Positions 1 through 64,000 of a stretch of DNA of 64,000 bases are shown in pieces; the stretch's first letter is position 1; every line of letters starts with the position of its first letter. The DNA is from Moniliella sp. 'wahieum' (Eukaryota): positions 372,001-436,000 of the forward strand of contig RSEE01000018.1 in assembly GCA_003971905.1 (NCBI GenBank). Direction: 5' to 3'. Both the position numbers and the translations under genes were made by a program. The notes under the pieces are model-generated. The model was not told the DNA's origin, did not search any database, and saw only the letters and a list, made by a program, of their open reading frames with translations.

Positions 1-170
1 AGGCCGGCCCAGGTTACGATGGGGTCCGGGCGGTGTGGTGGTGGACGAGGAGGTGGCGCTGGGCGAGCGCGCGATCGGGGTCGGAGGTGCCGCCGCAAGA
101 GCGGCAAGCGCCATGCGGTCGGTGGACGGCGGCGGGGCTGGGGATGGGTGTCGGAGAGGAGAGGCGGCAT
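1..170 (-). CDS. Possible 5' end of a Pro/Ser-rich gene running off the left edge
   Basis: ATG (CAT at 168-170) followed by low-complexity coding-like sequence (MPPLLSDTHPQP...; alternative frame ALAALAAAPPTPIARSPSATSSS). No domain visible. Confidence 0.3.
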   Translation of the reverse strand, partial: MPPLLSDTHPQPRRRPPTAWRLPLLRRHLRPRSRARPAPPPRPPPHRPDPIVTWAG

Positions 171-211
171 GCTGGGCGGGGGGCGGCGGCAGCAGCAGGA
201 GCGGTGGGGAA

Positions 212-280
212 GGCGGTGGCGATGGAATGGCGGTGGAATGGCGGTGGGATGGCGTGGGAATGGCGGTGGGAATGGGATGG
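212..280. repeat. 11-bp minisatellite (GGCGGTGGAAT-like, about 5-6 units) containing GGAATG/CATTCC motifs
   Basis: GGAATG at 224, 235, 257 and 269 and a GGGATG variant at 246. Confidence 0.8.
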
Positions 281-519
281 CGGCGACAGAGAAAAGATGC
301 TGGCGTGGCGATGGATGGATGGGTGGAGAGGGGCAGCGCGCTGCCAACTCCGCCTGGCGGCACGCGGCGGTCCGCGGCGACACGGGGGCAGCATTCTGCG
401 GGCTGCCGCCTGTCGCCCAGCCGCCCAGCGCAGCGCAGCGCAGGGCAGCACCCTGCCGCGCCTGGCCACCAGCCCGCCGCCCCAGACAGCCCCCGTGCCT
501 GGGTGTGAACATGGCTAGT

Positions 520-3470
520 GGCCAGTGAAACTTGCAACCAGCTGTCGCGACTCGTGACGCGTGACGCATGCAAGGGCAGCATCTCATGCATCATGCATGC
601 ATGCTGCTGCTGCGGCTGTGCGGTGCTCCGATACGCTGACACTCACACGCACACTGCTCCAGCAGGCAGGCCGCAGCATCGATCATCCGATCATCTCCCT
701 TGCATGCATGCGTCCAGCTTGCCCTTGCCGTGCTGCAACCAGCACGCGGCAGTGCTGGGGTGTGCTGCGCCCCATCAAGCATCCCATCGCCATGCAATGC
801 ATCATCACCCATCTGATCATGCACCTGCGCTCTGCTGCGCACCCACCGCTCCTCTCAGATCTCAGCACCGACAGCGATCGACACGCCGGAGCAGCGCCAG
901 ACAGCGCCGTTTCCCCGAGGCGGGCTCCGCTGCCAAGGTAGGTGGCCCTGTGCCTGCTGCTCCCAGCCGCGTACCACACAGCAGCGAGCCAAGCCGTCCC
1001 AGCATCGCCGCCACGGGCTGTCGTCGGGCAGCAGCAGCCAACAGCAGCCACATCTGCTGGCTAGGCTCTGGCTATGCTCTGGCTAGCTCTGGCGCTTCCC
1101 CCATCATCGGCCCCGCCGTCCTTAAATTGATGGGGAGTACTGAGTACCCCGATTGAGTACCGAGTTTCATCGGCATCGGCCCTGGCCGTCACGCGTCACG
1201 CGCCATGCACATGTGCGCAGTGCGTCAGTTACATGATACACGCTTACCGGCTTGGGTTTGTGAAACGCATTGTTCGGCTCGACACGAATGACCCAGTGCT
1301 TTGGCGTGAGTACGTGAGTAGATCTTAGCGCTTAGCAGGCTCTAGCAGCCCTAGCGCGGGAGGAAGCGCATGGAGTACGGGTGCCGGTGGCAGTGCGTCT
1401 GGACACCGTCTCCACCCAGCCCCCCGAAGTCCCAGGGCGGTGTGGAGCGGGTGGCGCGGAGCGCAGCCATCGCCATCGGCCATCCATCCATCGATCATCG
1501 ATCATTCAGATCGATCATCAATCATCGATCATCGGCCTCATCGACCACTGACTCATGCATTGATTAGCAGGACCTGGTACATCCGTAGCTAGTACCAGGC
1601 ATATCGCATGGAAATGGCTCCGACCTGCTCCAACCAATTGGAACAACCGCAGCGCTGACTCAAAGTTGAATCAAATGATCGGCTGATTCTAGGGTGACGA
1701 CCGGTGACCGGTGTTCAACGACCGGTGATCACATATGTCTGGAGCTCTTGAAGCTCTTGAAGCTTAGGACTAGCGCTGAGCAGCTCCGCGCTGACTAGCT
1801 CTGAATCAGACTAGTGACTTTCCCAACGTCGCCCTCTGCGGAGCACCGGCAGCACAGCACCAGCCCCGTGTCTGGCTCGCACGCCCAAGGTCTCAGTATA
1901 TTCTCAGTCTGAGAACTCAGTTGCCTGTCTTCAATCTGTATAACGCTCTAGCGCTGTAGCTAGCTTCAAGCTTCAAGCCGCCATCAGCCATCGATAATCA
2001 TGCATCAAGGTGTCAGGCCCTCAGGCCTCAGGCGTGTGGCGCGGTCTGTGGGCTTCCATCTGAAGTTTTTCAGTCGTTCGGACCGTTCAACGTTCAGACG
2101 CCTATGGAATTCAAGACGCCGAGCTCAGGAGACTAACTAAGTACTAATTCGACGACGACCCCGTTAGGACGTTCAACTTGAACGCCAGGCGATCAGACGT
2201 GGACTAGCTTTGCAATTGGGATGGAGCCTCAGCCTGAGGCCCTGGGAGCCAGAGGCGGAGCGAGTGTTCAGCTTGACCAACAGGCTTGTTTGCTTGCTGC
2301 GCGTCACCGGCCGCCGCAGAGGCGCTGCGAAGCTCGAAGCGCCACCATCAAGCTTCAGCCTTCAGCTTGAAGCTTGAAGCTTCCAAGTCCCGGACTTGCT
2401 CTCGTACCGCGTACCTGGACAGGCCTAGGGCCTAGGGCCTGGGCAACGCACATCGGGCCTGACGCCCGAGAGGTAATGATTACCTCGATTACCCACCAGT
2501 CTTTCCCCCAGCCGGCGGTATTTCGGAGGCGAAAACAGGCCGAGCCCCGCCGAACATCGAGCTGACGTTACGGTTACCATTGCATAGTCAGCGCGTCAAC
2601 ACCTTTTGCATTCCGCTCGCCCGTCGGTCATCCATTCGTTGCTTAGCCTAAGCGCTAAGGCTTAGCGCTTAGCGCTTATTACAGCCACACGTCACACACC
2701 ACAGATCACGGATCACGTGGTTTTACGTCACATCAAAAATCCAAACGAAGTAAAATTTAAGGCTGCCAAGTTGAACGTTCACGTTCAACCGAACAGTGTG
2801 ACAATGGTGTGACAGGGCAGGTGACATTGCGACATGCAACTGCCTGTCACGGTGACATTGCAGATCCGGCTATGCACATGGATCGTTGGTGCTGTGCATG
2901 GTCAAGCTCAAGCTGGACGCTGATGCTGATGCAGAGGGCAATGGTTGGAGGAGAGGGGATTATTGGTGTGCGTTGGGCGACCGCCCCCTTGGACACAGTC
3001 TGGACTGGCGGCGACCGGACGAGCTGGCTTGGAAGACCGTGGGAACCGGTGGGGCGTTGCTGTTGTGCTGTTCTGTCCTGCTCTGCCTGGACGCGAGAGC
3101 GGAAGTAAAACCTGGGGGGAACGTTGACGCAAAGGCACAATGCCAATGCCGCTTGGCCCGTGTGCAGGCAGGGAGGCCTGAGGCCTGAGGCCTGTCAAGC
3201 CCAAAACAATGGGCTCCTGGGCGCCACCCGCAGCCAGACAGGCCCCGTGCGTGGGGCCCGTCGCGCGCACCCCCTCATGGCCGCATGCCTGGGGCCTCGC
3301 CTGCTGCCAGCCCCTGGAGTGCCTCCTTGCACAGCGCCCCCTGCTCGTCTTCCCATCCCCGCGTCGCCCCTGCGCCGCCACGCGTCACCGTCACGCGTGA
3401 CACGTCTGGGATTAAGAATGCACTGCTGCGTTTGGTCTCTCTCAGCGCTCAGCCGCGCTGAGGCCTGAGG
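520..3470. repeat. Intergenic region dense in short palindromic 7-bp tandem repeats
   Basis: Examples: ATCGATCATCGATCAT 1490-1505, ACCGGTGACCGGTG 1700-1713, AGCTTGAAGCTTGAAGCTT 2364-2382, GCTTAGCGCTTAGCGCTTA 2660-2678, (AGGCCTG)3 3174-3194. The ORF track is nearly empty from 1570 to 2370. Confidence 0.8.
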
Positions 3471-3594
3471 GTGGATGCGTCCGAGCAGCCGCCATCACCA
3501 CCACCATCTGCCCGCGTCCGCCCATCATCCTCACCATCCCCACCACCATCCCCCCCCACCACCCCTCCCCTCTTCTTCTGCACGCCCAGGCCTA

Positions 3595-6500
3595 ATGGCG
3601 TCTCCCGCCGCCATGCGCGACGGCAAGGCTGCCAAGGTCGTGTACGTCCAGGGCGGGACGTATTTGATGCGATCGTCGCCATGAGCAACCCTGCCCATCC
3701 GCAGCACTCCGTCTACCAGGCCCAGATCGGGCCTCTGCTCACCCCCACCGCCACCAGCCCGCGCTCACCGCCCCGCTCTGGCCCGCGCTCCCACTCTCCT
3801 TCCCACTCCCACTCTCGCTCCCAAGAGCCGTCCCCCTCCCATGCGCAGAAGCGCCACTCCCCCCGTCACCGCTCCAGCCACAGCCCCAACACGCACCCTC
3901 GCTCGCCTCGCGTCTCCCGCGCCCGCGCCGCATCTCCCGCCGTTATGGGTGCGTCCTCTTGGGCGCCGTCGTCGGCCGTCATGGGTGCGTCACAGATGGG
4001 TGCCTCGGTCATGGGTGCCTCGGCGACCGCCAATCACACTGCCGGCTCGTCCGCTGTCCAGTCCCTCGGCCTGCGCAGCGGCTCGGCCCGCGCTACCAGT
4101 GCGACTGGCACCAGTGGTGGGCTCCCCCGCCCGCCCGCCAGTCCTACCATGCGGACACCTCGCCAACGAATGGGGATTGCGGTGAGCGAGGAGCGCTCGA
4201 CCTCTCTCCCCTTCACCCATTCTTCTGGTCTGTCTACCGTAGGCCATGCGACCCAACACACCACCGAGTCCTCCGCCTTCCTCACCATTGAGAACAGCGT
4301 GTCCGCCTTGCCTCCTGCCACGAAGTGCCGACGGAGCAAGAGCGCGACTCGGCGGATGCCCGTTCGGAGCGACACGCCGTCGATCCCAAGCTCCGCCACC
4401 CGCTCCCGCCCTGAATCATCCGATCGTCCAAGTCCAGAACTTCTTCTAGCTCGCGTAAGGTAGCCTCCTCACATGAGCCCAGTCTGTCGGTCCGGCGCAG
4501 CCTCAGAGTCGTCGCCGACTGGCAGGGACGCAATGCGGCATTCGCCTCGCGCTCCTCGGTAGCAGCGCTCTCCGAGGGGCCCCGCTCCTCGCCCCGGCGC
4601 GACGATACTTCCCACACAGGTTCGTCAGACTCATGCGTTGCCTCGTCCCTTTCCGCCGAGGCGCTTGACAAACACGTGTCCCATGCATCGACGCAGTCCA
4701 ATACCAAAACGGGGTCGGGAGCCCGCGGGAGCCGAGCGACCCAGCGCAAGCGGCGGTTGTGGCGCAGGCCAAAGCGAAGGCCCAGAATGTTCAGAAGAGC
4801 AAGGCAGCTCAAGAGGCCCGGCAACCCAGCCCGCCCCTTGTTCGTCCTACTGCCCATAAGGCAAACAAGTCGGCCACCTCGGCGCCCACCCTCGCGCATC
4901 AGTCTTCCATCTTCCTTGCGAGCACTGAAGATGCAACACGGCCACTCCCAGTCGGCCACATTCAATGCCGATCCACTTTGTCTACTCAGTCCCGCCGTTC
5001 GTCAACACGATCAGCCCGGTCTGACGCTAAGAACTCACCTCCAGCAAGTCTTCACAGTGTCCGTTTTTTCCCTAATTCTCGTCATTACTTATGCGCCTTG
5101 CCGTACTGACACCATCTTTTTAGCTCCACCGACACCAATCTCAGTCGTCTACCAAATCGGCTCACTCCGCCGGTACACCTGACTTGGAGAGAACAGTGTC
5201 CACGCCCACACCTGATCTATCCCTGGCAAGGCGGGTGGGCGGCACACGGGACCTACGACTGCGCCATGTCCCGTCGAAGCGATCGGTGCTGACTCGCGCC
5301 TCGTCCCAATCTGGTTCGTCGCACTTGCTGGACGAGTTTGGTAATTCTTCCCAAGCCGAGCCGAGTGGGTTAGATGCCGATGCGGAAAGCACAACCGGAA
5401 CCGACTCCATCAGCGCACCTTATTCTTCGTCCATCGCTCATCCTCACATGGGAGGGGACGATACCTGGTCCCTTACCCCCTCCATCCCCCGGGGTATGGC
5501 ATACGACGAACAACAACACATCTTTGTGATTGCTCCACCTCCCCCACGGGCTCCGCGTCTTCCGCCCTCCACGGTCAGTGGACCGACCCGGAAACAGACG
5601 GGCCCGGCCAAGGCGTTGGCACCTCCACAATACCGACTACTGCCCCGTCGCTTTCCAGTCGCCAAGGGGTGCCGGGACTGTCCGCGCCGCCTCCCATGCC
5701 AATCACTGGCACAGGACAAAGGGCGCCTGTGCCGGCAGAGTCAAGCCACCGTCGTCCCAAGTCCAGTCACACTCATCTCAATTCGGTCGAGCAGCGCTCG
5801 CTCCTAGCCAGCAACGAATACCACATCCCCTCTCGTCTGGATACGGGGCCGGGTCCCGAGCTTTCGAAGACCAATGTGGCAGGTACGCTGCCTGGGGTCT
5901 CGTCCGTCTCGCTGGTACCTGGGATGACAGGCCTCCGACGGAGAGGGTCTGTTCCCGCGGGACCGTCGCCGGTGCGTGCCATGCCACCTCCCCCGCTTCC
6001 GCTGCAGCTCGCGCGGCAATGCCCTCCAACGTCAACCCACCGCAGCACGGGACCGGGGGCAAGATGGCCGAACTTGGGGTCAAACTGCACTTTTTGTCAC
6101 GCTACCCCAAATCGGCCGGCCATGACGCGCCGCTGGCCCGAGCTGGGTGGGACCCGGACAATGGCTATGTAATCATTGACACCCCTCACGGAAATGAGTT
6201 GGTCGACACCCGTTCGCTTCTGTCCCAAGAGCAAAAGCAGCAGGATCAAGTGCACCTTGTTCTCCCCCTCGTCGGGCCAGTGCGCCGCCTGCGCGGGGCG
6301 ATGACGACTTGGTGGAGGACCTGGTCGAGCCGACTGTGCCGGGGCAGAACGGGCAACCCGGCAACGCTGGCCAACCCACGGCCGCTGAGCGGCTGTTGGC
6401 AGCCTACCGTGCAGGCCTTCCTCTGCCTTCGGATTCTGTTCATTCGCTCGTGTCTTCCACCCCTGGCGTCAGCACATCTGCCGTTGCTGCGGCGATCGCG

Positions 6501-9500
6501 GACCATGCCCAACTGGACAACTCAGACGCTCAAGTGATGCAGTCTGCCTTTGAGGATTCCTCCTCCATCGCCTCGGATGCTCTGACAGATGTAGTAGGAG
6601 CTGCCTCGGTGCACGGTCAAGGGCTTGGCTTTTGTGGTCCTGCGGGGGCATGGAAGCAGTCGCTTCTCATGAACTTGTGCAAGCCCGCGCCCCCGCCCAG
6701 CCCCCGCGTTCTCGTTCTCGCTTGGGCTTGCGCCCACGCCCAGCCTCCGCGTTGGGATCAGGGCCGAGAAGAACCTGGAAACCACGAGTTCGGACGCCAA
6801 GGCAGGCAAGGCGAAGCTGTCTTCTTTGGCAGGGCTACGCAAATACCGGAACAAGGGACCTCCTCCGTCGGCATCAGCCGCAGCTGCTGCTGCTGCGGTA
6901 GGAACCCCCTCCGCTTCCATGTTTGCTGCAGCCACAGGCAATGTGGCACCAACGGAGGCGTCTTCCGGCCGCAAAATCGGACGTCGCCGGTCATACTCCG
7001 CAGGGATCCTGGATATTGTTCGCCGCCCTGGGTCAGCAACTGGTTCTCGTCCCACCTCAACAGCGCAGCCGGGTGAAGAGGTGGCTGGCAACGCGTCTCG
7101 CCCACCATCGCGGTCCGGATCGCGTCTGTCCAAGGTCGCTTCCTTCGTTGGGTTCGGCGACTGTCGCATGCCTCGCAAACCCCGTCGGCTACCGCCTCGG
7201 TCAATGTGGCGCACCCTGTCTCCGTTGGCTCCATTGTCGCCCTCGGTCGCCTCGCAGTGCGGCGGCGTCCGTGCATTCTGGTCGGGATGCTTCGGCTGCC
7301 CCTCGGCCGTTACGGATCCATTCCCTTCTTCGTCGGACTGCTTGCCCCATGAAGACGATTCTGGGGTCGCGTCGAGCCGGGAGATGGTCCAGCTGACGAA
7401 CCGGAGACAGGGACAGGTTCGAGTTCGTCTCAGATCCATCTCTCTCCGCAGCAGCGGTCAGGGAACCTTCCCCCAACACCTGTCGGTAGACAGTTTCCTG
7501 GTGTCTACCCCTCTTCCGAGCATGACCCACACCCGATTCGCCTACCGTCCCCAGCTCGCTCGCGATGGCCTCAAGCACAGAGCGTCGCCCCGATTCCCCG
7601 ACGGCCATGGCGACGCCTACGCCTCTCAGTCCCGTGCCGTCGTCGCGCTTGGGTCTGCAGGAGTCCGTGCGGTCTAGCAACGGGTACAGCAGTGCGCTTG
7701 AACCCACCTACTCCCTCGAGCATCGGAACCAGCCATTGTCCTATTCCGACGCGGTGCCCTACGGCCCGACCAACATTACCAATGCCGCGTCCTCGTTCCG
7801 CCGCCGGATACGCTGTTGGGCTGTCGCCGCGCCCGCGCAAGTTGAACACCGCGGCCAGTCAGCGCACCAGCTCGCTGGAGAGCGCTGGTTCTTCGGGTGG
7901 CGCCTCGGTTTCGGAATCGGTGCCATCTCAGGAACAGACGAGCCCAGCCGATCGTCCGAGAAGCACTCGTGCTTCCATTGGCTCGGCCCGCGCTGCTGTT
8001 GTGGCAGCCGCGTTGGCGAGCGAGGTGGCTAGCCTGGCTGAGTCCACCACCTCGTCCCGCCACGGCCCCCGCTCTTCCCCTACGAGGGGTACGGGCCAGC
8101 ACAACGACCAGGTGGAGGAGCTGACTCCTGCGGCGCTACGGTTGCTAGAGGAAGTGTCTCTCAAAGATCGTGGTTCGAGTTTGGCCTCCAGCCTTGCTTC
8201 AGCCGCGCTGGCCCGTCCTGGCAGCCAAGCGTCCGACGGCTCTCGTCAGCGTGGTCCTATGCCTTGCGGATGCACCCGAGCCGTGATGGCCTTCCGGCCG
8301 TCTCGTCGCACGACCGCGCCTCGTCCGAATCACGCCGTAGTTTGTCAGGGAGCCAGTCACGCCCCGCAGCCGTGCCTTGGCTCTTACGGCGCCGCAGGCG
8401 GCGTTTGGGCCTCGCACCACTTCCTTTGCATCCTTTGACCAGGAGATCCTCAACTCGGCCGCCAACTCGGAGGCAGAGGTTGGCCCATCTACTGCACCCT
8501 CGAGGCGCAATGCTCGCCACCCGTCCGGCAACCGTGACTCGTTCTTCTACCGGCCGAAGCCTTGCTGCCGCAGCTGTCGCCTCTAGCTCTTCTGTCCGTC
8601 TCTCGTCTCGGCAACACCATCCTCCCTTCCTCTTCGATCCGTGATTCGGGGAGGAAGAATTCGACCTACGGGTCCTCGGACAGGGCGGGAGATCAGGTGC
8701 CCACGACGCCAGACGCCTTTTCTTCGCACCGCTCCTCTCTCATGTCCGGCTCGACGGACTGGGAAATGGCGCTGTCGGACCCAGAAGCGGACGAAGAGTT
8801 GGTGCGGGAAGAGGAGCTGACCTCGCGCTCTTCCACCCCCCTGGCCTCTGGTTCAGCCTCAACGGGCGTGCCCCCCAGCCCATCCGGCTCAATGGGCTCC
8901 TTTGCTGCGGGTGCCTTCGCTGGGATCCCTGTGGAACAGCGCCGAGATGGGGGCGTCGTTGGCGGTTCGGTAACTGGCTCGCTCCCTGGCCATTCGCGCG
9001 TCATCTCGACCGAGGCGATGGAGGGTGTGGTTTCAGTGGAAGGTATGGAGGGCGTTGTGTCTCTCGAAGGGGTGGAAGACGCGGAAGTCAGCACAATGCC
9101 CACACCAGAGTCGGTGGAGGGGGAAACAACGGTTGTTCCGGTGGAAGTTGGCATGGTACGTGGTCCTCTTGTTTGGCTTGGGCGGGACGGTGTGCATTCG
9201 ACAGCTAACTTGATGACGAACGTGCAGCCTTCTGCAACTGGGTTCTACAACTTGGCTGCCCCTTCACGCTCGATGGGTAACTTGTCGGCTGTCACGGCGC
9301 TGAGCGACCCCACGCGTGTCCTCAGCCGGGCGGGAACGGCCTGGTCGGAGGAGGACTCGGCGCCTGGCTCGCCCCGCACTGTGTCCCCCTCGCCGTTTTA
9401 TTCGGCCGAGAGCCTTTCGCGTTTCTCGTCTCCGGCACTCACACCGCGTTGGGCGCATGCCGCATTGCGTGCGTCCTCCTCCAGCTCCAACCCCCCTCGG

Positions 9501-11430
9501 CCCCAATTCAACTCAAGTCCCACCCGTCCCTTTGTGGCGGATGGTGTCCAAGCACGGGTTACGCCCAGACGGTCCATGCCCATCTTGGGCCGTTCCTCCA
9601 CCTTGAAGGGGGACGCCATGCGGCCGTAGCTGAGGTCTCTTCCGCCGTTGGCTCGCCCTTGAGCTCTGGGTCCCACATTGCTCCCGCAACCCCGCCCCGC
9701 TCCTCTCTTTATAGCCAGTTGTGCCTCTAGCGAGGGCAGTGCCTCTGTTGCTGAAGCGCAGCAAGACCCGGTACGCGGTCCGTTGCGTTCGCTCCTAGCA
9801 GAAGCTGCGCCGGTCACCGTCCCCGTCCTGGACAGCGAGCCGCCACGGGCCTCGGTGGCCAAACGACCTGCGACCGACATGGCCGGTCGTCGACCCATGC
9901 TTCTCCCCCTCACACTTTCGTCGCGCGAACCAGCCCGGCAGGTGCGTCCGGGCGCGCTTCTTCTGCTGCCCTAGCCCGTGCCTCTTCGTCGCTTTCTGCG
10001 ACGGCCAGTGCCGGGGAGCAGGCAGGGGCAATGGAGATCCGGCGGCGGCAAGCCCAGTCGGCGTTGGACCAGCGCTCGTTGGACGCTATGATGTCCCGTC
10101 CCTTGTCAGGGACACGGATGCGCTCGCCGTTGCCTGCTTGGGGCACGTCGGGGGCGGCGGGACGCGCGTCGCGGGCTTCCTTGCCGCCGTCGGCACGGAC
10201 TGCCTCGCGCGCTTCCAGCACCGAAGACGAGGTGGACATGCTGGCATTGCGCATGGCTGAGTGGTACGGGACGGGCGCGTATGTGTTCCAGCAGCGGCAG
10301 ACGCAGCAAGGCCGCCGCCCGACCCGGTCCGGTCGGGCTACCTTGACGTACCATCGTTCGGCCGAGCCCGAGTCGGGCGTATCGGGTGCGTCGGACGGGA
10401 GCGCCGTGGGCCGCGCACGCGGCTACCAGTCCGACCAGGGCGCCGGCGCGCCCACGGATGCGGCGCTGTGGTCCGGCCCGTTAGGCAAGCGGTATTCCTT
10501 GCAGCAGGCCCCTCCGTCCACCGCCACCGCCCACGGCCGTCGCTGGTCCTCCGCCATGGGGCACGGGACGACAGGGACAACGCTGCTGGATTCGGCTGCG
10601 GGCGAGAAGGGTCCAGTGGGCAATGCGTTCTCCCACGCATCCAACGCGGCTGCCCGGCGCGCCTCGCTGCTCCCGCCGCGTGCCCGCAGTGCTACGCCCG
10701 CCAGCCGGGCTATGGACCGCGCGAGTATGTCGTCGGCGGGAAGTGCGCATGGAGGCCTGCTTCCCCTCACGCTCGTCCAAAGTACCGCCCCGCTGCAGCA
10801 GGCGCTGAGCCAGACTTACTTGCCCACAATGCGCGGCGACACCGTATGAGTCTTTCGTTGCCTCCGTCGGCTGTTGCGCAACGGCCTCTGGCAGTGCCGC
10901 TCACACGGTCTCGACCCTCTCTCCCACCCGGTGGTGTTAAGTGAGTCGGAGGCCTTCACCACCACACCGGCCACGACGCCTACGCAGTCCATGCGTGCCA
11001 TTCGGGCCCCCATGGCAGGCCATGGCTCTATGGGCTCTCTGGCTTCGCTTACCAGCCCCCCCTACCCCAGCCGCCCGGGAGGCAACCTTTCTCCGATCAA
11101 CACCACTACCCTTCCTTGCCCCACGCCCGGATCGGCAACATCTGCCACGCGCGTGTCTGCCCCTCCGTCCGCCTGGGCGCGCTGAGGGACAACGAACCAA
11201 GCAAGGTGTCTACCTCTCCTCTGCCTCCTTCTCTAGGGGTATCCGAAGCCAAGGAGGATACGGAACCGGTGGCTGCATCTTCTGGGAAACCTTCGCCCTT
11301 GACCCCCTCTACGCCGTCCAACCCGGCGCTTGCTGCGGAGCAAGTGGCCGCCTCGGCCTCGGCCGCTGTCTTCCGCCGTCGGGCGGAGCGGCAGTCCGCC
11401 GGCCTCGTTGCCCATACATTCCTTCCCTGT
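3595..11430 (+). CDS. Very large Ser/Pro/Arg-rich, probably disordered hypothetical protein (roughly 2500 aa when frames are stitched)
   Basis: ATG at 3595 (MASPAAMRDGKAAKVVYVQG) and a chain of overlapping + strand ORFs of uniform S/P/A/R-rich composition (3471-4463, 4759-5109, 5184-5807, 6309-7076, 7692-8438, 8562-9629, 10031-10849, 10874-11185). One clear intron at about 5059-5123 (CTGAC...TTTTTTAG). Pyrimidine-rich 3' region after 11430. Could be two genes. Confidence 0.55.
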
Positions 11431-12582
11431 GATGATCATCCCTTATATCCTCCCACCCCCAATCCTTTTGGGCCTGCCCTTTGTGCCTGTGCTGCCCGCT
11501 GCGTACCCATCTTGACTGCCACTTTGCTTCTTCTTTGTCGGCTCTGGCCGGGCTGCCCCAGCACCATCTTCCTTTCTTTTCCCCACCGTCCGTGCACGGT
11601 GGGGGGGGGGGAATGTGTGTGGTTGGGCGGCCCGGGTGCCATCTGTATATCTTTTTCTTCATCTCCCACCTGCCTGCTGCCTCTTTCCCTTTGCCACCCG
11701 AAACTGCGTCCTTCCTCCTCTTCCCCATCTACCCACCAACTCACCCTTGTATTTACCTGTGCCTCACCTTCGCTATCTTATCCCGGAACCATTCCAGTGG
11801 GCAGGGCAGATACCGGTATAGATGGAATCGTAGACAAAAAAAGGGTACGCCAGTGGGTACCCGGTTAACCCGCCCTGGCGGAAAAAGGGAGAGATGGACA
11901 GTGCATGGGTCGGAGAGAGCAAAGATCGCGTCCCCTCCCTGTCAGAGAAGATCTAGGTCACTCAGTCTTTGATGAGATCCGGAGTCCTGATGATGGTCAG
12001 TGGTCTAAGCGAACCAGCAACGCCTACATAGTAGGAACATCAAGCAGCCCGTCGCCACCGGAGTCTAGGCTGCGGAACAAAGAAAGAAACAGAAGCGAGA
12101 AAACAACGGAACTCCTATGGCCTGGGGAGAGACTGAAGGGGCGTTGACCACTACGAGCCACCGGCGGCGGCTCAACATTTTTCGCTTTGAAAAGGGAAGT
12201 GATGTAGGTGGGCGCTTTTCTTCATTCCCAGCACACTGGCCAAATGGACGTCGAGCAAGCGTCCCGATCCCAGGGCTGCACCCCCGATGCAAAGAGACAC
12301 ACGACGGACCAAAAATAGAAAGAAATGAGATTGGCTGTAGAAACAAAGTGGCTTATGGAAAGATCACATGCAGTTCGTATCGAATGGTGGGATGGGGTTT
12401 GGGGAAAAAAGGGGGAAATGGCAAAATCGGTGCACCAAGGGGAGGGAAGAAAGGAAGCAAATGGGATACAATGTATGATAGCTAGGCCAGATGGGAGCAA
12501 GGAGAAGGTATGAGAAACGGAGTGGAGGGAGGGTCAGAGGCAGAGGATGGAGGGCAAACACAGGATAGAAGAGCTCAAAAGG

Positions 12583-14652
12583 TCATGGCACATGGGCGGG
12601 AAAGTTGGTACTTGGTCTTTGCCAGGTAGGCCCGACTCGACCTTGCCCGACAGAGGAGAAGAAAGAAGAAACAGCTTCAGCGGGATTGGGAAGGATGAGG
12701 ATGGGCTGCTGCGGCCGCCCTGGCCTCCGCAACGGCCGACGGGCCGTCGAGGGAAAAGCGCGGGTGGGAGGAGATGGAGCGGCGGAAGGGTGGGGCGGGG
12801 GCAGAAGGAAGTAACGGGGACGTTTCAGCGTTGCCTCCCGCGCCCACGCGCGGCTCGTCGGCGTCCTCCTCATCGTCGGACGACTCTTGCGGGATGTGGG
12901 ATGTAATGTCGTCGCCAAACACGACACCCATTCTTCAATCGGGACGCCAGCGGTTTCAGGGTAAAAAATGTAGACGGTCAAGACGGCAATGAGGCAAAAG
13001 AGCCGTGCATGGGGTACAAGCGCCATGTGATGAGGTCTTGAAGGATCGGTTGTCGTTTCGCCCCCGTAATAGTGCTGAGAAAGTTGACCGCTGTTGAGAG
13101 GGAGACGCCCTTGGCGCGAAAGGTGAGCGGCATAATCTCCGGACGGCAACAGCCAAGGGACCGGGCCAAAGGAGGCCCAAAGGAGAACGGTAGCAAATCA
13201 CCGACACAACGGTCAACTGAGGCGAGGAGAATGGAAGATCAAGCCAAAGGAAAAGCCCCGTGAGCATAAGAAAGAGGGGCCTCGAGCAGGCCACCATAGA
13301 TTAAGATGGGACGGGGCCCCAGCTGTCAATCAAAAACCACACGGGGATCGTTGAGCTGACATAAAGGCAAGCGTTAAGCCCAGTCATGAGCACGCTGTAA
13401 TAGAAACAGGTTAGTCCAACGACGGGGATCGATATGACCACTCACGTACCGTCTCTTCCTTCCCACCCTGCCCGTTCAAACAAGCGGGGGGCATAAAAGC
13501 TGACCACGTTAATCCCATTCATCTGTTGTTCCCGCAAAGAGAGGGGGGGTGTCAGTGAGACGAAGCGCCGAATGGGATGGTCAAAAACACAAACCTGCAA
13601 AGAATTGCTGCTGCAGGCTACGAGGACGCGGTAACGGTACCGCTTCCACATAGCCCGGTACGAGCGGTCGCCTTGTTCACGGAGGAAGAGGACATTTTCC
13701 TTGATTTCACGGTACTCGAGTCTGTGGGTGAGAGGAGACGGGTGGTCAGTGTGTTGTCGCACTCCCGGTTCTACTCGAGCGGCCAGAAATGACCTCTAAA
13801 GGTCCGGAAGGGAACGTACTTGGCGCGTTTGTTGTGAATCCGTCTTGTCACTGTGAAGTTCGACTAGAACGCGCATGGCGTCCAAGTCGCGGTCCTTGTC
13901 GAGCAAGTAACGAGGCGACTCGGGCAGCACCAACGTTCCCACGGCCAAGATGCAACCGACAATGACCTGGATGCTAAGTGGGAACCTCCAAGATACATCG
14001 CCTGCCATGAAACTTGCGCCGTACCCGATCCAGACACTGGGCATAACCGGTGATGTTGAGGGTGTACTCTATCGAGGCCAGGTAGCCACGATGCTCGGCG
14101 ACAGAGATCTCGCTTTGGTACATGGGTACGACCATGGTGAGGAATCCGACGCCAAAGCCGGCGATGGCACGGCCAGCGGTGAGCATGAACAAGTTGAGAG
14201 ACGCAGTCTGAAGAAGGCCCCCCAAACTGAAAAGAACGGCGCCCCAAAAAATGGTAGCCTTGCGGCCGATGCGGTCGGCGAGGGTGCCAGCGAGGAGGGC
14301 AGTGAAGAGAGCAGCAGGTCGAGAATGGCCACCACGGTCCCGATCTGGGCGGCGGGGGGGGTGGAAGTACAGGAGGAATGCGGGATGGACAATGAGGCTG
14401 GACATGACGCCCTGGTCGTAGCCAAAGAGCAGGACACCGAGCGAGGCAAAGATGGTGACGGCCATCATGAGGCGGGCGCCGCAGAGGCCGAGGCGGGCCA
14501 TGAGGGAGGTGGGGGCGGCGGTGGGGGGGAGAAGGGGGCATGGACGTGGTGCGAGCGGCGGAGGCGGTGGAGGCGGTGCGGCGGCGGGCGGTGCTGCTGG
14601 AGGCGACGGGGACGCTGCCATAGTCGAGGGGGACAGGGGGGGCGGAGGGCAT
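12583..14652 (-). CDS. MFS sugar porter family transporter (multi-exon)
   Basis: Sugar porter motifs: LLFGYDQGVMS, LADRIGRK, GRAIAGFGVG, VPMYQSEIS, PESPRYLL, QQMNGINVVSFYAP, PEIMPLTFRAKG, YPETAGVPIEE. Introns near 13400-13450, 13525-13595 and 13770-13820. Confidence 0.92.
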
Positions 14653-15023
14653 GGGGGCGATGGTGGTGGCGGGACGGATGGAGGGGGGGCGTCTGGGAGA
14701 AGAGGGACGGGCAGGGGGGCGCAGGACAGGCGGCCGAGGGGAGGCGCGGGCGCTGCTGGAACGACGCCGACGGATGTGGCGGAGACGCCCTCGGCGCGTG
14801 CCCGCACGCAAATACGCAGCCAGCAGCCTGCCCCTCAGCGCCGCAGAAACGCAAGCCCCGTCATTTAACCCAGCACGTGACCCTGCCCTGCCTGAAATGT
14901 TCAGCGCAGCACCCAACCCTAGCTGCCGCCCATTTGTAATCGTCGTCTGGCCGCCGCCCAGCCGAGCTGCCCGTCCGCCAGCACCCACCACCACCCCCAC
15001 CTCCGTCTCTTCCTCTGCGCACA

Positions 15024-15850
15024 ATGGCTGTGAGTGCGCGCGTTCTTGTGCCTTCGTGCACGGCCCCGTACTGACTCTTCTTCTCCACAGTCTGGCTGGG
15101 GCTACAACGGTCGTACGTATCTCTGCGTGGAAGCTACGCGGACAGACCAGGTCGATGGCCATGGCTTGGCCCTCTCCTGCCAACGCCCATGGCCAGCCCC
15201 CCCGTCCTTCACCCCGTTTGTTCACGGACCTACTAACCTAGCCCTCGCCTGTTTTTCTTCACGCCAGCTCCGGGTCGCTGCTACTACTTCTTCCAGCAGT
15301 TCCAGCAATGCTACCTGGTCTCGGACAACCCTCAAGCTTGCCGCCCGCAGGTGGAGGACTACAACGAGTGTCTCCACCACCGCAAGGCCATTGCGCGTGA
15401 GCAGCAACTGCTGGCCCAAACGCAGGTCTACCAGGCCACTCACATGGCCGACACGCGTGAGGAAAAGAACAAGAAACATTTTGCCGACTTGGAGTGGATA
15501 CGTTCCTTCCAGCATCGTACCCCGATGGCCTAGCCCACCCCATGCGTGTCTCCTTTTCTCCCTTCCTCCTCCTTGTCTTGCTGTGCCGCTCTGTCTCTCC
15601 ACGGGCGCTCCTGTGAGTAGTGCCCTGACCGGAGCACCGGCATGTGCATTGGCTCTCCATCGCGTGGGTCAGCGACTGCCCCCCACCTGCTGCAGACCAG
15701 ACGGGAAGGAACGAACGGGCGTTCCCAGACAATCGGACCATTGCATGTTCGTTAGGCTGCTCTCAGCCGCGCGCACTATAGAATTGCGAGAAATAGAGTC
15801 ACCATTTCCAGCCCGCCAACATTGAAGGCCGCGCACTTTTGCTTGTGAGC
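15024..15850 (+). CDS. NDUFS5: NADH:ubiquinone oxidoreductase 15 kDa subunit (NDUFS5/NIPM, twin CX9C)
   Basis: Spliced by eye: exon 1 15024-15029, intron GTGAGT..CTGAC..CAG, exon 2 15091-15112, intron GTACGT..CTAAC..CAG, exon 3 from 15268. Product MASGWGYNGPPGRCYYFFQQFQQCYLVSDNPQACRPQVEDYNECLHHRKAIARE has two perfect CX9C motifs and the typical MASGxGxNG and ECLHH signature. 3' exons are uncertain. Confidence 0.9.
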
Positions 15851-16079
15851 TATTAGGGGAAGGCCAATGCCAAGTGCAGTGCTCGCCGTCTCGCGTGCTA
15901 CGTTCAGATGCAGATCAGGCCCGTAGGTTCCATGAAATCCAGAATCAGGCCACAGCGAGTCCGGCGAGGGGGAACCATGCCGCTGGTATGGAGGTGCGCA
16001 GGACAGGGAGGGGGTTGTTCTACTTTGGTCAACTACGGAGGCAGACATGGTTCATTCTTGGCATCAGATGCAGTTCCAA

Positions 16080-16736
16080 TCAGCCTCCGACCCAGAGACT
16101 GAAAGAGGTGCAGGCATAGAACCAATTACTTGCGTGGGACTGGGGCTGGGGCTTGGGCAGACCATCGTAGAAGCGAGTGCGGTCCTCCGAGTGCAACGAC
16201 GAAAACACACCACGTGCGGCCGGGGCAAACGACTCGACCGCCTTGCGGATCTTGCGCACCTTTTCTCCCGACGACTGTAGCACCATATCCATCTTTTCCT
16301 CAATCTCATGCGGGCGTTTGCCCTTGCAGCTAACGACCTTGGTGTTGCCGTTGGCTGGGGCGCGCAACGGTGTGTCAGTAACGAGAAGGGGCGGAGGCCA
16401 ACATGGCGAAAAGGCGGGCCCGCCAAGCGGGGGAAGAAGCACGGTAGGGAGGGGAAGGGGGGACATACTGTAAAACCCGCGGATGATGGGGTGGGCGGTC
16501 GGCCTGTCCTGGACGACAAACTCGACAAACGGGTAGCGCTTGGCCAGCTGGACAAGCCCGAGGCGATGAAGGACGAAGTGGCGCATGCCCTCGTGCGACG
16601 CGTGGGCGTGGTTCACCTCCACCACCACCTTGCGCACCGGCATGAGGTAGGAGCCCTGGGGCCCACCGAGGGAGCGGGAGGCCCGGCTGATGAGCAGCTT
16701 GTCCGCACTTCGTGCCAACAGTAGGGGCCGCGGCAT
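16080..16736 (-). CDS. MRPL51: Mitochondrial ribosomal protein mL43 (yeast MrpL51-like)
   Basis: SYLMPVRKVVVE..ASHEGMRHFV..LAKRYPFVEFVVQDRPTAHPIIRGFY/TNGNTKVVSCKG..LQSSGEKVRK..VESFAPAARGVFSSLH matches the L51/S25/CI-B8 family mL43 pattern. Intron 16355-16468. Confidence 0.88.
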   Translation of the reverse strand: MPRPLLLARSADKLLISRASRSLGGPQGSYLMPVRKVVVEVNHAHASHEGMRHFVLHRLGLVQLAKRYPFVEFVVQDRPTAHPIIRGFYSMSPLPLPTVLLPPLGGPAFSPCWPPPLLVTDTPLRAPANGNTKVVSCKGKRPHEIEEKMDMVLQSSGEKVRKIRKAVESFAPAARGVFSSLHSEDRTRFYDGLPKPQPQSHASNWFYACTSFSLWVGG

Positions 16737-17474
16737 GATCGTCAACAGGCGCGCAGTCGTTGTACGGACCGAGCTCGGCAGAAGGCAGACGAGAGCACAA
16801 GAAGTCGAGCGAGCGGAAGGTGGCGGCCACCCGCATTCCGCCCTTCCAACTCTTCTTCGGCTTTCAAACTGCAACTTTCAACCAAACGACTGAAAGGTCA
16901 ACTTACCCAGTCGGCTCGACTGCAGGCATCACGTGGGACGGTCACTCATCATACATCACGCATGGCCTCCGGCTCAGGGCCTTACGCCAATGCCAAAACA
17001 CCTGGGATCAGATGCCCAGTATTGACTGCCACACTTTTGTGCACCATCGTAGCTCTATCCAGAGTGTGCCACCACCTCCGTCTATGGCATACGGAGGGAG
17101 GAGCAAGAGTGCCTTCCACAAAGAGGTGAGGTCCAATGCTTCGATCCAAGGCGCCTACAGCGAAGAGTGTGGCACGTACTATAATAACCGCCCCCGCCAG
17201 CTCGGCTCACAGCCCCCTCTCCCCCGCGCGCCCTCGCCATTCTGGTTTTGTGCCAACCCGCTCCGACATATAAGTGCACGACAATGGATGAAAGAGACAG
17301 AGGGAAAATGAATGCATGGAATGATTAATGATGAGGGAGGGATGACATACACAAAACCGAGACCGTGTCGAACAAAACAGATGCGCATGACGCGCCGACC
17401 GGAATGAAGCCGCCGCCAAAACCGTCTCCAACAAGAATGAATATACAACAGAACAGCTCCAAAAAGGAATAGAA

Positions 17475-19450
17475 TCACCGCTTCCCCCCAATCGCCCTGG
17501 TCCTTCCGTCAAGCTTCACCCCCGGGCTTGCGCCGCTGGAGAGCCAAGAGACAACATCAACGTGCACGGGCCTGCGCAAAAGGGGGTCATCTTGTTCGCG
17601 CAGCTCCTGGACCCGAGTCAACAAGTGGTCCCACAGCCGGTCCAACACCATCGTTGCGGTTCCCGGAGAGAAGCGGGCGTGGATACGAAGCACGTGGCGC
17701 AAGTGCGCGTCGTAGACGGTTTTTACGAGTTCGACCAGCTCGGTGGCAAACGCGCCATCCGTCAGCATGCCATCGCGCAAGCCTGTCCAGGCTGGGTGGA
17801 CGATCCGGGTGGCAGCATACTCCGCATTGGGCCAGGGGCCTGGTTCATCTCCAGCGAAGATGACGGAGCCGAAAAGTCTTCCTCCATCTCTAGACCACAG
17901 GACCAGACTACGTCCCAGTCCTGCTGGGACGCCAGCAGGGCGGCGGTACGAGTATGCTGGGACGAGCGTAAGTAAAGCGGACGGGCAAGCATGCGTCTGG
18001 CCACATCGGGGGTGATAAGGGCGGTGGAGGGAGACGAGGCGCTGGATGCAAGGGGAAAGGAGCGTTGTCAGCGTGCCCAAAATTCGTATGTATCTTCCTC
18101 ATCACCGTCAGACTTTGGTGTGAGGATGGGGCGAACATGAGGTAGCTTAACAGTATCGCGGTGGGGAGTGGACGGAACGGATTGCTGGCGCGAGGAAGGG
18201 GAAGATGAAGACGAAAATGAAGATGAGATGAAGATGAGGCAGCAAGATAAGACCACACCCCACTGGTAAACTCAGCTGCACGAGCCGAGAGGAAGGAGGA
18301 CAGCTCCTGGTCAGGCTGTGAGCCGGGTTCGGAACCGATGGGGAGAGAACTTGGGAACGATGGGCAGCGAAACGAGGGGGAAGAGGTGCGGGATCGGTAT
18401 GCATGGTAGTCTCTTGACCAGTCACCGGTGACTGAGATTCGTTGGCACTCTTCCGGCTGGGGTCGTGGCTTCGGTCGCTCCCACATTTGGTGTGGGGAAA
18501 AGGAAAAACGCTGCTCCTGTTGCACTGAAGGGGACGTTAACGGATGCGGAGAGGGCAACCATACCGTTGAGGGAAAGCCACCGGAAAATGGAATGTCCGA
18601 TAATTCACTGGGAGTGGTGGGGAAGGGGCTGGGGCCCCATGGTGCTGGCACATGAACAGCACGAGGATGGGCCCAATGGAGGTCCATCAGACAAAGACCG
18701 AATCGAACGGTTCCTGGCGGGACAACAGGCACGCCGAAGGGGCGAGTCGTGTAGGTTTCAAAGGTGTGGTCCACCAAGTGGGGGAGGCCAACGGTGCTGT
18801 GATATCGTTGGTCTTGTTCATGGATGGTCATCACTTCACGAAAATCCGTACCGGGCATGTCCGTATGAAGAAAGAAAAGAACGGTGCCGCAGGATCCAAA
18901 TTTCCTTCGGAACTCATCTGGGCCCGATAGTTGGCCGAAAGCGTGAAGAAAACGCGTGAAGGAGAGGACCTCCACGTGAGTGCAAAGCTCCATATTCGAC
19001 GGCAGTGATCGTCTCCCCCGCCTCTGGCAGGGGAACATGATCCACAAGTGAATCTAACACTTCTAGCACCTTGAGCCTTAGACCAGGGATAAAATGGCCT
19101 ACCCCTCCTGCCCACGCTTGCCGTTTGATCCGGAGTGTGCGCAACAGTATTGCGATCGGGGAAAGTGTGCAGAGAGACATGGGGATAGTTCTAGCACGAG
19201 GACGACTGCTCGTCGTTTGGGCACCACTAGAGAAACGTTCGATAAAGCCATTTGATGGTGTGAGCCCTCAGAATGGCAATAAGAGGAGATGTCGATAGGG
19301 TCAAGCAGCGAACCTTGGGTCGAAGACGGACGGACTGGGGGCGTCCCAGTGCCAGCAGGGCAAGCAGAGAGTGGAGCCGATGCTGAGGAGGATGTATCGG
19401 TGTTGGTGGGGAGTGAGACGCCAGAGAGGAGTTAGGCCGGCCAGGCGACA
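17475..19450 (-). CDS. Hypothetical protein or degenerate gene with globular-looking segments
   Basis: Minus-strand ORFs 17475-18080, 17908-19047 and 18914-19180 contain complex, amphipathic sequence (FATELVELVKTVYDAHLRHVL; CTHVEVLSFTRFLHAF). No family recognised. Confidence 0.35.
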
Positions 19451-22439
19451 AGCTGTGGCCAAGGCCGGGCGTTCAAGTCCGAGGAAGGCCACAGAATTAG
19501 CCCAGGATGGGGCATGGGCGGGCCGGGTGAGTAAATAACGATGCAACAAAAGAGGTCGCATAAGTGTAGGCTGTGAAGCGGCACCGCGACATGGCCGCGT
19601 ATGCGAGGCGGTTTTGGTAAGCGAAATAGTCACTGTTGCTATTGTTGGTTGAGCGGCAGCTGTTTCCATTTTCAACGGTGCTCGGAGCAGAAGGTGTTTG
19701 ATCGTAGGCAGACAAAATAGGGACGGATGTGTGACCAATGCTCCGCCGGGGAGTGTGTTGAGGATTCCGGAAGAAGGTCGGGAAGGCCATCGCTTTGGTA
19801 CTTGGGGATGGGGGGCTTCCAGCGGAGACTGGAACGGGAAGGGAGGATGCGATCGCCCTTTGGCCCATTGGCTCCCCTACTAGGGGCGTGCTAGGCTCAT
19901 CGGATGGGCTAAGTGCAGGCAACTGAGGACTGCAGGGAGGGGGCATTGGAGCTAGTACTGGCGATGTGGGAGGGACTTGGGCTTGGCGTCGATGGGAGGG
20001 AGAGGCATGGATATGGCTGGAAGTCAGACGGTGTAGGCGGTGAGCCGCCGCAGGTAATAGGTTCGGCGTACGGCATATACGTGACGGATTGAGGGTGGGG
20101 GCATACACGCCAACAGGGACGGGAGCGCACAGAGAGAGGGGCAGGGAAACGGCGCCCACGTATGCTGATGGGGATCCAGATCGACGTGGGTAAGGGGCCG
20201 CGGTGGTGGTGGCAATGGCAGTGGGCGCAGCAAGCGAAGTCGCAGTAGCCGGGGGGGGGAGGAGGGGGGAGGTGGCGAAGAAGAAGTAACGAGAGAGGCG
20301 ATGATGCAGTGGAAGTGTACCGACAGCTCGGCTTGGCGTAGGTGGTGTGTGATGTGGGTTGCGAGGGACCTGAGGCACGTTATTGACCGCTGAGTCTCAG
20401 CGCTGCGCGCGGAGCTGAGCCCCTCAGCTGAAACCGGGGCCCGCGAATATACTCTGGCAGGCTATCGGGGGGAGTGCTCCGCCAGCGCAGCGCCAGTGTG
20501 GACAGAGACGTGCACTGGCGCACTTGGCCACCCCAATCAACACCAGGGCCCGTTCCACAGGCAACAGTAACTCTGGTAACTAGTAACACTGATGTACTGG
20601 TGGCCCAAGTGCTGCGCTGCGTTGCAGGGCGGCCGTTTGCCGTGGAAGTGCGAGTCAAGATCTGAGACCCAACCCTCAGCTTGAGAGGCCTGTCGAGAAA
20701 CCAGTCGCTCCCTCCAGCTCTCGCCACGTCTGCCCCGTCACTGCCATCGTCTATCGCCTATCTCTTCCCTCGCCCTGAGGCCTGATCCATGGCCCATTGC
20801 CCAGCGAACGCGAAGGGTCGAACGGTAACGCGTCGGACACACCAAATGCCCACCGCCCTGCTTGCGCCGCGCCCCGCCCGTGCCGCCCACACAGCCGAGA
20901 AGCTCGCGAGCTCCCACTCACGTGCCTTTCGCAACACTCTCCGGCTCGAGAAACCCACCCGGGATACTGTCACCCCCATTTTCGCTCTTAAAAACAAAGA
21001 TTACCCCCCCGTCTCACTCTTCCCTCTTTTGCTCCCCTCCACCTAAATGGTGTGGTTAGCCCCTCTCCCGAGGGAGCACGCATATATACTGAGAAAAGAG
21101 TAGAGTAATATAGGTTTTACGCACCCCAGCTGTTTCGCGTAGTATAGCTTCCGCGATGCATCATGCGTCTCTCAAACGCGCTTCCGTTGCTTTACCCCCC
21201 GCTCGAGCTGAACAATCTGATTTGTTTGGGGAGAGATGCGGGGGAGTATTAGTGTGCACATGACTATGTCCGCTGTCGTCCGACCCTCTTTGGCGCCCTA
21301 TGTCTCTGCCAGGCTCCTCTCTTGGAATAGAGCCACCAAAACAACTCATCTCTTTCTCGGGAGCCCTGAATTATGGTCACGAGGGATTGACCCCGCGGTC
21401 AACGTCAGAGTAGGACAAGAGAGTTGTCACCAACACGTATATATAACCCCGAGATGCCCGGAATCATACGAGGAGAAACTCACAGTTTTGAGGACACAGG
21501 AGGAAGGGTGTACAGTATTCCTTTTACCTACTCATGATCGGGGTATGTCGGTCGACTCAGTGGAAAAAGCAATGTGCTGATGGTTGGATTCGTTGTGATA
21601 CTAGAGATCAGAGAAAAAAGGGGGGGGGAAAAACCAAGGAAAAAGGCGGCGCAGTGAGCAGGAGCACGCCAGCCGCTGAGGCAAGCATGGGCCCATGTGA
21701 TGCGTCTCCAAGAGGTGACGCAAAGAGCGGCTACAAGTACCGAGAGCTCCAAAAGGGAGATGAAAGTGAGGCGTGGAGGAGACGCGCGCGATGATGGTGG
21801 AAAGGTCGGATCCACCAAACCAATACTTAATTTCCCACACTCCGAAGCTCTCTGGCTGTGAGCTTTGGACGGCCTTGGGAATGGCAGTTGGGTGCTGTTG
21901 GTGCTGTTTGTTGACTGTGACCCTCCGGGTTCCAGTCGGTAGACCAGGTTCCCTCGGTTCCATCTGTTTCCACGCTGCGGATATCGTCTCAGCGTGTGGC
22001 ACTGTCCCTGGCCTTGCATTCTTCTATGTAATACCTCACTGGCCTGTGCCTAGTCCGGCCTCCTATCTAGATGCCTCTGTAACATGTAACTAGACTCAAC
22101 TGGGGCACCAATCCATCACCTTCTTCTCATCCCTCTGCCCATCCGGCTCCCTAGGCCAACACTGTTGTCATCACCACTGTGGATCCCATAGAGCTATACA
22201 TGGATGAGTTCCATCTTGTGATTGGGGGCAGTAGTAGTGCAAATTGCCGCCATCGCTGGCCATGAACAAATGAACTTCGAAAGAGAACCAAATGTTCGAC
22301 ATGGCGTGCCGCCGGACGTACGCGGGGCAGGGCCGAGTTACGTCAGCGCTTCGAAGCCTGGCCGACCAGCCCGGCCCGTCGTATCAGCAACGGACCACGA
22401 CCTGCTCTACTTTTGCCGCCAGCCTCTTGTGTCCCAGAA

Positions 22440-23364
22440 ATGCCGGCGGACCAACCTGCTGCGCCGCCCGCGGCGGATATGGCGCCCGTCCAGTCCGTTC
22501 GCAACGCTCGTCCGCTCATCATTGGCCCGCCTCGCCTGAACCCCATTCCCCATCGTGCTCGAGGGCACAGTGGAGAATGGGTTTGGAAGGGGCGGCAAGG
22601 AGTTGGGCTGCCCAACTGCCAACTTGCCTCCCGCGGTGTTGGAAGAGGCAGAGAAGAAGCATGGGCTCACCACGACTGGCGTCTATTACGGCTGGGCGCG
22701 CGTCGTCACCACCCTCCCGGAGCAACGGTACGTCCCTCTCTTCACTCTCCTTACGTTGCGCACGCTGCCCAAACTGCGGCCCAGGTGCTAGCTTGCTTCA
22801 TTGTCGGCGTCATACTCTGACACTCCCCCTCCCCCTCCTCGGCCACGCGGGTCTTTGCTGCAGGAACAGGAATGGGTCAAGGACAATGACCGTATTTGGC
22901 CCATGGTCATGAGCGTCGGTTTCAATCCTTTTTACGGGAACAAGGTCAAGACCGCCGTACGTCTCTTTATCCTTGTCGTTGTCCTTTGCCATTTATGTTT
23001 CTTGTTTGGCTAACGTGGAGCTTCTGCTATTCTTTCTATTTTCTCTTTGAAAACACAGGAGGTTCACATCATTCACAAGTACCCCAGGGACTTTACGGCG
23101 CCACCGTTCGCTCCATTGTGTTGGGCTACATCCGCCCCGAGTTCAACTACACTTCGGTCGGTACGTAGCACCTTGTCTTCCCTTCTTCTCTATTTGCGTT
23201 GTTTTCTCTCCCCACTCCCTTGGACGGCAGAGAGGGGATGGACTGAGAACTAACGCCCGTCCGACTGGGTAGACGATCTAATTGCCGACATTGAGACGGA
23301 CAAGAAGGCTGCCATCAAGAGCTTGGACAGGCCGGGCTACCAGGCCTACCAATCCAAGATCTAA
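22440..23364 (+). CDS. FMN1: Riboflavin kinase
   Basis: LEGTVENGFGRGGKELGCPTANL, GVYYGWA, PMVMSVGFNPFYGN, EVHIIH, IVLGYIRPEFNY, LIADIETDK. Three introns (about 22728-22863, 22957-23059, 23161-23272); stop TAA at 23362-23364. Confidence 0.95.
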
Positions 23365-23779
23365 GCCTGCCATGTCTCTTTTCCATCCGACCCCATTGCA
23401 AGGGGTTCGACTCGGTGAATGGTAGATGGCGACGATGCATGCTGGTTGGTGTCCTAATTTAATCGCTCCCGCCTCGGTCACCTCGGTGATAAAATGATTG
23501 CATTTGCCCTAGTACCAGACGGTGATCGATGATCAGCTTTTCCCAGATGGTCGATGACAGATGAGGTCGATGAGACTGATAACGACCAGAACGGTAAATG
23601 AGAACGTTTTCACCTTTCGATGTCAGCCTGTTAGAACGCTCTCATGCCCGTCGACGGACGTCAAGGCGACCGCCGGACACTTCGTACTGCAAAAATGCGT
23701 TGGCGTGACCCGGTCCGGCCTTTCAAGCCAAATTTGAAAGTCGGCATTAGGCTTCCGTGTCGAATTTACCCCGCCCGCT

Positions 23780-26700
23780 TAAGCTTGATCCCGCGGGCTG
23801 GCATCATGCGTCCCGGCCGTGTTGCTCCATTTCCGTCGGAGCGGCATTTCGAATCTCCCAACGGCCGACGTCTGTCCCACAGCCACCGCTTCTGAACCCG
23901 CTCCGCACCGCTCTGCCGCGGGGGAACGGAGCGGATGGGTACAGTTGGGTAGGATATTGTCTGTGTGGGAGCTGGGGGGCGGGGCATGGGGGGCTGTATA
24001 TACGAGATTCAACAGGCAAGGCCAGAAGCCGACTACGCAAGCTCCTGAGCAACAGGACACAAAATGATTTGGAAGCTGTTGGGGTACACATGAACAGGAA
24101 TGAGCACAGAGAAGGTATATGGGTGTGCCCGCCAGCGCCACAACCAGGTCTCCAGGGACAGAGGGGATGGGCGAGACACGTTGGCCCACCATGGCTCGCG
24201 CGGCAGAGGGCAGGGTCAGCGAGGAGGGCGGCTGGGCCAGTCGGCGATGACACGCATCGACGGCACGCACAGTGCGCTGGGTGGGCAGATGCGTACTGCC
24301 GCGAAGCTGGGCCAGACGACGCAGTCGCGCGGTGGCGCTGGCGCGGATCTGGTCCCAGTCCACCGCGGCTTCCGGGCGCAGGGGGGCTGCGGGCCCATCC
24401 TGAGGTTCCGTCCCAGCGCGAGTGGGAGCCCGAGCAGGAACCTGGGCAGGAGATTGGGCTGTGGGCCCATCCGGAGGTTCCGGCCCAGTGCGGGTGGGGG
24501 CCCGAGCAAGAACCTGGACAGGAGATTGAGCAGGAGACTTGACAGAAGGTTGAGCAGAAGGCTGGGCAGAAGGCTGGGCAGAAGGCTGGGCAGAAGGCTG
24601 GGCAGAAGGCTGGGCAGAAGGCTGGGCAGAAGGCTGGGCAGGAGGGGAGACAGCAGGAGACTGAACAGGAGGCGGGGCAGCAGGAAACTGAACAGGAGGC
24701 GGGGCAGAAGCCTGAACAGGAGGCGGGGCAGAAGCCTGAACAGGAGGGTGGAGAGCAGAGGGATCTGGCTTGGCTAGCGACAGCGGGGCAGGGCCACTCG
24801 TCTCGCCGCCCATCTCGCCACCCGCCCCGCCGCGAGTCTCGTTGCGAGTCGCAACGTGATCCAGGGTGGGAGATAGAACGATCGGTGCGGAACCGGCAGC
24901 GGATCGACGCCCGCTGGGTCAGGTAAGGCAGGTCGGCCTGGCGGAGCTCTGGACGGAGCTCTGGACGAAGCTTTGGACGAAGCTTTGGACGAAGCTTTGG
25001 ACGAAGCTCTGGACGACGCTCTGGGCGGAGCTTGCCTTGGAGCTTGCGTTGGAGCTTGCCCTGGAGCTTGCCTTGGAGCTTGCCCTGGAGCTTTCCTTGG
25101 AACTTTCCTTGGAGCTTTCCGGGGAGCTTGTCGAGGTGCGGTGGCGCAGGGGCAGCCGGGGCGGTGGGAGCTTGGTGCTGGAACAGGGGGCGAGCATGGG
25201 GCCCCGTGTGGGTCGAGGGGACAAAGAGCAGTCGGCGCGGGGGGCGGTGGGAGTGGGCGGTCCCGCGAGCGGTGCCGCGAGCGGTACTGCGAGGGGCAGC
25301 CCGAGCTGGAGCGGCACGACTGGATCCGGCAGCTGGGATGCGGGGGAGAGGTGCAGCGTGAGCGGGTAAGGGGGAGGGAGAAGAGGAGGGCGAGGGGAAG
25401 GGCGAAGTGGGAGGGCGAAGAAGGCGAGCGGGAGGGACGAGGACGTTTGCCCAGGACCGAGGCAGACGGGGCGCCATGCGCTGGCACCGGGGCGGGATGC
25501 TGGACCTGCGGTCGGGGCAAGGCTGCGTGTGGGGGGAGCACGTGCGCCGCCGAGGCAGGAGCAGGGGCGGGGAGCGGGTTCCAGATCGTGGGGAGGGAGG
25601 AGAGTGAGCTGGAGAAGGTTGTCGGTGCGCTCGACGCGGGTGCGTCGTCTGCGCCTGGGGCAGAGGTCTCTTGCGAAGGGGCGGCATGCGCGCCAGGCGC
25701 GTCGCGAGGCGGAACGAGGCTCGGATGAGACGCCGCGGCCGGGCTGGAGGAGGAGCGGGACCCTTGGGTGCTCCGCTCAGCCTCGGCCTGGGTAGCTTCG
25801 GCGGCGGGCGGAGGCGTGTCGAACTCAAATGACGATCCTTGTACCGAGACTGGGGACGGGAGGGAGGAAAATACCTGCGACAGCGGTTGGGAAGGGAGCG
25901 GTCCAAAGGGTGGGTACTCGATGCTGGGCTGAAAGTCGCTTGGCGCGCAAGCCGTTCGCGGGCGGGGGCGGGGCAGGGCAGGGCGGGGCGGGGAGCGGGT
26001 TGGAGATTGAGGAGGGGGGCGCCGATGAGAATGAGAATGGGGGAGGGCATCCGCATGCTGATTGGCTTGACGTAGTGTGGCAGGGGGAACAGCGCGCTGA
26101 TACGTCGGTCGGCAGATGCCGTCGCTGGGCCCGGGAAGATCGAGAAGTTGAGGCGGTGGCGGGTGCTTGGACAGAGGAGCCGGGCGCAGGGAGGTGGACC
26201 GACGGGTCCGAGAGGGAGGGCATGGTGACGGAAAGCGAAGACGGCTCGGGGAGATGCAAAGAAGAGTCGGTGCTGTCGAGAGCGGGGAGCGCGCTTGGGC
26301 CGAAAGAACGGGACCTTGCGAGGCGCTGGGACGGGGCATAGCTTGCCCCGGCGGAGGCATGGACAAGCTTTCATCCAACCGGAGCGAGCGGCTGGCTTGG
26401 GGCGCAGCAGGTGCAGAGGCCGACGGCACAATGCTGGGCTGGGAGACCAGTGCCGATCCTGAGGAGGACAGGGAGGAGCGTCGCAGCTGGGACACCAACG
26501 ACGGTGGAGAGAGAGGATGCTAGGCGGAGGCGGGGCGGCGGACACGGGTTTTTCCTGGCTCGGCTCGGCGCTGGACAAGGAGGATTCGGATGCCAAAACG
26601 TCATCTCCATGGCAGCGGCCAGAGGAGACAAAGGAAGGGTTGGAGGAAGCCGGGTGAGCCGACGCAGCGCCAGCGGGAATGGGTGTGGGAGCCAGAGCGC

Positions 26701-27921
26701 CACCGTCAGGAGCAAGGGCATGATGGCAGACCAGAATCCGGATGAGCGGTAGCAGCATTGGCAGCGGCAGCGGCAGCAGCCGGAAGTGCCTCTTTGGCCA
26801 GGCTTGCACGCTCCGCGCTAGATGCTTCGCCTCTTCTACCTCCGGCCCTGACGAAGCAACGGGGAACGCAAGCGGGTTGAAGAAGAGCGGTGCTGGGTTC
26901 TCAGGCAAGGGGTTCAGGCTGCGTTGCTCGGCGGCCGGGTTGGACCCAGGGGCGCGGGACTGGGTAACGAAGGAAGAGGAGCGACGTCCCTTTTTGCGTT
27001 TGCCACGGTGAGGACGACGGCGTTTGGACGAGGGAGGGGCGTCGCTCTGGCTCGCAAGCGACGCGTGAAGGAGAGAAAGCAGGCCGGGCGCTCCACTGGA
27101 CGTGGCGGTGGAGGGAGCAAACGAGATGGTGGACACGGTGGTAGCCTGCTGCTGGGCAGCCAGGAGGCGACGCTGATGAGAGCGAAAAAGGCGGTAAGAC
27201 GTTCACGCACCAACCGATTCGCTTCCTGCCTTCGCCCATGGACCAAAGCCACTTGGAGCCAGTCCAAAACGCTTCTTCCCCGCGCCGCCTAGGTAGCGGA
27301 ACTTGTCGCAGTGCACGACGAGCGTGGCCGTCGGCGTGGTGGGTGCATGGTCGGGCTCGGCCATCAGCAGATGAGCAGGGGGGGGAAAACCCTGCTTGCC
27401 TGTAGGAACCGCTGTGCCTCGATCGGCGGTTGGCCCAGCTCGACCCTCACACTGGACAAAACTAGGATCGCACCTCGCAGAGACGAGACGGTACGGACGG
27501 GGTGCCGAGCGTACGCCGATGGCTTGCAGGCGCAGGGTTCAGTCAGGGGGTGGGGACAAGGAGAGGGGAGAGGGGAGACGGGGCCTGGCAAGGGCAAGCA
27601 AGGGGACGTACCGAGGAATTCGGCCACAGCCGTGGCGGTCAAGTGGACCACCACCATGGCTTCGGGGTCGGACGCGACCAACCAGAAGGGCTCCTCCTGT
27701 CGGGAAGGCCCATGGCAAAACGTGAGAAAGCGGAAGACTGGACCAATACCGCCCCGATCGAGGCGAGCGCGTCGGGGCCCTCGCGTGGACGCTTGGTCAG
27801 GCCGGCAGAGCAGGGGGGTGGCTTGGCTAGTTCCGGGCCGTTGTCGGATGCCGGCGACCGCCAGCTCGTAGCCGCGGGGGAGAAGGCGCTCGCGCAGCCA
27901 CGGACGCAGATGGACGCTCAT
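23780..27921 (-). CDS. TPP1/Tpz1/Est3-family telomeric OB-fold protein with a long low-complexity C-terminus
   Basis: N-terminus MSVHLRPWLRE..VFRFLTF..FWLVASDPEAMVVVHLTATAVAEFL..SSLRGAILVL..VVHCDKFRYLGGAGKKRFG follows the TPP1/Est3 OB-fold pattern (LxPWI, hxSD, RGAI, FxxLGxxG). Introns near 27510-27610 and 27320-27395. S/P-rich minus-strand ORFs continue to about 23800-24270; continuity as one gene is inferred. Confidence 0.6.
24387..25130 (-). repeat. Coding tandem-repeat cluster: 72-bp x2, 12-bp (SAQP)n, 24-bp (VQASAPPP)n, 12-bp (ASSK)n, 12-bp (APRQ)n
   Basis: 24387-24530 two 72-bp units; 24531-24640 GCTGGGCAGAAG repeats; 24650-24750 CTGAACAGGAGGCGGGGCAGAAGC units; 24943-25020 GAAGCTTTGGAC; 25027-25130 GGAGCTTGCCTT. 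All unit lengths are multiples of 3. Confidence 0.9.
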
Positions 27922-28870
27922 GAGGAAGACGGGCGCAGGGAGGGTGCGGGTGGGGAGACGACGCAGCGGGCGGGGACGCGTCGAGAAGCGCCAGGCGCGG
28001 GTGGCTGCCCGTCCGATCATCGACACCCGCCTCTCATCGCTCCTCGCCCCTCGCGCATCGATCACGTTGGTCACGTGGCTGGGCCGAGAGCGCGTCGCAA
28101 ATGAAATCTTGCAGCCCGCGCGACCTGGCACTTGGGGCGTCTTACTAATCGCCCGTCCCGCCGCGCCTCTCGTCTCAGATCTCACTGCGTATACGCGACA
28201 CGAAGCAAGCTACAGGAGGCTGGCTAGGCGGTAGCCCAGCGTCGCATCTGCCTCTACACCATCCCGTTCCACCTGAGCGTCGGAAAGCGCGGCCAGAGCC
28301 ACGCAAGAATCGAACATGCCTTCACTGAAGAGAACGACACAAGAAAACAAGCACACCAGGAGCCAAGGGAGGGAAGAAAGAGAGGAGAGAGGGAAGAAAG
28401 GAGGTAACACGCAATGAGAAAAAGGGAAGCACGCCGCGCGGAAGGGGGAGAGAACAGAGGTGGCGACCTGCGCTAGCCGTGGTATGCAGTAGCAGCGATC
28501 TATCCACTGCTGTCGTGAGGTGCGCGCCGTGACAAAAGTCGAAACAAAAAAGAGAGAAGACCAACAAAAAGTAGCTTGAAGGTGAGAGTGAAGAGGAAGA
28601 GGCTTGCAATAGCAAACGACCAACGAGCGACAAAAAACGACGTGGCGTAAAGCAACGAGAAACGCGACACATCACCGCCCAACAGAGTACACAGCGCAGT
28701 GGGGGAGCAAGCTCAGGAAAAAAAAAACAAAAGAACAAGCGACGACCGTGCAGGGGAGGGAAGAAGGACCCAGGTCGAAGGTAGGGGTCGGAGGCTGGGG
28801 GCGCCAGCCGTCCATAGCGCATGGTATGGGAAACACGAGGAAAAAGTGGGGGTGGGGGTGGGGGGATGGA

Positions 28871-30709
28871 TTAAAGGAGACGAGCAAAAAGAGGATGGGA
28901 GAGCGGAAGAGGCCCGTTACCAAGACAAGCCACCCCGGGCGTGTCTGCGCCTGCGGGCAGAGCGGAAGAAAGAGTTGAAGAGGTGTAGGTATCACTTAGC
29001 TTGCCGCACGCGGGAGGGCAGGCTGCTGAGGTAGGCCGAGGTCGACTGGCCGGCGGCAAGGGGGGAATGGCGCCAACAGCAACTTGGTCAAGGAAAGAGT
29101 AGAGGGTTTGGGATGGGTTGGGCAGCGCAAGATGGGCTGGGTCGAGTTGGCCATCTTAAAGTTCCAGAAGAAGGAACCAGCGCTGGCGGCGTAGGCGTTG
29201 ACTTGGGTGGAAAAGTAGTTTTGGTTCCAGGTCAAAGTCGTCAGGCCCGAGATGAGCGAATATTCCGTCTTGGCCATGGGCACGGGGAAGCCGTCGTAAC
29301 TTGTAACCGTGGCGCACACCTCGAGTTGATCAAGGTTTGGTTTGCTGACGCTAGGGAACCAGCCGGGGTAGGGGTTGTCGTGATGACCAGCATCGACGCG
29401 TTCTTGCCCGTCGCAAATGCCTTCCAGTGCTGGGCTGGCTTGGGAGCAAAGCCATGGTGGAAGAAAACATGCTGTATCCGCCTTTTGCAAGGTGGCGTAG
29501 GAGCGCTCATAGAAGGCTTCGGTCACGTTAAGGTTGTTGCCTGGCTGACGTAGTAGACACCGTGGGCTCATTGACGGGCGAGATGGCGCTGAGACCGACT
29601 TGTACGGGTTGTACGAGAGCCAATCCACAAGCGCGCTCAGCGTTTGGTCGGATCGGTCTTGGTTTTCCTGGGTCCACCAGGATGGTGTGGTGGGTGTTTG
29701 GCCAGTCGATTGGTCCCCGGACTGCGATCAAAGATCCAATGGAATCGGGCATTACGCGTCAGAAGACAGTCACAGGCCAGACTATAGACACTGGGAGAGG
29801 AGGGAGGAGAGAAGGAAAGGGTACCAAACCTGAGATCCCGGCATGCCATGCAAGTCGATCAACGCATACATCTGGCGCTTCCATAGCCACCCAAGCACGC
29901 GGTGAGGTGTGGTACAATTGGGTGGAGTTGACGTATGGTTCGTCGTTGGCCAGGGGAATAAAGGGCCAAAAGCCAATGGGGATGCGGACATTGTTAACAC
30001 CGTGGCGGTTAGAGCGTTTCAATGTCGGCCTCTGTAACCCAGCTGTCGTAGCGCTCGGTTAGCACTGGGAGCCTGAGAACCGACGGTTTGGGTGAATGAA
30101 TGCCACTCGTCGTAGTCGTTGGGGGCATGCTGGGTGAACCAGTCCTCGTCCATCCACCGTCCAGGATCAGCCATCCCCCGAGACTGACACCGAGCGCGCT
30201 TTTGCTGTGCTGTCAGCCCAGTCCCAGAAGGGCAGCGGGGGGGGGTGATTTTGGAGGGGTCATTGCCGATGCTGTCGACATTAACTGCCCGTGGGGGCTG
30301 GCCATCGCCGCTGGAAGAGGTGCTGCCGGTATGGACGGAGGAAAGATTGGAAGCAGACTGTCCGAATGGTGGGCATGCAGACCGACACCCAGACCGGCGC
30401 CCAGGCCGACGCCAAGGGCGACAAGCACGGCTGCCGCGACAAGGGCAATGAGCTTCTTGTGGGAGCCAAGCGACGGGGTGCGCTTGGTGGCGCCGGCGCC
30501 TGGGAGGGAGGCGTAGGAGTGTGGTGGGCAGGAGCAGACGCACTGGGCGTCGTGGTAGCCAGCGGGATCGGGGTGGGAGGTGAGGGCCCGCTGGCTGGCG
30601 CCGGGCAGATGGAGGGCCGAGTCGGAGGCGCCAAAACTCCAAGCTGTCGTTGGGGTGGCCCAGGTCGGGCTGGCGAGACCGGGGCAGGGAGAGACTGGGT
30701 GGAGGCCAT
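28871..30709 (-). CDS. Glycoside hydrolase family 5 (exo-beta-1,3-glucanase-like) with an N-terminal membrane anchor
   Basis: KKLIALVAAAVLVALGVGLGAGLGVGLH transmembrane segment; WMDEDWF..YDEW; GVNNVRIPIGFW; YALIDLHGMPGSQ; acid/base SPVNEP; probable nucleophile TEYSL; SFFWNFKM. Confidence 0.88.
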
Positions 30710-33530
30710 GGGGTTGGGCAAAATGAGTGTGGTGGCGCCGGGAAGAAGGGGGCGGCAGGAAGTGGGGGGGAGGGGGGATGGTGGGGACGATGGGGACGGT
30801 GGGCTAGAGAGGCTACGTGGGATGCGGATGAGCAGGCGGCGAGGGCAGGCAAGCGGGGTGGGGGAGGCAATATGCTTGGAAGCGGCCAGCAGGACGCGGC
30901 AAGCTAGGGTAGCACCCAGGCTGCGCGCAGCCAGGCAGCGCACTGCGCCACTGCCTGGCGCTGCCGCCTGGGGGTTGGATGCGCCCCAGTGCGCAGGCCA
31001 GGCGCGCGTGGCGGGCCAGGGTGCTTCGGAGTCGGCCGTCCATATAACGTTGCACGGAGGCGTGCTGTGGCCGGGCGCTCGGCTGAGCACGCCAGGGTCT
31101 GGGTGCTACGTACGAGCTGCTTATTATGCGTCGTTTGAAGTAGACGCTTCTGTCGCCCACCGAAGCACGCCGGCGGCCACACCAGGTACGCAACGGCACA
31201 AAGTATCCATCGTCTCGATCAGCCTCTGCCTCGGCAGCAGCCCAGCCGCTGTTCCTAGCCAGCGCAGCCAGCCAGGCCAGGCCGTCGGTCAGGCTAGCCG
31301 GCCTAGCCCAGCCAGCTCTACATGGCAGGCAGCCGCCTCGCCACAAGAATGTACCCACCGCTGGAAGCGTTGGCCGAGTACGGATCGACAGTCCCCACCT
31401 GTGCCCAGCTACACTCCGTCCAATCCATCCGCACCTGCCCACGACCATGCCCTCTTTCTGACATGCGACCAGACAACGCATGGTGGCTGATGCGGCCGTG
31501 ATCGACGTGATGCATGGGAGGGTCTGGTCTGACTAGCACCATTCGCGCGGGTGGGGTGCCGGAGACAGGGTGACAGGGTGACATGGCATGGGAGGCAGCG
31601 CGTAGGGGCAGTGTGGGTGGGCAGGCGGCGCAGGGGCAGTGGAAGAGCGCCGGCAGGGGTCCACTGGGTCCGCCCACCAGCATGTCATGCATCATCACCA
31701 TGCATCGTGCATCATGCATCGTGCTTGGGATGGCCCCGCAGCGCGGTCTGCATACTGCCCATATGCTTGTTCCATGCAGCGGTGCTCCCTACTTGGCTGC
31801 GATGGCGTTGGGCCCGACAGGCAGTGCGAGTGCCTCGCTTAACTGGGCTTTAATTGGCCACCACAACCGAACACAACCACCGTGCTTGCTTGGGTAAGCA
31901 CGCACGTCTTTGTTGCATCCTTGCACCCTCTGCACCAACTTAACGTGCAATCCAATGCGTATACGCAACAGGGAATAGGATGAGAGAGCCCCATCTTGTG
32001 CGTTTTCGCTCTCTGTTGCTTCCCTGTACTCGTACAGCGGCCGACGTCCCACCCCCATCATCATTATGTGTCCTGTGCGCCATGAGCTGCCCTCCCCTCC
32101 CCCATCTAAGCACCGAGCAAAGGGGAGCACAGCCGGATGCGAGGCCCCAAACCGCAGGGAAGACGAGCGTGCCTATCCTACAGTCTTTCCCCTTTTCCTC
32201 TTTCTCCACGTTGGCAAGAAGAAGAAACAAGCTCGATAGATCCCGGCGTCTCAACTGGCCATGTAAAAGTTGAGCAGCATCAGCGTTCGACGTTCAACTG
32301 CTTCCGCTTATACTTGGACAGGGGCCGTAGTGACAACAAGGGGGATCGAGCTTCCGAAACCGAATCGCCATCATGAACCTTTGCCTTGTTTTCACTGCGG
32401 GTTCAGGCCCCCAGTGAAGAACAAAGGGGTGGATCTATCCTTCGAACCCATTCTACACCCTGTGGTCATCTCGTATCTTTTCTCCGTTGGGGTTCTGTGC
32501 CATGCGGAGACCATCATACTGCCGATTGCTTTCGATCCGGCTTGCCAACCTAATCGATGAGACCCGCGCCAGGCTGTCCTTGGTAGTTAGCACGGCCAAC
32601 CGAGGCATTCGCCCATCCTTCCTTAACTTCAAAACCTTGATGGGTGCGGCCAGGTGTAGTGGTGGGCAAGGCGTATGCACAGCAGTCGAGTGGCACCCGC
32701 ACCATATCCCGAGCGCTGGTGGCCCACAACATAGGAAAACGCTGGCTTTGAGTCAGGCAGAGTATGCCATTCCGTGGCAACTCATCCCATTCCCCAGTGT
32801 CTCCAGCCCAAGACAGACCGTCGGGGCAAGCTCAGCCCAGGCAGCCCAGCCTGGCTGCGCATACGCGAGCACTCTACTTCTGCCCGAACCCCGCGCTCGC
32901 GTGGACCCGCGCCCCACGTGGGCTCGCAAACGGTGGTTAGGCTGGGTTCCAAGCACGCCCATCCGCCGACGCGCGCCACGCTGCCGTCCCACACCACACC
33001 GTGTGCTTCCTCACGGATATCCCACATGCACCGAGGCAAAACCGGGTCAGTGGGACTGCGATGGATGCTGCGGTGCGGCCCAATGCGCCGGCACCTTGGG
33101 CGTGGGGAGCACACAAGATGAAGAAAGTCGAGGGCGATGGCAAGAGGGGTGAGCGCCGCCGTTGGCTGTGGGTCATTCTTGTTGGTGGGGAACTGGTTTC
33201 TCGAATGGTGGAGGGAACGGTGATTCCCACAGGGGGCTCGCTTGCGAAACTACATCGTCTGCTTCCCTGGCCTGGTAGGTTCTGGCGCGGCTATAGCATC
33301 TGCGATTCGGACTAGCTGCGTACCCACCCAGCCTAGATACGGGAGGGAACTGGCGCAGCAGACTAGGAGCCTGGTGTGCCGCGTGCTGCCTACCTCGGGT
33401 TGGTCCCATGGTGTCGTCGGTCGCGCTGGGATGGAGAGGGGTGGGCTTTGTACGCATGGAAGTACGTTGGGGAGGGTAGGGAGGGGTAGGTGTAAGTACG
33501 AGGGGCGGGTGGCTCGGGTCCGGCTCTGCT

Positions 33531-34876
33531 TCACTCCAACTCGGCCGGGTCGACGTGGCCATCGCCGTGATGGTCTCTTTCGGTCGCCAGAGTTGCAGGA
33601 CATTGTCCTCGGCCGTGGTGACGAGGTGCCAAGGGTCGTGCGGGGCCCATGCCAAATCACAAGGGGAGGAAGTATGACCGCCATGTTGGAACACGAGTTC
33701 TGGCGCGCCATCTTCCGCATCGCCCGGGTCCTGTTCTTGTCCGATCCGCGCCAAGTCCCACAGGTTCACGCGCCGATCGGAGCCGGCCGACGCGAGCACG
33801 GTCGCTTCCGTCGGCGAAAACGCCAGACCCAAGACCGAGTCGGTATGGTGTTCCAGCTGGTGAACCGGCTGGCGAGGCAGCGCAGATCCCACACCCGAAT
33901 CAGTCCCTCGGACCCGCCCGTGGCAAGGATCTGAGCGCCGGAAAACGCGTTCCAGCTCAGCGCGTTCACTTCCGCCTCGCCAGCCACGACAGCGTGCACA
34001 GGCCCGGCTTGACGAGCATCCCACACGTGCAGCATCTTGTCGTCGCCGACGCTGGCAAAGCGCTGGGACGAGGTAGGATCAAACGCGCAGTCTTCCACCA
34101 CGCTCGTATGGCCACGGAAGGTGGTGAGCGGGTCGAGGCTCGTGCGGCCTTGGGCCGCAGCAACGTCCCATAAGCATACTGTCCTGTCCTCGCTCGCAGA
34201 CAGCACGAGGCCGTCCTGTTGGCCGGACCAAGCCAGGGCCGTACCCTTCCTCGGTTTGCCACGCAGGATCAGATCCGGCTTGAACGCATCGTCTCGGGTT
34301 CGGCAGGGTGGGCAGAACGGTCAAAGACGTACAGGTCGCCCGTCACACCATGGCTCGCCACCAACGACGGCTGCAACGGGTTGTACCGTGCCCGGTTCAC
34401 ATCGCCCTGGTGCACGATGCGCTGCACCATGGTCACGCGTGCATTCGGGGAGCCAGGCACGTCTGGCCAGCGCGCCAAAAGGGAGACGGGTCAGTAAGGC
34501 GTGCGTTCAGGCGCGGGCGGAGGTGGGTGGGGGGGGGGGGGGGAGACCGTCTACGCACCCTCCTCTGCATCATGCAGGTCGGCCTTGCCACTGGCAACGG
34601 GCAATTGGACGCGCGCCATGGAGGTAATCCGTGTCTTGTTCGGACGTCTGGGTGCCGAGGAGGATGTGGTGGGCGCGAAGCCAGGCCGGTCGGACGGCAG
34701 GCGATCGGGGAGCCACTGGCAAGTGAGCGAGGGCCACTCGAGCGCGTGGGTGACAAGCAGGTCGTAGAGGTAGGGCGAGTGCTTCTTCCACAGCTTGTAT
34801 TCCTCGGCGGTGGTGGCGGGGTCACCTGCCTCGGCGTTGGCGGCAGTGGTCAGTTCTCAACCAGTTGGGCATCCAT
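33531..34876 (-). CDS. WD40 histone-binding protein of the RBBP4/Hat2/Msi1/Mis16 family
   Basis: [120 protein letters not shown]; ends in DPAELE*. Intron about 34463-34558. Confidence 0.93.
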
Positions 34877-35262
34877 GGTGGCGTGCGCGCAAAGCAGGGT
34901 GGTGGCAGTGCTGCGGCCCACACGCCTGCCAACCACAGCAACCAACCGCAGCCCCAAACGCCCCCAGACGCACACGCGTCTGGACTTGTCTGCTGCCGGC
35001 GCGGTTGCGTCGCGGCGCGAAGAGAGCGATGGGCTTACCTCAGCTGCCGATGGAACCAAGCACGTCACGTGCCAGTGCCAGGATGCGCTTCCACAGCAAG
35101 TACTTTGTATGATACACCACCTAAGCTATCTACCACTGACGACAGTCTACTACTTCTACCGCACGCCCCCGCGGCCTCATCCGCCGTCCGCAGCCCCGCT
35201 TCGTCCAGTCCAAGATCCAAATGAAAGTGCACAGCCACCTGCGTGCGGGGTGGCAAGGCGGC

Positions 35263-38200
35263 TTAGTTGGGGTCGTTCCACAGCGCGGGCCAGTTGACCG
35301 GCAATTGCGGCACCACCGACCGTTCGCCCTCGGGCTGGGACGACATGAACTCGTCGTGTTCATGGATCGTCTGTTCGTACTCGCGCAGCGACTGGACCGC
35401 ATACACGTGCAGCTTCGCCGCGTAGCGTGGTTGGCCTGGGCGATCCGGGCCAAGGGCGCCGCGACGCCGGTACACTCCCGCGGGCACCCCGGCCAGCGAG
35501 GGCGCCGCCCAACTTTGTCGTTCGGATCCCGATCCCGACGGCCTTCGTCCGTGGCCGACGTCGAGTCTGTCTCGGACACGACGGGGCGACCAGTCCAGTG
35601 CCGGCCCCGGCACAAGGGAGGAACGTTTGGAAAACGCGCGCGACACGCGCGAGGAGCGAATGGAGTGGATCGACGCTGGCCGGCCGGGCGCTGGGCCGCC
35701 CGCGCCAGGCGGACCAGGCGGAGGCGCATGCGCCGTTTGCAGGTCAAACGTCGCGTCAAACGAGATGCGGTCCGAAGAGCTGGACGAGCGACGGCGCAAG
35801 GTGGTCGCGTGCTGAGGCAGCGAGGGGGAGGAGGTGGCACGGCGCAGGACCGACGGGTCCTCGGGGGGCGTGCTGGACGTCGGAGCTGGCTGGTCACGCT
35901 CCCTAGACGCAGCGAAGTAGTCGACCCGGTCCGCGCTGCCGGCAGTGCCGGCGGTGGCGACGGCATGTCGGGCTGAGACCCCGACCCGGATCCGCTCTTG
36001 CCGCCCGTCTTGGTCTTGCGCATCGAGCGCAACCATTTGGCCGCGCGCGATGCGGTCGACTTGACAGACGGGTGCTGCGGGTCCACGTCCCAATCCTCGG
36101 GCTTGCTCAGGTCGTCGTCCTCGTCCGAGGAAGGCGGGAAATAATCCGGCGACGGCGATCGCTCGATGGAGCGGGTGCGCTTGATGGTACTGACAAACGA
36201 AAGGCGGCGCCGGGACCGCGTGTCGGGCTCGTCGCCCTCTCCTCCTCGGTCTCCGAAGCTGACTCGGCAGTTTCGGGAGAAAGTTCATCGTGCCGCTCGC
36301 GGACCTCGTCGAGGCGATGATGAAGAGTTGGGCGATGATCATGGCCGTCGAGTTGCGAGGATCTTCGGGAGGCGCAGGGAAATCCGTCATGGCCGAGGCG
36401 AAGACGAGCAAATGCAAAAGTAAGCACGGATGAGGAAGGACCAGGAAAGGAAGAGTTTTTGGAAGATAGAGGTCTTGAGCAGAATGCCCTCTACAAACCG
36501 CATCCGGTTGGCCTTTGATGCGATCATCAGAGAAAGTTGGAGTAGGCAAACTAGATTCCCCATACCAATGTCAAATCTCAACGTCAGCAACAGCCATCCA
36601 TCGCATGCGATCCAAAAAAAAGAGAGAGTAGCCATCACTTACAGCAATCGTCCGCATCAGCGTCACGGCATGATCCGACTTTCCAACAACATCTCCACCA
36701 CCTCCAACACAAATGGCAGATCCACCACCTCGTCCACTCCCCAATCTGCCGCCTCAATCGCCGCAAAGAGCGAGTCGGTCCAGTCCAGAGACAAAACACA
36801 CCCTGCACGTCCCAGAGCGATGTGCGACGGAACAGGGTCTTGATCGCGTGTCGATCATGGGCAGGAAAATGAGCCTTGCACGCCACACAGCCGCACCGAG
36901 TCCCACCACCACCGCCGAGCACCGACGATTGGCCAAGTCCAAGTTACGTGGCTTGCCCGTCGTCGAGCCCACCAACACGTTCGCCGTCTCTCCCCATTGA
37001 ACGGGGACTTTTGCGAGCTGAGGGTGTGACGCTCATCAGTTCGCGCTGGACGAGAGAAAGGCACTTTGGTGGATGGAGGTGTTGATATGGGCGAAAGCCC
37101 GGTACGCCAAATACCATCCTCGGCTCAGCTTGCAGTTTTGAGATGGGGGCGCAGAGCCACGCTTGGCTGCGCCGTACAACAAGCGCGCCAACTGCCGGTG
37201 AAAGTTCCGACAAAAGGAGAAGAAAGAGTTCAGAGTCGTCCGACTTCCACCGGCGCAGCCAGTTGCCGCCATCTCGACCTTGACGTCCAAGCGGTTGATC
37301 AAACGACGTGCCAGCGTTGCCGGGCCCCATGCTGCCGGACGAGGTGCCCGGAGGGGAACTTTTGGCGCCAGCGACCACCCGCCTCAAACTGGGGGAGATC
37401 GAGGACTTGGCATTGCGGAAACAGTAAGGCGCAAGTGAGCAGGGAACAGTGCCAGGTACTCGTCCCACCCTGGTCCGTCTGGGGCTGGACCTGAGCCCAG
37501 CCGGCCTCTTCGGCCAGGTGGTCCAGGGAGGCGCGCTTGATGGGCAAATCACTCAACAGCTTGCCTGCCACGCCGTCGATCCGGAACAAGGCGATGGCCA
37601 ACACGCGCCCAGAGAAGATCAACGTGTTTTGGTACACGCCCTTTTTGTTCATCTCACCAATCGCAAACTCACAGCGCGGGAGAGGAGCGAAGTGTAGCGC
37701 TCCCGATCCAATCTTGAGTGTAGCGCTCGCGGCCTGACTTGAGCGCACGCGCGCACTGGCTGAGGAGTGGAGGAGTAGGCGAGGAGACATCGTCGCTTGA
37801 CAGCGCTGCCGCCGACAGATTCTCACTTTCCAACAGGCACGCCAGCGACTCGAGAATCGCCGCGGTCCGAGCTGGTGGTCATGGGGCAACTCGGCCAACA
37901 GGCTCGTCACCCACTCAAAGAGAGCGCACGGCGATTGTCGGGGCGGACAAAGGCGTTGGCCCGGGCCACCGCATCGGAAGTGGGCGTGCCAGGCGGGACA
38001 TACACCGAATACACACCCGGTCGCTCCAATTCGAGTTGGAGAAAGGGAAGAAGAACGCTGCGGAGCGGGACGGCCTTGTCCATCGGCAACCGATCCGCGT
38101 CGGACAAGGGGGGCGCGGCGGCCGCGTTGGCTGGGGAAGAACAGCGTTGACGGAACTGATCCAGTGCATCCTGCACCTCGGCCCATGCAGAGGCAGGGTA

Positions 38201-39408
38201 GACTGGGTGGCGGCTTGGCAGGTTCCTGAACCGCATCCGACGAATGCGACGTCGCTGTCGCCGAGTCCGGAGAACTCTCCGGATGGTTGCCGAAGCAGGC
38301 GCAGCGGCGCCGGACGAATCGGGGCGTCCAGAGGAGGAGGAAGCAATGTCATCCGAGGGATGAAAGTCGTCGTCAGAGCCACGCGACATGATACTGCGGG
38401 AGGCAGTAGTAGAGGTGCTAACCTGCTGACCTCGGTTGTGGGCAGGCGAGTTCCCGGAGAACGAGAGCGCAACCCGAGTCGGAAGAGGAGGCAGCGGCAG
38501 TGGAAGCAGCAGCGGCAGCCGCGGTAGCGGCATCGCGTAAGGAACGCCGTTGGCCAAAGCGGCCGGTGTGAAAGAGTTACGAGTACTGTCGCGTTGGCGC
38601 ATGAAGGCGCCTGGGGGAGGAGGGACGTCGGATGGGGTGCTATCCGGTTCGGTCTTGTGGCAGCGGCCGAGGCAGACGGAGAGGCAGCATGCCGGTTTTC
38701 CAAGCGGGCCAGGGTCGTAGGGTCGGGCTGGAGCCGGGGCTCGGCCCTCGACCGGTATCAGCGGATGCTCCGAAGGCGGAGAGGGATGTGTGGCTCGGCC
38801 AGGCGAGGGCGTTTCAGAGTGATCTTCGACGGTGCTGGAGGAGTCCGAGGGAGGCAAGCGTGTCTGCGGAGCGCGTTTTGATCCCGTGTGCCGAGGAAGG
38901 CGGGGAGGTGGCGGTTGCCGGCACTGAGGGCGAGGGTGAGGGTGAGGAGGCGGGGGAGTGGGAAGTGCGGTCGAAGAGGGAGCCCGTGCCGGAAGGGAGG
39001 AGGGTGTCGATGGTGGGTGCGCGTTCGGCGGCGCGGGTGGGGTCGGAGGGCTGGAGGCGGGCCGAGCCAGCGCGGGGGGTAGCGTCGGAGGCAGTGTCGG
39101 GTGGGGGCAGGGGGCGCGAGGCGGGGGGCGGGACGCGGGTGGGAGGGACAACGACGGTGCTGGGGGGGGCTGCGGGCGGGGCTCGGGGGCGGTGATGGGC
39201 GCGGGGGCGGCCAGCGCGCATAGTCGCCCGCCTTGCGGCGGCGGCGAGCAGGCGGCGGCGCTCGGCGGGCGTGACGATAAGCGCGGACACGCGGGCGCCG
39301 GTGTGGGCGACGGGCAGCAGCACACGCCGGGCGGCGGGGCTCGGGAGCGCCGGGCGCGCTGGGGCTGGCGGCGCCGGGGCGCGCACCGACGTCAGCAGCA
39401 GCAGGCAT
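35263..39408 (-). CDS. DUF1765 / UPF0592 protein (yeast Ahk1/YDL073W-like)
   Basis: NKKGVYQNTLIFSGRVLAIALFRIDGVAGKLL, NWLRRWKSDDSELF, FQKLFLSWSFLIRAYF..LLVF and the C-terminal YAVQSLREYEQ..VPQLPVNWP match recalled DUF1765 family blocks. Long Pro/Ser-rich N-terminus; many frameshifts. Confidence 0.72.
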
Positions 39409-39804
39409 GGCGGTGGCGGTGGGGAGAGCATCCACGCCCCCAGCAAGGGGGCCGCGGCGACGCGTGAGCGCGGTGGGTGAGCGTCGGCGTGGCGCCGCCC
39501 CCACCGGCGGGCTGGGGGCACGGCGCCAGTCTTGCGCCCCGCTGCGCGCGCCCGCGGGCGGCGTGCATTAGCGCTTGCTTAGCGCTTAGGTCTTGCCCCG
39601 GCGCACGGCGTTGCACCGAGTGGGTGCATTACGTACGCAGGCACGGCGCACGGCCCGTGGACGCCCGCCTGAAACGTTCAGGGGCGGCGCCCAACAACAC
39701 GCGCCGCTGAAAAACGGCTGAGGTCAGCAACTTTTGCTGCTGCTGGGCTGCGCGCCGATCGGCTGCTGGACCCCCACCGCTCCTCTTCCCGCCGGCGTGC
39801 TGGC

Positions 39805-42218
39805 ATGGTGCTGTCCGAGCTGCCCCACAGCATGCTCAACGGCCCCGCCCCACCCCGCCCCCCCGCCACCGACCCCAAGCTGCCCGCCCCCACCCCCACG
39901 CCCGCCGCCCCGACACGGAGCAGGAGGTCACCGACGACGATCTCGAGCAGGCCGTCCGTCTCGTCACGGCCTCGGCCGCGGCCGCAGCCAAGGCGCACCA
40001 CATTGCCCAGCAACACCCGCCCGCGCCCTCGTCTCGCCTCCCACCATACCTACCGTCTCTCCCTCTTCCAGTCCCACCCTCCCGCCCCCCCCCTCGCCCC
40101 ACTCGCCTCCGTCCCGTCCGCCCCGCGCATCCTCCGGCGCTCCCCCCCCTCCGACTCCGTCCTCCTCCCTCGTCCTCGCCCACCCGCTCGCCTCCCACCC
40201 CCACCGCGTGCAGAGTGCCACCCCCCGCGGCCCTGTGCCCGAACCCAGGACGCTCCCCTCCTTCCTCCCCTCCTACGGCCCCAAACCCGACCGGACCCAC
40301 ACGCCCTTCCCAGGCGGTGCATTAGCCCACGCGAGCCTGGCGCTCAAACGCCCCCTCCTGGGTCCACGGCCCCGATCCGCACCCAAACGGCGACCCAGTA
40401 CCCGCCGACGGACCAAGGAGGGCGATCCAACACCGTGGCGCTGCACCGACTGTGGCCGGTGCTACTCGCGTGCCGAGTATCTCCGCCGTCACGGCGTACC
40501 CACGAGAAAGTGCGTCCGTGGAGCTGCGTGTGTGGCAAGACGTTTTGGCCGGTCGGATGTGTGCACGCGGCACCGGCGACAATGCCGCATGGCACATGTC
40601 GCTGCCCTTGATACCGTCTCGGCCCAACCAACTTGCCTCCCGGCCAGCACAACCGTCGGGCTGGGAAGCGGCGGAGCGGGAGCGGGAACGCCCGGAACGG
40701 GCGCTGCCCAGTCCCTGCCACCGTCGCTGCCCTCTCGACGGCGTGCCAACCCCGCAAGCCGCAGTCCCGCGCGCTCGGGGCCAGCCAGCCGTTTGGCCAC
40801 GTGGAGTTTCCGCACGCAAGACTGCCTGCTGGCGTGGCACCGCCGGTTCAACTTGTCCCGGCAGCCAGCCCGGCGAAAGGGTCGGACCGGGCTTGCTAGT
40901 CCTTCACCCTCTCTGCCTCCGGTTTCTGGCCAGGACCAAGCGAGCCAAAATCATGGCCACGACCGTGACCGTGACCGTAACCGGGACCATGACCATGACC
41001 GTGACAATGACCCTGATCATGACCTTGACCACGACTGCGACCACAGCCGTTCCCATTCCCATTCCTTTTCGCTTTGTGGTGGCGCCGACGCGCACTTCTC
41101 GCCCCACTGGCAGGACGTGAGTGGGGACTGTGCCACGCCGGCGCTGGCCAGCACGCAGGCCACTACCGCCTCTGGCGACGAGCTGGGCGAGCTGGACTTG
41201 GCGTGTCTGTCGCAGTCGCCGGGGACGATGCTGACGCCTGCTGAGAGTGGAGGTGGGTCTGGCTCGGTGCAAGGCGAGACGAGCGAAGACGCGATGCACT
41301 TTGATCCGCTTTCGGTGCCGCAATTTGACCCTGCGATGGAGGAAGGGACGACGAAGTGTTGGCGTCGCTGCGGCGGTTGCTGAAGTGCATGAGGACGACG
41401 GGCCCGTCCAAGATGATGCGGAAGCGCAGCCCACGCTCCCCCTCCTGCCCAGATAGCGACCGCGACGATCACCTGGACCTCTCCGTCTTCCCTGCCCGCG
41501 CCACCGAGCAAGCGAGAGGCCGACCTGCCCGCTGATTTGGCCCTTTTGGCAACCGCCGTAGCCGAGCCCAACGGCCCCTCCGAACCCACCACGGAGCGGG
41601 CTGGAACGAGGGAAGGCGAAGCAGGAGACCGATTAGCCGGCATGGCGCGGTCCCGTTCATCCCAAGCAGGAAAACAAGAGGACGGAGAAGAAGATGCGTT
41701 TGGCCATTTCCCCCTGACATTTGAGTTCCCTGGTCTTCCGACGCTGTGCCAGAGGAGGAACGGGGCGAGGGTCGATGCCACAGCCGGACGATGCTGGGGT
41801 TGCGATGCACGTCCGTTCACCCTCCCCTCTCCGGCTGCCTCACCGGCACCCGAACCCAAACCCGCACCCGCACCCTACCTCCTTCCGCCGCTCGGGTGCG
41901 CAGCAGCGCCAACGCATTCAGTGCCTGGCACCGACAAGCGCGTCCGTCTCCCCTCCGGCGTCGGTCCTGCGCGGCATGGCCGCCCGCACGGCCGGCGTGC
42001 ACGTTCGTCTCTCCCTTTCTTCTGACGTGCGTGCGCTGTCGCCCCCGCCCTCTTCGGTTTCGGCGCGAGAGGAGGAATGTGCTTCGGTGGTCGCCATGCC
42101 CACTGCGCCCGACCCGCTGGAGGGAGCCGAGTCGGTGTTGGAGCTGGAAGAGCAGGCGGAGATGGCTTTCCCGCCGCTGGCGTGCGGTGTGGCGGGCGAG
42201 AAGGTGAGGGCTTGCTAA
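39805..42218 (+). CDS. C2H2 zinc-finger transcription factor (two fingers)
   Basis: WRCTDCGRCYSRAEYLRRH-(shift)-THEKVRPWSCVCGKTFGRSDVCTRHRRQC at about 40435-40590; Pro-rich N-terminus; His/Asp repeat at about 40950-41045. Confidence 0.82.
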
Positions 42219-42225
42219 GCCCCCC

Positions 42226-42276
42226 AACCAAAGCAAACCAAACCAACCAACCCAACCAAACCAAGCCAACCCAAAC
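42226..42276 (+). repeat. (CCAA/CCAAA)n microsatellite just after the zinc-finger gene stop
   Basis: ACCAAAGCAAACCAAACCAACCAACCCAACCAAACCAAGCCAACCCAAAC. Confidence 0.75.
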
Positions 42277-43523
42277 GACATGAAAGTCAACTGCGCCGTC
42301 TGTGGTGTCGGTATCGCTTGGCTCGAGAAGAGGGCCTCGGTTCCCGTGGACGGGAAAAACGGGGCAGTGAGTGCGTGGCTGCAGAGCAAGCTATCTGCCT
42401 CGTCGAATCGCTCCCCTGCACATTCTTTTTCGTTTGCAAACATTCCCATATACTGTGTTTTGCCCCAAAAGCATCTTCAACATATTGATTGTCATCAGTT
42501 GGTCTGCTTGGGGGGGGGGCGAGACGCAGGTAGGGTCCGCGGCAGACGGTGCGTTGCTTGGATCGGAAAGGATGGTCAGGACGCAGGATCTATAGAAGAA
42601 GCGCCCGAAGGGGCTGTGCCAGCCTGGGCCTTGTTCGTCCTGGGACTGGGCACGCAGCCTACAAAGGCAGTGCGAGGGGGCTCCACGTGAGGAAGCACTC
42701 TATTCCAGCTGCAAGATTCACGTGGATGATGTTCCTGGGCGGCAGCAGCGAGGCGGGCAGGGCCAGGGCATGGGCCGCTTGGCACCGCAGCCGCATGGGC
42801 GCGGGGGCGCTGTGTGGGGGCGGGGGCGGGCAGACAAGACAGCGATAGTCGATACGCGGCGATATCAGCAGCCGACGGCCACGCGCCACTACGCCAGTCC
42901 CCCCTCGGTCGCTGCTGCCCGGTGGGGTTCCTGGCTGGGTCGTGCAATGCATGATGCATGATACCCTCTGGGCGCTGCAGCGTCTGCCTGGCGCGGGCAC
43001 TGGTAGGCACTGCCCGGCACTGGCCAGCACTGGCCGGCAACTGGCTCGGCTCGCCCAGCAGGTGGGATGCTCGGCGGGATCATCGATCGAGGCAGGCTCG
43101 GCAATCGATCAGCGATCGCAGCGTCCCCATCCACTGTGCAGAGTGCCCCCGTGGGGCGACGCGGGTGGGGAATATATGTACGGGGTGGTGAACGTACTGG
43201 GTACTGAACCCGTCAAGTTGACGCTTACGAGTGGTGCGCCAGAGCGCCCGCTCGGTGCTGGGCTCGGCCGTGTGCGTTGCAGCGTGGTGTGTGGTGCGCC
43301 GGCCCAGGCTCGAGCAGCAGCAGCACAGGGCACGAAACCAGACATCCAGAGCGAGCCATGGCAGCACCCGACTCCCGGCGGTCGGCCATCCGCATCCTCC
43401 CATCATCCACACCTCTGCGTGCGCCCATTGCGTTCCACACTTTCTTTCTTTCCTTGGGTGCCCACAGCCGTTTGCCTCCACCACGCCATCGCCTCTCTTG
43501 CCGCGTATCCTCCCCCCGCCAGC

Positions 43524-44959
43524 ATGGTCGGCTTCCGCGCCGCCTCCGTCCCGACCCCCGCCAGTCCCAACGACGACGGCCTGCAGCCTCCCTTCACCCC
43601 CGACCTCGTCCACAGCCCCACCAGCCCGCCAGCTGCACCAGTGCCACCACCAGTCCATCTGCTGCGCCCCTCGCACTCTGCCGCCCGCCCGCGCTCCGCA
43701 CCGCGCCCATCAACCCCACCTCAGCGCCCCCTCCACCCACCTGGCTCGACCTCGATCTGGACCCCAGCCCTGCCTGCCCTCCCCCTCCCTTGCCCTTGGG
43801 GGTAGCCCCATGGACGGGGTGCAACAGGGCGCCGACCAAGACAACCCACCTCACTCTCTTCTCCTTCCCCCCGCTCGTCGCCAGCCCCGTCGAGATGAGT
43901 CTTCCCTCTTCGAGCCCCATACCGCCGCTCCGCTTCCCCCAATGGCTCCCGTCGCCGCCTCCCCCCGCGCCTCCCTCTCCACCACCGCCACCACCACCAC
44001 GACCGTCGCCAGCCTCCTTGGCGCCTCGTCCCGCCGCGCCTCTATCGCGCCTTCCGAACGGCACCCTAGTCTCACCCCGTCCACCGCGCCCAACCGGGGT
44101 TCCTGCGCAGCCGCCAACGCGCCGCCCAGCAACAACGCCACCGCTCCACCGATGACGCCGGCAGTGCGCCCCCCGCGTCCGAGCAGCCGGAAACGGAAAG
44201 CCGACTTGGGCCCCCTAGCCAATTGGAAGTGCAGGACGGGTCCGACAGCTCCTCGACCGCTTCGGGCTCGCTGTCTTCGCTGTCGCGCGAGCGAGGTCGT
44301 GGTCCGCAGACCGCCACGGGTTGCTCCAAGACGTGCGAGAAGATCGCGTTGGGCGTGGAAGCGCTGGCGCAACTGTTGGCGCAGTCGGCGGCGCTTGCTG
44401 CAATGGCGCGGTGCAGGCTGAGGAACCGTGGTGGGAGACCGCGCTGACGCTCGTCCACTTTGCAGGCCTCTATCCCACGCCCGAAACTGAACGGCACCAT
44501 TCGCTCGCGTGCCTCTTACGTCTCTTCCAACCCATCCCGCTCGCAGCGGGAGCAAGTCCGAGCTGACTGTGCCCGAGGCAGCCATGTTTGAGTCGCTGCA
44601 CGACGAGCCGAGCGAGTGCAGCCTGATTCGGATCCGGTCGTAGGTCAAGCGGTGCAGACCTACCTTCGTTCCACCCGTGCCCTCCCGGCTGCCGGCCCTC
44701 TCCGCAGCTCGGTTCTGCCACCATTCCACGCCCGTCGGGGCGGACACGCGCCTGTCCCTGACACCGCTCCGGGGATTGTCCCCTCTGACGCCCGGTGGCA
44801 GCTTGCTCGCGTCCGGCCTGCCCCCGAGCGCCGTCTTGTCTGCCCGACGGCGCGACGTGTACTAGCCGCGGCCGCCAGGGAATGCGACGCACGTGGGACG
44901 TGACGCAGCTCGTCTTGCTCGGCGGCTGGTGCGGGGTCAAGTATTGGAAGTGGGCGTGA
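43524..44959 (+). CDS. Hypothetical protein with a Pro/Ser-rich N-terminus and a hydrophobic C-terminal tail
   Basis: ATG at 43524 (MVGFRAASVPTP), stitched ORFs including EKIALGVEALAQLLAQ and PWWETALTLVHFAG, ending WDVTQLVLLGGWCGVKYWKWA*. Confidence 0.5.
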
Positions 44960-45799
44960 TGCGCGGTCGGGCGGTACCAGATGCGAATGGGGTGCGGCCT
45001 ACGTCGAGGCACCTTCCCTCCTAGCCGGGCGAGGCAGCGTCAGCTCCTCTGGTGGTTCCACTGCCTCTGCACCAGCACGAAAGGCGTCTGACCCTCTGCC
45101 TCCATTGGGTTCTCGCCCCTCCTCTCCGCCGTCAGGCGGCGCCATGGAGTTGTACCCCATCTCTGGCCGCTTGGCCGCCGCAGGCGCCGACCCGCTGCCG
45201 GCTTGCTCGGGTACGTTTCGCTCACTTTGGCCCAGTGCGCCGATTCGTGTACGATTAGTCTCCCCCCCCTCCTACCTTGGCCCACACACCCACCTTCTCC
45301 CTCCCCAAAGGGCAGACCACATACCGTTGCTGTCGCACCCACTGCCATTGTGCCAGTATCGCCCTTCTTTTTGGTGTTTGCCTGTTGCCCGTGGTTCCTT
45401 CTGTGGATACCTATAACATTACGGTTTACCTCGGCCAACACTCTCTAGCACTCTAAATCGTACCTGCGGAGTCACATGGACTTTCACAACACGTTTTTGC
45501 CTTAATTGTGGGGAGGGAACTGTCGGAATGAACTCAACGTTGCATGAAGCATGCAGGGAAGTGGGGGCAGAAGAGCGTATCCGCTTTTCTCGCCCTCTTT
45601 TGGGACAATACCAAGCACACAGAGCATCAGCGTCCCGGTTTCCACCCCCACAGTCATGGGAAATTGGCACTGGCAACCTACGTATCGTAGGGCGATCGCG
45701 TTCTTCCCCGAAATCGAGCTCCCTCGGTTGTGCCCATATATATGGCACGTGGGGCCCAAGCATAGGACCGCCATAAAAAGAGAGACAGAGGGATGGGAT

Positions 45800-45833
45800 A
45801 GCAGTGGAGCAGTGGAGCAGTGGAGCAGTGGAG
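45800..45833. repeat. 8-bp tandem repeat (AGCAGTGG)4
   Basis: Direct reading of 45800-45833. Confidence 0.85.
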
Positions 45834-48619
45834 CCGACAATGGAGGGGTCTCGCGTCTGTCAATTGGCCTCGGACATGTCTACACACACGAGTTCTAGGT
45901 GTACCATATCACCACAATGCGATGCGATGAGATCATGGGACACTGTGACATCGTGATACATTACTTAGCCATCGCACAAGTTCTCCTCCTGGTATGGGTA
46001 TGGGCATGCTTCCACTGGCAGCGCCCTTTCCCCCGGTCGAAGGCCATTCGTCTTTCTCCGCTGCTTGACAAGGAGATGGTGAGCAAGGCGCGGCCCAGTT
46101 GGTCACCGGTCACCGTCCCTCTCCCGCTTCTGCTGCCTCAGTACTTCAGTCCTTCAGTTCTTTTGTACCCTCAGGGGTGTGGGGCCTTGTTGCGCTTAGC
46201 ACCCTAGCAGAGAATCTGGTATTCGGGCAATGTATGTCGATCAACCAGTTGGATTGGGCATTGGGACCTTCCGTCGCGTCCTGCCTTGGCGTCTCATGCA
46301 TGCCAGGCACATCAGGCACGTCAGGCACGTCATGTAGTGACGTAGAAGAAAGAAGGCGTCTTCGGCCTTACCGGTTCCCGGGTACCGGTTACCACTCCGT
46401 TTTCCTCGTCACGTATAGCGTCCATGTCCTTCGAAACTCAGTCTCTTCGTGTCTCCATCCACCTGCTTTTTCAGTTTTTGGGGCGTCCATCTCGAACAAG
46501 AGGGAGGCATAATTGCATGGAAGGTATACAAGTGATGCCATAATGATGCATGCATGACGCCTTTCCATCGTTATTAATGGCTGTACATAGCTGGCTGTAC
46601 TTCTCCAGGGCTTCCCCGCCCCAAAGCCTTTGGGTTTCCCTGGCTTCCCACAACCCACCCCCTGTGTGGGCTCTTTTCCGAAAGCTTGTTCGGTCCCTGG
46701 GTCCAAGGTTTGCCAAGGAAGAAGAGAGATTCTGAACCAGAAAGCGAGGTGTAAAATTTAACGTACGTTCAACGTTCAACGTACTCAACGTGCACTGACC
46801 CAAGCGTGTGGCGCATGGGTTAGATCTAGACAATTCTCCCTCGCCAGAAAGCCAGGCCCCTCCTTGCTCGTACATAGAACCCATCCTTCCGAGCTGGAGA
46901 TAGGAGAAAACCGAATACAACCCTGCGGGCAGGGGGTCACACATGTCACACGTCACATGTCGCATGCCAAATGTAGCCGGTCACCGGCTGGCCTCCCCCG
47001 GGGAAGGCGCCGGTAGAGCCGGAAGAGCGCAGAGCTTAGATACCTTGCAGGGCGTTTAGATCTTAGAACTCAGAGCGGCTCGGGGTGAAATTTGAATTGG
47101 ACGTTTGATTAAGATTGCGATTAGATTATGAACGTTGTGGATGGGCTTCGGGGGCTGCCCAGGCACACACACGCAGGCGACCGTCACGCGTTCCCTTACC
47201 GATGGCTAGTCCCTGACTGGTACCCGGTACGTATGGTACGTATTGTACATCACAGGTGGCACGTCGATGATGCATGATGTATGTACAGACGGCCAGTTCA
47301 TTTTTTTGTCCGTGTGTCGTATGCTTTGGGAGTCGTGTGAGGTGGCGGGGGCTGGGCGGGCGTTTTGGGCGTTGGGAGCAGTCGCGTGTGGGATGGCCTG
47401 GATGCAGATGGCGCGGGGCCGCGGGTGGCGAGAGGTGGGGTCTAGTCTGGTGTAGTGCACGGTGCGACTAGTGTCGGCTAGCGCCCTCTGGCGCCCTGAC
47501 CGGTGACCGGCCTGAGGACGTAGGCTCTGTGAGAGACAGGCGGTTGACCTGAAGCTTGAAGGGTAAAAACGTCAAGCGTGTACCGACAACATTGTTGCGG
47601 GATCGCTCGAATCGTTGCGTGGTGCCTCGATGCAGGATATCCTACACTGTCCCTCGACAAAACCCTGTTTTCAAGCCGAGCAGAAAAGGAAAGCGCTAGC
47701 GGCGGTTTAGATAAAGTACTAACGCGCTAACGATTGGCGCTTCGCGTTTAGCGCCCGCGCTCTGTGGCTCAGCACATTCTCCTTTTTTCCTGGTTATTTA
47801 GCTGTTGCAATGGCAAAAGCATGGCGGATCACGCTGTCCTGTGACTAGTGACTGCGGTGCTGGTGTGCGTCCCATGTCCCATGTCACACGTCACATGTCA
47901 CAGGTGATCGCGATCAGTGGTAGAGCAAGCCCGGGGTATACGCTGGTCTAAGCGCGAGGATGGCTGATGGGTGAGATCTGGGATCTCAGACGGAATGGAC
48001 ACACTCCGCAAGGCGGTGGATATGGATTTGTTGATGCAGATAATGTGCGGAGGGAGGGGGGGAGAGGGGGCGGAGGTGAGCGTGTGAGCGTGTGAGCGTG
48101 TGAGCGCGGGAGGCGGCAGGTACGGTGCCTGTGAGTCCGCGTGCAGCCACTGGTGAATCTGGGCGGAGGAGTGGGGCAGGGGGGCGGTGTGCGCGGCGTG
48201 TGCGCTGGCGCTGTCACAGTCACACACCCTGCCAGCTATCGGCCGCAGCCCGCGAGCAGCCGCTACGTAGCAGCACTGCCCCGACAGGAGGTTGCGCCGC
48301 TAGGGTTATGCCTGGGGGCGCCACCAGCCTGCGGCGTGCGGCGTGCGGCGGGAGGCGGCAGGAGGCGTTGCGGCTGGCCATGTGCGCGGGGCGCTGGGCA
48401 GCACATGCGGTCGGGCGGTGCTTAGGCTTGGGGACGGCGCGGCTGGCCGGGGCAGTGTTTGGTACCTGCAGCCAGAAAACTCAGTCCTTCGCCCAGCCGT
48501 GCCTGGCCCATGCTCAGCGTCACCCACCCCCCCTCACATCCCGCCACGCCCAGGCACACGCCATCCCCAGCGCTTCTTCTTCCCGCCCCCTCCACCACAC
48601 CGCCAGCGCACCTGCCCAG

Positions 48620-51600
48620 ATGCTGTCCGTGCCCTCGCCCCCGCCCCCCCCGGGCGCGCAGCTGGCCCATCCACCCACCCTCCCCGCCGAGTCCCTGTCT
48701 GCGCCTGGCTCCACCTCCAGCTCCGCCTCCAGCTTCGCCTCCACCTCGGCCTCCCCCGCTTCTTCCGCCGACCCCCCTCGCATCTTCACTCGACCTGCTC
48801 GCTCCGCCCTGCGCCGCCCGTCGACAGTAGGTTACCCCTCCTCCCCCCATTCGCGCCTGTCGGCCAAGCGATGCTGACGGACGGACTGACTGACTGACTG
48901 ACTATCTTGCCTCCCCTAGGACCCCCGTTCGCACGCCCAGCAGTCCAGTACCCGAACTTCTGTCGAGCCACCCGCACTCTGCTCCTCGCCCGCCCCTTGC
49001 ACCATCCCCATGCCGACGGCGGTGAACCCTGTGCGGCCCCGCTCCTCCCAGTCGCAGCACGTACCGGACCTAGTCCCCCCACTCGCCTCGCCGTACTCCC
49101 GCCCGTCTATGGCCTCTTCTCTTGCCGCCACCCCCTCCACCGATCGGTTGTTGGATCCTTCGTCGCCGACCTGCACCAATCTGGCAAGCGCCCCTCCCTG
49201 CGCCTATTTCTCCCCGCCCTCCTACCTTACCCCACAGGCCCATCCATCGCAGGTGCCCAGCACCGCGCATTCCAGGAATACGGCTACCCTTCCCGCACTG
49301 ACCATGGCGCTGCCTTCGCCCTCCCAACCCTCAGCGCTTAAAGACACCTCTGACAGTTCACCACGAAGAGCCGCCTCTTCCGCATCCGCGTCGACCATCG
49401 CCCCGACCTTCTCCCTCTTGCGCGCTCGGGCCGCCCAACGCGCCGAAGGGTCCAGCAGCCGCGACGATCTGTCGGTGTCCTTGTCGCGCCAAACGTCGGG
49501 AACCGAAGCGGCGAGAGCACTGAGTTCGCCCGCGATCAGCCCTTTGGACTCCTTTCCGTCCCGCCGCTCTAGTACGCTCCGTTCCCTGTTCCGGCGGAGG
49601 CCGCCTACGTCCCCTGCCCAATCGTCCGGTCCGAGTGAAAGGGGGGAGGACGATGGGAAAGAGGAGGAGATGGAAGTGTCGCCATATGACACCTCGGCAC
49701 CATTTGCCTTTCCCACCTTGGCTGCCGGCTCTGATGGCGGCGGCAACATGTCGCCGACCCAGCGGAGCGAGGTGGGTGCCGACAAGGTGGCGCCAGCGCC
49801 GGCGGAGGAGGTGGGTGTGGGTGAGTCGGCGCGACAGAGCGAGAAGCGAGGGGAGGCGACCACCACGTTTGCCCCCGCGTCGATCACTCCGTTCAAGTTG
49901 CCTGACAGTGGGACGCTGCAGCCCATGCCCAACGAGACGCCGCACCACTTTTTCCAACGCGCCGTGGTCAACGCTGCGCCCGGCGACATTATCTCGAGCT
50001 TGGCCGGGTACGGGGACCGGTTTTATCTGGCTGCGCTTCGGGCGGGGATGGAGCGGTACGACTATGCGGGGGACCCGATCGACATGGCCATGCGCAAGTT
50101 TCTGTCTGTTCAACGTTTCGCTGCCGCAAGAAGCACAGCAGATTGATCGAGTGCTGGAGGCGTTTGCCAATCGATATACCACATGCAACGCCGACATCTT
50201 TACCGATCCAGGTATGTTGCCCCTTCTCCTCCCTAGCGTCAGGGAACGCGGAAAGTGAATTCGCGTACTTACTCATGTGTGCAGACTCGCTCTACATTCT
50301 TGCCACCTCGATCATGCTGCTGCACACGGACCATTTCAACAAGAACCTCAAGTCCAAGATGAGCAAGGCGGACTATGTGAAAAACACAGCGGGAGTTGTA
50401 CCGTTGATGCAGGCGAACGAGATGCTAGAGTATGTGTATGACAATGTGACGTGTGCGCCGTTTGTCTACCCCGAGCAAGCCAAGGACAAGAAACGATTGA
50501 AAGCCAAGGTCAACCCTTACTCGTTGCTGGCCCACAACCGCAACCGCTACCGCGATCTGGCCAGCGACTTGGCCCGCCTCTTCACTCTACACCCAACGTT
50601 GGCGGTGGACCACGATTACACGACCTTGGACGCTGCCAAGCTGGTGCGCCATTTCAGTGAATCGCCCACCATCCGGACCGCCAGCTACACGGCCTCGCCC
50701 ATCGCCATGGCCTCTCCCTCGGCGTTGGCCGTGTACACGTCGGGGCATGTGCCGCAAACGGAAGTGATCAATACGGTACGAGTGACCAAGTTGGACCTGG
50801 TTCACGGACGGGAAGAATCCGATTCGATTTCAGTACGCAAACCGGTCGCGTCCAACTGGTCCTCCTCCAGTTCGCGCACACGGCGCTGGGGGTTGCTACT
50901 GACCAGCAGCCAGCTGGTCGTTTTCAAAGACGCGTCCTATGCCGACATGTTGCTCCCATCTTGTCCAGTGCGCCAGGACCCGGCCAAGGCAGAGGAGGTG
51001 GTGCCCAACTTTGCGCCCGACTGTCTCTTGCATCTGTACGATGCCGTGGCATTTTGCGATGCGCAAACCGAGAAGGTTCCCAACGCCTTCAAAGTACGCA
51101 GCGACAACCCCACTACTGGCGTCCAACGCCTCTTCTTTTTCCAGCCTTCGTCCGAGGCGGAGCGGACAGATTGGATGGCCAAGATCAACTTTGCTGCGAC
51201 GATGCGCTGGGCCGGGGTACGCAAGGTGGATGGACTGTCCAAGGGGGAAGTGATTGCGTTGGCGCGCATGCGCCGTAGCTCAGCGGCAACTGCATGGTCC
51301 GGCACCCTGCCCCGTACCAGCGCCCTTACCACCAGTAGTGGCGGCAGCAATCCTGATGCTGGCGATCCGCAGCGCCGTCCCAGCTCGTCGGTGCCACGGG
51401 CGAGTGGGGTGACGGACGCACTGAGCGAAAGCATGAGCCAGCGCGAGTCGATGCGGGAGACGCGGCTAGCCGAGCTGGAGGCGCACTTTGAAGCCAAGTT
51501 GGCTGCAGCGACAGCAGTGATTGAAAAGGCAGAAGCGACGATGGATTTGACCCAACGGACCGCACGGCACTTTAGCATCATGACGCCACTGCAAAAGAGT

Positions 51601-52206
51601 ACCAAGGACCGTCTCATGTCGTGTGCGATCGGCTTGGCCAATCGGCTCAACCAGCTGTACCTCGACACGTTCAAAGCCCATCTCCGCCGTGCCATCCTGC
51701 TCTGTCCCATGGACCCGGGCCCGCTCGGCCGCCGCTCGTCGATGGCCCATGTCATCAACTCGTACCCCTTTGGCACGTCGCCCGCGGGCGAATTTAGCTT
51801 GACGGCACTCCAGAAACAGCTCAACGCATTTAGCTTTACTCCGTGTGACGCGCCTGCGGCCCAGGCGGACCGTCTATCGGTCGGAGGCGCCGAGGGACGC
51901 GCCCGCGCATCCTCCACGCTCTCTGAGTCGGCGGGACGGTGGCGCAAAGCGACCTCTCGAACGTCGTCGGTTGCTGTGCCACCCTCGATACCTTCCAGCT
52001 TTGGTTCGGCCATGGAACCAGAGCAGGTCAGCACTGTTGGCTCACCGTTCCTTGGCCTGCCGGACCCCTGGCTGGCGTCCTCGGGGCGCACGTCCCTACC
52101 GCCCCTGACGCCCGGATCGGAAGCCAAGCCCCCCAACTCGCTCCTCTCTCTCCCGTTTCGCCCCAGCAAGAAGAGCAGGACAAGATGGGGGAGCAGTTGT
52201 AACTGA
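48620..52206 (+). CDS. Sec7-domain Arf guanine nucleotide exchange factor with a PH domain (Syt1/Sec73-like)
   Basis: PIDMAMRKFL..LPQEAQQIDRVLEAFANRY..YILATSIMLLHTDHFNKNLKSKMSKADYVKN..LEYVYDNV (Sec7, catalytic Glu present); RRWGLLLTSSQLVVFKD..AERTDWMAKINFAA (PH). Introns about 48827-48919 and 50212-50284. Confidence 0.92.
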
Positions 52207-52799
52207 GGTTCGCTTTCCCTCCCCCCATCTGCTTCTCTCCCCTTTTTGTCTCCTTTGGCGGAGGCGCCAAAAGGCAGGTTTGAAGACAAGACTGGTCGGG
52301 AGGGAGATTTTGTTCGCAGGAAGGGTGCCACGGTTCGTATCCTTGTGGGCTCTCTTGCATTCTTTTACTGGCAAAAAGGGGCCTCTTATAACGCGTATTA
52401 TCTCCTTGTCGCCCCTCCTTTTTTCTCTTCTCGTATCACCATGTGTACTTATTTTTCCGCCCGTTTACACCGTAACCCGCCCCCCCACCCTTTTGTTGGT
52501 ACCCGCCATATGTATTTACTTCCCCCCCCACTCCTCACTAGGACGGTTAGGACGATAGCCCAACAGAGTGAGAGCATCCTTCTTTGAGCAAATGGTGTGC
52601 TGTGACTTGTGGTCCGATGGGAGAAGCAGGGTCAAGTACTAATTGCAAGACGGGCTCATGGAATAATCGCTGTATAATCAACACAGTGTGTATATGCGCT
52701 AACCACTGACTGGAGCCGGGCCAGGAGTCTACCTCCCGCCTGTACAAGATTACCCCGTGGATTCTCAACGTGTGCTACAAAAAACTTTCCAAACCGGAG

Positions 52800-55700
52800 G
52801 TAGCGCGCGTGGATACGACGGAGTGTGGTAGACATCCAAGCGGTGAACAATCCACTTTGAGACTCATCGCTGTATTCGTTTCAACCGCCCAAACATCTTG
52901 CTTGCCATAATCTTGGAGGAGTATATATCATCGTGTAGTCATATAACCAGAGAGAAGAAGGGCTCCTGGGTGCAGACGTGGTACTCGAAATTCTTGTCGC
53001 ATTCTGCTGGTTTCCAACAGTCGAGGCCGCACCTTATTCCAGCAGTGCAAATACGTTGCAGTTCGCTAGAGCACCACCCTCTGGGCTTGATATTATGGAG
53101 GTGGATACCGGGCATTGACCGTAAGAACTGAAGGATGGGCCCCACAAAGACTCGTGCAAGGCACCACACTGGGACTGGGTGCGGGTGCAAGCCATGAATG
53201 GCATGCCACCAAATTGCACATGATGCGCATGGAACCGCTCAAGAATCGGGGCTGGCGAACCGCTGAGCGTCTTGAGCAGGTCCTATCGGCACTTCTCCCA
53301 TGTCTAATCCTCCACTCCCATGCAAGTACGCAGGACCACAAGTCCATCCTCCCGAATCAGGGCCAGTTGCCGTTCGGCGCACGTGCGAAGGTTGACGGCG
53401 GGTTCTGGCGCCCTTGATCTCGCCAACAACGCCAGTGGAACACAGCCGGTATATCAGCCCCCCACAGCCTATGGGGGGCGGATCACAACACAAAGCAGGG
53501 CCGTCACAGATGCAGGCCCATCCCAACGTGTGGCGCAGGCATTCCAACAGCAGGTGGCCATCTCCAGCGGCCTACCCCACTTCCGCCCGTCAATCATCCG
53601 TTTGCCGGCTGGCATTTCGATGAGCGCCAATGCCGCCATTCCCACGGTGGCCAAACCGGCCCAGACCGACGGATCATGCGCCGTCGCGGCTCCACTCTTG
53701 TGTAGGTACGCTTTCTCCTCCGTTCTGCTTGGCCTTTGTTGATGAGCGCCAAGGTCCAACCAAAGCGTAGGCCGTGCCGTGAAGGACATGGGTACCTGGC
53801 CGAAATGGAAGGGTTAGATCAGTGGAGAGGAGGAGAGGAGATGGAACATACCTTGACCGCAACATAAAGAGAATCGTCGGTTGGCCGTTGAAGAGCGTCC
53901 GTGTGGCGTACCGACGGCCACATGCTGGCGATGAGGGATGGAGATGGAATCCAAGAGCCAAGGAGAGCGAGAGCTATGGGCCTGGATGGGCTCCTGGGGT
54001 GGAGGCCAGGGGAAGCTCGTGGAAGGTCCGCAGCTCACTGCCCCGGTGCCCTGTGTGCATCGGGCCACGTCTCCAGCCGAGCTCTTTTGTCGGCGTACCG
54101 ACGACCGCGCTGCGGGCTCGCATTGCACATTTCAACTCCGCGTTCCCCATGGGGATGCGGCCATGTCACATGTCACATCCCCTGTCACACCCCCTGTCAC
54201 AACTATGTCACAGCCCATGTCACAGCCCATTCACATGTGATCGCACGTGTCACGTCGCAGTCCTAGTAGTGGGTGCGTCCCCCCTCGCATCAAGAGGTCC
54301 AGTCGAGGATGATATTCAATGCCTCCTCTCCACGCAGCTTCATCCCACGGGCATTCCTAGATCCCTTCTCTCCAGCGTTACTATCCACTTCATCTACCCA
54401 GACGCCCGTTTTCATACCCTTGGCCTCACATTGTGCTATGCAATACTATACCAACCACATTGTAGTTTTAAACCAATCTCATTCTTCACGATCAACACAA
54501 CCGAAACGAAGACGAAAACAAAACGAAAACAAAGTCATTGGTCCAGGTCCCATGCGTCCACCATTTCCACCTCAGGGCAATACACCTCCTCCACCATGTC
54601 CCATGCATCCTGCATCTCCACCTCTGGGCAATGCACCTCCACCACCATCGGCCCATGGCGACGCTGCGCACGGTCACGCGAGGCTCGGCCGTGTTGACAT
54701 CGAACCTGGCCCGGGGCACCGCTGGCGCCAGCACCCGCTCCTCAGCCGCCTTTGGCTTCTTGCGCAGAATCGAAGGGCCTGGCTGGGCGTTGCGATCGTG
54801 CCCAACTTGGAAGTTCGGATGCTCGGATGGGAAAGATGGGCGCCAGCCAGTAGCGGGGGGGGTGTAGTTAGATGGCAGACCCGGGCTCGTGGTCAGAGGA
54901 GAGAGCGGAAGGTGAACTGGAACTCGGTCAGAGGCGGGAGGGGCAGCATTTCGGTACTGGGTGAGCGGTTCGAGAAGGTAGGTGGTGGGAGGGAGACAAG
55001 AAGTTTTGCACCCATCCGGGGTTATTTATGCCCCCGCCCCCGCCGCCGTTGGGGCGATATGAGGCATTTTTGCCCCAACGGCGGGGCACACTGCCCTCAG
55101 GCCTCAGGCCGCGCCTCGGCTTCAGCACACTGTGCTACCTCGACTGCTCCCATGCGGCGTGACGTGTACCTCGGAGCAGGCCGGGCAGCACACTGCCCTC
55201 AGGCCCCAGGCCGAACCCGCAGGCCTTAACCCAGCCCCACGGTGGATAATGCCAGACGAAGACCTGAATTCCCACGGTGGCCAAACCGGCCCAGGCCGAC
55301 GGATCGTGCTCCGTCACGGCTCCACTTGGGGAGGTAGGTTGTCTCCTCCATTCTGCTTGGCCTTTGTTGATGAACGCCAGAGGTCCAACCAAAGGGTAGG
55401 CCGTGCCGTGAAGGACATGGGTACCTGGACATGGGTACCTTGCCGGAATGGAAGGGTTAGCTCGGTGGAAATACAGGAGAAGAGAGATGGAACATACCTT
55501 GACCGCAACATAAGGAGAAGCGTGGGTTGGCCTTTGAAGAGCGCCCATGTCCTGCGACGAACATGTATGCGCCCCAGTACCGACACAATGTCCATTCCCC
55601 CGCCGTCAACCGAGACTGAATGGGCCGACTCGGACCGACTGGGTCCGGTCACTCCTCTTCCGGCGGTCGCCAGCATTGAAGCGGCTCGCATTGGCACCTT

Positions 55701-56560
55701 GCCTCGTCCCCAACAGATCGTCCGCACCGAAGTGGTTCGTGCCACCTCACCCCCTCTGCCATCCCCAAATGCGATCGACACCGAGTCGGTCGGATCCCGA
55801 TCGTGGCGTGCTCGTACCCCACGGGTTATCATACCAAGTAATGCAGGGGGCGGGCGTCCCATCGGGCACCCAAGGCTGATGGCCAGAGGTCGGGCGCCCC
55901 CTTTCCAGGCTCCGCTGTGCAGGGACAATGTCTCCCCTCGATGAATGACGGCCTTTGCATGTGTGGGCTGCTCGCCACCATCACAAGTACCCTGATCCTT
56001 TCCCCGTTTCTCCGACGAAGGAGGGACAGGCTCCATTCTCCTCCGTTTCCGGCTGCGATCGATATTCTTCCTGTCTGCGCTTCCAGAATCAAACACGTTT
56101 TCTCGATCAGACACACATAGCCATGATCTAGCACGTTACAATCGCCAACCAGAACGGTTTGGCCTGTGCAGTTCGACGTACCTTTTGGAAGTCTGGGTTG
56201 GGCATGTGGACATGTGGCCCGGTGGTCCTGTTTGACTTGGGTCTTGTGGTACCACGAACGGGGGCTGGGTCACTCGACCCTAAGGCAGATGGAGGCGGTC
56301 ATGCAGGGGCCGCAAAAAAGCGTCGCATGGCTTCCCATCCGCACCGGTCGCACATTCCATCCCCAAGTCGTTCCGCGTGGTGGCGATGGTGGTGGGCAAT
56401 GGCGCGAGCGTTGGGCATGTGCATGACGGCACAAGCGAGCCAGTCTCCAGCCGCGCTCTTTTGTCGGCGTACCGACGACCGCATCGTAACTTGCTATTGC
56501 CGCTGCGGGCTGCCATTGCACATTTCAAATCCAGCCCCTCCGCTTTGCCCATGGGGATGT
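52800..56560 (-). pseudogene. Two diverged copies of an unknown intron-containing gene or element
   Basis: 53638-53905 aligns by eye with 55268-55550, and 54068-54160 with 56441-56560. Both copies keep a GTATGT..CTAAC..AG intron and encode GRRYADKRARLET near the 5' end. In-frame stops are present. Confidence 0.55.
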
Positions 56561-56699
56561 CCGAGCGGATCTAGGCCCTAGGGACGACGAACTGCTGTAC
56601 ATGTGGCAAGGCTGTGTAATGCACACCGGCTTGGCCCGTAGGACCGTGTCTAAAGCCTCCGGGGCTTAGGCGCTTAGGGACGGGTAGAGGCAGGGGAGG

Positions 56700-58809
56700 A
56701 CAACCGCTGCCGAATTGCGCCCAGGCGTATTTCTCTGTCAACGCGTCGATGCAGGTCCAAGAGCTGTGGATGACCTAATCAAGTGGGCCACCCGAGCCGA
56801 GTTGTATTTGGCGTCGCAACTGACATCCTCCCGGGCCGTAACCATTCCCGAACCTCGCCATGGCCAACTCCCAGCTTCCAGCCCCCCGCGCGCTACAACA
56901 TCAACAACAACGATCGTAATGACTACGAGCCGATGGACCTAGATGGAGTGGAGGTCCGTCCCGCGGGCTGCAGGTTCCGGCTCACTGTTGAAGTCGACAG
57001 TACGCCCGTCACACCCGTGAGGGTGATCTCTGCATGCGTTGCGGGCACGCGGGTCATTGGCGTAACGGTGCTCCTTGGGCCAGAATGGCCATTGCCCCGG
57101 GCAGTGTCGCCGTCGGTTTTGGCCCCAAGGGATGTCTAATCAAAGTCGCCGAGCCAAGGGGGTCGGGCCAGGCGAACGAGAGGGCAGCTCGTCGAGCGCG
57201 CTGGAGCAGGCGTGCGATTAGGGGGGGGCCCCGCCGTGGATGTGCGCCACGTCCACCTACTCCTGCCGACGGTCGTCTAGCTACCGCGCCTACATGTTTC
57301 CAGACAGACTTGGGCACGCAAACCACGTTATTAAGCCTACTGGACACGAGGGTCGAGAGGTCGTTTATTGACCACGGAGAAGTGCGCAAGTATGGGTACG
57401 TCCTGACTCCCCTCTCTGCCCCCCCGCAGGTGCGGCCACTGGATGGGCGAAGGATCTGGTCCCATCAGGTTACTCACTCTTTCCTTTTGTCTTTTAACCT
57501 AGGCAGTCGAACGTTCAGCCACGAGTTCCTCGTTACGTCGATTCCGCGCTATGCCGCGGTCTTGGTTACCAAGTTTCTGTACGCCAATAAGGTCGCTCTC
57601 CTTTGCTCGAGATGGTTCAGACGAGCTTAGCTTTAAGGGCGATGGTCCCCCGATCGAGTGTTGTGGCATCATGAACATAATTACGAGCTTCAACAAGATG
57701 ACGATCTCGTCGGCCGGCAAGTGTGGGTCCACGATCAGGATGAGGTGGTGGCTACGCCCTGAGAGATTCAAGGTGCTCACGCCGAGACCGAGACTGATAG
57801 GGGCGTACGAGGACCAATCGCCCAAGGGAGAGGTGGTTGAAGCCATGCGGGGACTCAAGGAGCACGACAGTGGATACGAGGCCATCGTGGCGGGAGTGGA
57901 AGAGGGCTGTACACCGCAGGGATATGAGATGCGCAACGGGTTTCTTTACTTCCAAGGGACGCTCTACGTACCCGAGTCCGAATCACTGTGGTATATACCT
58001 TACTTTACGATCACCAAGACAAGCCCGAGGTTGCGCACCAAGGAAGAGAGCGCACGTACGATCAGCTGAGGCCTTGGTACGATTGGCCTGGAATGACCTT
58101 CGATGTGCGTCGCTACGTGGGAACGTGCTCGTCGTGTCAAACTGCGAAAAGCCGCCGCCATCGCCCCTACGGTTTACTGCATCCGTTGGAAATACCAGCC
58201 CGGCCTTGGTTCAGTTTCAGCATGGATCATTTCGGCCCCTTGCCAGAGGGAGGGCTTGGAAGCAAGGGTGAGACGCTGAGCATGTGGTGGTTGATCAGCT
58301 GTCCAAGATGGTGGTGCTCATGCCATACAGCTCGAGCGACACCGCAGGTCGCTTGTTCGAGCGACTGACGGTGAAGGTGTTCCACGTGTACGGGTGGCCT
58401 ACCGAGATCGTGAGCGGCAAGGTCCCTTGTCTACTTCCTCCCAGGTGCGTGGCTTTTGCGACAAGAATGGCATTAGCCAATGCATGGCCACTACCCAGCA
58501 CCCCTAGTCCGATGCGACTTGATTACGGCTCATCTGCGCCAATTCGTTAGCCATATACAATCCGATTGGGTCGAATACCTTCCCTCAGCCGCATTTACGC
58601 TCAACACTGATCACCCCGCCTCAACAGGATGTCTCCGTTCTACAGCATACATGGGTTCCAGCAGCGCAAACCAGGTGACCCAGTCACTGCCGCCCAGCCG
58701 GGTGGGCCAGGAGGAACATCAAGTGGTCCAGGCCGAGGTAACTGAGGCGGCCAAGGAAGCTTTGGAAAAGACGCGCAAGCGAGCCAAGCACTATGTCGAT
58801 CGGCTCTGA
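56700..58809 (+). mobile_element. Degenerate Ty3/Gypsy LTR retrotransposon relic (gag, protease, integrase; RT/RNase H missing)
   Basis: gag YEPMDLD (about 56925) and CMRCGHAGHW knuckle (about 57030); protease LLDTRVERSFID..VRPLDGR; integrase H..AHQGRERTY..WPGM..VGTCSSCQ, PYGLLHPLEIPARPW..SMDHFGPLP, VVVDQLSKM, YGWPTEIVS, QSDWVEYLPSAAF. No LTR pair seen. Confidence 0.9.
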
Positions 58810-59343
58810 ATGAGGAAACCCCGGAGGCTTCAAACACGTTACTACGACCCACAGCCGGTGCGTCCGCAGCCTTGCCGCATGTGCAGCCGCCTCCGCTTCA
58901 TGCCCAAAGGCCTCTCCGTGCGTGTGCGGCTGATGCGTGCCCGCAGTGAGAGGTCCTTTTGACGACTCGACGTTCGCATCCGACGAACTTGGAATAGTGG
59001 CAAGCCCAAGCCCGCTGGCGAGGAGGGGTCTGACAGGCTGGCCCCAAAATGGGTGTGATCCAGCCAGTCTCCTCGTTGCGAGAACCCGCAAGAAGGGTGT
59101 GCCTTGCAACCCCAATGGGGTAACGAGCAGCACACTGTCCCTAACCCATCCCCTGCGCTGGATGTGGGACAGACCAAAACAGGATACTTATATTTCTGGA
59201 TTTGATGCAGCATATGCTTCTCTCTACCTGTGATCCAATCCAATTAAATACCGCGCCCCCTCCTCTTCTCGCCCTCCTCCTCACCACCATCACCATCCAT
59301 CCATCCCCTCCCCTACCCGCTACCCAGTCACCTCACGAAGACC

Positions 59344-60020
59344 ATGCCTGCAATAAGCAACGCAACCGGTGCCAGCGGCAGTGGCCGCTCCTCCACTCCA
59401 GCGCCAAGCACACCCGGGCGGATATGGAGGCCGATGACATCTTCCAATCCGATGTCTTTGGCCGGTCGGCAAAGCGAGTATGTACCCTTCTTCCTTTTGC
59501 TCGCACTGGGCGAAGAAATCGTCCTCCCAATACACACTTCAGGAGTTTGCGGTGCAGCAAGTGGGAGGTCCATCGCTCCACCATCTGTCTATGAAGCAGT
59601 AAAGCAAGTTTTTCAACAGCCCCGAATGGGACCGCCACCAAAAGTTGAAAACGAAGATTGAAGCGGCCTTGGAGAAGAAAAGCGGAGCGTGGTCGTGTGG
59701 CGCGCGGAGACGAGGCCACTTAAAAAGCCATTCGAGCCAGCTCACATTGTCGAAGCCAAGATGCTGACTGAGTTTGGCTTCAGTGTTTCGTGGCCAATGC
59801 CCCATAACGCGCAAGCGGGGGTGCTGGGCATTGAGCTGATCGGGCTGGATAACATGGGGTGGTACTGCCCCCCTTGACTGCCCAAGTTGATGGGCGTGGA
59901 TGCACATTACTTGGCCAACCTGGAGCCTGGCCTCCACCTCTTTGTCGTGGCCGTGGTCGACATGCCTACCTTTTTCCCAGCTGAGCAAAAAAGGCGGAAG
60001 AGCACTACGTCTGTGTAGTA
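59344..60020 (+). CDS. Small hypothetical gene (possibly degenerate)
   Basis: ATG at 59344 after an AT-rich element and a pyrimidine tract; intron-like GTATGT (59478)..TTCAG (59542); downstream KPFEPAHIVEAKMLTEFGFSVSWPMP. No family recognised. Confidence 0.3.
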
Positions 60021-60818
60021 GTGCCAGAACCTCGGTGGTTGAGACTCTCCCCCGCCTCCCCGCCCCCACCTTTTGTCTCGTTCATCGTATGGGTGTACAC
60101 CACCCTTCCATGTCCCGTCTCAGAATCGTATGACGGTTTGCCTGGTCCAATTTGCCCACGACTCTAGAGATTGATAGCAGAGTAGATATAGGAAAGAGGC
60201 CGATGAACTCACCGGACCGTCAGTAGAAAAAGGTAGCTCGGATCCATCCCCATATTTCCATGGTTGGAGAAGTGTTGCGGTCAACAATGTAACGATTCAC
60301 ATATTCTACTTTAGGGCATAGGATGGCCACGTCCTCGCTCTTCAATTCCTTCTCAGCCAATGGCATCCGACCTTGCTTGCACAACAGAGCACATCACTTT
60401 TGTTCACCCATAACCCCCTAGCAGCTCTCAAGCATCCCAACCTCTCCGTCCCCGCTTGCCGAATGCTCCAGGTCCCATCACCCGCGAAAGTCACTAGTAC
60501 CCATCGCTTTCCTTCGACGCAAACTCCGGGAGTGTGAGGTGCAATCAATCTTAGGCGGGGTGGGGTACGCTGGCGCCCCCTGTACTGGCCATATGTTCGC
60601 TGAGAGAGATGTGACATGTGACAGGGGGACATAAGATGGCAGCAGCGGAGAGAGACCTATAGAGAGACAGAGTGCAATTAAGATCAAAACAGGGGATGCG
60701 GGTAGGTAGCACACAGGCCCATGCAGAAAGCAGGCCTTGGAGGAACAGTAGTAGGTGGCGCAGGAGGGTGGGAAAGCATGGAGATGACAATACAATGACC
60801 GGATAGAGACGCGCGGGA

Positions 60819-63811
60819 CTAGAACGATACTGTAGGATAGTCGCCAGGCCCAGATACAGGGAGGCGGCCGTAAAGCGGGGTAAATAGGTCCTCCATCGGC
60901 GACGTGTCGCTGAGCGTGACTGCGGGCAGAGGCAGCGCTTCCCCCCTACCCCCTTGGCCAATCGGCATGGGAGATTGAGAAATGATAGAGGCCCTTCGGG
61001 TGGCAGTGGTCTCTTCTTCTGGCAATGCCACGGTGGGCATCGGGGTGGAGTGGAAACTGAAGTCGCGTAAGCTGTCTGATAGAGCTGTACTCGTGGGGGT
61101 GGGCAAGGGAAAGAGCGAATGGCCCGATCCTCGGTCGTTCGTCTGACCTAAAAATCGAGGCGGCGATCCAAAAGGGGTGGTGGAAAGGGGTGAAGGAGAT
61201 GAGGCCAACTGGAAGTCCGACATGGCCCTTGACAGAGGGAGCGGTTGTTTCTCTTCTTCCCGCGGGGTTTGGAGGAATGGAATGGGGGTGGTGGGCAAAC
61301 TGCTGCCGTCCAAGGGAGACGGCATTGCTCGTTCAGGGCGCAAAGACCAAAGACCCTCTGCACCTTCTGGATGTAGACCGTTGGAACTAGGCAAGCTGAG
61401 TCCTGACGGTTGCTGCTGTGTCGCAGCCATACCGATCCCAGCACCCATCAGGTACTCCATTGGTTTGGGTGAGATGGACAGGCGGGATGGGTAGCTTGTC
61501 GGCGGCTGATAGTCCCGCGTCGCATTTGACAACGTCCGCTTGCGCAATAGGGTTGGCATCGCCTGCAAGTGAGCCTGGGGCGATAAGTGCAGTGAGGGGT
61601 CTGAAGGCGGCGAGAGGAGGCCAGCATGCAGATGCCCCTGCACCGAGAGCGAATGGGATTGGTTCTGCCCGGGTCTCTCCAGCGGATCTATCCCATTGGC
61701 GATCGACGTAGACTGCGAGGGTTCCGGCGCACTGGACGACGGAGGGATAGAGGACATACCGTCAAAAGAGGGCATGCCCTGCATTGGCAAATTCAGCGAC
61801 AATGCGTTAGACGACGACACTGAGACAGCCATGTCGGGCGCCCCTGGGGCAAAGAGGGGAGGCGCGGGCAAGAGTTGCTGGTATTTTATAGGGTATGAAG
61901 CCGTGGGCAAAGCACTGGTCATTGTTTGTGTTGTATCCATCGATCCATGTAACCCGTTAGCACGCGCTGTCGTAGGCCGCGTGAGAAGAGAGATGCGTGC
62001 TGCAGGTGAGGACTGCGACGGGGTGGGTTCCATGCACTCAAGATCCCAAGCCAGAACCAGTTGCACCGTGCCAACTTTCTGACCAGATGAAAGCTCGTCG
62101 TCTCCCTCCGACACCTTGTTGTACGATTGGGGAAGCATTGGTTCATTGGCCACGACGAATTCTTGGATCAGCGAGATGCCAGCAACGGCCATTGCGAGGG
62201 CAGCGCGTTCGCTTGGTTCTTTGCCAAACGTTGCTGATTCATTGGGCTTCTGGTAGTTGACGGGATGGTTCCGACTCAACAAGTCGGCCCAAAAGTCGGT
62301 GGCAAAGGGGGCATAGTGCATGTAGGAATACTGAGGAGCTCCTTCCCCTGCCTTGTCCGTGGTCGACTGAGTGGAGATGTGCCTTGGATGATCCAGGGGC
62401 TCAATGAGAGAAAGAATGCGTTTGCCGTGGGAAAAGACAGTGGTAACGGATGTGAGCCGGCGCGAATCGGTGCTGCTGATAGTCAGCTGGGTGCTGAACT
62501 GGTCGAAGTCAGAGAAAAACGTCGGCCTGCGGGATGCTGAGGGGGGCGTAGATGTGAAGGAAGGGGCAAGACATTCGGTCGAACATGTGGAGCAACTGGG
62601 GAAACCGGACTTGGCCCAAATGTATTGTGTCGATACTCTTGCTCCCGCCAATCAGGCTGGTGCAGGGAACAGCACCGGGATCCATGGTAGTGTACATGTG
62701 CCGGTCCTCACTGTCGCTGCAGTGAACCCACATGGAAAAGCTCGAGGGGATCATGTTTGGCATTTGGTCCGGCGTGGGAGGCGCAGTGAGGGTAGGGTCC
62801 GTAAAACGAGTAACGTTGCCCTTGATCGTTTCGGTCGCGTTTTCCCAGCCCGGAACACCATATGGGCCACTCAGGCCGCCGTACCCTGAACTAGCCAGCG
62901 TAAGAGCATATATCCCATCCACCCGCCGGTACATAGAAGTCATCTTCGGAACGTGGTTCGGCGATGAGGTGCAGAAACTCAACGTCATCTTTACGTACAT
63001 TCTTGAGGACTTGGATGTGGCTCGACACCTGCTTGCGTGTGCGTTGTTTGCCCGTCTTGCGATGAATATAGTCAGCAATGAGCTCGTTGCGCCCACAGGC
63101 CTTGCCATGCACCAACACTTTGCGTCTCCCAAGTTTGGGGATGAATCGAAGCGCTGGTAAATATAAAATAAAGGTCAATGGTGAGTCTACAAAAGACAGC
63201 GGAGAAACACTCTGTTCGTTACTTACCCTCCCAAAACGCCACTTCAACATCGTCAGGCCATACATCCGTGTTCTTCGCAATCGTACCCTTGTGGACGCTG
63301 ACTTAATAGGGGTACTATTAGGCGTCGTTTGGTCCGGCAGATTAGGTTGCGAAGGTGGAACGGTAGAGCCCCCCTCAGAAGTAGTAGGATCCACTTGGGT
63401 GGATGGCGCAGGGTCAGGGGCAGGAGGGGGGTGCTTGGATCAGGGTCGGCTTTTCCGTCGGGGGGTTGGAGAGATGATGTGGATGAGCTGACCGTGGGGG
63501 CGAAGGCATCTTCCAAGCTGCTGGTGCTGGTACTGGGAGTGACCCCTGCCGTATCGACGGAAGCATGGGTGCGCCGGCGCTTATGGGTCGTGGCAGCCCG
63601 CATAGTCAGGTCGGGGTCGAGGCTGAGGTCGAGCTGAGTGGCCGGAGCGGCCGGGGCGTCCGGCACAGCTTCCTGGGTAAGGGCAGACGAGGGAGAAGGC
63701 GATATGTGGGCAGCAAGGCAGAAAGGAGGTCCTGGGGCGTGGCCGCTGTGCAGGCGGCGCAGAAGCTGTGGTTGCAGCGGGATCCGATGACGGCAGCCAC
63801 GGTTCAGGCAT
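60819..63811 (-). CDS. TEA/ATTS-domain transcription factor (Tec1/AbaA/TEAD family)
   Basis: [64 protein letters not shown] is the canonical TEA domain. Intron 63154-63226 (GTAAGT..CAG). The start codon is uncertain. Confidence 0.95.
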
Positions 63812-64000
63812 AGCAGCGGCAGGCGGGGGGCTGGGAAAAGGGAGCGTTGGCGGTGAACGCTGAACGTTGGCAGTGCCGTGGGGGAGAGGGGAGGCGTAAG
63901 ACGACGAGCCACGAGAGGGAAGCGATGGAGGTGGAGCAGAGGAGGCAGGGGAGGTACACAGAGAGGGGACCGCAGACGGAGCAGACGGGGGAGGGGGCAG

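Follow-up and report, generated by a model that had tools for sequence, protein, structure and literature searches.

Several systems that cut DNA and join it again are known to leave short palindromic scars. According to the available sections of PMC5499845, excision by hAT, Transib, RAG, and MULE systems produces hairpins on the flanking DNA, which are opened by a host nuclease and sealed by end joining, often with a footprint. Ac/Ds footprints formed in fungi are described, in the portion of PMC5873905 at hand, as carrying palindromic P nucleotides, with few predominant products and with microhomology commonly found between the opened hairpin ends. Basidiomycetes also carry hAT7 and Kyakuja transposons, which make 7-bp target duplications, and hAT7 falls into one group with Ac and Tam3 (PMC12730594, in the excerpts available). 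Here we describe short arrays in which a T-N-A triplet and a 4-bp palindrome alternate with a period of 7 bp, found in a single stretch of 64 kb (the window). The window comes from a GC-rich fungus, which is a basidiomycete, probably of the Ustilaginomycotina, and not an alga. A search of open-access articles returned no description of heptamer arrays made of TNA and a palindromic tetramer.

A period-7 unit of TNA and a palindromic tetramer

The TNA/palindrome pattern is real and lies far from chance. Across the 64-kb window, TNA followed by a 4-bp palindrome and the same TNA occurs 44 times, compared with 1.17 expected under a Markov-3 model, whereas the identical frame shows no enrichment when the 4-mer inside it is not a palindrome (19 observed, 15.8 expected). 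In the same window, no enrichment was seen for fillers of 2 or 6 bp between the TNAs or for CNG, GNC, or ANT cores in place of TNA, and symmetric fillers of 3, 5, and 7 bp showed no specific enrichment. Perfect arrays with a period of 7 and a length of 13 bp or more number 74, against 16 to 20 in simulated sequence (Markov orders 1, 3, and 5, with 200 simulations per order). A palindromic hexamer lies within 32 of these 74 arrays, where about 2 would be expected, and 31 of the 32 belong to the A-N4-T class (0.13 to 0.38 expected; simulation maximum, 4). Dyad-symmetric units are enriched at period 7 only (32/74, compared with 11.6% for random units) and stand at or below expectation at periods 5, 6, and 8 to 12.

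The original prediction had described these repeats as two to three units of a palindromic hexamer that begins with A, ends with T, and is not purely AT, each followed by one base. Period-7 repeats with the named A-N4-T hexamer are present in all 22 intervals that it listed, with one to three complete hexamers in each. The repeats are thus real, but most hold a single complete hexamer and are 12 to 13 bp long, and the limit to hexamers that are not purely AT fails, given that pure-AT tetramers occur as well (AATT three times, TTAA once). The predicted one-base spacing was borne out by counting 13-mers in which a palindromic hexamer recurs after a spacer: a spacer of 1 gave eight A-class cases and one C-class case in the window, and each spacer of 0 or of 2 to 6 gave zero to four cases in total, without favoring any class. 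The reading that suits the unit best is TNA plus a 4-bp palindrome, with TNA forming a direct, target-site-like repeat; the A-N4-T rule is this fixed T-N-A core seen from its other side.

Among 53 ten-mers of TNA, tetramer, and TNA, the flanking N is identical in 44, complementary in 4, and neither in 5, and the arrays are therefore direct duplications, not fold-backs. Fold-back or template-switch synthesis, one of the processes first proposed, predicts a complementary N and is not supported by these counts. Over all A-N4-T hexamers (n = 220), the flanking N is identical in 105 and complementary in 37, and hexamers of the C, G, and T classes show no bias toward an identical N. The two alternating dyad axes that had been described hold only approximately, since the even axis is broken at N; for the same reason, we rejected the idea that the 7-bp period arises from a double dyad. 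Rare variants with a complementary N, which are perfect palindromes, are TCA CGCG TGA at 3391–3400 and further cases at 2772, 18422, and 54231.

The ten-mers use 14 of the 16 possible palindromic tetramers about evenly, which implies that copying or base pairing creates the palindrome, in the manner of P nucleotides. In a self-BLAST of the window, the arrays did not behave as members of a dispersed repeat family, and every array is unique. With the breadth of tetramers, this agrees with the earlier proposal of a process indifferent to the inner sequence. Point changes within array tetramers amount to 11 single violations (6.6 expected) beside the 44 perfect copies.

Array shape and a proposed model of excision scars

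Array lengths peak at 12 to 13 bp, and most arrays contain one complete hexamer only. In the catalogue that follows, the unit is written as TNA + tetramer, and strand is given as "." throughout. Arrays of 13 bp are TCA+GATC (853–865), TGA+GTAC (1135–1147), TTA+GCGC (1324–1336 and 39577–39589), TCA+ACGT (2084–2096), TCA+GCGC (3441–3453), TGA+GGCC (3458–3470), TGA+TTAA with its pure-AT tetramer (17320–17332), TAA+CATG (22078–22090), TGA+TGCA (47267–47279), and TGA+CTAG (47841–47853). Those of 12 bp are TAA+GTAC (2136–2147), TAA+CTAG (20576–20587), TGA+GGCC (20774–20785), TGA+TCGA (23523–23534), TCA+GATC (28173–28184), TTA+GATC (47056–47067), and TGA+AGCT (47550–47561), and those of 11 bp are TCA+TCGA (677–687 and 43078–43088), TGA+CTAG (1809–1819), TCA+TGCA (1997–2007), TTA+CCGG (46383–46393), and TGA+AATT (47086–47096). 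TGA+CCGG spans 14 bp at 47497–47510 and 15 bp at 1699–1713; 15 bp is also the length of TGA+CGCG (553–567), TCA+TGCA (584–598), TCA+GGCC (2019–2033), TCA+CCGG (46101–46115), and TGA+CATG (60609–60623). TCA+CGCG (1187–1202), TGA+TGCA (42947–42962), and TCA+GGCC (55095–55110) reach 16 bp, TCA+AGCT (1962–1978) and TCA+CATG (54162–54178) 17 bp, TCA+ACGT (46765–46782, within a longer degenerate ACGT run) 18 bp, TGA+AGCT (2364–2382) 19 bp, and TGA+GGCC, the longest, 22 bp (3173–3194). Two GCGC arrays with opposite N adjoin one another at 2648–2678 (TAA at 2648–2659, TTA at 2660–2678). Degenerate runs comprise TCA+TCGA at 1489–1534, with two perfect arrays inside it (1489–1505 and 1521–1534), TCA+TGCA at 31685–31720, with arrays at 31685–31695 and 31708–31720, and TCA+CATG at 46940–46974, with the point variants CACG and TCG. 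The exception (GGCCTAG)n at 2422–2440 has a TAG core in place of TNA, with the tetramer GGCC.

The arrays are sharply bounded. Lag-7 identity is down to the background of 0.3 one base outside the array end, and the arrays are therefore not decayed long arrays. Run-6 arrays are centered on the palindrome, with 10 of 13 split 2+3 or 3+2, and extension beyond N drops after 3 bases, from 14 to 2 on the left and from 14 to 6 on the right; this drop marks where a duplicated block of 7 bp ends. In the test for a target duplication, the lag-7 direct repeat was found to span 3 to 8 bases and to be bounded at the 7-bp block. All 10 model-phase 13-mers read [a'TNAab] b' [a'TNAab], and 12-mers read [TNAab] b'a' [TNAab]. 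Exact 14-mers of two full units are scarce (2 of 47 arrays), and a centered 3+3 exact 14-mer was not seen among the arrays of the window.

What is observed, then, is a 7-bp stretch centered on T-N-A and duplicated directly, with a junction that is a 4-bp palindrome of arbitrary sequence. Our preferred reading, which we advance tentatively as possible and somewhat short of probable, is that the arrays are scars of a 7-bp staggered, TNA-centered break. Its ends, capped by hairpins, would have been opened at 2 nt from the tip and then joined again, as happens when a cut-and-paste transposon that forms hairpins and makes 7-bp target duplications is excised. A transposase-type enzyme would insert at nnTNAnn with a 7-bp stagger and so generate a 7-bp target-site duplication, and excision of the element would convert both flanks into covalently closed hairpins. 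A host nuclease would then open every hairpin 2 nt beyond its tip, giving self-complementary 4-nt 3' overhangs (s6 s7 s7' s6' on the left, s2' s1' s1 s2 on the right), which would pair with each other only where the duplicated 7-mer is an odd palindrome and would then be ligated. The predicted product is s1 s2 TNA [4-bp palindrome] TNA s6 s7, with a net gain of exactly 7 bp, and repeated events at one site, or later slippage of units, may account for the few arrays of 17 to 22 bp. The most likely agent would be a cut-and-paste transposon of the kind just described, or a nuclease that descends from such an element, with a preference for a few open intergenic regions. Hairpin opening and repair at TNA, as originally suggested, comes close to this model.

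Several features of the arrays bear on the excision-scar model. The 13-mer and 12-mer forms are the products that it predicts for partly compatible and incompatible overhangs, respectively. About two thirds or more of the arrays lie at TNA sites with complementary flanks, compared with only 25 to 32% of single TNA sites, and it is the overhang-compatibility step, which we infer, that must carry this excess. P nucleotides do not explain the seven arrays of 10 to 11 bp whose tetramers are unrelated to either flank, among them the minimal ten-mers TCA AGCT TCA at 2348–2357 and 17509–17518. The density of 47 arrays in 64 kb, very high for footprints, also counts against the model, as does the lack of an exact 3+3 14-mer. 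A search of the window for elements with 7-bp TNA-centered duplications and inverted ends found none, the seven weak candidates lacking a TNA center, and a search for elements with a TNA duplication and inverted ends gave no candidates. Pfam scans of the window's stop-free open reading frames of at least 90 amino acids (13 + 137 + 150 + 87) detected no DNA-transposase domain; the sole transposition-related domain was the integrase of a decayed retrotransposon. A 75-bp inverted repeat (56594/58887) was rejected as a DNA transposon because it brackets a piece of decayed retrotransposon. We likewise set aside a model of an 8-bp hAT duplication minus one base, under which the spacer should be complementary to the base that lies outside the array; this held in 6 of 11 thirteen-mers counted by hand, approximately the chance level of 45%.

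Genomic setting and competing explanations

The motifs are concentrated in a small part of the window, with 31 of 44 lying within three 2-kb bins (6 kb). The clusters correspond to two intergenic regions, one of them immediately upstream of a Sec7/PH gene. The motif rate per TNA site is equal across GC terciles, which, together with the clustering, fits a regional insertion preference. In a rough split of coding from intergenic DNA, none of the 44 motifs falls within Pfam-supported coding sequence (6,738 bp, holding 171 of 1,863 TNA sites). In a control set of unrelated metagenome loci with (AGGCCTS)n (374,875 bp), arrays numbered 11, 22, 37, and 9 for the A, C, G, and T classes, respectively; A-class arrays are not favored there, and the grammar belongs to this genome. 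The 120 loci of that scan mostly held one array apiece, again without A-class bias. Three of them (L037, L001, and L052) held two further arrays each, too few to judge. No relatives of the Sec7/PH protein were found in the metagenome contigs.

A host process that involves no mobile element seems to us somewhat unlikely. Here an uncharacterized or domesticated nuclease would make TNA-centered breaks, 7-bp staggered or hairpin-capped, in open regions such as recombination hot spots, and end joining would write the scars. All of the sequence evidence for staggered-break and hairpin geometry applies equally to such a process, no transposon was seen in the window, and the events crowd very densely into particular regions. 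However, a transposon may lie elsewhere, given the small size of a 64-kb window, and the duplication needs stagger fill-in or an insertion intermediate, which transposition naturally supplies. We also know of no nuclease that makes TNA-centered breaks of either kind, which counts against this explanation.

Arrays might alternatively form a special class of microsatellite, in which slippage or flap misprocessing is favored where the 7-bp unit forms a small hairpin, so that palindrome-bearing units expand or persist. We consider this unlikely. The same regions are rich in other micro tandem repeats of period 8 to 12, as such an explanation would have it. In the run at 47869–47902, which reads (TCC CATG)x2, TCA CACG, TCA CATG TCA, the mutated unit TCC CATG is doubled (47869–47885), and secondary duplication of units therefore also occurs. 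Among 10 arrays folded, the 4 longer ones reach −4.4 to −5.2 kcal/mol (z of −0.3 to −1.9 against shuffles), but the other 6, all of 13 to 15 bp, lie between 0 and −1.8 kcal/mol (z of +0.3 to +1.0) and so fold no better than shuffles. Slippage also leaves the fixed T-N-A unexplained, with CNG, GNC, and ANT cores not enriched, and does not sit well with arrays that mostly hold fewer than two full units (mode, 12 to 13 bp), that are centered and sharply bounded without decayed flanks, and that rarely form exact two-unit 14-mers. Dyad-symmetric units are moreover not enriched at any of the other periods examined (5, 6, and 8 to 12).

Footprints of PIF/Harbinger-type elements are, in our estimation, about as unlikely. 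Under this explanation, TNA would be a 3-bp target duplication and the palindrome would consist of 2 nt from each inverted element end. An identical T-N-A duplication with a free middle base is the hallmark of these elements in the available sections of PMC4561436 and PMC12730594. The exact 3+4+3 frame with identical N fits, as do the seven minimal 10- to 11-bp arrays with unrelated flanks, and remnants of inverted element ends would automatically be palindromic. Against this, Harbinger/mPing excision is normally precise, and the portion of PMC4561436 at hand, in which rare footprints keep both duplications, mentions neither end-derived bases nor a 4-bp palindromic filler of the kind that the window arrays carry. 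The 14 near-evenly used tetramers would require many families with different terminal dinucleotides, the in-register extension of 2 to 3 bases on both sides of the ten-mer, seen in most arrays, is not predicted, and the search for window elements that combine inverted ends with a TNA duplication found none.

Selected promoter elements, whether sites for dimeric factors or a cruciform-prone or nucleosome-excluding structure under selection, are very improbable. The position of the clusters in two intergenic regions, one just upstream of the Sec7/PH gene, would suit such elements, as would the near absence of point changes from array tetramers. A TAA AATT TAA ten-mer at 2751–2760 lies within the motif GTAAAATTTAA, which recurs at 46750–46760 (the ten-mer there being 46752–46761), and GTAAAATTTAA followed by AACGTT units is found at two loci. 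However, 14 different cores occur at similar frequency, and therefore no single factor fits. A symmetric dimer calls for a complementary N, but an identical N is 11 times as common; a reader of direct repeats could do without a palindrome in the spacer, yet spacers that are not palindromic show no enrichment. Selection for a cruciform-prone structure, the other option initially raised, finds no support in the hairpin energies of typical arrays, which are no better than those of shuffles. Cruciform selection, slippage, and transcription factor sites all fit worse than the excision-scar model. Finally, an assembly or base-calling artifact is hardly credible, as known systematic sequencing errors are homopolymer or 1-bp errors, whereas the arrays are sequence-specific 7-bp duplications with palindromic junctions in unique, complex sequence and with 14 tetramers.

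If the arrays are excision footprints, they document transposon traffic with uncommon density and legibility, at about one scar per 130 to 200 bp in hot regions, and the target nnTNAnn, the 7-bp stagger, and the rule of opening 2 nt off the tip can be read from them without seeing the element. Excision by itself could then populate promoters with new palindromes of 6 bp, a shape typical of dimeric factor sites, and their birth rate per TNA site would, by rough estimate, lie near the point mutation rate. If no transposon is found, the pattern would represent a new and precisely specified mutational process that is open to genetics. It is conceivable, if rather doubtful, that the scars reflect a novel, site-selective fungal break-and-repair process, with a TNA-centered 7-bp stagger and hairpin-capped ends made by a domesticated transposase or an uncharacterized nuclease. 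Such a process would keep writing short palindromes into chosen promoter regions, making it an inherent source of palindromic cis-sequence as well as a mutational signature that is new.

Comparison with known systems

The hAT7 and Kyakuja transposons come from the same phylum and match the 7-bp length of the duplication, although the available sections of PMC12730594 report them from Pucciniomycotina and Agaricomycotina and not from Ustilaginomycotina, the probable host group here. Like the window arrays, hAT (Ac/Ds) footprints retain both copies of the target duplication as a direct repeat, and a few products dominate, with joining aided by microhomology (PMC5873905 and PMC5499845, in the portions at hand). 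As these partial accounts describe it, the hAT junction palindrome arises from flank hairpins and is of the P type, a likeness to the excess of palindromic 4-mers in the window. However, the hAT duplication is 8 bp long and the window block 7 bp, and the center of the hAT footprint is odd, being the complement of the element-adjacent base, whereas the window junction is an even 4-bp palindrome (PMC5873905, in the sections available). The window arrays further have a fixed T-N-A in the middle of the block, unlike hAT footprints, and no element lies within the window. The positions of T and A also differ from the hAT target consensus, and the density of the arrays is, to our knowledge, far above any known for footprints.

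Tc1/mariner elements leave TA, end bases, and TA. They resemble the window arrays in producing a scar of fixed length that consists of a duplication, a short palindromic remnant, and the duplication again (PMC4561436, in the excerpts available). The Tc1/mariner remnant nevertheless comes from the element ends, with one sequence per family, and the TA duplication gives a period of 5 to 6, compared with 7 here. In V(D)J coding joints and the Transib-RAG system, perfect flank hairpins are opened off-center and yield even palindromes of arbitrary sequence. These are animal systems that differ from the window arrays, with coding joints carrying no target duplication and Transib duplications measuring 5 bp, but the coding joint, like the window array, has at its center an even palindrome of arbitrary sequence.

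Period-7 arrays and the host genome

The stated period-7 repeats were present in all 22 intervals named in the original prediction. The window contained 74 perfect period-7 arrays 13 bp or longer, compared with 16 to 20 in Markov simulations (orders 1, 3, and 5), and 32 of the 74 contained a palindromic hexamer (about 2 expected). The proposed rule that these hexamers begin with A and end with T (A-N4-T, or A-class) was borne out in 31 of the 32, compared with 0.13 to 0.38 expected and a highest simulated count of 4 (200 simulations per Markov order). When hexamer-N-hexamer 13-mers were counted by class and spacer, the predicted 1-nt spacer also held: eight A-class pairs and one C-class pair fell there, and every other spacer from 0 to 6 gave 0 to 4 pairs in total, without class bias. 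Enrichment of dyad-symmetric units was confined to period 7 (32 of 74, versus 11.6% for random units), with none at periods 5, 6, and 8 to 12, where counts were at or below expectation. A metagenome control of 374,875 bp of unrelated loci with (AGGCCTS)n, excluding the seeded AGGCCT arrays, yielded 11 A-class, 22 C-class, 37 G-class, and 9 T-class arrays; the bias toward A-class is a property of the host genome. All array counts and readings are based on this one 64-kb window.

Two control contigs deserve mention. Across 5 kb of L001 (5040 bases) there were 121 period-7 arrays 12 bp or longer, and the palindromic hexamers among them covered all four classes; the contig comes from a different genome in which heptamer repeats are much denser. 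L037 (52% GC) carried three arrays of the same grammar within 1.7 kb (TGA+ACGT at 4497-4510, TCA+GGCC at 4999-5020, and TCA+AGCT at 6122-6135), a possible second occurrence of the phenomenon in a different organism, three arrays being too few to judge.

The window is eukaryotic DNA of 62% G+C. Pfam matches support genes for a sugar transporter (13799-14834, minus strand), a mitochondrial L51/S25 domain (16083-16877, minus), an RBBP4/CAF1C WD40 protein (33176-34856, minus), a Sec7 and PH protein (49524-52203, plus), and a TEA/ATTS factor (62894-63439, minus). The nearest proteins to the transporter are from Pseudozyma flocculosa, Malassezia, and Tilletia (46 to 53% identity), and relatives of the Sec7 protein in fungi match most of its length at 23 to 31% identity; the host is therefore a basidiomycete, probably of the Ustilaginomycotina. 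No close sequenced relative was found in the collections searched, nor any relative among the metagenome contigs searched. Recognizable domains are sparse by fungal standards: a scan of 387 ORFs across the 64 kb gave five genes with Pfam support and a single retroelement piece. Three-base GC periodicity is weak across most of the window. Strand asymmetry is strong and sustained over 8 kb at 24001-32000 (GC skew +0.14 to +0.29, AT skew up to +0.23) and near zero elsewhere. Nested tandem repeats of 72, 24, and 12 bp, in up to 9 copies, occupy 24384-25130 inside a 1132-aa open frame (23804-27202, minus strand) without a Pfam match, which is likely a repetitive low-complexity protein or non-coding. 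A 75-bp inverted repeat (arms 56594-56667 and 58816-58887, 80% identical) surrounds about 2.1 kb that includes an LTR-retrotransposon Integrase_H2C2 piece (57928-58365, E 2e-14) decayed by stops and frameshifts.

The TNA-palindrome unit and its distribution

The repeat unit is most aptly described as T-N-A followed by a 4-bp palindrome. Direct 10-mers, in which a palindromic tetramer is flanked by the same TNA on both sides, numbered 44 versus 1.17 expected (maximum 4 in 60 simulations); the same frame around a non-palindromic tetramer gave 19 versus 15.8. Within the window, no enrichment was found for TNA fillers of 2 or 6 bp or for CNG, GNC, or ANT cores, and no specific enrichment for symmetric fillers of 3, 5, or 7 bp. 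Among 53 TNA-palindrome-TNA 10-mers, the two N bases were the same in 44, complementary in 4, and different in some other way in 5; in 33 of these 44 direct 10-mers N was G or C (hand count). A-N4-T hexamers were themselves in excess (220 versus 148 expected), with flanking bases the same in 105, complementary in 37, and other in 78, the excess lying entirely in hexamers with an identical base on both sides; around C-, G-, and T-class hexamers, same and complementary flanks were equally common. The predicted variability of the inner sequence stood, since 14 of 16 palindromic tetramers were used 1 to 6 times each, but its restriction to cores that are not pure AT did not, as AATT and TTAA also occur; only ATAT and TATA were absent.

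Arrays of at least 11 bp numbered 47 (8, 8, 13, 2, and 6 arrays of 11, 12, 13, 14, and 15 bp; 3, 3, 1, 2, and 1 of 16, 17, 18, 19, and 22 bp). Lag-7 identity one base past the mismatch was 0.33 to 0.37, versus a local background of 0.31 to 0.33 (43 arrays with a direct 10-mer). Given such sharp ends, the arrays are not leftovers of longer ones. Extension past N by 1, 2, 3, and 4 bases was tallied by hand at 18, 12, 14, and 2 on the left and 17, 13, 14, and 6 on the right, and 13 hexamers had a run of 6, of which 10 were split 2+3 or 3+2. The arrays are most naturally framed as two copies of b'a'TNAab, a 7-mer, usually with an outer end incomplete. All ten 13-mers in the phase predicted by the excision model below read [a'TNAab] b' [a'TNAab], and 12-mers read [TNAab] b'a' [TNAab] or its mirror image. 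Near-misses with one violation of the 10-mer pattern numbered 74 (31 expected), of which only 11 broke the tetramer (6.6 expected); the center is therefore the most perfect part.

Self-BLAST of the window revealed no flanks shared between arrays, which are not one repeat family. Motifs were clustered, with 31 of 44 within 1-4000 and 46001-48000, and their rate per TNA site was alike across low-, middle-, and high-GC thirds (2.7, 2.1, and 2.1%). Pfam-supported coding sequence (6,738 bp) held none, with about 4 expected from its 171 of 1,863 TNA sites. The array-rich regions 400-3600 and 45800-48110 also contain many non-palindromic tandem repeats of 8 to 11 bp in two to four copies (for example, CGATCATC x2 at 680, AGCTCTTGA x2.4 at 1743, AGCAGTGG x4.4 at 45800, and GTGAGCGT x3.9 at 48076), and some 8- to 11-bp repeats contain TNA, a palindrome, and 1 or 2 further bases (TCAGTACT at 46138). 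Two copies of the 11-mer GTAAAATTTAA are present, one within 2750-2790 and one within 46750-46790, and AACGTT-type heptamer units follow each no more than 12 bp away; together these could form a shared promoter element or small repeat.

Possible origins of the arrays

Only copying or base pairing can make arbitrary bases complementary, and target-site duplications appear as same-base repeats at a fixed distance. We tentatively favor, at somewhat less than even confidence, the reading that the arrays are transposon excision footprints. An element would insert at s1 s2 T N A s6 s7 by a 7-bp staggered cut, and its later excision would leave both flanks as perfect hairpins. These would be opened 2 nt past the tip, giving 3' overhangs s6 s7 s7' s6' and s2' s1' s1 s2 (primes denote complements). 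Artemis/Pso2-type nucleases usually open hairpins 2 nt beyond the tip. Passages in PMC5499845 and PMC5873905 describe such nucleases opening flank hairpins of this kind. Each overhang would be self-complementary, and annealing of one to the other would require s2 to be complementary to s6 and s1 to s7; ligation would yield s1 s2 TNA [s6 s7 s7' s6'] TNA s6 s7, exactly 7 bp over the original site. Full compatibility would produce two complete units. A match of the outer pair alone would produce a heteroduplex resolved to either of two 13-mer forms, which number 6 and 4 in the window. Where the overhangs are incompatible, one would be kept and the other trimmed, giving 12-mers.

The period, the identity of N, the use of any palindrome, the centering, the 7-bp frame, and the strict 4-bp filler would all follow from the hairpin model. 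Through the overhang-compatibility step, which we infer, it would also explain why complementary flanks are so common where arrays sit (about two thirds or more of arrays, versus 25 to 32% of single TNA sites). By a rough estimate, scars spaced a few hundred bp apart and almost undecayed require events at each TNA site about as often as point mutations; this amounts to roughly 1e-3 to 1e-4 per genome per generation, a rate that an active transposon could reach.

A host nuclease with the same break-and-hairpin geometry is a doubtful source of the arrays. Slippage as their origin is unlikely: plain slippage leaves unexplained the fixed T-N-A, the absence of other periods, arrays shorter than two units, the centering, and the sharp ends. 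Slippage probably adds units secondarily, because a mutant unit (TCC CATG) is duplicated at 47869-47885. Remnants of Harbinger-type elements are, by a slight degree, less likely still; PIF/Harbinger is a family with TNA duplication, but its excision is described as precise in the relevant part of PMC4561436. Selected elements are improbable. The cruciform-prone structure under selection that had been suggested is at odds with weak folding: among 10 arrays folded, six of 13 to 15 bp gave 0 to -1.8 kcal/mol (z +0.3 to +1.0 versus shuffles), and only four longer ones reached -4.4 to -5.2 kcal/mol. Fold-back or template-switch synthesis, also suggested, is not supported: it predicts a complementary second N, a form 11 times rarer than the identical one. 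Three binding candidates were rejected: a symmetric DNA-binding dimer would want complementary N, yet identical N predominates (44 versus 4); a direct-repeat reader would not need the palindromic spacer that is present; and a single factor cannot fit 14 different cores. An artefact is very improbable.

Excision footprints in known systems

Our confidence in excision footprints is limited because no matching element or DNA transposase was found within the 64-kb window, where a decayed retrotransposon integrase is the only mobile-element coding trace; because classical hAT, as presented in part of PMC5873905, differs from the arrays in duplication length and in the odd-centered joint; and because of the precision of PIF/Harbinger excision and our reliance on overhang compatibility. 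In addition, the window holds no exact 3+3 fourteen-mer, and tetramers are unrelated to the flanks in seven arrays of 10 to 11 bp, both of which weigh on this reading. The grammar of TNA and a tetramer palindrome was not described in the open-access literature searched. If it is a footprint record, it would be an unusually dense and legible one; should there be no transposon, the arrays would represent a new mutational process.

Published work on known elements supports the footprint reading. Basidiomycetes harbor hAT7 and Kyakuja transposons with 7-bp duplications, according to a portion of PMC12730594, and flank hairpins followed by end joining with footprints are given in a section of PMC5499845 as the route of hAT, Transib, RAG, and MULE excision. 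For Ac/Ds in Candida and yeast, the portion of PMC5873905 concerned reports footprints with P nucleotides, a predominance of few products, and frequent microhomology between the opened ends.
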